Shown: positions 1 through 64,000 of the stretch, piece by piece | Layout of the letters: each line of letters begins with the position of its first letter | How positions within the stretch are numbered: position 1 is the stretch's first letter | Assembly: GCA_964016885.1 (NCBI GenBank) | Contig: OZ024741.1 | Coordinates: forward strand, 391,840,001 to 391,904,000 | Direction: 5' to 3' | Length of the DNA: 64,000 nucleotides | Origin: Eledone cirrhosa | Taxonomy: Eukaryota | Program-made: the position numbers and the translations under genes | Notes under the pieces: generated by a model | What the model was told of the DNA's origin: nothing | Databases searched by the model: none | What the model saw: the letters and a program-made list of their open reading frames with translations, nothing else

Positions 1-3000
1 TTAGTCTAATGGTGTGATGCCATGCCCTAAAACATTTAGTCTAATGGTGTAATGCCATGCCCTAAAACATTTAGTCTAATGGTGTAATGCCATGCTCTAA
101 AACATTTAGTCTAATGGTGTGATGCCATGCCCTAAAACATTTAGTCTAATGGTGTGATGCCATGCCCTAAAACATTTAGTCTAATGGTGTGATGCCATGC
201 CCTAAAACATTTAGTCTAATGGTGTAATGCCATGCCCTAAAACATTTAGTCTAATGGTGTGATGCCATGCCCTAAAACATTTAGTCTAATGGTGTAATGC
301 CATGCCCTAAAACATTTAGTCTAATGGTGTAATGCCATGCTCTAAAACATTTAGTCTAATGGTGTGATGCCATGCCCTAAAACATTTAGTCTAATGGTGT
401 AATGCCATGCCCTAAAACATTTAGTCTAATGGTGTGATGCCATGCCCTAAAACATTTAGTCTAATGGTGTGATGCCATGCCCTAAAACATTTAGTCTAAT
501 GGTGTAATGCCATGCCCTAAAACATTTAGTCTAATGGTGTGATGCCATGCCCTAAAACATTTAGTCTAATGGTGTAATGCCATGCCCTAAAACATTTAGT
601 CTAATGGTGTAATGCCATGCTCTAAAACATTTAGTCTAATGGTGTGATGCCATGCCCTAAAACATTTAGTCTAATGGTGTGATGCCATGCCCTAAAACAT
701 TTAGTCTAATGGTGTGATGCCATGCCCTAAAACATTTAGTCTAATGGTGTAATGCCATGCCCTAAAACATTTAGTCTAATGGTGTGATGCCATGCCCTAA
801 AACATTTAGTCTAATGGTGTGATGCCATGCCCTAAAACATTTAGTCTAATGGTGTAATGCCATGCCCTAAAACATTTAGTCTAATGGTGTGATGCCATGC
901 CCTAAAACATTTAGTCTAATGGTGTGATGCCATGCCCTAAAACATTTAGTCTAATGGCGTGATGCCATGCCCTAAAACATTTAGTCTAATGGTGTGATGC
1001 CATGCCCTAAAACATTTAGTCTAATGGTGTAATGCCATGCCCTAAAACATTTAGTCTAATGGCGTGATGCCATGCCCTAAAACATTTAGTCTAATGGTGT
1101 AATGCCATGCCCTAAAACATTTAGTCTAATGGTGTGATGCCATGCCCTAAAACATTTAGTCTAATGGCGTGATGCCATGCCCTAAAACATTTAGTCTAAT
1201 GGTGTAATGCCATGCCCTAAAACATTTAGTCTAATGGTGTGATGCCATGCCCTAAAACATTTAGTCTAATGGTGTAATGCCATGCCCTAAAACATTTAGT
1301 CTAATGGTGTGATGCCATGCCCTAAAACATTTAGTCTAATGGCGTGATGCCATGCCCTAAAACATTTAGTCTAATGGTGTAATGCCATGCCCTAAAACAT
1401 TTAGTCTAATGGTGTAATGCCATGCCCTAAAACATTTAGTCTAATGGTGTAATGCCATGCCCTAAAACATTTAGTCTAATGGTGTGATGCCATGCCCTAA
1501 AACATTTAGTCTAATGGTGTGATGCCATGCCCTAAAACATTTAGTCTAATGGTGTAATGCCATGCCCTAAAACATTTAGTCTAATGGTGTAATGCCATGC
1601 CCTAAAACATTTAGTCTAATGGTGTAATGCCATGCCCTAAAACATTTAGTCTAATGGTGTGATGCCATGCCCTAAAACATTTAGTCTAATGGTGTGATGC
1701 CATGCCCTAAAACATTTAGTCTAATGGTGTAATGCCATGCCCTAAAACATTTAGTCTAATGGTGTAATGCCATGCCCTAAAACATTTAGTCTAATGGTGT
1801 AATGCCATGCCCTAAAACATTTAGTCTAATGGTGTGATGCCATGCCCTAAAACATTTAGTCTAATGGTGTGATGCCATGCCCTAAAACATTTAGTCTAAT
1901 GGTGTAATGCCATGCCCTAAAACATTTAGTCTAATGGTGTAATGCCATGCCCTAAAACATTTAGTCTAATGGCGTGATGCCATGCCCTAAAACATTTAGT
2001 CTAATGGTGTGATGCCATGCCCTAAAACATTTAGTCTAATGGTGTAATGCCATGCCCTAAAACATTTAGTCTAATGGCGTGATGCCATGCCCTAAAACAT
2101 TTAGTCTAATGGTGTAATGCCATGCCCTAAAACATTTAGTCTAATGGTGTAATGCCATGCCCTAAAACATTTAGTCTAATGGTGTGATGCCATGCCCTAA
2201 AACATTTAGTCTAATGGTGTAATGCCATGCCCTAAAACATTTAGTCTAATGGCGTGATGCCATGCCCTAAAACATTTAGTCTAATGGTGTAATGCCATGC
2301 CCTAAAACATTTAGTCTAATGGTGTAATGCCATGCCCTAAAACATTTAGTCTAATGGTGTGATGCCATGCCCTAAAACATTTAGTCTAATGGTGTAATGC
2401 CATGCCCTAAAACATTTAGTCTAATGGTGTAATGCCATGCCCTAAAACATTTAGTCTAATGGCGTGATGCCATGCCCTAAAACATTTAGTCTAATGGCGT
2501 GATGCCATGCCCTAAAACATTTAGTCTAATGGTGTAATGCCATGCCCTAAAACATTTAGTCTAATGGTGTGATGCCATGCCCTAAAACATTTAGTCTAAT
2601 GGTGTGATGCCATGCCCTAAAACATTTAGTCTAATGGTGTGATGCCATGCCCTAAAACATTTAGTCTAATGGTGTGATGCCATGCCCTAAAACATTTAGT
2701 CTAATGGTGTGATGCCATGCCCTAAAACATTTAGTCTAATGGTGTGATGCCATGCCCTAAAACATTTAGTCTAATGGTGTGATGCCATGCCCTAAAACAT
2801 TTAGTCTAATGGTGTGATGCCATGCCCTAAAACATTTAGTCTAATGGCGTGATGCCATGCCCTAAAACATTTAGTCTAATGGTGTGATGCCATGCCCTAA
2901 AACATTTAGTCTAATGGCGTGATGCCATGCCCTAAAACATTTAGTCTAATGGTGTGATGCCATGCCCTAAAACATTTAGTTTAATGGCGTGATGCCATGC

Positions 3001-6000
3001 CCTAAAACATTTAGTCTAATGGTGTGATGCCATGCTCTAAAACATTTAGTCTAATGGTGTGATGCCATGCTCTAAAACATTTAGTCTAATGGTGTGATGC
3101 CATGCTCTAAAACATTTAGTCTAATGGTGTGATGCCATGCCCTAAAACATTTAGTTTAATGGCGTGATGCCATGCCCTAAAACATTTAGTCTAATGGTGT
3201 GATGCCATGCCCTAAAACATTTAGTTTAATGGCGTGATGCCATGCCCTAAAACATTTAGTCTAATGGTGTGATGCCATGCCCTAAAACATTTAGTCTAAT
3301 GGTGTGATGCCATGCTCTAAAACATTTAGTCTAATGGTGTGATGCCATGCCCTAAAACATTTAGTCTAATGGTGTGATGCCATGCTCTAAAACATTTAGT
3401 CTAATGGTGTGATGCCATGCCCTAAAACATTTAGTCTAATGGTGTGATGCCATGCCCTAAAACATTTAGTTTAATGGCGTGATGCCATGCCCTAAAACAT
3501 TTAGTCTAATGGTGTGATGCCATGCTCTAAAACATTTAGTCTAATGGTGTGATGCCATGCTCTAAAACATTTAGTCTAATGGTGTGATGCCATGCTCTAA
3601 AACATTTAGTCTAATGGTGTGATGCCATGCCCTAAAACATTTAGTTTAATGGCGTGATGCCATGCCCTAAAACATTTAGTCTAATGGTGTGATGCCATGC
3701 CCTAAAACATTTAGTTTAATGGCGTGATGCCATGCCCTAAAACATTTAGTCTAATGGTGTGATGCCATGCCCTAAAACATTTAGTCTAATGGTGTGATGC
3801 CATGCTCTAAAACATTTAGTCTAATGGTGTGATGCCATGCCCTAAAACATTTAGTCTAATGGTGTGATGCCATGCTCTAAAACATTTAGTCTAATGGTGT
3901 GATGCCATGCCCTAAAACATTTAGTCTAATGGTGTGATGCCATGCCCTAAAACATTTAGTCTAATGGTGTGATGCCATGCCCTAAAACATTTAGTTTAAT
4001 GGCGTGATGCCATGCCCTAAAACATTTAGTCTAATGGTGTGATGCCATGCCCTAAAACATTTAGTCTAATGGCGTGATGCCATGCCCTAAAACATTTAGT
4101 CTAATGGCGTGATGCCATGCTCTAAAACATTTAGTCTAATGGTGTGATGCCATGCCCTAAAACATTTAGTTTAATGGCGTGATGCCATGCCCTAAAACAT
4201 TTAGTTTAATGGCGTGATGCCATGCCCTAAAACATTTAGTCTAATGGTGTGATGCCATGCCCTAAAACATTTAGTCTAATGGTGTGATGCCATGCCCTAA
4301 AACATTTAGTCTAATGGTGTGATGCCATGCTCTAAAACATTTAGTCTAATGGTGTGATGCCATGCCCTAAAACATTTAGTCTAATGGTGTGATGCCATGC
4401 CCTAAAACATTTAGTTTAATGGCGTGATGCCATGCCCTAAAACATTTAGTTTAATGGCGTGATGCCATGCCCTAAAACATTTAGTCTAATGGTGTGATGC
4501 CATGCCCTAAAACATTTAGTTTAATGGCGTGATGCCATGCCCTAAAACATTTAGTCTAATGGTGTGATGCCATGCCCTAAAACATTTAGTCTAATGGTGT
4601 GATGCCATGCCCTAAAACATTTAGTCTAATGGTGTGATGCCATGCCCTAAAACATTTAGTCTAATGGTGTGATGCCATGCTCTAAAACATTTAGTCTAAT
4701 GGTGTGATGCCATGCCCTAAAACATTTAGTCTAATGGTGTGATGCCATGCCCTAAAACATTTAGTTTAATGGCGTGATGCCATGCCCTAAAACATTTAGT
4801 CTAATGGTGTGATGCCATGCCCTAAAACATTTAGTTTAATGGCGTGATGCCATGCCCTAAAACATTTAGTCTAATGGTGTGATGCCATGCCCTAAAACAT
4901 TTAGTTTAATGGCGTGATGCCATGCCCTAAAACATTTAGTCTAATGGTGTGATGCCATGCCCTAAAACATTTAGTCTAATGGTGTGATGCCATGCCCTAA
5001 AACATTTAGTCTAATGGTGTGATGCCATGCCCTAAAACATTTAGTCTAATGGTGTGATGCCATGCCCTAAAACATTTAGTCTAATGGTGTGATGCCATGC
5101 CCTAAAACATTTAGTCTAATGGTGTGATGCCATGCCCTAAAACATTTAGTTTAATGGCGTGATGCCATGCTCTAAAACATTTAGTCTAATGGTGTGATGC
5201 CATGCCCTAAAACATTTAGTCTAATGGTGTGATGCCATGCCCTAAAACATTTAGTCTAATGGTGTGATGCCATGCCCTAAAACATTTAGTCTAATGGTGT
5301 GATGCCATGCCCTAAAACATTTAGTCTAATGGTGTGATGCCATGCCCTAAAACATTTAGTCTAATGGTGTGATGCCATGCCCTAAAACATTTAGTCTAAT
5401 GGTGTGATGCCATGCCCTAAAACATTTAGTCTAATGGTGTGATGCCATGCCCTAAAACATTTAGTCTAATGGTGTGATGCCATGCCCTAAAACATTTAGT
5501 CTAATGGTGTGATGCCATGCCCTAAAACATTTAGTCTAATGGTGTGATGCCATGCCCTAAAACATTTAGTCTAATGGTGTGATGCCATGCCCTAAAACAT
5601 TTAGTCTAATGGTGTGATGCCATGCCCTAAAACATTTAGTTTAATGGCGTGATGCCATGCTCTAAAACATTTAGTCTAATGGTGTGATGCCATGCCCTAA
5701 AACATTTAGTCTAATGGTGTGATGCCATGCCCTAAAACATTTAGTCTAATGGTGTGATGCCATGCCCTAAAACATTTAGTCTAATGGTGTGATGCCATGC
5801 CCTAAAACATTTAGTCTAATGGTGTGATGCCATGCCCTAAAACATTTAGTCTAATGGTGTGATGCCATGCCCTAAAACATTTAGTCTAATGGTGTGATGC
5901 CATGCCCTAAAACATTTAGTCTAATGGTGTGATGCCATGCCCTAAAACATTTAGTCTAATGGTGTGATGCCATGCCCTAAAACATTTAGTCTAATGGTGT

Positions 6001-9000
6001 GATGCCATGCCCTAAAACATTTAGTCTAATGGTGTGATGCCATGCCCTAAAACATTTAGTTTAATGGCGTGATGCCATGCTCTAAAACATTTAGTCTAAT
6101 GGTGTGATGCCATGCCCTAAAACATTTAGTCTAATGGTGTGATGCCATGCCCTAAAACATTTAGTCTAATGGTGTGATGCCATGCCCTAAAACATTTAGT
6201 CTAATGGTGTGATGCCATGCCCTAAAACATTTAGTCTAATGGTGTGATGCCATGCCCTAAAACATTTAGTCTAATGGTGTGATGCCATGCCCTAAAACAT
6301 TTAGTCTAATGGTGTGATGCCATGCCCTAAAACATTTAGTCTAATGGTGTGATGCCATGCCCTAAAACATTTAGTCTAATGGTGTGATGCCATGCTCTAA
6401 AACATTTAGTCTAATGGTGTGATGCCATGCCCTAAAACATTTAGTCTAATGGTGTGATGCCATGCTCTAAAACATTTAGTCTAATGGCGTGATGCCATGC
6501 CCTAAAACATTTAGTCTAATGGTGTAATGCCATGCCCTAAAACATTTAGTCTAATGGTGTGATGCCATGCCCTAAAACATTTAGTCTAATGGTGTAATGC
6601 CATGCCCTAAAACATTTAGTCTAATGGTGTGATGCCATGCCCTAAAACATTTAGTCTAATGGCGTGATGCCATGCCCTAAAACATTTAGTCTAATGGTGT
6701 GATGCCATGCCCTAAAACATTTAGTCTAATGGTGTGATGCCATGCCCTAAAACATTTAGTCTAATGGCGTGATGCCATGCCCTAAAACATTTAGTCTAAT
6801 GGTGTGATGCCATGCCCTAAAACATTTAGTCTAATGGTGTGATGCCATGCCCTAAAACATTTAGTCTAATGGTGTGATGCCATGCCCTAAAACATTTAGT
6901 CTAATGGTGTGATGCCATGCCCTAAAACATTTAGTCTAATGGTGTAATGCCATGCCCTAAAACATTTAGTCTAATGGTGTAATGCCATGCCCTAAAACAT
7001 TTAGTCTAATGGTGTGATGCCATGCCCTAAAACATTTAGTCTAATGGTGTAATGCCATGCCCTAAAACATTTAGTCTAATGGCGTGATGCCATGCCCTAA
7101 AACATTTAGTCTAATGGTGTGATGCCATGCCCTAAAACATTTAGTCTAATGGTGTGATGCCATGCCCTAAAACATTTAGTCTAATGGTGTAATGCCATGC
7201 CCTAAAACATTTAGTCTAATGGTGTGATGCCATGCCCTAAAACATTTAGTCTAATGGTGTGATGCCATGCTCTAAAACATTTAGTTTAATGGCGTGATGC
7301 CATGCCCTAAAACATTTAGTCTAATGGTGTGATGCCATGCCCTAAAACATTTAGTCTAATGGTGTGATGCCATGCCCTAAAACATTTAGTCTAATGGCGT
7401 GATGCCATGCCCTAAAACATTTAGTTTAATGGCGTGATGCCATGCCCTAAAACATTTAGTCTAATGGTGTAATGCCATGCCCTAAAACATTTAGTCTAAT
7501 GGTGTGATGCCATGCCCTAAAACATTTAGTCTAATGGTGTGATGCCATGCCCTAAAACATTTAGTCTAATGGTGTGATGCCATGCCCTAAAACATTTAGT
7601 CTAATGGTGTAATGCCATGCCCTAAAACATTTAGTCTAATGGTGTGATGCCATGCCCTAAAACATTTAGTTTAATGGCGTGATGCCATGCCCTAAAACAT
7701 TTAGTCTAATGGTGTGATGCCATGCCCTAAAACATTTAGTCTAATGGTGTAATGCCATGCCCTAAAACATTTAGTCTAATGGTGTGATGCCATGCCCTAA
7801 AACATTTAGTTTAATGGCGTGATGCCATGCCCTAAAACATTTAGTCTAATGGTGTGATGCCATGCCCTAAAACATTTAGTCTAATGGTGTGATGCCATGC
7901 CCTAAAACATTTAGTCTAATGGTGTAATGCCATGCCCTAAAACATTTAGTCTAATGGTGTAATGCCATGCCCTAAAACATTTAGTCTAATGGTGTGATGC
8001 CATGCCCTAAAACATTTAGTCTAATGGTGTAATGCCATGCCCTAAAACATTTAGTCTAATGGTGTAATGCCATGCCCTAAAACATTTAGTCTAATGGTGT
8101 GATGCCATGCCCTAAAACATTTAGTCTAATGGTGTGATGCCATGCCCTAAAACATTTAGTCTAATGGTGTAATGCCATGCCCTAAAACATTTAGTCTAAT
8201 GGTGTGATGCCATGCCCTAAAACATTTAGTCTAATGGTGTGATGCCATGCCCTAAAACATTTAGTCTAATGGCGTGATGCCATGCCCTAAAACATTTAGT
8301 CTAATGGTGTGATGCCATGCCCTAAAACATTTAGTCTAATGGTGTGATGCCATGCCCTAAAACATTTAGTCTAATGGCGTGATGCCATGCCCTAAAACAT
8401 TTAGTCTAATGGTGTGATGCCATGCCCTAAAACATTTAGTCTAATGGTGTGATGCCATGCCCTAAAACATTTAGTCTAATGGTGTGATGCCATGCCCTAA
8501 AACATTTAGTCTAATGGTGTGATGCCATGCCCTAAAACATTTAGTCTAATGGTGTAATGCCATGCCCTAAAACATTTAGTCTAATGGTGTGATGCCATGC
8601 CCTAAAACATTTAGTCTAATGGTGTGATGCCATGCCCTAAAACATTTAGTCTAATGGTGTGATGCCATGCCCTAAAACATTTAGTCTAATGGTGTGATGC
8701 CATGCCCTAAAACATTTAGTCTAATGGTGTAATGCCATGCCCTAAAACATTTAGTCTAATGGTGTGATGCCATGCCCTAAAACATTTAGTCTAATGGTGT
8801 GATGCCATGCTCTAAAACATTTAGTCTAATGGTGTGATGCCATGCCCTAAAACATTTAGTCTAATGGCGTGATGCCATGCCCTAAAACATTTAGTCTAAT
8901 GGTGTGATGCCATGCCCTAAAACATTTAGTCTAATGGTGTGATGCCATGCCCTAAAACATTTAGTTTAATGGTGTGATGCCATGCCCTAAAACATTTAGT

Positions 9001-9020
9001 CTAATGGTGTGATGCCATGC
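1..9020. repeat. 35-bp tandem minisatellite array (~258 copies in window, open at left edge)
   Basis: Unit TTAGTCTAATGGTGTGATGCCATGCCCTAAAACAT is repeated without indels to 9020. Only 4 variable positions were seen (unit pos 6 C/T, 13 T/C, 16 G/A, 26 C/T). There are no spacers. Confidence 0.99.
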
Positions 9021-9080
9021 ACCAGGAAGCTTGTATCAGAAAAAGCATATCCCATACAACACAACAATTATTGAAATAAA

Positions 9081-11888
9081 CATCATCATCATCACCGTTT
9101 TACATCCGTTCTTCCATGCTAGCATGGGTTAGACGGGTTGTCCTGTTGTGGGCAGTGTCTGGTCGGCTGACCATGCCTTGCTCATACAGGAACTGATTTG
9201 GCTTGATTTCTACAGCTGGAGGCCCTTCCTAACACCAACCTCATTTACAGTGAGTGCTGGGTGCTTTTTCCGTGGCGCCTACACGTCCACCTTACAGTGT
9301 GGGCTGGGTGCTTTTTTGCCGTGGCACCTACACGACCACCTTGCGGGGGGGGGGGGGGGGGGGGGGGGCATATTGTCTATATGCTTCAGCTTGTACCCAT
9401 GGGAGGTCGGGTACTCTGTATTACTGCGTGACGCCAGAGGTCACGGTCGTGTGTCATCGCCTTTGAGAGGTGTAATTGGGTAAGGTCGGCTTTTATCACC
9501 TCATCCCAAGTCTTCTTGGGTCTCCCCACTCCGCGGTTTCCATTGACTTCTAGTGCGCTGCACCTTTTTAAGCAACTGTCATCCTTCATACGCATCACAT
9601 GTCCATACCAACGCAACCGCCTATCCTGCACTCAGCATTTGATTCCTGTTATGCTCAGTCTCTCTCTCAATTCATTTATGCTTTGTCATTCGCGTATATT
9701 ACTATTACACATCCATCGGAGCATGCAGGCTTCATTTCTTTCTAATCTATGTAAGTCTTCCACCTTCAGCGCCCAGGTCTCACTACCATGTAACATTGCT
9801 GTTTGGATACACGCATCATACAGTCTGCCTTTCATTTTGAGGGAGAAGCTTTTTGCAGCTAGCAGTGGCAGTAGTTCCCTGAACATCTTCCATCCCGTTC
9901 TTACCCTAGTTATTGTACTTTCTGAACACTCATCTCCGCTGCTAATTCGGTCACCTAGGTAGCAGAAGCTGTCTACTGTTTCTACAGAGCCCTCCCAGAG
10001 ATTGGTGGTACTTGTTTCATGTGGCTGTTTGCTGCTTGCTGTCCCAGCACAGCTGCTGCATGTGAAGCCTACATTCTTAATTAAGCTTCCTGAGATCCCG
10101 CTACATCTCTTGTGTACCCATTGTTTGCATTTGGAGCAGAGAATGGAGTTCCTACCTACACCTTTCCTACATACTGAGCAAGGCCATTTCCCTGAGGGGA
10201 TCTGGGTTCTGTTTTCTCGTCTACTTACAAAGACCTTAGTCTTTGTCATGTTGACTTTGAGACCCATTCTTTCTAGTCCCTGCTTCCAAGTTTGGAATTT
10301 CTTCTCTAGTTCTACCATAGAATCAGCTATAAGTGCGAGGTCATCAGCATACAGGAGTTCCCATGGGCATCCGGTCTTAAACTCCTCCGTTATTGCCTGC
10401 AGGACTATGATGAACAGGAGAGGGCTAAGAACAGAGCCCTGGTGGACCCCAACCTGTACGCTAAATTCCTCGCTATACTCATTGCTAATCCTAACTTTGC
10501 TGACTGCTCCCCTATACATGGCTTGTACCACTTTCACAAGCCATTCATCTACTCCTAGTTTTCTAAGAGACCACCAGATTACAGCACGTGGAACTCTGTC
10601 AAAGGCTTTCTCAAGGTCGACAAATGCCAGGTAGAGTGGCTTACTTTTAGCTAGGTACTTTTCCTGTAACTGCCTCACAAGGAAGAGAGCATCAGTGGTG
10701 CCTCTTCCTGGTACAAACCCAAATTGCATCTCGTCTAGTTTCACCGGTCCCTAATCAACTGTGCTATAACTCTTTCTGTTACTTTCATGACCTGGTCCAT
10801 CAGCTTTATACCTCTATAGTTTCCTCTATCTAGTGCATCACCTTTACCTTTGTAGCAGTTGACAATGATGCTACTGCACCAATCTTTTGGTATGACACCT
10901 TCTAGTATTACCTGGTTAACAATACGTGTGGTTATAGTGTGACCTACAGACCCAGATGCCTTCAGCATCTCGGCAGCTATACCCGATGGACCGGTTGCCT
11001 TCCCCATCTTCATATCTTTGATTGCCTTACTTACTACGCTGCTGCTGACTTGTACTGCTGGGCCCCTTATAGGGTCTACTTGGGGTAGGGTCTCTTCTTC
11101 CCATGCATTCTCCTCATTTAGTAATCTATCATAATGACTCTTCCATGCATCTTTCTTCTCAGCACTTGTGAGGGCAAGCTCACCTTTATCATTCTGGATA
11201 TACTTCTCTCCAATGACATCACAACTCTCTCTGACACACTGCCTCGCAATCTTGAACACCTCCTATTTCTGGTCCTCACGTTGCAAAACATGCTTGAATT
11301 TTCTATCCTCTGCTTCCCTCCTAGCTAAGTATACTTGTCGCCTAGCTTCCCTCTTGGTCTCTATGTAGTGTACCCTGCTCCCCCCGTTCTACCATTCTTT
11401 CCATGCCTGTCTCTTGGCCTTAACTGCCTCATCTACCTTATTGTTCCACCACCAAGTCACTCTCCTCCTGCTTGAGGTCTTACTCCAGCCACAGACCTCA
11501 TCAGTCGCCTCTACTAAGTTATTTTGTAGGAACTCCCAGTTTTCTTCTACATTATATGTCTCTATCTGTTCTTCTTTACTGTCGTAGGCGTTGAGTAAAA
11601 TATCTTTAAATCTGTTACTGGTTGAGGGGACTTTCAGCTTCCAGATCTTTCTTCTCCAGGTTGGCCTCTGTTTCCGGGTTCGTCTAGTTCTGACCGTGAG
11701 GTCGCTGACAACTAAGCTATGTTGGGATGTACATTCCTCACTAGGGAAGGCTTTTGTGTTTACGACCGTCCATCTGTCACGTCCTCTGATGAGGATAAAA
11801 TCTAACTGACTAGAGTGCTCCCCTGATCTATAGGTGATCAGGTGGTTGTCGGGTTTTTTGAAGTTTGTGTTAGATATCGACATGTCAT
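9081..11888 (-). mobile_element. RTE-clade non-LTR retrotransposon, 5'-truncated, disrupted (copy A)
   Basis: ORF fragments give the APE C-terminus (ITYRSG..SQLDFIL..SQHSLV) and RT (NYRGIKL, QFGF, AFVDLEKAFDRV, GVHQGSVLSPLLF, YADDL). The C-terminus GRPKKTW and a (GAT)n tail are present. Stops occur at ~11389 and ~11263 and a frameshift at ~10742; the 5' end abuts (TA)n. Confidence 0.95.
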
Positions 11889-11905
11889 ATATATATATAT
11901 ATATA

Positions 11906-12065
11906 CGACAGGCTTCTACACATTTTCTGTTTAGTAAATATCACTCACAAGACATTGGTTAACTTGAGACTATAGTAGATAATACTAGATAATACTTGTT
12001 TAGGTGTCATGCAGTGGGACTGAACCTGAAACCATGTGGTTGGAAAGTGAACTCCATAACCAAAT
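11906..12065 (-). mobile_element. tRNA-derived SINE, degenerate
   Basis: The minus strand carries a B-box-like GGTTCAGTCCC and a body related to other SINE copies in the window. Confidence 0.55.
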
Positions 12066-12094
12066 AATCATGCCTGTCTGCTTGTGTGTTTTGT

Positions 12095-12800
12095 AAATCC
12101 GAGAGAGCGTTACTGTCTGGAACTTTCCTCCTGGTAGGGCCACCCTAGGTGGGCCGGTCTCTTGGGGAGGTTCTAGACCAATAGGGATCCACGTCATGTC
12201 AGCTTGCCACCAAGATGACTGACTATTCTACGAAGGGCCAACAACCTGCCCAGAAGAACTATCAACCTGTTAAGAAACAGACAAGAAGAAACCAGAGGTC
12301 ACTGTCAATGACTTTTACAACCAGCCTCAACAGGTCTTGGGACAAATCCCACCCCATGACATCATGATCATCCTGACACACACCATCTCTTTCCACCAAG
12401 CTTACCCCAACTGACCCTTTGCAGACTCAGCCCATTGGCACAACTGTCGCCAACCCATCCACTAATGACATCAGTGATCGCCTGCTGCTCCTCTGTCATT
12501 ACAATCTATGTATTGCTGACAGCTGGTTCCCCCACAAACTCATCCTTCACTGGACCTGGTACAGTCCGGACAGTACACCCACTACATCATCATCTCTTGG
12601 AGGTCATTTGGAGGTCATTTAAGGTCACTGGAGGTCATTTGTCCCCAACTGCCTCTACAGAGGAGCTCAGTTCAGCAATACTGATCATCAGTTGCAGGTT
12701 GTGACACTGAGACTGAAGTTGCAAGCAGACACTGATACCATGTACCTGCCCCACCCTGACTCATCTTGTCTCCGTGATCTCTACATTTCTGTGCTCTATC
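12095..12800 (+). mobile_element. highly decayed LINE endonuclease (APE) fragment
   Basis: Frame-broken remnants HDIMII, SWFPHK..HWTWYSPD and TDHQL resemble APE motifs. Confidence 0.5.
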
Positions 12801-13911
12801 GTCAGTACTTTTCAGTTACTTTTCTGGAACAACAACCAAAATCTAACAGAAATGAATATGTAAAATAATATTACAGGATTCACATGTGTTATTTTTAGTA
12901 GTATAAATCAAAATTTAATGAAAGGCTGATACACACACATATACACACGGAGCTATATAAGAAAATATGGCATATATATATACACACAAGAAAGATATGA
13001 AGAAGATAGTGGTAAGAAACTCTCAGGAGAGCTGGACAGTAGAAGGTCTTCAGAGGAGAAACCCCCCTTTCACAATTGATTTGGCCCTTAACTACTTACA
13101 ATCTACGGGGCCCATGCAGCATCCAGGTCAATTAAACCGTATGGAGATTTTTCATTGCCTCTGCTTTTAAACTTATATCTAGAAGCTTTCTTGAGTTTGG
13201 AAAAATAACATTGGTAGTCATGGTAACAGTGATATGTCATCGTTACCACCACCACCAACTACAAACGTGACTTACTCAGGGTTTCTTCCCTTAGTGTGTG
13301 TTAAAATACAAACACAATGCTGTCAAACTCTATAGAAGTCATTTTGTTCAGGGGCTAAATATTAAGTAGATATGACATATAGGCACATACACACATGGAA
13401 GAGATATAAAGAATGTATATCAAAATGTGCTGCAGCCAATAGAGGAGAGAGCATATTTTAATATTAATGTAGGCATGTGTTGTTGCTTTATGTTGATTGA
13501 ATGCGTGTTGCTCACTTATTTTAGTCGCATCTCCTTCCATGCAGGAGAGAGAGAAGGGACGTTTAGTACTGAAGCAAGCGTGTGTTTATTGCTTTAGTGT
13601 TGGCTAGATTGAACACATCACTCACTTTCTTCATCTTTGTTTCTTTCACTCTTTCTTCATGCATTGTTCAAATTCTCACCTCTTCATTCTCTCTCTTTTC
13701 CATCATATTCCATTGTAGCGAAGACGTAATTCATGATGACCAGAAATTGAGAAAGAGACAAACAAGCATATAAACAAATGAATATAGGTCCAAGTGTGAT
13801 AAAAACCTATTTTTGAGTCTAAAGAACTCACATGCCAAGTTTGAACATGATTGGTCCACTGGTTATTTTTGCATTGGAACCAAACTGACAAACAAGTTAT
13901 TTTATATATAT

Positions 13912-14809
13912 AAACAGCCACATGAAACAAGTACCACCAATCTCTGGGCGGGCTCTGTAGAAACAGTAGACAGCTTCTGCTACCTAGGTGACCGAATTAG
14001 CAGCGGAGGTGGGTGTTCAGAAAGTACAATAACTAGGGTAAAAACGGGATGGAAGAAGTTCAGAGAACTACTGCCACTGCTAGCTGCAAAAGGCTTTTCC
14101 CTCAAAATGAAAGGCAGACTGTATGATGCGTGTATACAAACAGCAATGTTATATGGCAGTGACACCTGGGCGCTGAAGGTGGAAGACTTACGTAGATTAG
14201 AAAGAAACAAAGCCTGCATGCTCCGATGGATGTGTAATAGTAATATACGCGAACGGCAAAGCATAAATGAATTGAGAGAGAGACTGAGCATAAGAGGAAT
14301 CAAATGCTGTATGCAGGAGAGGCGGTTGCGTTAGTATGGACATGTGATGCGTATGAAGGATGACAGCTGCATAAAAACGTGCAGAGCACTAGAAGTCATT
14401 GGAAACCGCGGAGTGGGGAGACCCAAGAAGACCTGGGATGAGGTGATAAAAGCCAACCTTACCCAATTACACCTCTCAAAGGCGATGACACACGACCGTG
14501 ACCTCTGGCGTCATGCAGTAATACAGAGTACCCAACCTCCCACTGCAAAGTGGTCGAGGAGGTGCCACAGCAAAAAAGCACCCAGCCCACACTGTAAAGT
14601 GGACGTGTAGGTGCCACGGAAAAAGCACCCAGCACTCACTGTAAATGAGGTTGGTGTTAGGAAGGGCAACCAGCTGTAGAAATCAAGCCAAAATCAGTTC
14701 CCGTATGAGCAAGACAAGGTCAGCCGACCGGACACTGCCCACAACAGGACAACCCGTCTAACCGATGCTAGCATGGAAGAACGGACGTAAAACGGTGATG
14801 ATGATGATG
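13912..14809 (+). mobile_element. RTE LINE 3' fragment (copy B), inverted relative to copy A
   Basis: Encodes KQPHETSTTNLW..FCYLGD..GRPKKTW, close to copy A, followed by the 3' UTR and (GAT)n tail. The 5' junction is in (TA)n. Confidence 0.95.
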
Positions 14810-15096
14810 TTTATTTCAATAATAATGATGATGATGATGATATATATATCTATATATATAAAGGGAAGATGGACATTGTTTAGTGTACCGAACTTGCCTG
14901 CTACACCGTTCATCCAATTTTCATGAAACCTCACACATATATGAAACTCAACGCGTAGAGTGGAATAGGCTACTTGAAATTTTCGATAATCGGGCCCTAT
15001 GACAGAATGTTTTTCGATTCCAATGAAATTTTATGTGAATTCGAACACAAGAACTCTTAGTTTACATCTGGCGCAATAAAAATAAATTTCATATGC

Positions 15097-15124
15097 CCAT
15101 ATAAGGACGTGCGTTATTGATTGG
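15097..15124 (+). promoter_or_regulatory. CArG box (CCATATAAGG) plus inverted CCAAT (ATTGG) inside the Helitron, putative
   Basis: Exact CC(A/T)6GG at 15097-15106 and ATTGG at 15120-15124. Motif match only; no functional evidence. Confidence 0.3.
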
Positions 15125-15907
15125 ACGGCCAGCTGCATGTCTTCCCAGCTGTCTCAGTAAACGACCGACCATTAAAGAGTTTCTTTTCATATTCCACCTT
15201 ATTCAAGTGGAAATACAGTATTATCCCTATCTGAAAAGGGAACTAAATTTAATGGTGTCTTTTGTGAACCTAAAAGCTGTGAGTAAATTTTCAAACAGTC
15301 TTAAATAATCATGCTTTTTGAAAAAAAAATTACTAAATAATACATTGAGCAGGTTGTGTTGTACACATACAATACAAGTAAAAAAATTTACGTTGTACCA
15401 ATGTTTTCCTTTTTTAAACAAAAGATTCTAAAAAATTACTTAATTTATAATAGTCTTTTGCACAGGAAGTGAGTAACTTTTCGGGTGTTTAAATGGAAGT
15501 TCACCAGGGTTTGTGTCTTCATTATTAGCCCACCTCTAATGGCATTTTTTGTTCTGCTTACGACTAAATGTAATGAGCGTATTTGCAATTAATTGCGCAC
15601 ACGTGCACACCTGCATGCAGATAGACACTGACAGCTAATAAAAAATCGATAACTTGCTTATTAAGATATCGGTCAAAAAGAGAGATTGAATGTACTTTAG
15701 AACATTTTTTGAATATATTGTTCTTTTTGGCATATGTCAGAAATATAGCTACTATACACTTTGGTTATTTTTTGTAACTAAAAAACGGTTCCTTTTGGGT
15801 GGATACTTAACGAGAAAAATCCTAGGGTTTTGGACAAGTTTGTTTCAGGCGCTGTATAGACGCCTATTTTGTCACACCTTGGTCATGAATTCGTATTCTT
15901 TTCCAAT

Positions 15908-16164
15908 AGATATTTTCCGCTCTATAAGGCTCACCAGGATATAAGGCATATCATTTAAAATCAGGTCCGCGCAACGGCGTGTAAGGCCAACCAGAAAATG
16001 CTATCTTCTTTACTTTTAGTCTAGATCTATTACTTCTGTTAGAGCCGTGATTGATTACCATTGTATTATTTATACATAAGGCTCACCGGAGTATAAAGCG
16101 CAGAGCTGTTTTTTGATTAAATTTAATTATTTTAAGTGCAATTTATAGACGGGAAAATTCGGTA
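15908..16164. mobile_element. pogo/Tigger-like MITE remnant nested in the Helitron
   Basis: Imperfect TIRs TATTTTCCGCTCTATAAG ... TTTATAGACGGGAAAATTCGGTA, and an internally repeated TAAGGCTCACC motif. Confidence 0.45.
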
Positions 16165-16286
16165 AGTTATTGTAATCATATTTCCAAACCTTCCCATTCA
16201 CCAGTAACCATGCTAACGAATCTGGTGTCATCTCTCTCTGTATTTAATCACCTCTCTCTAACCTAACAGCTTCGTTACACGTCGTT

Positions 16287-16845
16287 ATGCCCACACGGAA
16301 ACGTTCAAGACTTACCTCCAAAAAAGGTACAGCTATTGCTTTGAGACAACGAATTAGGCGTTCTCAGGTATGAGTTCATTCACAATTGATTAATCCTTTA
16401 TGCAATATTCTCCCTTAATGTTAGCAAGTACTGCGTTTATCCTAACTGTCACCACTTTTAAGCAACTACAACATTCTAATCGTAGTTATATTAAATTTAT
16501 TGTCTTACCTTGATTCCCTTTTGTTCATGTTAGACTTTTCTCATTTACTATTGACACTGCCATTGGCTTAGCTAACCAGTAGAATTAATTAATTTTCTCT
16601 AGGAAACACCTGCTGAGCGCAAATTTCGACTCGCTGATAGACGTCTTTCCCGGCTGGTTGAGTCCCCAACATCACGTACGACAAGGCTTGCTGATGTTCG
16701 CCTTCGTCGCCAACAAGCGCTGACGGAGGAATCACCAACATCCCGTCAGACGAGGCTTGAGGCTGTGGCAAAGGGCAATAACCCTAGATACAATTTTGAT
16801 CAACTTTTTTTCACCTATAGCAAATTTACCGGGACAGGTTTTTAG
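16287..16845 (+). CDS. spliced 107-aa STPR-repeat protein (Helitron N-terminus-derived); exons 16287-16367, 16603-16845
   Basis: MPTRKRSRLTSKKGTAIALRQRIRRSQ|gtatga...gctaac...ttttctctag|ETPAERKFRLADRRLSRLV-ESPTSRTTRLADVRLRRQQALTE-ESPTSRQTRLEAVAKG...GTGF*. Phase-0 GT-AG intron, no internal stops, AATAAA at 16890. Confidence 0.6.
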
Positions 16846-17633
16846 CTACTCAAATCTACTTCAGAGATCACGCATTGATGTAAAATATCAATAAAACTGA
16901 AGCGGGGCTCAACTTTGCGCAAAAAAACAAGGCAAAGTTACACATGGGAAAACTTTTTACAGGAACGTCCTATATTCTTGAAAACTGTCACAAAAGACTC
17001 GCCATTATGCCGCGGTTAAGATAAAGGGCCTTTTAATTCTTCTTCTGCACATGTGAGCGCAAAAATTGTAAAAAAAAAAAAACCTGAAAGTAATCGACAT
17101 TTTCACCCTGCTTTAAATTAACTGAACATTCAATATCAAGCGATTTTGACTTCCGTCGGTCGTGCAGAGAACAATTTCAACGATACACTGTGTAACTACA
17201 ATTAATAAATTACACACCTGTGTCTACTAACCTATTTTTTCCATTGAAGTTCGAAGTTTTGAACCTGTGATGCGCGGGAAGTAACTTTCACACATTCTAA
17301 CAGACCAAAGGTCGACTTACACCCGGGCAACGCCGGGTACTTTTGCTAGTACATATATATATATATATATATAAATGCAGACGTAAAAGCGATGATGATA
17401 TATGTATCTATCTCTCTATCTTTCTCTCTCTCTCTCTCTCTCTATAATACATATATATATAGAGAGAGAGAGATATACACTGTAAATGTGGTTGGCGTTA
17501 GCTGTAAAAACAAACCCTAAATCAGTTCTATATGAGCAAGACATGGCCATTGGACCTGGTTTGTCTCACAACGGGACAACTCGTCTAACTCATGCTAGCG
17601 TGGACATTAAACGGTGATGATGATATATATATA

Positions 17634-17795
17634 CATGAGGGTAGGCTGAAAAGTTCATAGGCTAAATATAAAAAAGTGATGCTAGAGCTGTGAAATCTTG
17701 CATGCATTAATGTCAGTGAGCAAAATCTATTCGTGAGACTAAGGAATTCAGATGTCAAGTTTGAACGTGATTGGTGTATTGGAGACAAATAGAGA
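17634..17795. mobile_element. mariner-derived MITE fragment
   Basis: TA-CATGAGGGTAGGCTGAAAAGTTC resembles the mariner TIR at 25315. A related body sequence lies at ~13790-13865. Confidence 0.4.
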
Positions 17796-18167
17796 AACAA
17801 GCCATTTTATATAAATATATATCATCATCATCATCGTTTAATGTCCACTTTCCCTGCTAGCAAGAGTTGGACGGGTTTACATAGACCAAGTACTGAAGCT
17901 GGGCTACAGAGCCTTCCAGAAAGGCCAGGGGGTTTGGATGCCACAAACTAATCGAGTGCACAGGGAGGGTTGTTATGTTTTTGACACAGCCGAAGGGTCC
18001 TCCTAACCCTTTGTTTGGCAGGCTTTCTACGGCTGGATGCCTTTCCTATCATCAACCACTTTACAGTGTGTACTAAGTGCGTTTACAGTGAAGATCACCA
18101 ACACTAGGAAGTCTGTCATGTCATTGACATAACTGAAGGGTCCTCCCAATATATATATAAGTTTTAC

Positions 18168-18272
18168 CTAGATAATTCACAGCAAACTGCATCTCAAATT
18201 TTTCAGTAGATAATGATTTGGGACACATCATCACACCAGCATTATTGACAAGGATGTGCAACTGAGATTCAC
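18168..18272 (-). CDS. RDH-like SDR coding exon 4
   Basis: ttttgcag|(C)[34 protein letters not shown](G)|gtaaaa; 105 bp. Confidence 0.93.
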
Positions 18273-18704
18273 CTGCAAAAACAACCACACCTGAATCAGT
18301 ATTAATAGCAACAAAAAAAGTACATTATTTTAGATATAGACATTTCAAATATGATGTATTAATATTAAGTGCAGCATACATGCATGCACGCATACACACA
18401 CACACTGTAAAGTGGTTGTGGTAGTGACATGACAAAAAGTGCCCAGACCACACTGTAAAGTGGTCATGTAGGCATCACAACAAAACGTACCCAGTCCACA
18501 CTCTAAGGTGGTAGTGTAGATATCGTGACAAAAAGCACCCAGTACACACTGTAATAAATGTGGTTGGCATTAAGAAGGGCATCCAACCATAGAAACCAAG
18601 CCCAAATTAGTTCTGTGTGAGCAAAATACGGTCCTCGAATCTGGCTGTCTCACAACGAGACAACTCATCTAACCCATGCTAGGATGGAAAATGGACATTA
18701 AATG

Positions 18705-18756
<52 letters not shown>

Positions 18757-19288
18757 GTTATATATATGTATATATATAAATATATATATACATATATATA
18801 TATATGTATATAGTTATATATATATGTATATATATAAATATATATATACATATATATATATATACGTATATATATACATATATATATATAACGACCGTGA
18901 CTTCTGGCGTCACGCAGTAATACAGGGTACCCGACCTCCCATGGGTACATGCTGAAGCATATAAACAATATGCCCCCCCCCCCCCACCGCAAGGTGGTCG
19001 TAGAGGTGCCACGGCAAAAAAGCACCCAGCCCACACTGTAAAGTGGACGTGTAGGCGCCACGAAAAAGCACCCAGCACTCACTGTAAATGAGGTTGGTGT
19101 TAGGAAGGGCATCCAGCTGTAGAAATCAAGCCAGATCAGTTCCTGTATGAGCAAGGCATGGTCAGCCGACCAGACACTGCCCACAACAGGACAACCCGTC
19201 TAACCCATGCTAGCGTGGAAGAACGGACGTAAAACGGTGATGATGATGATGATGATACATATATATATATATATACGTATATATATAC

Positions 19289-19323
<35 letters not shown>

Positions 19324-19362
19324 CATATATATACATATATATATATACATATATATATATAC

Positions 19363-19427
<65 letters not shown>

Positions 19428-19523
19428 CATATATATACATATACATATATATATATATATACATATATATATACACATAAATACATATATATATATATAT
19501 ATATATACATATATAAATATACA

Positions 19524-19563
<40 letters not shown>

Positions 19564-19634
19564 CATATATAAATATACATATATATACATATATATATAT
19601 ATATATACATATATATACATATATATATACACAC

Positions 19635-19680
<46 letters not shown>

Positions 19681-21181
19681 ACGTCACCATTATCACCATT
19701 TTACGTCAATTTTCCACGCTAGCATGGGTTAAACGGGTTGTTCTGTTGTAGACAATGCTAGGTGAGGTGACCATGTCTTGCTCATACAGAACTGATTTGG
19801 GCTTGATTTCTACAGCTGGATGCTCTTCCTAACACCAACCTCATTTACAGTGAGTACTGGGTGCTTTTTTGTCAAGTCACCAGTACGACTACGTTACAGT
19901 GTGGACTGGGTGTCTTTTGTTGTGTCACCATATATATATGGACATGTGATGCGCATGGAGGATGACCGATGGGTGAAGAAGTGCCAAGAAATGCCAGTAG
20001 AGGTAGACCACGAAAAACATGGGCGGAGGTGGTGAGAGCAGACCTCAGATCGCTGAAGCTCACCAAGGAGATGACAAAGGACCGTGACAAGTGGAGAGAT
20101 GCTGTGCTGAATAGGACCCGTCCCACCCTTGCAAGCAGGGGAAAAGCGGACATAAAATGATGATGATGATATATATGTATATATACATATGTACATATAT
20201 ATATCATCATCTTCATCACCATAATTTTACATTCACTTTTCTCTGCTTGCAATAGTGGACAGGTCATCTTCAACACAGCATCCCTCCACCCCTCACGCTC
20301 CTTGGTCATGTACTCTGTGAGCTTCAGCAATCTGAGGTCAGCTCTCACCACCTCCGCCCATATTTTCTGTGGTCTTCCTTCCACTGTGATTACCTGGCAC
20401 TTCTTCACCCAACAGTCATCATCCATGCGCATCACATGGCCATACCAACATAGTCTTCTCTCCTATACATTACAGCTTATTCCTTTTATACACAGTTTCT
20501 CTGTCAACTCGTTCATGCTTGGTCATTCATGCATATTGACATTGCACATCCATGGAAGCATACTTGCTTCATTTCTCTCCAGCCTTCGCATATCCTCCAC
20601 AGCAGTTGCTGCCCATGTCTCACTACCATGCAGCATCGCACATCTCACAGGCATCATACAACTGACCTTTCGTTCGTAGGGAGAAACCCTTCGTTGTCAA
20701 CAGAGGAGGCGGCTCCCTAAACTTCTTCCATCCTGTCCTTATTCTAGATACATTGGCCTCAGAGCATCCTCCTTCCTTGCTAATTTTATCACTTAGATAT
20801 CGGTAGCTATCAACCACCTCTAGAGATCCTACCTGCATTTGAAAAATGTGCTTATCACTAACACTTCTACTATCAATTTTCCCTGAACATTACTACATAC
20901 AAAGTTTTCCTTTCCTGTTAGTTTGCCTGCTATCCCACTATACCTCTTCTGTACCCAAGATCTCCATTGTGTACATTGTATAGAGTTTATGTTATGCCAA
21001 CTACCTTTGTGCATATCAAGCATGGCCATTTCCCCAATGAAATCAGAGTCTTGACTTTTTTCCTACTTATCAATATTTTAGTCTTTGTTAGGTTCACTCT
21101 CAGTCCTTTTGATTCTAACTGCTGTTTCCACCACTGGAATTTATTCTCTAGCTCCTCTACTGATTCTGCTATAAGTACCAG

Positions 21182-21237
<56 letters not shown>

Positions 21238-23326
21238 TAGACCTGTTTTTTTCTCGAAAAAAATTTTTTATTTGTGCCAATCTTTCTATTTCTTCTTTAA
21301 TTTCTTATTAAGATTCTTTTCCTACTATATCAAGCATAAAACTAATATTATTTCTTCATTGTACTGTGTCATTTGCTTTGTTATTTCTGTTTGCCTTTTG
21401 CACAAATCACCAATACAGACATACCCATCAGTCCCATCTACTAACAACTTCTAAGTACACCTTCATCTTGTACCTACTATGTACACACACACACACACAC
21501 ACACACAGATGCTACCACCACAGCTCTCTCCCATTCTGTGTGCAGCACATCTCCCAATTCCGCTCTGACATCATACAGCAACTCTCTCGACAACATTTCT
21601 GGACCGGATTATAAGTGAATATTTCGACATACACACATACAAACATATCCATACATAAACATACACACACTCACTCACTCTCACACACAACATTTTTCCA
21701 CTACTGACATATACACAGTCCCAACAAACTCGTGGATATACACCTAGACACAGTCAGACGACACGTGAAAATACACACACACACACTCACTCATCTGACA
21801 CACGCGTAAAAATACACACTCATATGCATAGAAACAATAGAAAAAAGTCACCTACACACAAACACATGCACACAGACATACCCAAATCATACACACTCAA
21901 ATACATAGAAACAACAGAAACAGCCCCATACACACACATGCAGAAAAAACAAAGAACTCACAGACATATACTCACACACAACAATATAAAACTCTTAGAC
22001 ACCCTCATTTTCACACACACCAACCAATTTCATCCCTTCGGCACACACACACTACCACACCCATGACACCCCTGGACCCGCCACTTTGGTCTCCACCCCC
22101 CCAATGCCGAACACCATGCCTATCTCCTCCCAACACCCTTTTCCTAACTTTCACACACTACTTTCATGTACCAAACGTTTCTGATCAAAAACTTTTGCTC
22201 AAAACGTCAAACTCTCCTCCATTTCCTCTAAGCGTGAACCTAATATGATTTTGTATTTTTGCATCCCTGTGTTTGTTTTGTTTCTTTTATCAACTCTATT
22301 TCTATATATATATACACACATTAATAATATATATAATATATACCACAATTCATGATTCACTAAAAAAGTTAAAAATAATCAAAACAAAAAGTTACATTTT
22401 TTAAATTCTCCAACAAACTTTCGAACAGAATCAAGTGAGCTAAGATCACAGTGTAACGCTGTCACATTGATATTGTCTGCTGACTTTTGTATCTCTTTGG
22501 CAATTTTCTGGCCAGCTTCAATATTCCGACAGGCCATTACAACACGAGCACCTGAAAATAGAATATGTGAGAAACCATGCTACAAAGGGGTTGAAAGGGT
22601 TCTTTAGTCCTGTCAAGAGCACAACAATCTCTCTAGTGTTGGTGATATGATAAATAGCACCCAGTATACTGTAAAGCAGTTGATGATCGGAAGGTCATCC
22701 AACCATAGAAAACTTACCAAATAAAGAGCAGAGAGGACTCTTCAATTGTGTCAAAGTTGGGCTGACCTCTCTAGTGCAGGTGCCATGATAAAATGCACAG
22801 CACAGTCTTTAGAGTGCCTGAAAGTATGTAAGCAAGCTATAAATACTGTTGCATAAGGTCAATGAAACTGGGATATGCTCCAGCCTGATGAACTTTTTGC
22901 CTTGGAACAGACCTTATGCTTTTTCTAACAGGCAAAAGGAAGATGATTCTTCATTTATACACATTCAATACCAAGCAGCCTATGACCGCCTCTGCATCTA
23001 AAACTATCCAATTTTAAAATGCTCATCATCATCATCATCATCAACAGCAGTAGCTTTAGATCCAGTTTGCTATGCTGGAATGAGTTGGATGAGACTTTTT
23101 GAGGCAGAATTCTACAGCCAGATGCACTTTCTGAAGCCAACCATCATTTGTTTTGTTTTGTTTTTTAATGTACAGTAATGGTCTTTGAGTGTCTAAACAT
23201 GAAACAGTGACAACTATGTTTATGCAGAACATAAACAAATATCATCCATTGTCTGTGATGTTGAATGCAAAGGGAAGACAAGAAAAACACTCAAACACAT
23301 ATGCACACAGACACAGATGTACACAG

Positions 23327-23369
<43 letters not shown>

Positions 23370-26300
23370 CACGTGTTTGCATGCTTGTGTGTATGTTTAT
23401 GTATGCATTGGTCACTTTAATATTTACCCAATGTTTAATGATGTTAGAGCTTAATTGCTATAAATTATCATTTTGTCTTGTCTCTTACTCCATGGACAAT
23501 GCTTTGGCTTGTGTCAGACAGTGCCCCAGGGTGGACCATTGGTAGGGGGTTAAAATTGCCAAAGTCCATTTTAATGGCAGAAGGCCCTGGTGTTCTATGT
23601 CTTTCGTTTGTATTTTTATTCTCAAAAAATAATTTTTTAAGGTTTCACCTTTAAAAAATTGTCTTTTGTTTTGCCTTGTTTTTGTTTGTTGTCTTGTCAT
23701 TTCTTTGTTAATTTTCCTAAGATTATTATTACTAATCTGTGACGTACTTGCTTTCTCTTCTCCTCCCAATAATCTTAATTTAACATGATATCTTACTTTC
23801 TTCTTCTTGCCTTTTTCCTTTTTCTTTCTTTTCTTTTGTTTGTCCCCAAAACTTTCATGCTATAAAAATCACAATAGCTTCTCCCTGATGTCACATAAAA
23901 TTCTATGTGTACATGTTATAGCTTAATAAGTTATCATTTTGTCTTGCCTCTTACTCCATGGACAGTGCTTTGGCTTGTGTCAGATGCTGTGACCCCAAAT
24001 GAACCAGCAATACCATTGGTGGGGGTCGAAACTGCCAAAATCCATCTCAACGTGAAGACCCTGGAGCTCTGTCTTTTCAAAAAATAATTTTTTAAGGTTT
24101 CCCCTTCAAAAAATGTGGTGCAGTAAATAAATATATACATATACACCAGGTCCGAACACATCCCTCAAACTCTCCCCATCTATCACCATGAGAGCAAATG
24201 GGGGCCCATGCCTTGGCTGCCCTGACAGACAGAATAGAGAAGGTGTTTCCCCGGAGGATGGTGAAGGAGACGCGCTAGAAGAGCCATTCCAGCTCGCGAG
24301 GCTCACACCTGCGGCTTGTCAACTCTGTGCCAATGGTGGTCAGTAGGGAGGTGGTCCTAGGGCCAAGGACACCATTAATTGGTTTTCGTTTTGCCTTGTT
24401 TTCATTTGATGTTTTGTTTTCTCATTGTTAAGTTTCCTAAGTTTATATATATATAGATTTATATATATACATATTTATATACATATATATATATATATCA
24501 TTTTACATCTGCTTTTCCCTGCTTTATGTAAATAAATTGCACCTCTCAAAGGTATTGACAGAGAACCAAGATCTCTGGCATTATGCAGTTTACAGAAAAC
24601 TAGACTTCCCAAAGGCACAGGCGGAGACCGAAGCATATATATAGTATGCACCACCCTACCCCACCCACACATCACCCATGAGGACAAGTGGAAGTATACA
24701 TCCAGTGAAGCCTCCAGACCACACTGTAAAGTGGTCATGATGGCAACACAACAAAAAACATCCAGCCCACACTGTAAAGTGGTCGCGATGGCGACACTAT
24801 AAAGTGGTCGTGTAAGTGTCACAGCAAAAAATACCCAGTCCACACTGTAAAGTGGCCATGTAGGCGTCATAACAAAAAGCACCCAGTACTCACTGTAAAT
24901 GAGGTTGGCACTAGGAAGGGCATCCAGCTGTAGAACCAAGCCAAAATTGGTTGTGTGTGAGCAAAACATGGTCACCTGACCTGGCATTGCTCACAATAGG
25001 ATAATTCATCTAACTCATGCCAGCGTGAAAACATGGACATTAAATGATGATGATGATGATGATATAGTCCTGGTGCCACAATAAAATGCATCCAGTACAT
25101 ACAAGGTGGCAGTGCTGGTACCATAAAGTTCCCCCAGTACACCTTGTAAAGCAGCTGGTGTTATGAAGGGCATCCAGTCATAGAAACCAGGCCAAATATG
25201 TAACGTGAACAAGATGAGGTTTCTCCAATCTCTCTAATCTCAGGCTATGACAATCCATCCAACCAATGCCAACATGGATGGTTGTACATAAAATTATATA
25301 TGTATATATATATACACTAGGGGCTGCTGAAAAATTCCTGGCTTTAAGGGTATCGCAAAAGGGTAAAGCTGTCAACTTTACAGGGGAGGTAGGACAACTA
25401 TTTAGGAGATATGCAAAAAATCATGATCGTATACAATATATCCTTCTCTTTATTGCAGATTTAATGCTTGATGGCAGCTCCTAAAGTGGATTTTGGTAAA
25501 ACTGAAGCATGAAAGGTCATGAAGTTCCTCTTCTTGCATGGTGAGATGAAGGAAATCTTGAAGGATGGCTGCCCATATTACTCCACAGTGAAAATCAGGG
25601 TGCCAAGGATTCGGACTGGTCATTTTGAGGTCACAGATGAACCTCAGTCAAGATGGCCAACTTCCGTGACCACGGAAGACAAAGCCAACACTGTGCATGT
25701 CATGACTCTTGAGGATTTCTGCTGGATATCAGCTAAAGTCTTTCCAGTGAAAGAATTGGCCATATCATCCACAATATTCTGAACATGAGAAAGCTTTCCA
25801 CAAAATGGATGCCAAAATGCCTGAACGCAGATCAGAAGTGCATCAGAGTGATAACATCAAATGTGATTTGGGACCAGTTTGAAGCGGGAGAGGCTGATTT
25901 TATGGCTCATTTACTCCACATGGACGAAACTTGGCTTCATCATTATGATCCATTGACCAAGCAGCAATCAATGGAGTGGCGCCACAGCAGTTCACCATGC
26001 TCCAAGAAGTTTCGGATCCAGAAGTCAGCTGGAAAGATTCTGGTTTCAATGTTCTGGGACAAAAATGGAGTACTCCTCATAAAATAGCTGCCAAAGGGTC
26101 AGTTGCACCATCAATGCAGAATACTACATGTCTCTGTTAAATGAACTGTGTGAAGCTTGAAGCAGAAATGTTGTGGAAAGCTAAACCGTGGTGTCCTGTT
26201 TTTGCAGGACAATGCACCAGCAAACACAGCACATGAAACTATGGAAAATATGCAACTTTGGCTTTGAATTGGTAAATCACCCACTTTACACTCCTGACTG

Positions 26301-29300
26301 AGTCACCTCCAACTATTACCTCTTTCCACAACTGAAGAAACATCTCAAGGGAATAAAACTTCACTGATTTGGAAGTAATCGCTGCTATAGAGGCCTGGTT
26401 GGAGGCCAAACTTTCCAAGTTCTTTTTACAGGGCTTAGAAAAACTAAAAGACGGCTGCAATAAGTGTATAAACCTGAGAGGGGAATATGTTGAATAAAAT
26501 CATAATTAACTGATCCTTCTGCATTTTCTTTTACTCAAAGCCAGGATCTTTTCAGCACCCCATTGTATGTGTGTGTGTGTGTGTGTTACTACATAAATAA
26601 GAATTAGACATGAAAAATTAATAGGGTTAATATCATCATTTAAATCAGTTCATGGTGGCATCCCTGTATGACCAATAAAAGAATAGAAGAAAAGCTTTAT
26701 GTCTTCTGAGAGACAAACAAACAAAAACTGCTTCAATCTCAGGATTTACTAAATACCAAATTCTTACCTCTGGCAGCAAAATCAGAAGCAGCAGCTTTGC
26801 CCATTCCAGATGTGGCTCCTGTCACCATCACAGTCTTTCCTCTTAGTTGTTTTTTGCTCTGATAGGGGGTGCCACGTAAATATTGCCTGACAGGTAATAA
26901 ATTAAACATTATAATAAAATTCTGTCAATGAATTAGCCTATACATGACCATTAGGCCTGTTAAAAATAGCAACCAAATCTCCCACTAATCGCACTTTGCT
27001 GTCTTTAAAAGTAAAGGAGGGACAGACCAATTGGATAGTGTATTGAAAGTTGAAATAATACCTAAATAATCTATCACTGAGAAATTCAGTATATTTATAT
27101 ACTTAACCTTTCGTTAACATATTTCTAATAAAAAAAACACTGCCTTTGATTTTCAGACAATTTTGAAAATAATCAAGAGTTTGGAGGATAATATAGCTTT
27201 CTTATTCCTAAGCTGGTGCTTGGAGCATAAATTAACAAAGGTTCTTACATAAAATTATGATGGAAGTTTCTAGATAAATTTATATACTTTTAAAATAAAC
27301 AACTTTGTATGATAAAACCAGAGGCATTTTCAGGCAGTTTCTCAAAAAGGTTGGTTTTCAATACTGAATGTTTTAGTTTTGGTTGAGTAGTTTGATCAAT
27401 ATCCTCTTTATAACTATATTATAAATTGACAATACTTTATCAGAACTACAATCCTCCTAAAAAGTCTTGCTTAATATGCACCATCTTTGGCATAGTTTCT
27501 ATGGTTGGATGCCCTTCCTGATGCCAACCACTTTAGAATGTACTGGGTGCATTTTATCATGGCCACAACACTAATTATGTTATGTCTTTGGTGTGACTGA
27601 AGAATCCATTCTACCCTATGTCTATAATAATAAATGTGAAGTCCTGCCAGTGTGTGTGTCTGGAAAATAACTCAGGCCCCAGTGGATCTTATCTTATTCA
27701 TCATCCTTAGGCGAGACAGCAAGCACAACTTCATGCCAACAGCCTGTGTTTTTCATGAAGGTCATCCTTGTCAATTCCAGTGTCTCTTGTTATGGGAGCC
27801 TGTTATCTAAGTTTTCTGATAGAGATCTCCCGAGGTCTGAAACCAGTTGATCTACTCCAAAGTCTTTTTGGAATAACAGGAATATTTTTGCAGCCAACAA
27901 ATATTCAAAGGCATAAAAGCACTGAAAGTTCAGTTTGTGTGTTCAATTTTGCTCATTTTTGCTCATTCACACAGAAAGCAAAGGTTTAAGACATGCTAAG
28001 CACTTGAAGGCATGTGGCTGAGTGGTTAGAGAATTGGATTCGCAATCGTGAGGTTGAGTTCGACTCCTGGACCAGGCGATGCGTTATGTCCTTGAGCAAG
28101 ACACTTTATTTCACGTTGCTCCTTCTACCTGGAGTTGCGACCGATAGATAGTATTAGCAATTGGAAAGACCAACGGAAACATTGTTTCCTCGGTCCGATT
28201 TGACGAAAGTCAATCGTTCCTTTTTAAGCACTTGGCTGATTCAAAAACTATGAAAATGTTGGACATCTGTGGGTCAATAATTTGCATTAAGCATTTTCAG
28301 TCACCACTCAAATTTTAAATTATAGACAATTTTGAATTGCTGACCGCTGTCTATCTTGTGATGTTTAATAACTGTTGCTTACCATCTGACAACAGTTAAC
28401 GATAGCTTGCTTTGATTACTATTTTAATTATTGATTGAAGACTGTATTTACATGTTTCTTCATATTTTAAGATGCTTCGAAAAAGTCAAAACAAGCTATT
28501 TCAGTTGCTGCTTGAAAGAGACAAAAGAGAACTAATAAGATTCATGAAACTGCCTGAAAATGCCTCTGGTTTTATCATACAAAGTTGTTTATTTTAAAAG
28601 TATTTAAATTTATCTAGAAACTTCCATCATAATTTTATGTAAGAACCTTTGTTAATTTATGCTTTAAGCACCAGCTTAGGAATAAGAAAGCTATATTATC
28701 CTCCAAACTCTTGATTATTTTCAAAATTGACTGAAAATCAAAGGCAGTGTTTTTTTTATTAGAAATATGTTAACGAAAGGTTAAGTATATAAATATCCTG
28801 AATTTCTCAGTGATAGATTATTTAGGTATTATTTCAACTTTGAAATAAGAACCAAGAAGAGCAGTCAAAGCTGAACAAATAAGGAGATCCAAAGCAGCTG
28901 AAGATGACATGAAAATCTATTTGAGAAGACCAGCTGATGCACAAAACGAGATCAGTTTTGGAAAATGGATGTAACAGGACGATGATGATAGTAATATACA
29001 TATATATATATCATCATCATCATCATTTAATGTCCATTTTTCCACACTGGCATGGGTTAGATAAGTTATCCTGTTGTGAACAATGTTAGGTGAGGTGACC
29101 ATGTCGTGCTCATACAAAACCAATTTTAGTTTAGTTTCTACAGCTGGATGCCCTCCTAGCACCAACCTCATTTACAGTGAGAACTGGGTGCGTTTTGTCG
29201 TGATGCCTACACAACCACTTTACAGTATAGATTGTGTGGGCTGGGCGCTTTTTGCAGTACATGACCACTTTCATCATCATCATCTTCATTTAACGTCCAT

Positions 29301-32300
29301 TTTCCATGCTAGCATGGGTTAGACATATACATGTCTTCTTTTTTGCCCACCTATTGCTGAGAGGGTCATTGGGGAAAAGTTCTCAAACACCTTTCAGTGG
29401 GTCCAGTCAGAAGCAACTGTTTCCAACTGATTCGACTGGATCCCCAAGCAAGACCAGCCAAACTCATGGATGTTATCCAACCATCTTGCTTGGGGTCTAC
29501 CCCTGGAACACCTGTCAGTTGGTTTTGCTCATAAAATCTGTCCAGCAATTCTTTCCCGAGACATTCTATGCACATGCTCATATCGGAGCTGTGATCTCTC
29601 AGTTCAGAAAAGTAGTGGCTCTTTTTGGAGTGAATCTCTGATCTCCAAGCTATGCACCCTATTGAATAACATTACTCCAGAGATTCTTCGGAGGAACCCC
29701 ATTTTAGCTTCTTGTATTTGTGATTGTATTCTTTTGATCATTACCTAAGATTCGTGAACATAGGTAAGGGTTAACATGAATACTGAATTGAAAATAGCGA
29801 GTTTGGCTTTTACACCTACCTCACTTCGTCTGATTACTGAATGCTAAAGCTGGCACATTACTGCGCTAGCTCCTGCAATTCTTGGAAATTAATTCAGCCT
29901 CCTACCTTCCATCACAACTTGAACATGGCCTCGAGATACTTGAACTTTTCCACCTGCTTCAGTGGAACTCCATTCACATGTAAATGCACTGTGCAGGCTT
30001 CCTTCGAAAAACAACTGTCTCAGTCTTCGCAGCATTGACTTTCAGTTTAGTCATGCAGCACTTGACATCAAACCTATCAAGTGCATATCAGAGATGACCC
30101 TCTGATGAGTTAAGTAACACCATGTAGTCTGCAAATTCCAGTCGACTGATTTTACACTTGCAAGTCATGACACCACTTCCAACTCAGCTGCACATGTCAA
30201 TCCTGTTCATAAAAATAATGAACAAAAGAAGTGACAGTATACACCCTTGGCGAAGTCCGAGTCCCACATTGAATGGTTCAATTTAGCACCATTTATCCAA
30301 ACACAAATTCTTGGGCATTCATATAGAGACATCAGGGAAACAAGAAGCTGACCATCGATCTCATACTTCTACAGAACCTTCCACAGTAGGTCCCGTGGAA
30401 TATCATATGCCTTCTCAAGGTTGACAAAACAAGAATATATTTCTTGGCAATGCTCCCACAATTTCTCAACTACCTGCCACAATGTGAATATTTGGTCAGC
30501 TGTGCTGTGTCTGAGGTGAAAACCTCACTTTTCATCAGCTAGTTTGGACTCAACAATCTCCCTACATCTCTTTGCCTAGACTTTACTGGGGAGGCTTAAC
30601 AAGGAGATCCCTCTGTAATTAGAACCTCTCTTGTCTCTCTTTTTGAAAATTAGGATTATCACTCCCAATTGCCATAGCCTTGGTGCCTTTCTAGAGATCC
30701 AGGCCAGCTGGCACACACGAATCAGCCAGAGAATATTATCTTTATTTAAGGCTTTTAACATCTCGGGCTGAATACATCCTCCCCAGCAGCTTTGCTATAT
30801 TTGAGCTCTTTAGTTACTTAGCCTCCGAGAAATTGATCATCTCTCCCAGATGCACCTCGTGTACATCAGATGTTATTGTGATCAAGTTTAGGAGATCAGC
30901 AAAGTATTCTCTCCACCTCGCGAGGATGTACCTCTCTTGATTGAATCAAGGGGTTCTTCTGCCATTCGGTGCCACATCAAGCCGCTTTCACCTGCAACAT
31001 TTAACAGCCGAAAAAGAAACTGTTGAGCTGAACAATCTCCACTGTTTCAACATCCTCGGTTTTCTCAGTGAGTTCTCTGAATTTGGATGCAATAATATCT
31101 GCATACCTGGTCCTGACTTTCTTAACCACCAACGCTTCCCACTTTATCCTGTAGGTCAACCTGAACCTGATAGTTTGGTGGGCATCTTTGGCTTTGCAGA
31201 TAACTAGATGGTGATCAGTTGACAGCTCAGTCACTCTCTTACCAGGAACATCTAGCACAGTATCAACAAGATCAGAGACAATAACAAAATCAATTATTTC
31301 TCTGTCCCTGATTCCCCCTATACCATGTATATTTATGGATGCCTCTATGCTGGAAGGTGTCTATAGAGAATCTAATGCTAAAACAGAAGTCTAATAATGC
31401 CTCTCCATTTGTATTTAAATTGGGGTCACTGTTCCTTCCAATCGCTCCTTCTGATGTCAAGTGGTCAGTGCCAATATGTACATTGAAGTCTCCTATTAGT
31501 ATATATGACTGAATCTCAACTACATCTAACATTGCAATGACTCCTTGTTTGGTGCATAAACTTGCACTATCCACAGAGATCTATCTTTCAGCCTAAGTTT
31601 CAAGAAGCAAACCTCCCGCCTCATGAAATCCACATCATATCCCCATTCCTGCCTGTGCAATCATTTCTAGCACCACACCTGAATAGTGGAGTTTCCATCC
31701 TCCATCCAAGGTTACAGTACTAGAGCACAGAACTTTGTTGAAGGAAACCCTGACTATATCTAGCCTCCTCCATTAGTCCCTGCCCCTACCCATGGGGGTT
31801 GTGATGTACCAGGTTCCAATTATCAAGGTTTGTTCCATTCTGAACCCTCTTTAGGGTCTTAGGATATACAATCTTTGTGTGTCCCAGTTTTTACAGCTTG
31901 AAATGGAGATTGCATTATACTTTTCAAACAGACTCCTCTACTTAAGGTCTGAATGCGTCCCTTGTTAACCTGCGTGAAGGACGATGGAGTATGATTCTTT
32001 TTGTTACCTCTCACCATATTGCAGTTTCGGTGGTCTTATTCGCATCAGTCACTAATCTGGTACTTTTCTCAGACCCAAATATGTATGTATGCAAAAAGTA
32101 AATGGAAAACAACACAGCAAACAATATGGTACAATGAAGATATATACTAGTTTAACACTTGATATAGTAGGAAAAGAGTCTAAATGTTTCATTAGAAGGT
32201 AGAATCAGAAATTAAAGAAGAAATAGAAAGTTGAGTGAGAAGAAGAAATGGGACAAAACTTTTTTTGGAGAACAAGCATGTGTGTTGAGTCAGTCATTTT

Positions 32301-34737
32301 GGGGGAACTGCTACTTCGCTTCCCATCCTTTTGGTCTCAAAAAATATAAGCAGAAAAATTACTGGGGTTGATTTAATAAACATTCCCTTCCCACTATCCA
32401 AATTGTTGGCCTTGTGTTTAAAATCAAAATCATTATTACTACCAAGGTTAGCTTTGCCTTTCACCCTTAGAAGATTGATAAAACAAAGTACTAGTAATGC
32501 ACTGAGGTCGATAGAATTGACTTTCTTCTCCTATTCAGATTGCTGGACTTGTCCCAAAAGTGGAGCAATCATCATCATCATCATTATTATTATTATTATT
32601 GGAGGGCGGTGAATTGACAGAATCATTAGTATGTCAGACAAAATACTTTGCAGCATTTAGTTATGGACCTTTACATTCTGAATTTAAATCCTCTGAGGTC
32701 AACTTTGCCTCTGATCCTTCTGGTGTCAATAAAATAAGGTACCAGCAACGACCTAAGGTTGGTCTTTTCCTTCTCCACCAAAACAGTTGGCTTTGTGCCT
32801 AAATCTGAAACCATTATTATCACCATTAATATTAATAGTAACTGTTTACTTCAAAGTTTTGCTGATGCTGCAGTCTTATCAAAACAAGTGTTTTGAGAAG
32901 ACTCCTTTCTTTTTTCTTGTGAGATGTGTAATTTGATGTATATTTGGCTGCTATTTCTAGCAAGTCGAGCAAACGTGTAGAGGTTCCCCTTAAACAAACA
33001 TTTTTCATCTGGATACATGTTTCTAAAATTGAAAAAAAATAACTATAATCAATTATATTTTGGCTTTTATCTTAGCTTTAATTCTTTGGGGATATTTCGC
33101 TTTACGTATTTAAAATAGCAGACAATAAAATGAAATTAAAATGAAAGGTATGTTTTTTCTAATTTTGATTTTTTCTTTTCTTTTTTAAATCGATAAACTA
33201 ACTGGACAAGGTGAGGCGGTCGGATGAGTCCCTGAAAAGAAAGAACCTTGCCTAAGACTCCGGTAAAATTTAGTTTCATTTCATTGTCGGGTTTTCCTTA
33301 CACTTTAATTCACTTTCATTTTATTGTTAGTTATTTTATATACCTGAAGCGAAACATCCCCACTTCTATGTAAATATGTGATATAAATCTCTAAATTTCT
33401 ACTCCAACCTTGGAGACGTCATTCACACATTGACACCAAGCAATGAGACACATATAGCAACATTATTTGTCACTTTGCCTTTCATCCTTACGGGGTCGAT
33501 AAAAATAAAAGTACCAGTAATGCACTGAGTGATGCTGGCCTTGTGCCTAAAGTAGAAACAATTATTTGTCATGTCAGTCAACGAGTTCATGTTTATGACA
33601 ATATTTGAATTTAAATATTTATAAGATAACAGGGCAAATTAAACGGAAGGAACGTCCGCACACTAGTGACCTAATCTCAACACGATTTTCGTACTTGACT
33701 ATTTCGTTATATATTTTTTAATCCTACATGGCCTTATCCAATGTGTTTTAGTAGGGGTGATGTGAGGGAACTTTATTCGTTTTTATATAGGTCGAGCAAC
33801 AACGATGGCTGTTTTGTATACAGCCGAAAGTTGAAACATAAACGTTTTGAAACAGAAATTAATGTAACTATTTAAAATATGAGAATATTAAATAGAATAG
33901 ACCGTCAGATACGATAAACTAAATTTGAAGAATTTTATTTTAATTACATAGAAGATTGGATCAAGATTTGGTGTCGAATCTTCACATGCTAAGAACTCAA
34001 TTTTAATTACCCCTAGGTGTTTCCTCATAACTGCATGTTTTTTTTTTATGAAACTTTGTAGATATATTTTCAAAGGTGTAGATTGCGATTGTATTGATGA
34101 CATTTATGGTTCCAGAAATAACATTACGTCCCCATATGAAAACTATAACATTATCCTAATTCTTATTCATTATCAATATGAAATTGGAAGGCATGATGAA
34201 AAAATTACCGAGTTTACGCTTAGCTTAAAGGAAACATTAACGAAGGCAAGTATACAATAATTGTTTCTACTTTAGGCACAAGGCCAGCAATTATCCCAGT
34301 GTATTACTGGTACTTTATTTTATCGACCCCGTAAGGATGAAAGGCAAAGTCAAGTATACAATAAAGGCAAGTATACAATAATGAAAGTCTAAAATAAATT
34401 TCAGCAACATAATCGTAATCTGCACGCATAGTCGAATATATATTTTCTACAAACTTCCATAAAATATATGCATTAAGAAAGTTATGATGAAATGAAGCTG
34501 GAGGTGGCCACTAAAATGTTATGCCAACAGATTCTTATATCCTGTTAACATGACATGTGAAATGTTAAAATATAATGTTGAAAGAGTTCGATAGAATAGT
34601 ATTTATTATTTTAGTTAGGTAGCTGATATTTTAAATTACCTGAACGCGAATCCAAAACCACCGATAAGGGCAAATATAATTGGGAACCAAGAACTAAAGA
34701 ACGAATCAAACGAAGAATTAATTCCACCGCCAGCCAT
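18168..34737 (-). CDS. retinol dehydrogenase 11/12/13-like SDR, first 4 coding exons (34737-34640, 26886-26768, 22551-22396, 18272-18168); 3' part outside the window
   Basis: Spliced translation: [129 protein letters not shown]. It has an N-terminal hydrophobic anchor, TGxxxGxG, DL and NNAG motifs, and all introns are GT-AG with consistent phases. Internal exon sizes of 119/156/105 match those I recall for vertebrate RDH12. Confidence 0.93.
18706..19678. repeat. compound (TA)n/(TACA) microsatellites flanking an RTE 3' fragment (18890-19256, +)
   Basis: TA-rich tracts at 18706-18889 and 19257-19678. The intervening 367 bp matches the RTE 3' end and (GAT)n tail. Confidence 0.9.
19686..21184. 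mobile_element. cluster of older RTE 3' fragments in alternating orientation (19686-19930 -, 19940-20170 +, 20205-21184 -)
   Basis: GHVMRM, GRPRKTW and [18 protein letters not shown] remnants; each fragment is bounded by TA repeats. Confidence 0.85.
21240..22290 (+). mobile_element. probable Penelope-like element remnant with CA-rich interior
   Basis: Decayed minimal-hammerhead-like motif GTTT-CTGATCA..CAAAACGTC-AAAC at 22177-22212. No intact ORF; boundaries are uncertain. Confidence 0.35.
22396..22551 (-). CDS. RDH-like SDR coding exon 3
   Basis: ttttcag|(G)[51 protein letters not shown]|gtaact; 156 bp. Confidence 0.93.
23455..24445. repeat. local direct duplication (~260 bp); second copy interrupted by ~270 bp
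   Basis: TTATCATTTTGTCTTG..TCTTACTCCATGGACA..GCTTTGGCTTGTGTCAGA occurs at ~23466 and ~23931. The tail GTTTTGCCTTGTTTT occurs at ~23668 and ~24388. Confidence 0.7.
25315..26565 (+). mobile_element. mariner (DD34D-type) DNA transposon, near full length, pseudogenised transposase
   Basis: TA-flanked imperfect TIRs (GGGGCTGCTGAAAAATTCCTGGCTTT / AAAGCCAGGATCTTTTCAGCACCCC). Remnants [41 protein letters not shown] and HPLYTPD are broken by stops and frameshifts. Confidence 0.92.
26768..26886 (-). CDS. RDH-like SDR coding exon 2
   Basis: ctgtcag|(R)[39 protein letters not shown](G)|gtaaga; 119 bp; Rossmann TGxxxGxG motif. Confidence 0.95.
27046..28841. repeat. long inverted repeat: arms 27046-27341 and 28546-28841 (296 bp each), 1.2-kb spacer
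   Basis: The arms are reverse complements with about 5 mismatches by eye. Each comprises a TTAACC-terminated MITE-family sequence plus ~55 bp of flank. More diverged family members are at ~39550-39810, ~50740-50950 and ~51190-51352. Confidence 0.92.
28008..28190 (+). mobile_element. tRNA-derived SINE
   Basis: A box TGGCTGAGTGG, B box GTTCGACTC, then the body TGTCCTTGAGCAAGACACTTTATTTCAC shared with 44709 and 50997. Confidence 0.8.
29330..31830 (-). mobile_element. second RTE-like LINE family, decayed (APE+RT)
   Basis: Remnants [30 protein letters not shown] and [13 protein letters not shown]. Its 3' end is homologous to 55505-55990. Confidence 0.85.
33085..33362. repeat. imperfect inverted repeat (~65-bp arms) around a decayed hammerhead-like core, Penelope-like
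   Basis: TGGGGATATTTCGCTT..ACAATAAAATGAAA pairs with TTTCATTTTATTGT..AAGCGAAACATCCCCA. The central sequence is CGGATGAGTCC..GAAA. Confidence 0.45.
33475..34350. mobile_element. two short SINE-tail fragments in inverted orientation (33475-33567 +, 34258-34350 -)
   Basis: ACTTTGCCTTTCATCCTTACGGGGTCGATAAAA..GTACCAGTAAT..GCCTTGTGCCTAAAGTAGAAACAATTAT and its reverse complement. The second copy is flanked by duplicated CAAGTATACAATAA. Confidence 0.75.
34640..34737 (-). CDS. RDH-like SDR coding exon 1 (start codon)
   Basis: AAAC-ATG-G context; [32 protein letters not shown](R)|gtaatt; the phase matches exon 2. Confidence 0.85.
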
Positions 34738-36949
34738 GTTGCTGAGCTTCTATCACAGTTGTCTCCCTTGTGGTATATTATCTTTTTTTAAAAATGGGAC
34801 ATGAATAAATAAAATAAATTAAAATAGAATAAGATTAGAAATGGCCACAGGAGAGGGGGACTTACTGTATTTGAATACGTTTACTAGTTAGTTGACAGTA
34901 CTTAGCTCCCTTAGAAAGCAATACTAGTTACTATTAATTGGGCGATTTTTTTTATAGCAGGCGTGGAGGATACGGCTGACTGAGCTTACATCAAAAGAAT
35001 TGTTACAATTTGAAATCTTTACACGTGTATTTCTCAATGTCCCACAAACGATTTATAATGTCACTCCTTTCTTTAAAACTTTCATTCAATAGCATACCAT
35101 AAGAGGTCATCATCATCATCATTTAATGTCCACTTTCCCTATTTAAAGTTCTATTTTGTTTATTAAGGTGTAACAGTCAACATAATGTTACAAATAGAAA
35201 GAGAAAAAGAAAAAACACACAAGCAGGTCATATATACAACTAGGACCACATACAGCGAAAGGGGTGGGCAAGCGAACTGCTACCAAAGCAAAAGATAACA
35301 ATAACGCAAGGAGCACTGGGAAACCTCTCTAATAATTTTTGAGGCAAGGATTTGACAGGTCTTCACAGACCGAGTCAGTACTGAAGTGGATTCTTTGACT
35401 TCCTAGACATGCTGGGGATCTGGATCTCACATATATATAATTGCACGCTCTACCGAGTGCATTTTATCATGGCACCAGCACTAGGGAGGTTGCCATGTCT
35501 TTGACAAAACTGAAGGGGCCTCCCAACCCCTTTTTGCAAGCTTTCTATGGCTGGTTGCCCTTCCTATCACAAACCACTTTACAGCATGTACTGAGTGTAT
35601 TTATCATGTAGATCACCAACACTTGAGAGGATGTTGACACATCCTTATTGAGTGTATTGGGTGCATTTTCCATAGCACTAGCATGAAATGTTGCCAGTAA
35701 TTGTCCCAACTGAGTCCTCTTTGCTCTGTGAGGAGGTGGGGAAGAAAAAGAAGATAAGTTATGAATGTATGGCCAGTGGTATAATTTCAGAGGGTGATGT
35801 GTAGGGGAAGGAGGTAACTTCTGATAGTGTTGGAGGAGGGAATGTAGCGATGGTGAGAATACCTTAGCAGTGATAGTGAACGAGGTGTGCACAGTGTAAT
35901 AAATAGTGGGATTTGGGGGCACATTGTAGTGATGGAAAAAATAGCTAAGGAGTGCTACAGGGTGTATGGGTGTGGTGGGGGTGTGCAGTGATGGTGAGGA
36001 TAGCTACTAGGGAGTGCTCTATATTATATATTGTTGAACAATTACACAAATGAGACAAGGCTTAGTAGTTAATTAATTTATTGTTTTACAATCATTTCAG
36101 AGGGACAAGAAATTCATTGATGTATTGGCTAATTGATAACAGTTGTACAACCCCATATTATTAGCCTTGGCATCCGTCCTCAGAAACAACGGTTTGGGAA
36201 TTTTATTAAAAAGATACAAACAGTACAAGTTAAAGGTCGCTTGATATATCCAGGCTAAGAGAGGATATCCAAATAATGAATGAAAAATAAAAAAATTATA
36301 TAAAAATAAACTAACAGATAATATACAAATGAATAAAACCTTTTACACATGCATTCAAACACTTACACAAATACACATACATTTATGGTTATAAATGTGT
36401 GGGATTCATTATACAAATACATGCTGAGGAAGATGCTCCAGTCCCAATTGCTTGCTCAATTACTGCTGGTGTGCAATTGCAACTGTACTAACAGATAGTG
36501 CATCAGAAACCACTATGGTCCAGGTAAATATATATTTTCCCCTTGGTATTTGTTGTTTTTATCTACTGTAAAAGGCAAACATGCAGTCTAAAGGATTATT
36601 CTTGGTCTTTCCCTTCATTATCATAAGAGTCCACTCTGAAACAAATAATTCATTTTTTTAATCATTCAGTGTATAGAGACTTACCTCTAATAATTCAATT
36701 TCTGTTGCCTTTGTGCAAATGCAACTTTAATAAATTATTTGCATATATGTAGCTGACTAAACATACATGTGCTTTCCTCCTGTGAAAAATATTTTTTTGT
36801 TTTGTTTAACTCTTGTTCATTATTTACATGAAAAGGATTGACATGTGCAGCCAGATTGGAATGGAAATCAGTGCTGCAAAAACTGAGGCACTCGTCTACC
36901 TTACTTGTATATGTTAAATGGGTCTTTTTCATTGCTGCATCTCAGCACT

Positions 36950-37620
36950 AGTTACAGTCTGTCATCTCTTTTGTGAGATTCAGCCTCTTAAGATAAGCTT
37001 TCACTACTTCCTTCATCTTATTCTTCCACTCTTGTGACTTCTTCATTCAACACAGATTTCTCTCTTACACACTATATCTGATTCCTCTTATATCCAGATT
37101 TTACAACTCATTCGTACTGTTAGTCATACACACTAACATCACACAGCACAGCATATTCACCTCATTTTTTTCAAACCATTGCATTGAAAGCTCACACTGT
37201 GCAACAAAGCATTTCATACACAGAAATCATAAATGTCCTTCTTTTGGCTGACAACAATGTTTTTAGTACATCCTCATCCATTGCTAATTAGGTTACTTAG
37301 GCAACAGGAGCTACCAACTATTTTTAGAAAGCCCTTAGAATTCATTTCATGGTTGATCTTAGTAGTTAAAGCTCCTGTGTATTTGCTACATGCAAAATCT
37401 TCCTTCTCTGTTAGCCTGCCTGTGATCCCACCGTATTTTTGTGTACTCAGTTTATATGTACACACTATATACAACTCCTACCTACTCTTTTTCAGCATAT
37501 CGAATATGGCTACTTCTAAGATTCCAGTAGATTTCTGTCTTCTTTCCTAAAACAAAAACTGCTGCATTTCCAAGACCTCTTGAATGTATGCTTTGCTTCC
37601 ATGCTTGGAATTCCATCTGT
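36950..37620 (-). mobile_element. old RTE RT/C-terminal fragment
   Basis: Remnant KYGGITGRLTEKEDFACSKY..CCLSNLISNG is homologous to the RTE Cys-rich region. Confidence 0.6.
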
Positions 37621-37959
37621 AATTCTCCAACAGTCAGTCATTGCCATACAGAACTTCCCAGAGTCAAACTCTACAGTTAACCTTGGTTGGTAAACTTAAT
37701 CTTGAGTAGCAAACTTAATCCATTGCCTGGTATAACACCACTGACTGGTGCTTGGATGCCTTTAGTGGAGTCTATGTTGCAATCATTTAGGCCAGTTCTC
37801 AGATTTAAGGACACCTTCCTACCCACCATCAGTTCCGGGACCTAAAAAAGGGTCGTGGACACTGCCTTTCCATTTCTGAATAAATAACAGAGAAATTTGT
37901 TTTCTATTTTTATTTTTTCAAATATATTTTTATTTTTCTAAATCACAGCAGCTAACACC

Positions 37960-38120
37960 TGGTTCTGGTAAGATGTTTTGGTCAGACAACATCTGTTTCA
38001 TTGATAAGAATATTGGTCAGTCACATCTGTTTCATTGGTCAAAATGTTTGGCCAGGCATTTTACTAGTCAATACATCAATATCTGTTTTACTGGTCAAGA
38101 CGTTTTGGCCAGTCAACATC
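37960..38120 (-). repeat. ~4-5 degenerate ~35-bp tandem copies of the PUS10 terminal coding segment
   Basis: Minus strand: GATGTTGACTGGCCAAAACGTCTTGACCAGTAAAACA (coding + stop), then ..TGGCCAAACATTTTGACCAATGAAACA, GATGTGACTGACCAATATTCTTATCAATGAAACA and GATGTTGTCTGACCAAAACATCTTACCAG. Confidence 0.75.
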
Positions 38121-38126
38121 GACAGA
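38088..38126 (-). CDS. PUS10: PUS10 terminal coding exon
   Basis: ttatttcag|SVDVDWPKRLDQ-TAA. Confidence 0.92.
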   Translation of the reverse strand, partial: SVDVDWPKRLDQ

Positions 38127-41100
38127 CTGAAATAAATATAAACATAGATACAATTTATTAATTTAGAAGACATGGAACAATTGTGTTGACATTCAAAATG
38201 CTGATACATTAGTTGATACTTTACCTTTCTCAAGGTCATTAGCAACACAAGAGACAGTGTTGCTATGACAACAAGGTATCAAAATAAGACGTTTTACATC
38301 TATTTTCTTTAGTTTATAAACAACAGACTAGACATTCAAAACACGAGTGGACAAGAGACTGGACTCATTCAAAAGATGAGTAGACAGCAAGTGAACACAT
38401 TCAGAAGATAAGTGAACAACAGACTGGACACATTCAAAAGATGAGTGGACAACCATGAACAAGATGGAGGTATGAATTGAATAGGTCTGACAAAACTCAG
38501 AGATTGGAAAGCCCCAGCCGAGTCCAGGACTCATATCATGCAAGGTAGTCACCTCCTGAAGTAGTGACTGAGGCTAACAGTAGAGCAACACTTGGGTCGC
38601 TTTCCATAACATATACCAGACTACCAACATAAACAAAGACACATAAAGCTAGTTCTTACCACAACATCCAGTTCTAAAATATCACAGTCAGTTTTGAAAA
38701 GGCAAGACAAATTTGGTTGAGTTCTTCCAAAATCTCCATGAACAAACTCCTTCACATAGCTGATAATTAATTTTGTTAAAGAACAATCATTTGAAAAGAT
38801 TTATTTATTTATTTCTCAAAAGACCTTCAAAGACTTTATTTACAATAGATTCAATTCTACACAAAACATTAACATCTCACAGATTTCACTATTTGCCATT
38901 ATTGATTTCTCACCCACACTTCAATTGTGGCTGATCATGGGTCGGTAGCTGCACATGGAAGGTTGTTCTCCAAGTTGAAAGCTGGACAGGTATTTTTGGA
39001 GTCTTGTTGCTCATACATGCAAGTCTTTTCATTCCATACCACTCATGTTATCCAAGGCAAGGGATAACATAGCTTGGCACTAACAATGCTGAAGCCTAAC
39101 TCAGAAAACAAAAAGTCATAAGATATGCTGCAAGGTATCATATCTGCCACTCTAACAGTTCTTCTAATCCAATGCCTTGAACTGGCACTTTATTTATCAT
39201 TCCCAGAAGTATGAAACACGAAGTTGACCGTAGCAGGATTCAAACTCAGCACATAGAGAGCCAGAATAAATGCTGTGAAGAATTTAATCCAATGCTCTAA
39301 CAACACTAATAATTCAGTTGTCTTGCCATTATATATCTTCCCAATATATTTACTCTTGGAACTCAGCTCTATCTATAATTTACTCCAGGAACAAATTGCT
39401 ATGAAACAATTCTTCACTTAGCTAATATCTTTTAACCAAATCCTAATAAAATTCTCTCTTAACACTTCCATGGTAGTTTAAATTCCCTACTTTTCTTTTC
39501 TATTTTTTCATTTGTACTTTATTTTTAAATTAACACTTTAGATATGCTAAATAATCCTTTTGATACCAAATTGCATGAAACTGCCCTGGTTCTGACACAA
39601 AACTGCTTGTTTCAAAATGTTTATATTTATCTAAAAACTTCCCATTATAATTTTATGTAAGAATGTTTGTAAAGTTATTTTCCAAACACCAGTTTAATAA
39701 CGAAAAAGTTATTTTACTTAATCCTTTCAAATTCTTCATTATTTTCAAAATTACTCAAAAATCAGTGGCAGTCTCTTCCATTAGATGTATGGTAACAAAA
39801 TGGTTAATATTTGAAAATGTCAAACATTCAGTCAGATCTTCAGTTTAAGAAAATCTTCTTTACTCCTTTCCCTTAACAAGTCTTAGAGGCCTTCAAGAGG
39901 ATTTTAAGCACTGTTTTCTCTTCCCTGATTAAAGATCATCGTCATCATCATTTAATGTCCATTTTCCCTGCAGCAAAGATTGGATAGGTTGTCACAAACC
40001 CAGTTAGTAATTAACTGAAGTCCTCTTAGATGAGCTGGAAGCTCTATCTCGCTTACATGTATTCCCATACTCTACAGAGTGTACTAGGTGCATTTTATCA
40101 TCACTATGTAGGTTGTCATGTCTCTCACAACTGAAAATTTACTCACTCCTTTGGAAAAAAAAAAGGGTAATGAAATAACACAAAGTATATTGTTGGCTGT
40201 TCTATGGATTTTGCCAATCCACTCACTGTGCACACAGACAAAGAAAAGGATACGTTCCTGCTTGTGTAGAAAGATTGATGCGAAAGTGGTTGTCATTCAC
40301 TTTGGTAGCTGACATGAAATGTATCAATCGTTTACGTGATGCCAGTGGACGTCTGAAAGAAGAAAACTCAAAAATAAAACTTTATTCCTATTGGTGAATG
40401 AGTAGGTGAAAAGTAACAGAAGACAACCATAAAAGATGAAGATATGGGACATGCAGATAGATCTCTAAACAGTGGGTGGTGGGGGTTCTACAGATTAGAT
40501 GATAAAAGATAATTGAGTTTAAATATATTGTATAGTGGACATGTTAAACGCAAGACAACATGAGAAAAACATATTCAAATGATGATGATAATGGCAATGA
40601 TGATGATGAATAGTGGTAACAATAATATTATTAATAAATGGAATATTAAAACTGCTTTAATGGATGGTTAAAAGCTCAATGCAGTGGGGTTCACGTAGAG
40701 CTATTATATACTAATTAGTAAACATATATATTAATGCTATTATTATTAATATTATTGTTGATGTATTCTATCGGCTATTTTGCCATTCTCTCTCTATCTA
40801 TCTCTAAGCCACCCATTACCTCCCGTTCCCTCTTCGCCCATGAATCACTAGAGTTGATTTGGCTTCGTTCCAGTCACACATCTTGACGGCGACCCTCTCT
40901 CCCTACCTCACAATTTCCCTCCCACCACCATAGCCTATTCGACCAATCAAACCTCGGCATGCCATTTCTTCTGCTTCTACTACTACTACTACCTACCTAA
41001 CTCTCTCCTCCCCTGTCCCAGCCCAACACACCCTGCCATTATCCCACCACCACTGTTCTTCTAGCCCTCAATTTTCCTACCGTTATGGATGGATGAGCTG

Positions 41101-44100
41101 AGAATAAATTTGAGCAACTCTGAATCAATAGATGAAATATGAATCTGCGAGCTACTAAGCACCCATGTGAAACGCCAATCCAGAGACCCTTCCCTACGAG
41201 TGTCGACAAATGCCCAAAACTCCGAGTTGGTACCATCAATGTAGGCTCAATGAAAGGAAGAGCAGGAGAAATCGTAGAAATGCTAGAGCGAAAGGAAATT
41301 GATGTATGCTGTGTGCAAGAGACTAGATGGAGAGGAGAGTCTGCTAGAGTCCTTGTAGGAAAAAGTTGGTGCTACAAATTTTTCTGGGTGGGAAATGACG
41401 ATGGGATGGGTGGTGTAGGTATACTACTAGCTGACAAGTGGGTAGATAAAGTAATCTCAGTGTACAGGGTAAATGCAAGAATCATTAAACTCAGACTAGT
41501 CCTGAATAAAACAATTACCACAATAATATCAGCTTACGCACCCCAATCGGGGCTGCCAGACGAACTTAAGGATAGGTTTTACGAGTCCCTAATGCACACT
41601 ACTGCTCTAACAGACGACAATGACTTCCTAATCATCGCAGGAGATTTTAACGGACACGTAGGTAAACACTGCGACGGCTTCAATAGAGTACATGGAGGCC
41701 ATGGGGTTGGCACAAGAAATGAGGAAGGATTCAGACTTCTAGAATTCTGCGACGCCAATGACATGTCGATATGTAACACAAACTTTAAAAAACCCGACAA
41801 CCACCTGATCACCTATAGATCAGGGGAGCACTCTAGTCAGATAGATTTTATCCTCATCAGAGGATGTGACAGATGGATGGTCGTAAACACAAAAGCCTTC
41901 CCTAGTGAGGAATGTACATCCCAACATAGCTTAGTTGTCAGCGACCTCACAGTCAGAACTAGACGAACCTGGAAACAGAGGCCAACCTGGAGAAGAAAGA
42001 TCTGGAAGCTGAAAGACCCCTCAACCAGTAACAGATTTAAAGATATTTTACTCAACGCCTATGACAGTAAAGAAGAACAAATACAGACATTCAATGTAGA
42101 AGAGAACTGGGAGTTCCTAAAAAATAACTTACTGGAGGCGACGGATGAGGTCTGTGGCTGGAGTAAGACCTCAAGCAGGAAGAGAGTGACTTGGTGGTGG
42201 AACAATAAGGTAGATGATGCAGTTAAGGCCAAGAGACAGGCATGGAAAGAATGGAAGAACGAGGGGAGCAGGGTACATTACATAGAGACCAAGAGGGAAG
42301 CTAGGCGACAAGTATACTTAGCTAGGAGGGAAGCAGAGGATAGAAAATTCAAGCATGTTTTGCAACGTGAGGACCAGAAATAGGAGGTGTTCAAGATTGC
42401 GAGGCAGTGTGTCAGAGAGAGTTGTGATGTCATTGGAGAGAAGTATATCCAGAATGATAAAGGTGAGCTTGCCCTCACAAGTGCTGAGAAGAAAGATGCA
42501 TGGAAGAGTCATTATGATAGATTACTAAATGAGGAGAATGCATGGGAAGAAGAGACCCTACCCCAAGTAGACTCTATAGAGGGGCCAGCAGTACAAGTCA
42601 GCAGCAACGTAGTACGTAAGGCAATCAAAGATATGAGGATGGGGAAGGTAACCGGTCCATCGGGTATAGCTGCCGAGATACTGAAGGCATCTGGGTCTGT
42701 AGGTCACACTATAACCACACGTATTGTTAACCAGGTAATACTAGAAGGTGTCATACCACAAGATTGGTGCAGTAGCATCATTGTCAACTGCTACAAAGGT
42801 AAAGGTGATGCACTAGATAGAGGTATAAAGCTGATGGACCAGGTCATGAAAGTAACAGAAAGAGTTATAGCACAGTTGATTAGGGATTGGGTGAAACTAG
42901 ATGGGATGCAATTTGGGTTTGTACCAGGAAGAGGCACCACTGATGCCCTCTTCCTTGTGAGGCAGTTACAGGAAAAGTACCTAGCTAAAAGTAAGCCACT
43001 CTACTTGGCATTTGTCGACCTTGAGAAAGCCTTTGACAGAGTTCCACGTGCTGTAATCTAGTGGGCTCTTAGAAAACTAGGAGTAGATGAATGGCTTGTG
43101 AAAGAGGTACAAGCCATGTATAGGGGAGCAGTCAGCAAAGTTAGGATTAGCAATGAGTATAGCGAGGAATTTAGCGTACAGGTTGGGGTCCACCAGGGCT
43201 CTGTTCTTAGCCCCCTCCTGTTCATCATAGTCCTGAAGGCAATAACGGAGGAGTTTAAGACTGGATGCCCATGGGAACTCCTGTATGCTGATGACCTCGC
43301 ACTTATAGCTGAATCTATGGTAGAACTAGAGAAGAAATTCCAAACTTGGAAGCAGAGACTAGAAAGAAAGGGTCTCAAAGTCAACATGACAAAGACTAAG
43401 GTCCTTGTAAGTAGACGAGAAAACAGAACCCAGATCCCCTTAGGGAAATGGCCTTGCTCAGTATGAAGGAAAGGTGTAGGTAGGAACTCCATTCTCTGCC
43501 CCAAATGCAAACAATGGGTACTCAAGAGATGTAGCGGGATCTCAGGAAGCTTAATTAAGAATGTAGGCTTCACATGCAGCAAACAGCCACAGGAAACAAG
43601 TACCACCAATCTCTGGGAGGGCTCTGTAGAAACAGTAGACAGCTTCTGCTACCTAGGTGACCGAATTAGCAGCTGAGGTGGGTGTTCAGAAAGTACAATA
43701 ACTAGGGTAAGAACAGGATGGAAGAAGTTTAGGGAACTACTACCACTGCTAGCTGCAAAAGGCTTCTCCCTCAGAATGAAAGGCAGACTGTATGATGCGT
43801 GTATCCGAACAGCAATGTTACATGGTAGTGAGACCTGGGCGCTGAAGGTGGAAGACTTACGTAGATTAGAAAGAAACGAAGATTGCATGCTCCGATGGAT
43901 GTGTAACAGTAATATACGTGAACGACAAAGCATAAATGAATTGAGAGAGAGACTGAGCATAAGAGGAATCAAATGCTGCGTGCAGGAGAGGCGGTTGCAT
44001 TGGTAAGGGCATGTGATGCGTATGAAGGATGACAGCTGCATAAAAAGGTGCAGAGCACTAGAAGTCAATGGAAACCGTGGAGTGGGGAGACCCAAGAAGA

Positions 44101-47100
44101 CCTGGGATGAGGTGATAAAAGCCGACCTTACCCAATTACACTTCTCAAAGACAATGACACACGATCGTGACCTCTGGCGTCACGCAGTAATACAGAGTAC
44201 CCGACCTCCCATGGGTACAAGCTGAAGCATATAGACAATATGCCCCAACACCCCCCACCACAAGGTGGTCGTGGAGGTGCCACGGCAAAAAAGCACCCAG
44301 CACTCACTGTGAGGTTGGTGTTAGGAAGGGCATCCAGCTGTAGAAATCAAACCAAATCAGTTCCTGTATGAGCAAGGCATGGTCAGCCGACCAGACACTG
44401 CCCACAACAGGACAACCCATCTAACCCATGCTAGCGTGGAAGAACGACGGCGGCGGCAGCGACGACGACGACATATATATATATATATATACAGGTAAGT
44501 TATTCCGGGTTGAATCGGAGGTAACCACAATAAGTAAGGTACTCAATACATAGCAGAGTATAAAAGTTTTAATATAGATGAGATTATACAGGACTAGAAC
44601 TGTTTCATTCTTTAGAAATCATCAGAGATTCCTGATGATTTCTAAAGAATGAAACAGTTCTAGTCCTGTAGAATCTCATCTATATTAAAACTATATATAT
44701 ATATATATGGAGGCACATGGCTTAGTAGTTAGATCATTGGCCTTGCAATCAAAAGGCTGTGAGTTCAATTCTCAGACCGGGTGATATGTTGTTTCCTTGA
44801 GCAAGACACTTTATTTCACATTGCTCCAGTTTACTCAGCTGTAGAAATGAGATGATAGGGACTGGGGTCCATATCATTCCACTGCAAAGTGGTCGTGCAG
44901 GTACCACGACAAAAAAGCACCCATCACTCACTGTAAATGAGGTTGGTGTTAGCAAGGGCATCCAGCTGTAGAAATCAAGCCAGAATCAGTTCCCGTCCCA
45001 CCCTTGCAAGCAGGGAAAAAGTGGACGTAAAATGAAATGATGACATGCAACATGAAAACATACACATGCACACATAAAGCACCACTACCACACATATGTG
45101 TGCATATTCATAAATGAATAAGTGACACACTATCTCATTAAGAATTTAATTATAAATTGAGAGCTAAAATTTTAAATTAAATTAAAATTGATACATGGAT
45201 TTATTTCTTGTCAAAGATGAAACCAAGGTTGGATACTTAACTACATTGGATATTAATAGAATACCTTATCCTGTTAGTGCTCAGCAGCTGATGAATATTC
45301 TAATGAAGAGTAATTGATATAGTTGAAATATTAGAAACAAATTAGAGTATCTAATTGAAGATAACAGAATATCAACTGCTCTGTTGTGTAATCAGTAATG
45401 TGGTTGCTCACTATGCACTAAAATATGTAGTACCAGTTCCATATATGGCTTTGTTTCCTCCTCCCTACCACTAATGCTTCATCAATTTAATTGGTTGTAT
45501 GAGTTCTCTCTGGTACAGTATCCTTCCATTTGTCTTTTTTTGTGATCTCCTTAGTGAGATTCCTTAGTGAGATTCAGTATTCTGAGATCAACTCTCACCA
45601 ACTCTGCTCAAGTTTTCCTCAACTTAATTCCACTACACCTTTTTACTTGGGACTTTTGACATTTCTTCCCACAACAATCATCCATATGTATCACATGTCC
45701 ACACCAATGTAAACCTTTCTCTCGCACATTACATCTGATTACTTTTAGCCCAGTTTTCTTTTCAAATCATCTGTGCTTCATTCTTTATGCACACTAATGT
45801 TACACATCTAACTAATATCTAATATTATTTTCAGAATAACAGTTTTCGCAACCTCTGGTGCAATGCAGTTTTACGGAATACCTGCCCTCTATTGTTCTCG
45901 AGATGAGGCTTATACGTAGTAGGCAACACCTTCCTCAACCTGCTATCCCCTTTCATCTACCTCCCTTAGCAGTAACCATAGCTCCCCTACTACCCTGTCC
46001 ACATCTTTTATCCCCCGAGCCCCTCCATCCTCCCTAGTCCCCGCTGTGTTGTGTCGGTGACACAACAAAGGTGTCCAGTCCACACTGTAAAGTGATCGTG
46101 TAGGTGTCACGACAAAAGTACCCAGCACACACTGTAAATGTGGTTCGTGTTAGGAAGGGCATCCAGCCATAGAAAACCAGCCCACACTGTAAAGTGGATG
46201 TGAAAAAGACACGGCAAAAAGCACCCAGAACACACTGTCAATGTGGTTGGCATTAGGAAGGGCATCCAGCTGTAGAAAACCAGCCAGAAACTCTCCTATA
46301 TGAGCGAGACATGGTCACCTGACCCAACTTGCCTCTAATTGGGCCAAACCCGTCTAACCTATGCTAGCGAGGAAGATTAGATGTTAATCGACGATGATGA
46401 TGATGTAAATGCATAAAGGAATTTGTTATGGAGAATTGATGATTCAGAAATACACACTTGAAAAAAACGTTTGGAACACTCATAGGGCTTACCTGTGCAA
46501 AACCCGGACAGGTGTTTTCTGTAAAATAGCTAAATCCTATAAACAAAACAAAAGTCTATTAGAATTTTCAAAAGAATGTTTTTGCAATTTCAAAATAACT
46601 GTCTTCTTTTGGTTAACTATTTTTTTTATATATGTATACTATATATTAGTTTTCTTCTTGTCATGCTCTTAGTCATGTTGCTTTGAACAAATGGAGACAG
46701 CAATGTACCATCTTTATCAAGGATAAGACATTTCTAGTAATGCCATCATTTATAAAACGCTCCCAGTAACTCCGCAAGGTTGTTGGGAAACAAATGAAAA
46801 TATCATAGAGTAGAGAGAGAGTACTTACTAGGGACAAAACAATCACTCTGGTCCTGATGGTAAAAAGATCTGATAAGAAGCTTCAAACTAGGCAGAGATT
46901 TGGGTGTCAGACATAGTCAAATGTAAATGCAACAACATTGTTTTCACCAAATTTCTCAATGACAAGAGAGAAAGAAAAAGACAATACAAAAATATGGCTG
47001 AAACTCACCTTGTAAGTAGAAAGGACATTTAACTGGTCTTCTGTTAGTGGTTTTTCTGACCAGCACAGCGCTGAGTAACTTTTGGTCTTATCAATTTCTC

Positions 47101-50100
47101 CTTCTTTCAGATTACCAATCTCTTCTCTACAATAATAACACTGAGCAATTACCATATATACTCAAATATGAGCCAACCCACCCTATTTTTTTGTCTAAGG
47201 ATATGGGTAAAAATCCAAACCCCGTTTATAAGCTGAGGCAGCTAATCAACACATTATGGTATGATTTTGAAATTCTCATGAATGGAAATGTAGGGAAAAC
47301 ATTTTCTTTTCTTTTCATTTAAGCTTGATAACTAGTACAGCCACCACTGATATTTGTTTATGTCCCCCATAAACAACATGCCCTGCAATGTAGCCGTTTG
47401 ACAAATGTTAGAAGTATATACAGTGTACTTAATATAATTTATGGGTTGGTATCAGAAAAGGAATCCAGTTATTGAAAACATGTCTCAAAAAATTTCATAC
47501 TATCTACACAAGCACGGAAAAGTGTATGTAATGATGATAACGATGATGATGCCATAATACAGTGCTATTGTTTCCAAGGCTATCATCATCATTTTATGTC
47601 TATTTTCCATGCTGTCATGATTAGACGAGTTGTCACAGTCTAAAACAAAACATGTTGAGTTATTGTGTCTTGGTCATATGTTCTATGTCCTGGCATGGTT
47701 TCTACAACTAGATGTCCTTCCCAATGCCAAATACTTTACAGAATGTACTGGGTGTATTTTACACTAGTGTCAGCACTACCACTTTAGAGATTATACAGGG
47801 GGAATTTTATCATGGCACCACCACCATAGAGGTTGTCATGTTCAGCAAAACAGAAGAATCCTCTCTAACCTATATTGTCTCCACTTGATTATCAACTACT
47901 TTACAGTGTGTATTGGATCATGGAATGAGGTTGTCCCATTCACTGCAGGCAAAAATAGATCACTCCATGCAGTCTTCACAGGTAAAATAATGCAGTTCGT
48001 CTTCATACAGTACCAGTGTTTCCGAACATCCTTAATATTTGGAAACCATCTGAAATAACCTATTTAAACACCTACCGACAGTGTTTCTTTATATCTTACA
48101 AACATTTTAAAGTAACAAATTGGCAGTCATTAGAGTGTAAGGAAAAATACATTTGTTAATTGTTTTGGCTCTGAATTCAAATCTTGCCAAGGTCAACTTT
48201 CCCTTTCATCTTTTGGGATCAATATAGAGGATGGTAAATTGTGTTGTGATACATTCTAATATTTTTTGTTTCTTTCCATTCTGAACTATTTGGTAGCAAA
48301 CATAATCTGTTGTTCAATTTAACACATTCACTTGTTCCTAGGGTGCCTTTAGCAAAGTACACTTTATTGCTTTGTTGTAAACACTTCCTCAAACCAGTCT
48401 CAGAAGCAGCAAAAGCTAAAAGGTAATGGGCACTGCCCTTCCCTCCCTGATTAACCCATAAAAAATTAAAAAAATTAAAGGAATGTAATTAGCCTGATCT
48501 TTAGTACTTACCTTGATACAGCCTGCAAATCTCTCACAAATATATGTTTTGTGCTTTCATTGATTTTCTAAATAAAATATAAACAGAACACATTTAAATA
48601 ATTTCACATCATCATTATAGATTTGTTTGTTTTTTGTTAATGCTTAGTCAGAAGGAAGAGTAGTGACCATGTCCCTTCATTTTTCAAGGCAGGCTTCATA
48701 GACTGCTGAGAGAGACAGAAGATATCCTCAAACTGTAGATCTGACCAAAATGCTGAGATTCTGCTAAAAGCCAGGTGGTGGTCTTAAAAAAGTTAATGAA
48801 TTAAGTCTATTGGCAGTTTAAATTTCCCTCAAATCCTTTTGGGGGCCCATATATAGAGAATTAGTCAGGTATGGAATTGATTCATCTCTTTCTCTCTCTC
48901 TCATTGTCTGGAAGAAATTAGCTATGTTCAGATCTAGTGAGGAATTGGCTCTGAAAGATTTAGATGTCAAAGACATACCAAATATCACAACAATGCACTT
49001 AAAGTTGAGGTCCCAATCCATTTCTCCTTGTAGCATATCATTGTTTGGTCTGAGGTTGCATATTTATCTAGCAGGAGACTACTTATAATGCAACTGACCA
49101 CAATATCTATTGGCTATAATACTATCTATCACAGGCAACCTGTTCTCCAGCAGACCAGCTCTGCTATGAACCAAACAGTTTCAGATGGCCGAAATAAACA
49201 AGGCATTTAATTTGACACTTTAATGATTCTATCATTCACAGCTCACACCTATGTAGATTTCTTTGATGTTGCATTTCACAGGAGGTTTCTTGGATGTCTT
49301 AATGATAGATGCCCTAGTACTATAATGAAAAGACTTCTCACTGGACCAGTCACTAGTCCATTGCAGAAGTTAACTCCCAGCTACTGCTGGTACTAATTTT
49401 CTTTCAGCTAAAATGCAGTGTCTTGTTCAAAATCACAATGCAATGCCCAGTCCAGTAATCTAACGCCTGACTTTACAACCATGAGTCCAACAGACATACC
49501 ACTAGGCTATATCACTTTAATGTCAGCTAGTAGAAATTTAATATAAAAAATCAACTCTTACATTTTTCATCTCCTGAAAGTCTTCTGCAGTAAAATTTGA
49601 TTTTTTAGAATTGATCAACTCTATGACGAATGGCCGACCTAGGAAAATAGGAACCAAAGAAATGACATTATATATGACGCCAGGCTTTGCAGCAAAGAGT
49701 TACGGCCCTTTATGGTCTGAGTTCAAATCCTGCTGAGGTTAACTTTGCCGTTCATCCTTACGAGGTCGATAAAATAAAGTACCAGTAATGCACTGGCTAA
49801 TTGCTGGCCTTGTGCCAAAAGTAGAAACAATTATATATGAAGCATTATGAAATATGTGGTTAGACTAATTCACTTTCCCTGCTGAACCCTTGCACCCCCA
49901 ACACTCTTCCAAACCAGGAAAGCCTAACATGCACCAAAATAACTAACACCCAATTTGTCCCAACCAGTATATAATCATGCCTTTTAGGCTACCAAGAGAA
50001 GCCAGACACCACAATTCCCCCACCTTCCAGCAATGCAATGCTGGTACAACAGCCTCACCACTCCACAGCATGACCATGTACACTGAACACCCTAGTGCTG

Positions 50101-53100
50101 TAATGAAATAGTGTTGGGGAGCACCCAGTTAACCCTGTAAGGCAGTAGTATTAGATTCACAATAAAATGCTCCCAGAACACTCTGTAAAGTGGTTGATGT
50201 TAGGAAAGGCATCATCCAGCCGTAAAAACCATGCTCCCAGTACATGCTGTAAAGTGGTTAATCCCCCTGTCTAGTCCATCAACAAATTACTATTTTCATG
50301 TGTCAACACTGCTCCATTTTTAAAAGCTTAGTCGCCCCAACATCAGTGTTTGACTGGTACTTTATTACATTGACCTTGAAAGGATGAAAGGCTCAATTGA
50401 CCATCAGCAGGATTTGAAGTCAGAACGTAAAGAACCAGAAAAAATACTGCATTCGTTTGATGCTCTACAAATTCTGCCAATCCACCACCCTATAGTTTCC
50501 TTATAAATGAAAGAGTTACAAGGGACTGCTCCTAAAGTCTTTCAGAACCTAATACTCACCATTTCCAAGCATTTTCACATCCACATCTTCACGACCTGAT
50601 GCTGAAAACTTACATTCTGCAAGAAAATTGTAAAATTCTTTGAAATAATGTAACAGTTTAAAAAAGATCATGACATCTTTAATATTTGGGGTTTCTGAAG
50701 CCTGATACTAACCCATCAAAAGCCGACTTCGGTACTTTTAATCTGACACTGAGCCACCTGAAACCACCATTGGTTCTATGATACAAAATTCTTTGCTTTA
50801 AAATGTTCATATTTATCTAAAAATCGTCTATCATTATTTTATGTAAGAGCATTTATGTTCCAAACACCAGCTTAATAATGAGAAAGTTAGCTATTTTACT
50901 AAACCCCTCCAAATTTTTTATTATTATATTAGAAATATGATATTGAAAGAGTAAACAAAAACCATCCATTTTAAAGAGTTTTTATTTAAATTAATGAAGG
51001 CGCGTGAATTGGATTTACAATCATGAGTTTGCAAATTCGATTCCCAAGCCAGGCAATGTGTAATGTCCTTGAGCAAGACACTTTATTTCACATTGCTCCT
51101 TCCGCCAGGTGTTGCGACTGGTAGATAGAAACATTGTTTCCTTAGTCTGATTTGGCGAGTTCCACCCCACTCGGAAAGCAAGTGATCATAATTTCATATA
51201 AGAACCTTTATTAAGTTATGTTCCAAACACCAGCTTAATAATGAGAAAGCTAGTTATTTTATTAAATCTTTCCAAATTCTTGATTATTTTTTTAATTATT
51301 TGGAAATCATAGGCATTGTATTTCATTAGAAATATGGTGATGAAAAGGTTAATAACACCTATAATCCTTAAGTCTATAAATGTTAGCAATAAAACATTTC
51401 AGGGATTCCAGTGATCCTAGCATTTGACATCAAAGTGTCCAACATCACAAGGTTTTAGTTAAAGGATGACTCTTTTACCAAGATTGCATATCCTCCATGC
51501 TACTTCCCATGTCTTCACCTGTAACCCTCGGCTGGGTGGCTACCAGCTGCTTTGTCTTGCCAAATGGTAGCTTATGTTTAGTCCAGGACAGATTATTTTC
51601 ATATTCACCAACAGCAACAAGCATTTTAGAGCCATTTTCTCTACTAAAGCAGCAATTAGCCTTGCAGGCCCCATAACAGTCTTCATATTCATTATGAGGC
51701 CCCTTTTGAAGCAATGTTTTATGGTCAGATACCCTTCCAGGCACCAACCCTTTCAGTTGCTCTTACAACATGTAAGGATACAGTGAACCTATTTTAACTC
51801 AGATACACGCATATTTCCATATTCACTAGTAACCCCTATATCAAAAGGCCGTTCCTCTATCTACCACCAGGGGATCTACTAGGTAGGAGTATGCCTCCTG
51901 TCCTACAAACTAGAGAAACCCAAGTAAGCTCAACTAAATAAATTGAATGAAAATATTTAGTATTTAGTATTTGGGTATTTTAGAATTTACTCAATGCAGA
52001 TAACACAATAAAATACACTAAATACACTGTGTAAAGTAGTAATACAGGTGCCATGATAAAACGCACCTAGTGCACTCTGTAAATGGTAGTGCTGGTGCCA
52101 TGATAAAATGCATCCTGTACACTCAATACAGTCTACAAAGTGATTGGCATTAGGAAGGGTATCCAGCCATAGAAACCATGTCAAATATGGATCATATGAG
52201 TAAGATGTGATTCTCCGACCAATCTAGTCATGGAGTATCATAACATATCTAACCAATGCTGACCTGGAAAGTGGGTCTAAAATGATAACGATGATGATTA
52301 TGGCAAGAAAAAAATATATAAACTTACCAACTGGTAGGAATTTTTCATTTAAGACACCACAGATCAGTTCTTGTACTGATGTTTCATGTTTTTTAACTCC
52401 TTCAATCAACCAAGGGGTTTGACTTAAGAAACGTGAATACTTGTTGTACCGACCTAAAAAATATAATGTTCAGTGTTTTTTTTAACAGTAGTAGTAAAAG
52501 ATTCTTTAACAAGATGCAATGCAGTGGGATAGAACCTGAAGCCATGTGGCTATATATATATATAAAGGTGCAGAGCACTAGAAGTCGATGGAAACCGCAG
52601 AGTGGGGAGACCCAAGAAGACCTGGGATGAGGTGATAAAAGCCGACCTTACCCAATTACACCTCTCAAAGGCAATGACACATGACCGTGACCTCTGGCGT
52701 CACGCAGTAATCAGAATACCTGACCCCCACGGGTACAAGCCGAAGCTGAAGCATATAGACAATATGCCCCCACACCCTCCCACTGCAAAGTGGTCATGGA
52801 GGTGCCACGGCAAAAAAGCACCCAACCCACACTGTAAAGTGGACGTGTAGGCGCCACTGAAAAAAAGTACCCAGCACTCACTGTAAATAAATGAGGTTGG
52901 TGTTAGGATGGGCATCCAGCTGTAGAAATCAAGCCTGAATTAGTTCCTGTATGAGCAAGACAAGGCCAGCCAACCGGACACTGCCCACAACAGGACAACC
53001 CATCTAACCCATGCTAGCGTGGAAAAACGGACATAAAACGGTGACAATGATGATGATGATATAAAAGACTCCCTTCGATTATGAATAACCATGAGATATG

Positions 53101-56100
53101 CACCTAGAAAGTTTCCCTTCGAGGCACAAGTCCAGGCGATAACAGTCTTCCCTCTCCATGTCACCGATGTTGTCCAAGGGAAAAGCAAATGTTGATACAG
53201 CTTGGCATCAGTGACGTCACAGCTGAGTGAACTGGAGCAACGTGAAATAGTGTCTTCCCCAAGGAGAATCGAACTCACAACCACACGATTGTAAGCCTGA
53301 CGCTATAACCATATACACACACACAGTCGCTGACTGTATAGTTTCTACATTCTTACCATAATGTCACACTCACTATATTGTCTACACCAATTCCATATCA
53401 CAGCCACTAGCTGCAAAAAATGAACAACAAAAAAAGAAAACCCAAATAAGGATAGAGAACATACCAGCTACAAATACTGAATCATGTTGACATCTGATAG
53501 AATCACAACTACAAGACTGTGTGGGAATTTGTGGAGGAAATTTGTAAACCCTAAACAAAGAAAAAGAAGAAAAAATAAGAAACTGATGTGAATTAAATTT
53601 TATTATTTCAAGTGTACAAAATTGGCAAAACTACTGAGTAGAGACTTTATATAATTGTTTAGTCTGTGTACTCTCTTATTCTGAATATCTCTTGGAAAGG
53701 ACACCCAACCTAACAAAAATGCACTGTCAGCTTTTTGCAATCACTGATGTCATTAGAGAGATGCATGCATATTGCAGAACGTGGTCCTCCCCGATCTCAC
53801 TTGTCTCATAATACAACAACCCATCTAACCCATGCAAGTGTGGAAAATGAACATTAAACGATGGTGATGATTGCTAGAGAATTAAGCAGGAACTCATTAG
53901 TGATATACTTCTATGGACACCATGACATTCATCCATATGTATTTTACAGTACACTGCTGGAAAGCTAAACTAGAACTCATGAGGGATATATTCCATGACA
54001 TGGATATACATGGGTTGGCCATCTAGCAAAATCCTTCATCGACCAGCTCTGTATGGAAATAGGCTGTTGCCTTGCTGACATTTGAAATGCAATGAATGAC
54101 CGTTAAACGTGACAAGATTTACTCAGATAAATCCAAGCATTCTTGACCAGACTCCTCTTACTGGCCCTACTCATACAGTATCCATTCTACCAGTGTATAT
54201 AACTACTTTTGGGTCCTAAATAATAAGGGAGGAATAAGCAGGGGAGGGGTTAGAAAATCGTTAATTTTTCAAGGTCGTCTGTTGAATTTTTAAAAAACCC
54301 AAATTAGTCATTTAGTTTACAATCCATCTTATTTATTTTATAATGTATGGGATTTCTAGTAATGTATTTTTGGAAGGGGGATCTGAAAAAATAATTACAA
54401 AATTTCCATGCAATAAGCTCCAATTAGTTGTGGCCAAGATCTTTCATTAAAAATCTTTAGTAAAATGTATTTAGCTTGTGTCACGTCAGCTGGACAGAAC
54501 TATGAGTATGTAAAGATGCAACATGGCAATCCAGTTAAGCACAATCTCAATCTAACTCTCAACAGATTAAAACATCTTGCAGCCAATGAGATAAAAATTA
54601 TCATAGTACAAAAACTGTAGGTTGCTGTCAAAATACCATGAGGTAGAGAAAAATATGGAGCAAAGTCATCTTCAACAACAAAAGATAAAACATTTGGCAC
54701 AGATATTTTAAGTTGATCGAAATCATCCCAACCTATAATACTTATAAACTCTAGCAACACTTTTATTATTGTTTTATTCAGTGAAGGAAACAGCAATGTC
54801 CATGAACCTTTTCATGTGTCTATGTCCTTGTGTATGTGTTTATATTTACGGCTTGTTTATGGCAACTTGACATAGAGATAGATAAAATAAGTACCAAACT
54901 TGAAAAATAAGAATCAGTGTTGATATAATTGATTAATTCCCTTGTAAGTGGTGCCCCAGCATGACCACAGTCTATTGAATGAAACCAGTATAAAGGATGG
55001 GAAGTTTTAGCAGAAAAAATATATTTTAAGAGCTAACTTTTCAATAATTGATCCACACAAAAATTTGTTTAATCAACAAGAATAGGAACAAACATATGAA
55101 TGTGTGTGTATGAGACCTCATATCTGTATTTATGCTTAAGCTTTGTTTATTCCTTAACATAACAAGTTGACAAATAGATTGATGAAATAAGCACCAGACA
55201 TTTAAAACTAAATACTAGAGTTAATATGATCGAATAAATCCTTTGACAATGCTGACTCAGCATGGGTGCAGTCTAAAATGACTTAAACCAGTAAAAAATA
55301 AAATTAAAAAAATAAATTACAAAACAACCAAAAATAAGTAAGTCACTTACCTTTGATAAATAGTATTAACCGTTTCAGATACTGCCTTGGCAACATTTGC
55401 ACGACTAAACATCTCCCAGTCTCCCTGGAGGAAGAATACAAAGATTGAGAAGTCAGTTTGGATAAACAGCAATTAAATTGTAATGTCCTGTACCACATGA
55501 AACTGCATTAGCAAGTTATTCTTCTTCTTAGTCCACTTATTCCTAAGAGGGTCGTGGGGGCAGAGTCCTTAAACTCACCTTCCAGTGGGTCCAGTCAGAA
55601 GCAACTGTTTCCAACTGATCTGGCTGGACCCCAAAGCAAGACCAGTCAAGCTCATGGATGTTATCCAACCATCTTGCTCGGGGTCTACCCCTGGCTCTCC
55701 TGATGGTTGGTTCTTGCCCATAAAAACTGTCCTGCGATTCTTTCTTGAGACATTCTAACCACATGCCCATAGTATTGAAGCTATGATCTCTCAATTCAGA
55801 GTAGTGGCTCTACCTGGAGTGAGTCTCCAATCTACGCACTTCATCGAGTAATGTTACTCCAAAGACCTTTCAGAGGAATCCCATTTTGGCTGCTTGTATT
55901 CGCCATCGTATTTTTTTGGTTATTACCCAAGATTCATGACCATAGGTAAGGGTTGGCACAAATACCAAATCAAAGATAGCAAGCCATTCTTGAAAAGTAT
56001 AAAACAGCTCTATGACTGCATCACATTAAAAATTTAAGTCTTCTCTTTAATACTGCAAATTTTAGCAACAGTCAGTCCAATAGTAAATATACTATAAACA

Positions 56101-59100
56101 TTTTTATTAACCAACCCATTTTTAGATATTTTCTGCTAAATCATTACAGGATCTTAAGAGTTAATAGATCACTTGGATTATAAGCAGTTAACTCTTAACA
56201 TCTTGTAATCATTTAGCAGAAAATATCTAAAAACTAGTTTGTTAATTCAAACGTTTATAATATCTATATTAGTGGACAGATTGTTGTGAAACTTTGCAGT
56301 ATTTGATAGAGTAAAGACTTTAATTTTTAATGTGACAGTGCTATTTGTTATGTAATGGGGTCATAGTCGCTGCAGATTATTATTATATTGAAGCTATGTA
56401 ATATGATGCTTGCAGCCCAATACTATCCCTCATCTCCAAACCAGTAACTGGTTCAGGTTTGTGTTTGATTTAGTTGAGGACAGAGTTAGACGGACATGCA
56501 TGGTTTAGCTCTTCTTTGTTCACATCTGACTACACTGGAGAAGCTATATTTTCGCCTTTTGTGGAAGGGACAGGTCCCACTGATCAGACAGTCCATTGGC
56601 TGCCAACACCTGCTCCATGGAAGACTGGGCATGCTGTGGCTGATGTGCTGAGGCTACAACATATCCAACTCTTCTTTGACGGTGAACAGCTCATCTCCTT
56701 GAAGGAGCTGTAGTCCCAGGTCAAGTGAAGACAAAAAGAAAGTGCTTGAAGACTGGAATGTCTTCAAGCGCTTACAGCCCTCTGCCAATCGAGCAGTACA
56801 ATCAGTGGAGACTCCACTTTGGTGTTCTATAGAGGGTTAGTGGAGGGTAAAAGCGACAACGTTCTTAGGGAGACTCTGGGTGTTAACGATGATCAACTAG
56901 TCAATCTTTTCCAGAGAACTTTTAGCCCAGGACCCATGGATAACTTCCAGAAATCCCTAGCCGGACAGTGCTACAAGGAAGCATTGCCAGTTCGAGATGA
57001 ACTCAACAGCATTGCTGACAAGTGGGTTTATGTCAAACACCTGCTATCACATGTAGGATCGATCTAATTATCAGCTGAGTCCTTCATGAAGATTGCCTGC
57101 AGTCTTCCTTTAGCCGAGAAAGGCAGGCAGTTTTTATCTGCCTGGTTGCCATGGCAAAAAAGGTTGTATGATTGACATGTCTGAAAGAGTTGAAGACAAG
57201 CACTTTCCTCTTTAGTGAAGCCCTGTTTAACTTTTTCAGGTATCACTTGAAGAGTAAAATCAGGGTGGAGAGGGAGGTGTTATCTTCCAAGCAGTTTGTT
57301 GAAAGGTGGGGGGAGATTGGCGAACATGTGAATGAGCCTGCTCTGAGGGTGCACTGGTAAATTGGAAGGGGAAGACTAGGAGAGGGCACTTCCCCTAACA
57401 TTCAGGGTGACTGTGGTTTTTTGTGGGCTTTCTCCATGTGTGACCCTTCAAAGTCCACACCTTGGGGAATTTATCTTGTTTGATGTTTTATGTTTTCCTT
57501 GTTTTTTGTTAAAACTTAGTTTACATGCTAAAACCCATACTGTACCATCCTTAATGTTTTCTTTATGCGAGTCCTGCATGGCTAATGAAGAAATAAATAT
57601 TGCTATTATTATTATTATTACGTTCTGAGTTCAAATCCCACAGAGGTCAGCTTTGCCTTTCATCCTTACATGGTTAATAGAATAAAGTACCAGTAATGCA
57701 CATATAGGGTTGATTTAATAGACTCCTCCCCCTCTCCCCAGATTGTTAGCTTTGAGCCTAAATCAGAAACGGTGAATTGGCAGTATCGGTAGAGGGTTAG
57801 ACGCCATGCTTTCTAGCATAGTTACGTCCCTTTAAAGTCTGAGTTCAAATCCCGCCGAGGTTAACTTTGCCTTTCATCCTTACAGGGTCGATAAAATACC
57901 AGTAATGTACTGGGTAATTACTGGCCTTGTGCCTAAAGTAGAAACAATTATTATTAGTGCTAGTATTAGTAGTAGCAGCTGCAGTAGTAGTAACAATATT
58001 AGTAGTAATAAGATATGGAATCAATCACCTTCTTGGTCTTCCTTTTACGGAAGATATCTGGATGAAGATCAGTTCTGAAAAGGAGAAGAAAAAATATAAA
58101 TGGTTTTAATGGTGAGAAAATGGTGAGAGGAAATCAAGGATTCAAGTATATTTACATAGAATGGTTTAATCATTATAACATTATAACACACATCATTTTT
58201 TATGGATTTTATATCATCCGGCAGCCTCAGCCGAAATGGACTCAACAATTGATCTCCACGTGGGTTTGTCGTTCATTGCTGTTGCCAAGTCCTGCATTTC
58301 AACACCAGAATCTCTGGAGATGAATCGGGGTAGGAGAGCTTGCGGCCCCTGTTATTAGTGACTGCTTGTGGTTTCCAAAGCACTAATGGGGACACAGCCT
58401 CATAGGTGGCACGATGGCAGTGGCCAGCAAATCTTACTACTCTCCTCTTACGTACAATGATAGATATGCGTGGGAGGCATATATCTCTTTCAAAGTCAGA
58501 TGTCACCAGCTTATGTTCTGAATGCATTGAAGCAGGCGAGTGTAAGTATCATGAAGGTGCTTTTGTTGTTTGGATGAAAGCGTCCATATATAGCTTCCAT
58601 ATAGCAAGATGGGTTGAATTGTTACTTGGAAGAGTCTGATCTTGGTGTGGTTGGAAAGATTTGAGCGCCAAACTCAATCCATCTTGTTGCAAGCTGACCA
58701 TGCTTGGGTCTTTCTGGTGGCGAAATCCTTCTCAGAGTCTATGATCCAGGACCCAATATACTTGAAATCCTTGACTTGCTTGATATCACCGCCATTGATT
58801 GCTTTGATGCTGTTGCCTGTACAGTTTGAGATGTACTCTGTTTTACCCTCATTAAGATGAAGGCCAACAAGGGTGGCTGCTTCCTGGAGAGATGTCAAAA
58901 GTTGTTGCGCATTTTCTAGGCAATCTGCAAGAAGTGCAATGTCATCCGTTAAGTCAAGGTCAGTGAGATATTTAGAGGGGTGCCTAGAGCTCATGCAGGG
59001 TTTGTTGGTTATACCTTTGTTATTGATTTTGTCAATCGAGAGTCTCAGGGTGTAGTCTAGTGCAACGATGAAGAGGAATGAGACAAGAGTGTCACCCTGC

Positions 59101-61987
59101 AGCACACCTGCTGAGATGTCAAAGAACTCTGTTGGGCCATCAGGAGTGATGATGACTTGTGTTGAGATACAGAGCCTTATTTGCTTCCACAAGTCTCGCT
59201 GGGATGCCATACAAGGGTAGAATTTCAAACAGAATGTTTATGCTGTCAAAAGCTTTTCTAAAGTCAACAAAAAACAAGAGCCATTTGTCTGATTTTATAT
59301 ATCTATATACTTATAAAAAGGAAGTTAGTTTGTTTCTACGTGATCTAATGTGATCTCCAACAAGCTGTCGACTTATTTTCCGAAAACGGAATGGGGTGAC
59401 CAGTTGGGGGAGAATTTAATTATTTTTAGCTGTCTGTTCGTTTGTCATGCTATCTATATATAGAGAGTGAAACACTACTCCACCTCTCACTCAATCTGCC
59501 TCTCCCTCTCTCTAACTAAACCTTTTCTGTGTTTTTATTTGTTGTCGGCCAATCTGACTCACTCGCCAACGAATCCTTTTTCCGAAAATCTCTCTATCTT
59601 ACTTAATGTCTCTCTTTATGTCTTTCTCTCTATCTTTCTATTTCCATGTCTTTCTCTCCCTCTATATATGTGTCTTTTTCAATATATCTCTTCTTCCTAT
59701 ATATATAAATCTTTTCTTTCTCTCTGAGAGAGAGATACATATACAGATAGAGAGAAAAAGAAAGAGAGAGACATATATATACTCGCATGCACACACATCT
59801 ATATATGTATAATACTTATAAAATGGAAGTTTGTTTGTACATTGACCACTAATAACACTAAATAAAATTGGTTATAATGTTTTTCATGTGTTTTCAGACC
59901 TCCAACCTGTTCATAACTGACTTTTCTCCAAAAACAGAACAGGGAGGACTCTCGAATTTTCCCAGAGATTTTTTCTGTTGGAATTTTTATCTTTTCAAGG
60001 TTTTTTCGTTTGTTTTCGAATGATCTAACATCTGACATACTCACCAACTACTCCTTTTTCTGAAAACGGAGGCAGGGAAGGGAGTGGGGACCCTTGGAGT
60101 TACAAATAGGCACTTCTCAGCCGTTTAAATTTATAGAAAAGCACCAGTGGGGATTGCAAAGAAATATATTTTCCTAGGTTTTTTCCATGTTTTCAACTAA
60201 TCTGACCTTCAACTAATCACCTTTTTCGAAAATGGAATAGGGGGGACCTTCAGATTTTCCCAGTCTCTGAGATTTCTTCAATGTGAATAACAAAGGCGGG
60301 AAGGGAGGGGAACACTCAGAGTCACAGATAAGCACCTCTCAGCTGTTTAAATTTATAGAAAAGCAATCCCTTGATACTGAAGGATGTTTTGATCCTTCAT
60401 CATTTTGTATTGTTGTGGAAAGCATTGTAAACTTAATTAATTAAGTGTTCCCCAATTTCCAAATCCACCATTCCAATGAAGAGTGGTAGTGTGAAAATGC
60501 AATCCTTGACCTCAAAAACATCACAGTGAATGCCATCAACAAAATCCCTCTCAAATGATCCCTGGAGGTAGCCAGACTTATAAATCAATAAACAAAGTTG
60601 TTGACATGGATGAAGCTGTTCATTATTCTCAACAGTCTGGAACCATCCGGTATGCTGCCACACAATCTTGAATTGAAGAAGGGCACATGTATGGTTGTGA
60701 CTGAACTAAAGCCTCACATTATCGAATCCAAAATCCTCACTGGATGTGGTAAGAGAGACATCGCATTTAAACCTAGAATACTGTTAATACCAACTGATGT
60801 CGCTTATCATTTCAGATGATTGCAATTCTGAGTTAGTTATGCAATTAGGTCAAAGAGGGCTGTTTCTCATATGGTCAATTGTATGTAGATTATTCCAGAC
60901 TAAGAAGATCTCACAAACTATTCATATAAGCTCCAAAGAAAAAAATTAAAAACATTGTTTATACTGAAATTCTGTAAATATTTTATCATTTTCATAGAAT
61001 ATGTTTTTGTTACTTTTGTTACTACTTTCTATATCTAGATATTCTAAATAAATTTTTTAAATTATGTTACTCAATACCTAAATACATTTTAACATCTTTT
61101 ATTCTAAGGAAAATGGACATTACGACAGATGACAATAGGTACCTTATGAGTAGATTTGAGTACAATACAGACCGGGGCGAAGGTCAGGAGGCTGCTAGTA
61201 TATATATATTTTCTATTTCATCTTTTATTTCTCATTCTAAATTCTGATGAAGGACTAGTGTCCGAAATGTGAAGATTCCTTTCCTGCTATATCAAGTGTT
61301 AAACTAATATATTTCTTTAGCAATTAACACATAAGGCCAAATATTATTGTATAACATGTTTTCTTTGGTTAGAATGGATGGAATGATTTTTGTCATTTTA
61401 AATTGTTACATGCAGATGGATACTTGGAACTTTTTCACTGCAGTACGCTATGAAGTAGGGTAGATTCTATGTGAAAATTTAATAAAGGGACTTACTGTAT
61501 ATACTCATATATAAGCCAAGAAATATGTGACAATAAAATTGATAGTAAAATGGAGGGGTCAGCTTATATTTGAGGTTAATATTTTGCCAATTTTCACCAA
61601 CTTCAAAATTCTACATAAATGAGGTGCTAAAATATTTTTGCTTTTGAGGTGAATATGACACCGGTTTCACTTTTGACATGAAATTCGTATTTCTTATTGT
61701 TTTTGAAATGTTGTGAATGAATATGGCCTTCATAACAGTCAGAAATTGGTAAAATTTCATTATGTAATAGAGTTGTGAAACAAAAACTATACTCTAAACG
61801 ACACTTAAAACATTTAAAATATCAAAATATTAAAACTTCATGAGAATTTCAAACTACACCACCTAAACACATGTTGATTAACTTCCTCAGCTTACAAACA
61901 GGATTTGGATTTTTGTCTCTTTCTCAGACATAAAATGGGGGGGGGGGGGGGGGGGGGAATCAGCTTATATAGACATACATATATACA

Positions 61988-62020
<33 letters not shown>

Positions 62021-62602
62021 TAACACAAGCATGACTCCATACAATTCATCAATACTGCATGCAGCAACGATGACAGAGAACAACAATAAAGACTTACAAG
62101 AAACTGCATTCTCTGTTGGAATGTGAATAGGTAAACGTGATGTTCAATTCAAAAGGACTCTGTGTAGAGACAAAAGGCAATATTAAAATAAAACGGACAA
62201 GTTATATCTCTGAGTTAATGACGAGCTTGTGTGTCTATTCCATCTACTTGAAATAACAGCAAAATCTCCATCAAATGACACCACCACCATCTTAGAAAAG
62301 GATATGCATCTGGAAAGTTTCTCTTAAGATGCAAGCATTTTTAGATCTTTTTTCTAAATGACCAGCAGTTGCCAATACATGAATGCCTCCCCTCTTCCCG
62401 CCACTGATGTTTTTCAAAGGAAAGGCAAGGGCTGATACAGTTTAGGACTAGTGATGTTGCAGGGGAACTTAGAATGCAAATGCTTTGATGCATTAACATC
62501 TTTCCCAATCCACTGCCCTAGACTGGTACTTTATTTATTGATCACAAAAGAATGAAAGGTAAAGTTAGCCTTGGCATAGTTTAAACTCAGAATACAAAGA
62601 AC

Positions 62603-62651
<49 letters not shown>

Positions 62652-63640
62652 TATGTGTGTGTGAATTTGTTTTTTCTACATGTCTTTATACTTGACACTA
62701 TTTGGGCAGACAGTAATGTTTGTTTGTCCTTCATAAACAATATTTCCCACAGTTTAACAATTCGACATGTAATGTTTATTAGTGAACAAATACCTTGCTT
62801 CAAAAAACAGGAAAGGCATCCTGTCATAGAAACTGTCACAAAATGTCTCATCTCAGCCATACCAGCATGGAAAAGTGGACATAAAAACTTGGTCAGAAAG
62901 TGCTGCCAGATGACTTTACCAGCTCAAGAAAACCTTACAGGTACAGTAGAGCTGTAAATCAGATGTGTACGAGATGTAGGGAGTACAACAAAACCATCAG
63001 CCATACACATGTTTAATATTTGACTATTACTAACATGTAGAGTTATGTTTAACTGTTGTTATGAATAGGATGGATCCTGTTGTCAGCTGAGTCTCTCATA
63101 GAGTTGATCCCTCAGCCATCAACATATAGGAATACTGAAAACCATAGCTATCCATGTAATCCTACCCTAGAATTAACCAAGAAAGTAACCTTTACATAGT
63201 CATTTGTTCTGCTAAAAATAGCAACCAGCTTATAAGAAGGCTTGAAACCATAGCCAGTTATATAAACGTCTAGAATAAATCAAAGGCGAGCCTCTACAGA
63301 GTCATTTGACCTGCTAAAAATAGTAACTAATCCACCTGCAAATCACACCATAATGTCTTTAAAAAATGTAAAGGACATATTGGATGTAATCAAAAGCAGA
63401 ATGGTCACTGCTGGAGTACTTTTCATTAGAAGTCTGCTCAATCAGCAATTTAAACAAGAAAGATAGCATGTCTGGAGGAATACTAAGTAGTTAATAGTTT
63501 GGGGAAATGCATATGGAAAAAATGTTACCTTCATATAGAAAGGTGCACCGAGAGCATCAGCTAATATAGGTCCATTCTGCCATTTCCATACTTCTTTGAT
63601 AGCTGGGATATCATCATCTGAGATACCATGGTACATAGCA
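38088..63640 (-). CDS. PUS10: tRNA pseudouridine synthase Pus10, last 14 coding exons; 5' exons outside the window
   Basis: The spliced exons translate in phase to ..IKEVWKW..SPFELNITF..FSRANVAKAV..HDSVFVAGRYNKYSRFLSQTPWLIEG..FSASGREDVDVKMLGNGRPFVIELIN..VRDLQ..LKEGEIDKTKSYSALCW..QKTPVRVLHRRPLASRKR..LSTQAGTYVKEFVHGDFGRTQPN..DILELDVVSVDVDWPKRLDQ*. These are the Pus10 signature motifs, including the catalytic GRED. Confidence 0.97.
38660..38759 (-). CDS. PUS10: PUS10 exon
   Basis: atcag|(T)YVKEFVHGDFGRTQPNLSCLFKTDCDILELDVV|gtaaga. Confidence 0.96.
38760..40253 (-). other. PUS10: U12-type (minor spliceosome) GT-AG intron of PUS10, 1494 bp
   Basis: 5' splice site GTATCCTTTT. Branch site TTCTTTAAC at 38783-38775 lies ~15 nt before the CAG acceptor, with no polypyrimidine tract. 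Confidence 0.9.
40254..40352 (-). CDS. PUS10: PUS10 exon
   Basis: tttcag|(R)RPLASRKRLIHFMSATKVNDNHFRINLSTQAG(T)|gtatcctt. Confidence 0.96.
40780..44472 (+). mobile_element. near full-length RTE-clade LINE (copy C), APE-RT-PHD-like, inactivated
   Basis: The 414-aa APE ORF 41139-42383 (GTINVG, CVQETRW, SAYAPQ, GDFNGH, SQIDFI, SQHSLV) is followed by in-frame RT segments broken by stops at 42381, 43059, 43464, 43674 and 44004. The 3' UTR ends in a (GAC)n-like tail before (TA)n; the 5' boundary is approximate. Confidence 0.96.
44565..44692. repeat. near-perfect hairpin: 61-bp arms, 1 mismatch, 6-nt loop (Penelope-like inverted terminus)
   Basis: 44565-44625 is the reverse complement of 44632-44692 except at one position. 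Confidence 0.95.
44625..44677 (+). ncRNA. type I hammerhead ribozyme-like motif
   Basis: Stem I GAGATTC/GAATCTC; core CTGATGA; stem II TTC-TAAA-GAA with a T.T pair at its base; GAAA; stem III ACAG/CTGT; GTA cleavage triplet. Confidence 0.65.
44709..44850 (+). mobile_element. tRNA-derived SINE
   Basis: A-box-like TGGCTTAGTAG, B-box-like GTTCAATTC, and the same body as 28008. Confidence 0.75.
46493..46536 (-). CDS. PUS10: PUS10 exon
   Basis: ttatag|DLAILQKTPVRVLH(R)|gtaagc. Confidence 0.95.
47009..47126 (-). CDS. PUS10: PUS10 exon
   Basis: ttgtag|(R)EEIGNLKEGEIDKTKSYSALCWSEKPLTEDQLNVLSTYK|gtgagt. Confidence 0.95.
48512..48567 (-). CDS. PUS10: PUS10 exon
   Basis: atttag|KINESTKHIFVRDLQAVS(R)|gtaagt. 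Confidence 0.94.
49562..49638 (-). CDS. PUS10: PUS10 exon
   Basis: tcctag|(G)RPFVIELINSKKSNFTAEDFQEMKN|gtaaga. Confidence 0.95.
50560..50616 (-). CDS. PUS10: PUS10 exon containing the catalytic Asp motif
   Basis: ttgcag|(E)CKFSASGREDVDVKMLGN(G)|gtgagt. Confidence 0.97.
50740..51352. mobile_element. MITE-family fragments (same family as the 27-28 kb arms) with an interposed SINE (~50997-51155)
   Basis: Shared blocks GTTCCAAACACCAGCTTAATAATGAGAAAG and TTAGAAATATG..AAAAGGTTAA; SINE body TGTCCTTGAGCAAGACACTTTATTTCAC. Confidence 0.65.
52328..52453 (-). CDS. PUS10: PUS10 exon
   Basis: ttttag|(G)RYNKYSRFLSQTPWLIEGVKKHETSVQELICGVLNEKFLPV|gtaagt. Confidence 0.96.
52565..53060 (+). mobile_element. 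RTE LINE 3' fragment (copy D)
   Basis: RCRALEVDGNRRVGRPKKTW.., the 3' UTR and a (GAT)n tail; the 5' junction is in (TA)n. Confidence 0.92.
53465..53550 (-). CDS. PUS10: PUS10 exon
   Basis: gtttag|(R)VYKFPPQIPTQSCSCDSIRCQHDSVFVA(G)|gtatgt. Confidence 0.94.
55351..55424 (-). CDS. PUS10: PUS10 exon
   Basis: ctccag|GDWEMFSRANVAKAVSETVNTIYQ(R)|gtaagt. Confidence 0.9.
55505..55990 (-). mobile_element. 3' fragment of the second RTE-like family
   Basis: [17 protein letters not shown]..; homologous to 29330-29820. Confidence 0.8.
56006..56372. repeat. fold-back (hairpin) MITE-like element, ~145-160 bp imperfect arms, ~23-nt loop
   Basis: TTTTTAGATATTTTCTGCTAAAT..TTAAGAGTTAA (56119-56164) pairs with TTAACTCTTAA..ATTTAGCAGAAAATATCTAAAAA (56188-56233), and pairing continues outward. 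Confidence 0.8.
56450..57600 (+). mobile_element. Tx1/L1-like LINE 3' end, decayed
   Basis: Remnants FQKSLAGQCYKEALPVRDEL and KIRVEREVLSSKQFVERW, a T-rich 3' UTR and a terminal AATAAA (~57591). The clade assignment is inference. Confidence 0.5.
58029..58074 (-). CDS. PUS10: PUS10 exon
   Basis: tttcag|(L)TDLHPDIFRKRKTKK|gtgatt; phases fit both neighbours. Confidence 0.88.
58210..59275 (-). mobile_element. non-LTR retrotransposon RT 3' fragment (third family), decayed
   Basis: FVDFRKAFDSI, GVLQGDTL..LFIVALDY, DLDLTDDIALL, KTEY, DFKYIGSWI and RFAGHCHR. Confidence 0.88.
59302..61198 (+). mobile_element. internally deleted Helitron with PIF1-type helicase C-terminal remnant (~60470-60977)
   Basis: 5' A|TCTATATACTTATAAAA. 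Helicase remnants LNSLEPSGMLPHNLELKKG, KPRILLIPTD, CFSYGQLYVDYSR and KNIVYTEIL*. Degenerate hairpin GACCGGGGCGAAGGTC, then CTAG|T at 61195-61198. Confidence 0.85.
61494..61975. mobile_element. pogo/Tigger-like MITE remnant
   Basis: Starts TACTGTATATACTCATATATAAGC; repeated GG..TCAGCTTATAT motifs at ~61556 and ~61955. Confidence 0.35.
62098..62159 (-). CDS. PUS10: PUS10 exon
   Basis: acacag|SPFELNITFTYSHSNRECSF(L)|gtaagt. Confidence 0.92.
63529..63640 (-). CDS. PUS10: PUS10 exon (most 5' exon in the window)
   Basis: gaacag|AMYHGISDDDIPAIKEVWKWQNGPILADALGAPFYMK|gtaaca; similar to Pus10 DDIVQLKEAYKW..LGVP. Confidence 0.88.
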
Positions 63641-63751
63641 CTGTTCCAATATTTCAAAAGTAAGATAAAGAAGAGTATTTCGCAAACAAAACACATTCTG
63701 AAATGCATGTCAAATCTTCTGTCTAGAAAAAGGAACCACAAGGTAATGCTT

Positions 63752-64000
63752 TATGGGTTTGGTGCTAGGAATGAGGAAGGTTTCAGGCTCCTGGAATTCT
63801 TCAATGCTAATGATCTGTAATATGAACTTCAAAAAATGAGACATCCACTTAATCACCTATAGATCAGGTGAGCACACAAGCCAGATAGATTTTATCCTTA
63901 TCAGAAGATGAGATAGAGTGATGCTTGTAAACACAAAGTCCCTCCCTGGTGAAGAACGCACTTCCCAACATAGCCTAGTAGTTAGCGACCTTATAATTAG
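63752..64000 (+). mobile_element. RTE APE fragment, continues beyond the window
   Basis: GFGARNEEGFRLLEFFNANDL..HLITYRSGEHTSQIDFILIR is homologous to 41700-41950. Confidence 0.85.

What the first reader, a model, noticed from the sequence alone, without database searches (positions are those of the whole stretch)
14849..17349. Non-autonomous Helitron carrying an intact, spliced STPR-repeat mini-gene
Seen: canonical Helitron ends enclose a CpG-rich two-exon ORF that the ORF track misses. It has a basic NLS-like start (MPTRKRSR), a clean GT-AG intron with a GCTAAC branch site, and E[TS]P..R..RL repeats at 19 and 23 aa spacing. A stop at 16843 is followed by AATAAA at 16890. A second plausible intron lies in the 5' UTR (GTAAGT 16162 to CTAACAG 16269). 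Established: 23-aa STPR repeats form a DNA-binding domain (Bombyx FMBP-1), and similar repeats occur at the N-termini of some animal Helitron Rep/Hel proteins. Inference: a deletion derivative that lost Rep/helicase but kept an expressible DNA-binding module, antisense within RDH intron 4. It could act as a repressor or helper of Helitron mobility, or be a domestication candidate.
Basis: partly seen in the sequence, partly recalled or inferred. Interest (0 to 1): 0.75.

Follow-up and report, generated by a model that had tools for sequence, protein, structure and literature searches.

The report
Deleted Helitron keeps transposase stump
This is one of an estimated 280 copies of a rolling-circle transposon that lost two thirds of its length in a single deletion; the 'mini-gene' is the leftover front of its own transposase gene and decays like unselected DNA in sister copies, so it is likely a passenger rather than a working regulator.

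Summary
The sequence features are as described: Helitron ends, a two-exon 107-codon frame, splice signals, stop and AATAAA. The element is a young family (about 280 copies estimated, about 1% from their majority). I found its parent in the same genome: an 8.2-kb Helitron, 93-97% identical at both ends, where the same exon 1 and intron run on into four STPR-type repeats, a cysteine-rich segment, Rep and PIF1 helicase. One 5.7-kb deletion at a 3-base microhomology made the short form. It cuts the third repeat after 10 residues, and the last 28 residues and the stop come from the parent's non-coding tail. In 62 copies sampled without regard to the gene, 31 are open. dN/dS is 1.3, and stops and frameshifts occur at neutral rates; an older sister family also decays neutrally (0.95). 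The same stretch shows purifying selection between lineages (0.30). So 'deletion derivative with a spliced STPR stump' holds, while 'functional or domesticated mini-gene' is unsupported. Expression could not be tested. A collective, KP-like repressor role is not excluded (about 10%). The scan has noted similar STPR-stump Helitrons in other genomes.

The parts
14849..17349 (+). Non-autonomous canonical Helitron (2,501 bp), internal-deletion derivative of an 8.2-kb STPR-Rep-helicase Helitron
   Evidence: ends and flanks of copies; parent alignment
14849..14989 (+). Left terminal sequence, starts TC after A; about 140 bp shared with gene-less sister families
14849..16759 (+). Left arm inherited from the parent (element bases 1-1911): upstream region, predicted promoter, both introns and the transposase start
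   Evidence: 93-97% identity to 11 of 15 fetched long loci (one of them matches only from base 937)
16162..16269 (+). Predicted 5'-UTR intron (GTAAGT...CTAACAG); splicing not shown
16287..16367 (+). Coding exon 1 (27 codons, basic N-terminus) of the parent transposase gene
   Evidence: in frame with Rep in parents after the same splice
16368..16602 (+). 235-nt GT-AG intron of the transposase gene; splicing inferred from frame continuity in the parents, not from reads
16603..16759 (+). STPR-type stump: a 19-aa repeat, a 23-aa repeat and the first 10 residues of a third; the parent has four repeats
   Evidence: Pfam STPRs 17.2 bits, below cut-off; parent segment 35.4 bits, above cut-off
16757..16759 (+). 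TTG microhomology at the deletion junction (about 5.7 kb of parent removed)
   Evidence: same junction in 61 of 62 copies
16760..16845 (+). Read-through tail (residues 80-107 and stop) from the parent's non-coding 3' region, 1.4 kb behind the parent's stop codon
16890..16895 (+). AATAAA; also the first AATAAA behind the parent's stop codon in L291, so possibly the parent's poly(A) signal (untested)
17321..17349 (+). Right terminal hairpin (6-bp stem, 6-nt loop) and CTAG end
18168..18272 (-). Nearest upstream exon of the host RDH-like short-chain dehydrogenase gene; the element lies antisense in the following intron
   Evidence: adh_short E 0.003, below cut-off as a single exon; next exon in L296

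Best explanation
The element is a shortened copy of an 8.2-kb Helitron of the same genome, likely made by one 5.7-kb deletion and then likely copied in trans by its parent's Rep/helicase, and its two-exon frame is the cut-off front of that transposase gene, likely carried as a passenger. Shown: shared arms with the parent, the junction, one junction in nearly all copies, the frame's origin, neutral decay of copies. Inferred: the deletion used the TTG microhomology; mobilisation needed only the two ends; the frame is open here because the family is young (about 1% divergence), not because it is kept. The stop codon and tail are a by-product of the junction. Some transcription and splicing from the inherited promoter and introns is plausible but untested.
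For: Parent: 11 of 15 fetched loci carry the left arm at 93-97% followed by Rep/helicase, 10 of them also the right arm at 93-98%; five with both ends measure 7.8-8.3 kb. Spliced at the same GT-AG sites, parent frames run up to 713 aa before the first stop and hit Helitron_like_N, STPRs and PIF1. Junction: TTG on both sides, same in 61 of 62 copies. Decay: 31 open, 16 frameshifted, 5 with stops, 3 acceptor lost, 2 start lost, 5 partial of 62; 160 nonsynonymous, 43 synonymous, 10 stop changes against 151/53/9 expected, dN/dS 1.31, p 0.13; frameshifting indels 17 in 324 coding bases against 14 in 343 intron bases; 31 of 57 complete copies open against 64% expected under neutrality, p 0.17. Older sister family: dN/dS 0.95, 12 stops against 9. 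Positive control: between parent and sister lineages 13 of 24 changed codons are synonymous, dN/dS 0.30, p 0.003. Gene-less relatives with the same ends also multiplied: 18 of the 85 loci.
Against: The gene-bearing form is the commonest of the relatives (62 of 85 loci with the shared 3' motif). A second, independent deletion family also kept the promoter region, intron and STPR exon and also ends in a stop. The deletion places the parent's first downstream AATAAA 45 nt behind the new stop, so an mRNA could be well formed. About half the copies are still open. Neutral decay of single copies cannot exclude a shared product acting in trans.
Confidence: 0.85

Rival explanations
1. KP-like repressor: the many open copies together make a small nuclear STPR protein that occupies Helitron ends or the transposase promoter and damps transposition.
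For: Same logic as P-element KP derivatives (DNA-binding part kept, translation interrupted; PMC12393704 passages). Promoter region, introns, basic N-terminus and an AATAAA are inherited. An estimated 140 copies are open. None of the six parents translated reads through.
Against: No purifying selection in copies. The three lineage-level changes in the STPR part (one fixed against the parent, two segregating) all alter the protein. Only two complete repeats are left, one of them 19 aa; the shortest FMBP-1 form reported to bind in the passages read has three (PMC4856987). The cysteine-rich segment is lost.
Confidence: 0.1
2. The left arm is favoured as a cis element (promoter activity or transposase binding helps mobilisation), and the frame rides along with it.
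For: Two independent deletion families keep the left arm through the STPR exon; the gene-bearing form dominates the sample.
Against: Relatives that keep only about 140-350 bp of the left end also spread (18 of 85 loci). The end sequences of HelibatN1 and N3 were enough for mobilisation by Helraiser (PMC4778049 passage). This reading is compatible with the best explanation and gives the protein no role.
Confidence: 0.15
3. Host domestication of this copy as a new DNA-binding gene, or as an antisense regulator of the RDH-like gene.
For: The frame is open here and lies in a gene's intron.
Against: Half of all copies are open. This copy differs from the majority at three coding sites, two of them amino-acid changes (E34K, S35F) in the first repeat. 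The family is about 1% diverged, too young for such a signal.
Confidence: 0.02

Closest known systems
Non-autonomous canonical Helitrons (HLE1) and their autonomous parents, as defined in HELIANO (PMC11417382; passages seen)
   Same: TC start, hairpin plus CTRR end, A-T insertion, both ends shared with an autonomous partner, no RepHel; the paper lists STPRs among domains stably carried by autonomous elements.
   Different: Keeps 1.9 kb of the left arm with two predicted introns and a closed short frame; the passages seen do not discuss such stumps.
Helraiser/Helibat1 with HelibatN1-N3 (PMC4778049; passages seen)
   Same: Autonomous element with N-terminal basic signal, zinc-finger-like motif and RepHel core; non-autonomous families mobilised in trans.
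   Different: HelibatN3 carries a captured host promoter and splice donor; here the promoter region and splice sites are the transposon's own, and the acceptor lies inside the element.
STPR domain of Bombyx mori FMBP-1 (Pfam PF21107; PDB 5D23; PMC4856987, abstract and passages seen)
   Same: E-[ST]-P-x-x-R-x-x-R-L repeat starts at 23-residue spacing; the parent's four-repeat segment passes the Pfam cut-off (35.4 bits) and its best PDB match is FMBP-1 (E 0.14, weak).
   Different: The stump has one 19-aa repeat, one 23-aa repeat and 10 residues of a third, and scores below cut-off (15.6-17.2 bits); FMBP-1 is a host gene with four repeats.
KP element and other internally deleted P-element repressors (PMC12393704, passages; PMC5443660, passages)
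   Same: Internal deletion keeps the DNA-binding start and interrupts the transposase; high copy number relative to the parent.
   Different: Different transposon class; for KP repression is reported in those papers, here neither expression, binding nor repression is shown.

Membership tests
Non-autonomous HLE1 Helitron | 5' TC and 3' CTRR ends | tested here: met
Non-autonomous HLE1 Helitron | Short hairpin about 11 nt before the 3' end | tested here: met
   6-bp stem at 17321-17338, -6.2 kcal/mol with DNA parameters
Non-autonomous HLE1 Helitron | Insertion between A and T without target duplication, at many dispersed sites | tested here: met
   A|TC and CTAG|T with unrelated flanks; most sites are (AT)n runs and no empty site was compared, so lack of duplication is read from the flanks only
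Non-autonomous HLE1 Helitron | No Rep/helicase, ends shared with an autonomous partner | tested here: met
Non-autonomous HLE1 Helitron | Mobilised in trans by the partner's transposase | not testable with these tools
   inferred from shared ends and like divergence of parents (0.7-1.9%) and short copies (mean 1.2%)
STPR domain (PF21107) | Score above the curated cut-off of 27 bits | tested here: not met
   exon 2 alone 17.2 bits, sister copy 15.6-15.9; the joined protein was not scanned; the parent segment passes with 35.4
STPR domain (PF21107) | Three to four tandem 23-residue repeats | tested here: not met
   19 + 23 + 10 residues in the stump
STPR domain (PF21107) | Binds the DNA major groove | not testable with these tools
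   needs a binding assay
KP-type transposon-encoded repressor | Transposase translation interrupted by an internal deletion | tested here: met
KP-type transposon-encoded repressor | DNA-binding domain kept whole | tested here: not met
   third repeat cut, fourth repeat and cysteine-rich segment lost; which part binds the ends is not known
KP-type transposon-encoded repressor | Expressed and represses transposition | not testable with these tools
   needs raw RNA reads and a transposition assay
Domesticated transposon gene | Purifying selection on the frame | tested here: not met
   dN/dS 1.31 among copies; control 0.30 between lineages
Domesticated transposon gene | Fixed at one orthologous locus across species | not testable with these tools
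   no related genomes are held for this window

The most novel reading that the evidence does not exclude
A Helitron counterpart of the KP element: about 140 open copies use the parent's promoter, introns and poly(A) signal to make a small STPR protein that blocks Helitron ends and shut down the parent family. The searches turned up no such Helitron repressor.
Probability: 0.1. Interest if true: 0.65.

Novelty: new member of a known kind. Interest (0 to 1): 0.2.

Why it matters
As found, it is a well-resolved but ordinary case: parent, breakpoint, two independent stump families and their neutral decay are all visible in one genome. It shows how an intact-looking spliced 'mini-gene' with promoter, stop and AATAAA can arise in one step without selection, which is a caution for gene annotation. 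It also gives an example of an intron-containing STPR-Rep-helicase gene. If the stump protein did repress transposition, it would give Helitrons a self-made brake like KP for P elements and a handle on what the transposase's STPR repeats bind.

Tried and rejected
Expression: no RNA holder listed (five runs, none on record as RNA, all kept as contigs). Laying four runs per call gave no joint at either predicted intron. Run X1, of unknown kind, has one 1,421-nt contig across both introns unspliced. This is no evidence for or against splicing. The same calls were useful as DNA evidence: loose ends at 16757 and 16759 led to the parent. Protein collection search with the 52-aa stump of a sister copy among longer proteins: 133 candidates, none at E <= 0.1 (weak search). 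The 30 best Helitron_like_N loci, the 30 best STPR loci and two further long Rep loci had no DNA similarity to the element; the parent was not among them. First idea that the right arm is a swapped module captured from other families: rejected, it is the parent's own 3' region. C1:368.81 Mb as a long parent copy: rejected, two short copies 2.5 kb apart. Ribozyme behind the parent's stop (lead from earlier notes): Rfam scan of two parents and the element gave only below-threshold hits, mostly to AT repeats. The bacterial promoter scan does not apply to this animal sequence. Internalin A rows (E about 0.6) are chance. No structure or complex prediction was run. Literature searches; no supplements were read, so HELIANO's supplementary domain table was not seen.

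Full report
Observation. The element begins A|TC at 14849 and ends CTAG|T at 17349, with a 6-bp hairpin 11 nt before the end. Joining 16287-16367 to 16603-16845 at GT-AG sites gives the 107-aa frame, followed by AATAAA at 16890. Exon 2 alone matches Pfam STPRs at E 0.007, 17.2 bits, below the cut-off of 27. CpG observed/expected is 1.02 in the frame, 0.95 in the rest of the element and 0.35 in the rest of the window, so CpG richness marks the whole young element. Three dehydrogenase-like exons lie upstream on the minus strand (near 26.8, 22.5 and 18.2 kb) and the next lies 5.1 kb left of the window: the element is intronic and antisense. 'RDH-like' rests on weak adh_short matches and recalled motifs. 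The genome has 3.0 Gb; earlier notes call it octopus-like, which I did not check.

A young family. A DNA search of the genome gave 657 candidates; the 40 scored were 99-100% identical over 751 bases. A protein search with exon 2 gave 521 candidates; the 150 scored were 92-100% identical. Of 29 other copies, 28 end at the same CTAG followed by T and 24 reach the same 5' end, mostly in (AT)n runs. An exact 24-base motif near the 3' end occurs 263 times. I examined 85 of the 91 matches listed on contigs C1 and C2; left out were the window itself, two fetched as larger loci (L181, L185) and three not fetched. Of the 85, 62 carry the gene region. With a recapture rate of 21 of 31 on C1 this gives about 280 copies (rough). 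Copies differ from their majority by 1.2% on average.

The parent. DNA contigs showed loose ends where the repeat continues past 16759. A motif from them found 42 matches, most in an older sister family, 88-93% identical over the shared arm, whose exon 2 has more repeats and then a cysteine-rich segment. That segment is 44% identical over 132 residues to an unrelated Rep/helicase of the same genome (E 3e-29). Searching with it (150 scored of 2,220 candidates), I fetched 15 loci chosen for long frames or neighbouring Rep hits. Eleven carry the left arm at 93-97% (one only from base 937) followed by Rep/helicase, and 10 of these also show element bases 1909 onward at 93-98%. One is a long many-repeat form and three are short sister copies. 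Five with both ends measure 7.8-8.3 kb. Spliced at the same sites, six parents gave frames of 50-713 aa before the first stop; none of these six reads through. The L282 frames hit Helitron_like_N (E 2e-58), PIF1 (E 4e-57) and, for the four-repeat segment, STPRs at 35.4 bits. In L282 the long frame opens exactly at the acceptor after a stop, so the intron is needed to reach the start codon. That is the best evidence that the intron is real; it is inferred, not seen in reads.

The deletion. Both parent breakpoints carry TTG, and 5,630-5,693 bases are missing relative to the six least rearranged parents. The same junction is present in 61 of 62 copies, so it arose once. It cuts the third repeat after 10 residues. 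Residues 80-107 and the stop are read from sequence 1.4 kb behind the parent's stop codon; the AATAAA is the first one behind that stop in L291. The promoter region, both introns and possibly the poly(A) signal are thus inherited, and no step of gene-building has to be assumed.

Selection. Of the 62 copies, 31 are open, 16 frameshifted, 5 have stops, 3 lost the acceptor, 2 the start, and 5 are partial. Changes seen in up to three copies: 160 nonsynonymous, 43 synonymous, 10 stops, against 151, 53 and 9 expected from the element's own non-coding rates; dN/dS 1.31 (p 0.13), 1.52 in the STPR part (p 0.05). Two variants shared by more copies were set aside from that count; both are nonsynonymous. 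Frameshifting indels: 17 in 324 coding bases, 14 in 343 intron bases, in 56 complete copies. Open frames are 31 of 57 complete copies against 64% expected (p 0.17). The sister family (25 loci, 3' part of its frame) gives dN/dS 0.95 with 12 stops against 9. As a control, the majorities of parents and sister family differ in 24 of 228 codons, 13 synonymously: dN/dS 0.30, p 0.003 (repeat register is uncertain for some codons). The stretch was constrained as part of a transposase lineage and is not constrained in the short copies. The window's copy has two rare amino-acid changes, E34K and S35F.

Mechanism. Shown: anatomy, parent, junction, neutral decay. Inferred: a parent copy lost 5.7 kb at a microhomology, kept both ends and was amplified in trans. 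In the Helraiser system the end sequences of non-autonomous families were enough for mobilisation (PMC4778049, passages), and here 18 of 85 loci are gene-less relatives with the same ends. The frame is open because little time has passed.

What speaks against this, and what stays open. The gene-bearing form is the commonest relative, a second deletion family kept the same front end, and the transcript could be well formed. A product shared in trans would not need each copy to be constrained, so neutral decay does not exclude a KP-like repressor (PMC12393704, passages). Against that reading, only two whole repeats remain, and the shortest FMBP-1 form reported to bind has three (PMC4856987, passages). 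Expression could not be tested.

Comparison and verdict. It meets the testable features of a non-autonomous HLE1 Helitron; STPRs are already listed as a domain of autonomous elements (PMC11417382, passages). The stump fails the STPR cut-off and the test for a domesticated gene. Earlier notes of this scan describe like elements in other genomes; they are not used as evidence. New member of a known kind; interest 0.2; KP-like repressor 10%.

Noticed in passing
L241-L270, L292, L294, L295: An older, independent deletion family of the same Helitron that keeps a longer STPR array (repeat number varies between copies) and the cysteine-rich segment, joined to the last 91 bases of the element; it also decays neutrally. 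L288 looks like its long, many-repeat parent type.
   Followed up: yes
L219, L205, L198, L222 and related loci: Gene-less sister family sharing the first 150 bases and the right arm (about 86%), with a central array of roughly 170-base imperfect repeats; 16 of the 85 sampled loci.
   Followed up: partly
L291 (plus strand) about 9100-9130; L222 1984-2010: A second hairpin-plus-CTAG, like an older Helitron 3' end, lies about 700 bases inside the parent's present end; it suggests past end-bypass. It is removed in the short element.
   Followed up: no
L028; L185: Head-to-tail joins: a relative's CTAG end sits directly in front of this element's start.
   Followed up: no
L091-L118 (C16, C19, C20, C27): Near-identical Helitron Rep matches recur at roughly 100-130 kb spacing on several small contigs, as if inside a large tandem or segmental repeat.
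   Followed up: no
L182:5176-9900 (C2:315.526 Mb): An unrelated Helitron with an intronless 1,718-codon open frame holding about 12 STPR repeats, Rep and PIF1.
   Followed up: partly
window 1-9020, continuing about 1.3 kb left of the window: A 35-bp satellite array of about 258 copies at 97% identity lies inside the same intron of the RDH-like gene.
   Followed up: no
window 9352-11940 (-), 13900-14700 (+), 41136-44260 (+): Near-identical (94-97%) copies of a non-LTR retrotransposon with endonuclease- and reverse-transcriptase-like frames; the Helitron sits just behind the 3' tail of one of them. Labels are from reading the translations, not from a scan.
   Followed up: no
window 25618-26087 (+): Broken mariner-like transposase fragment (label from reading the translation).
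   Followed up: no
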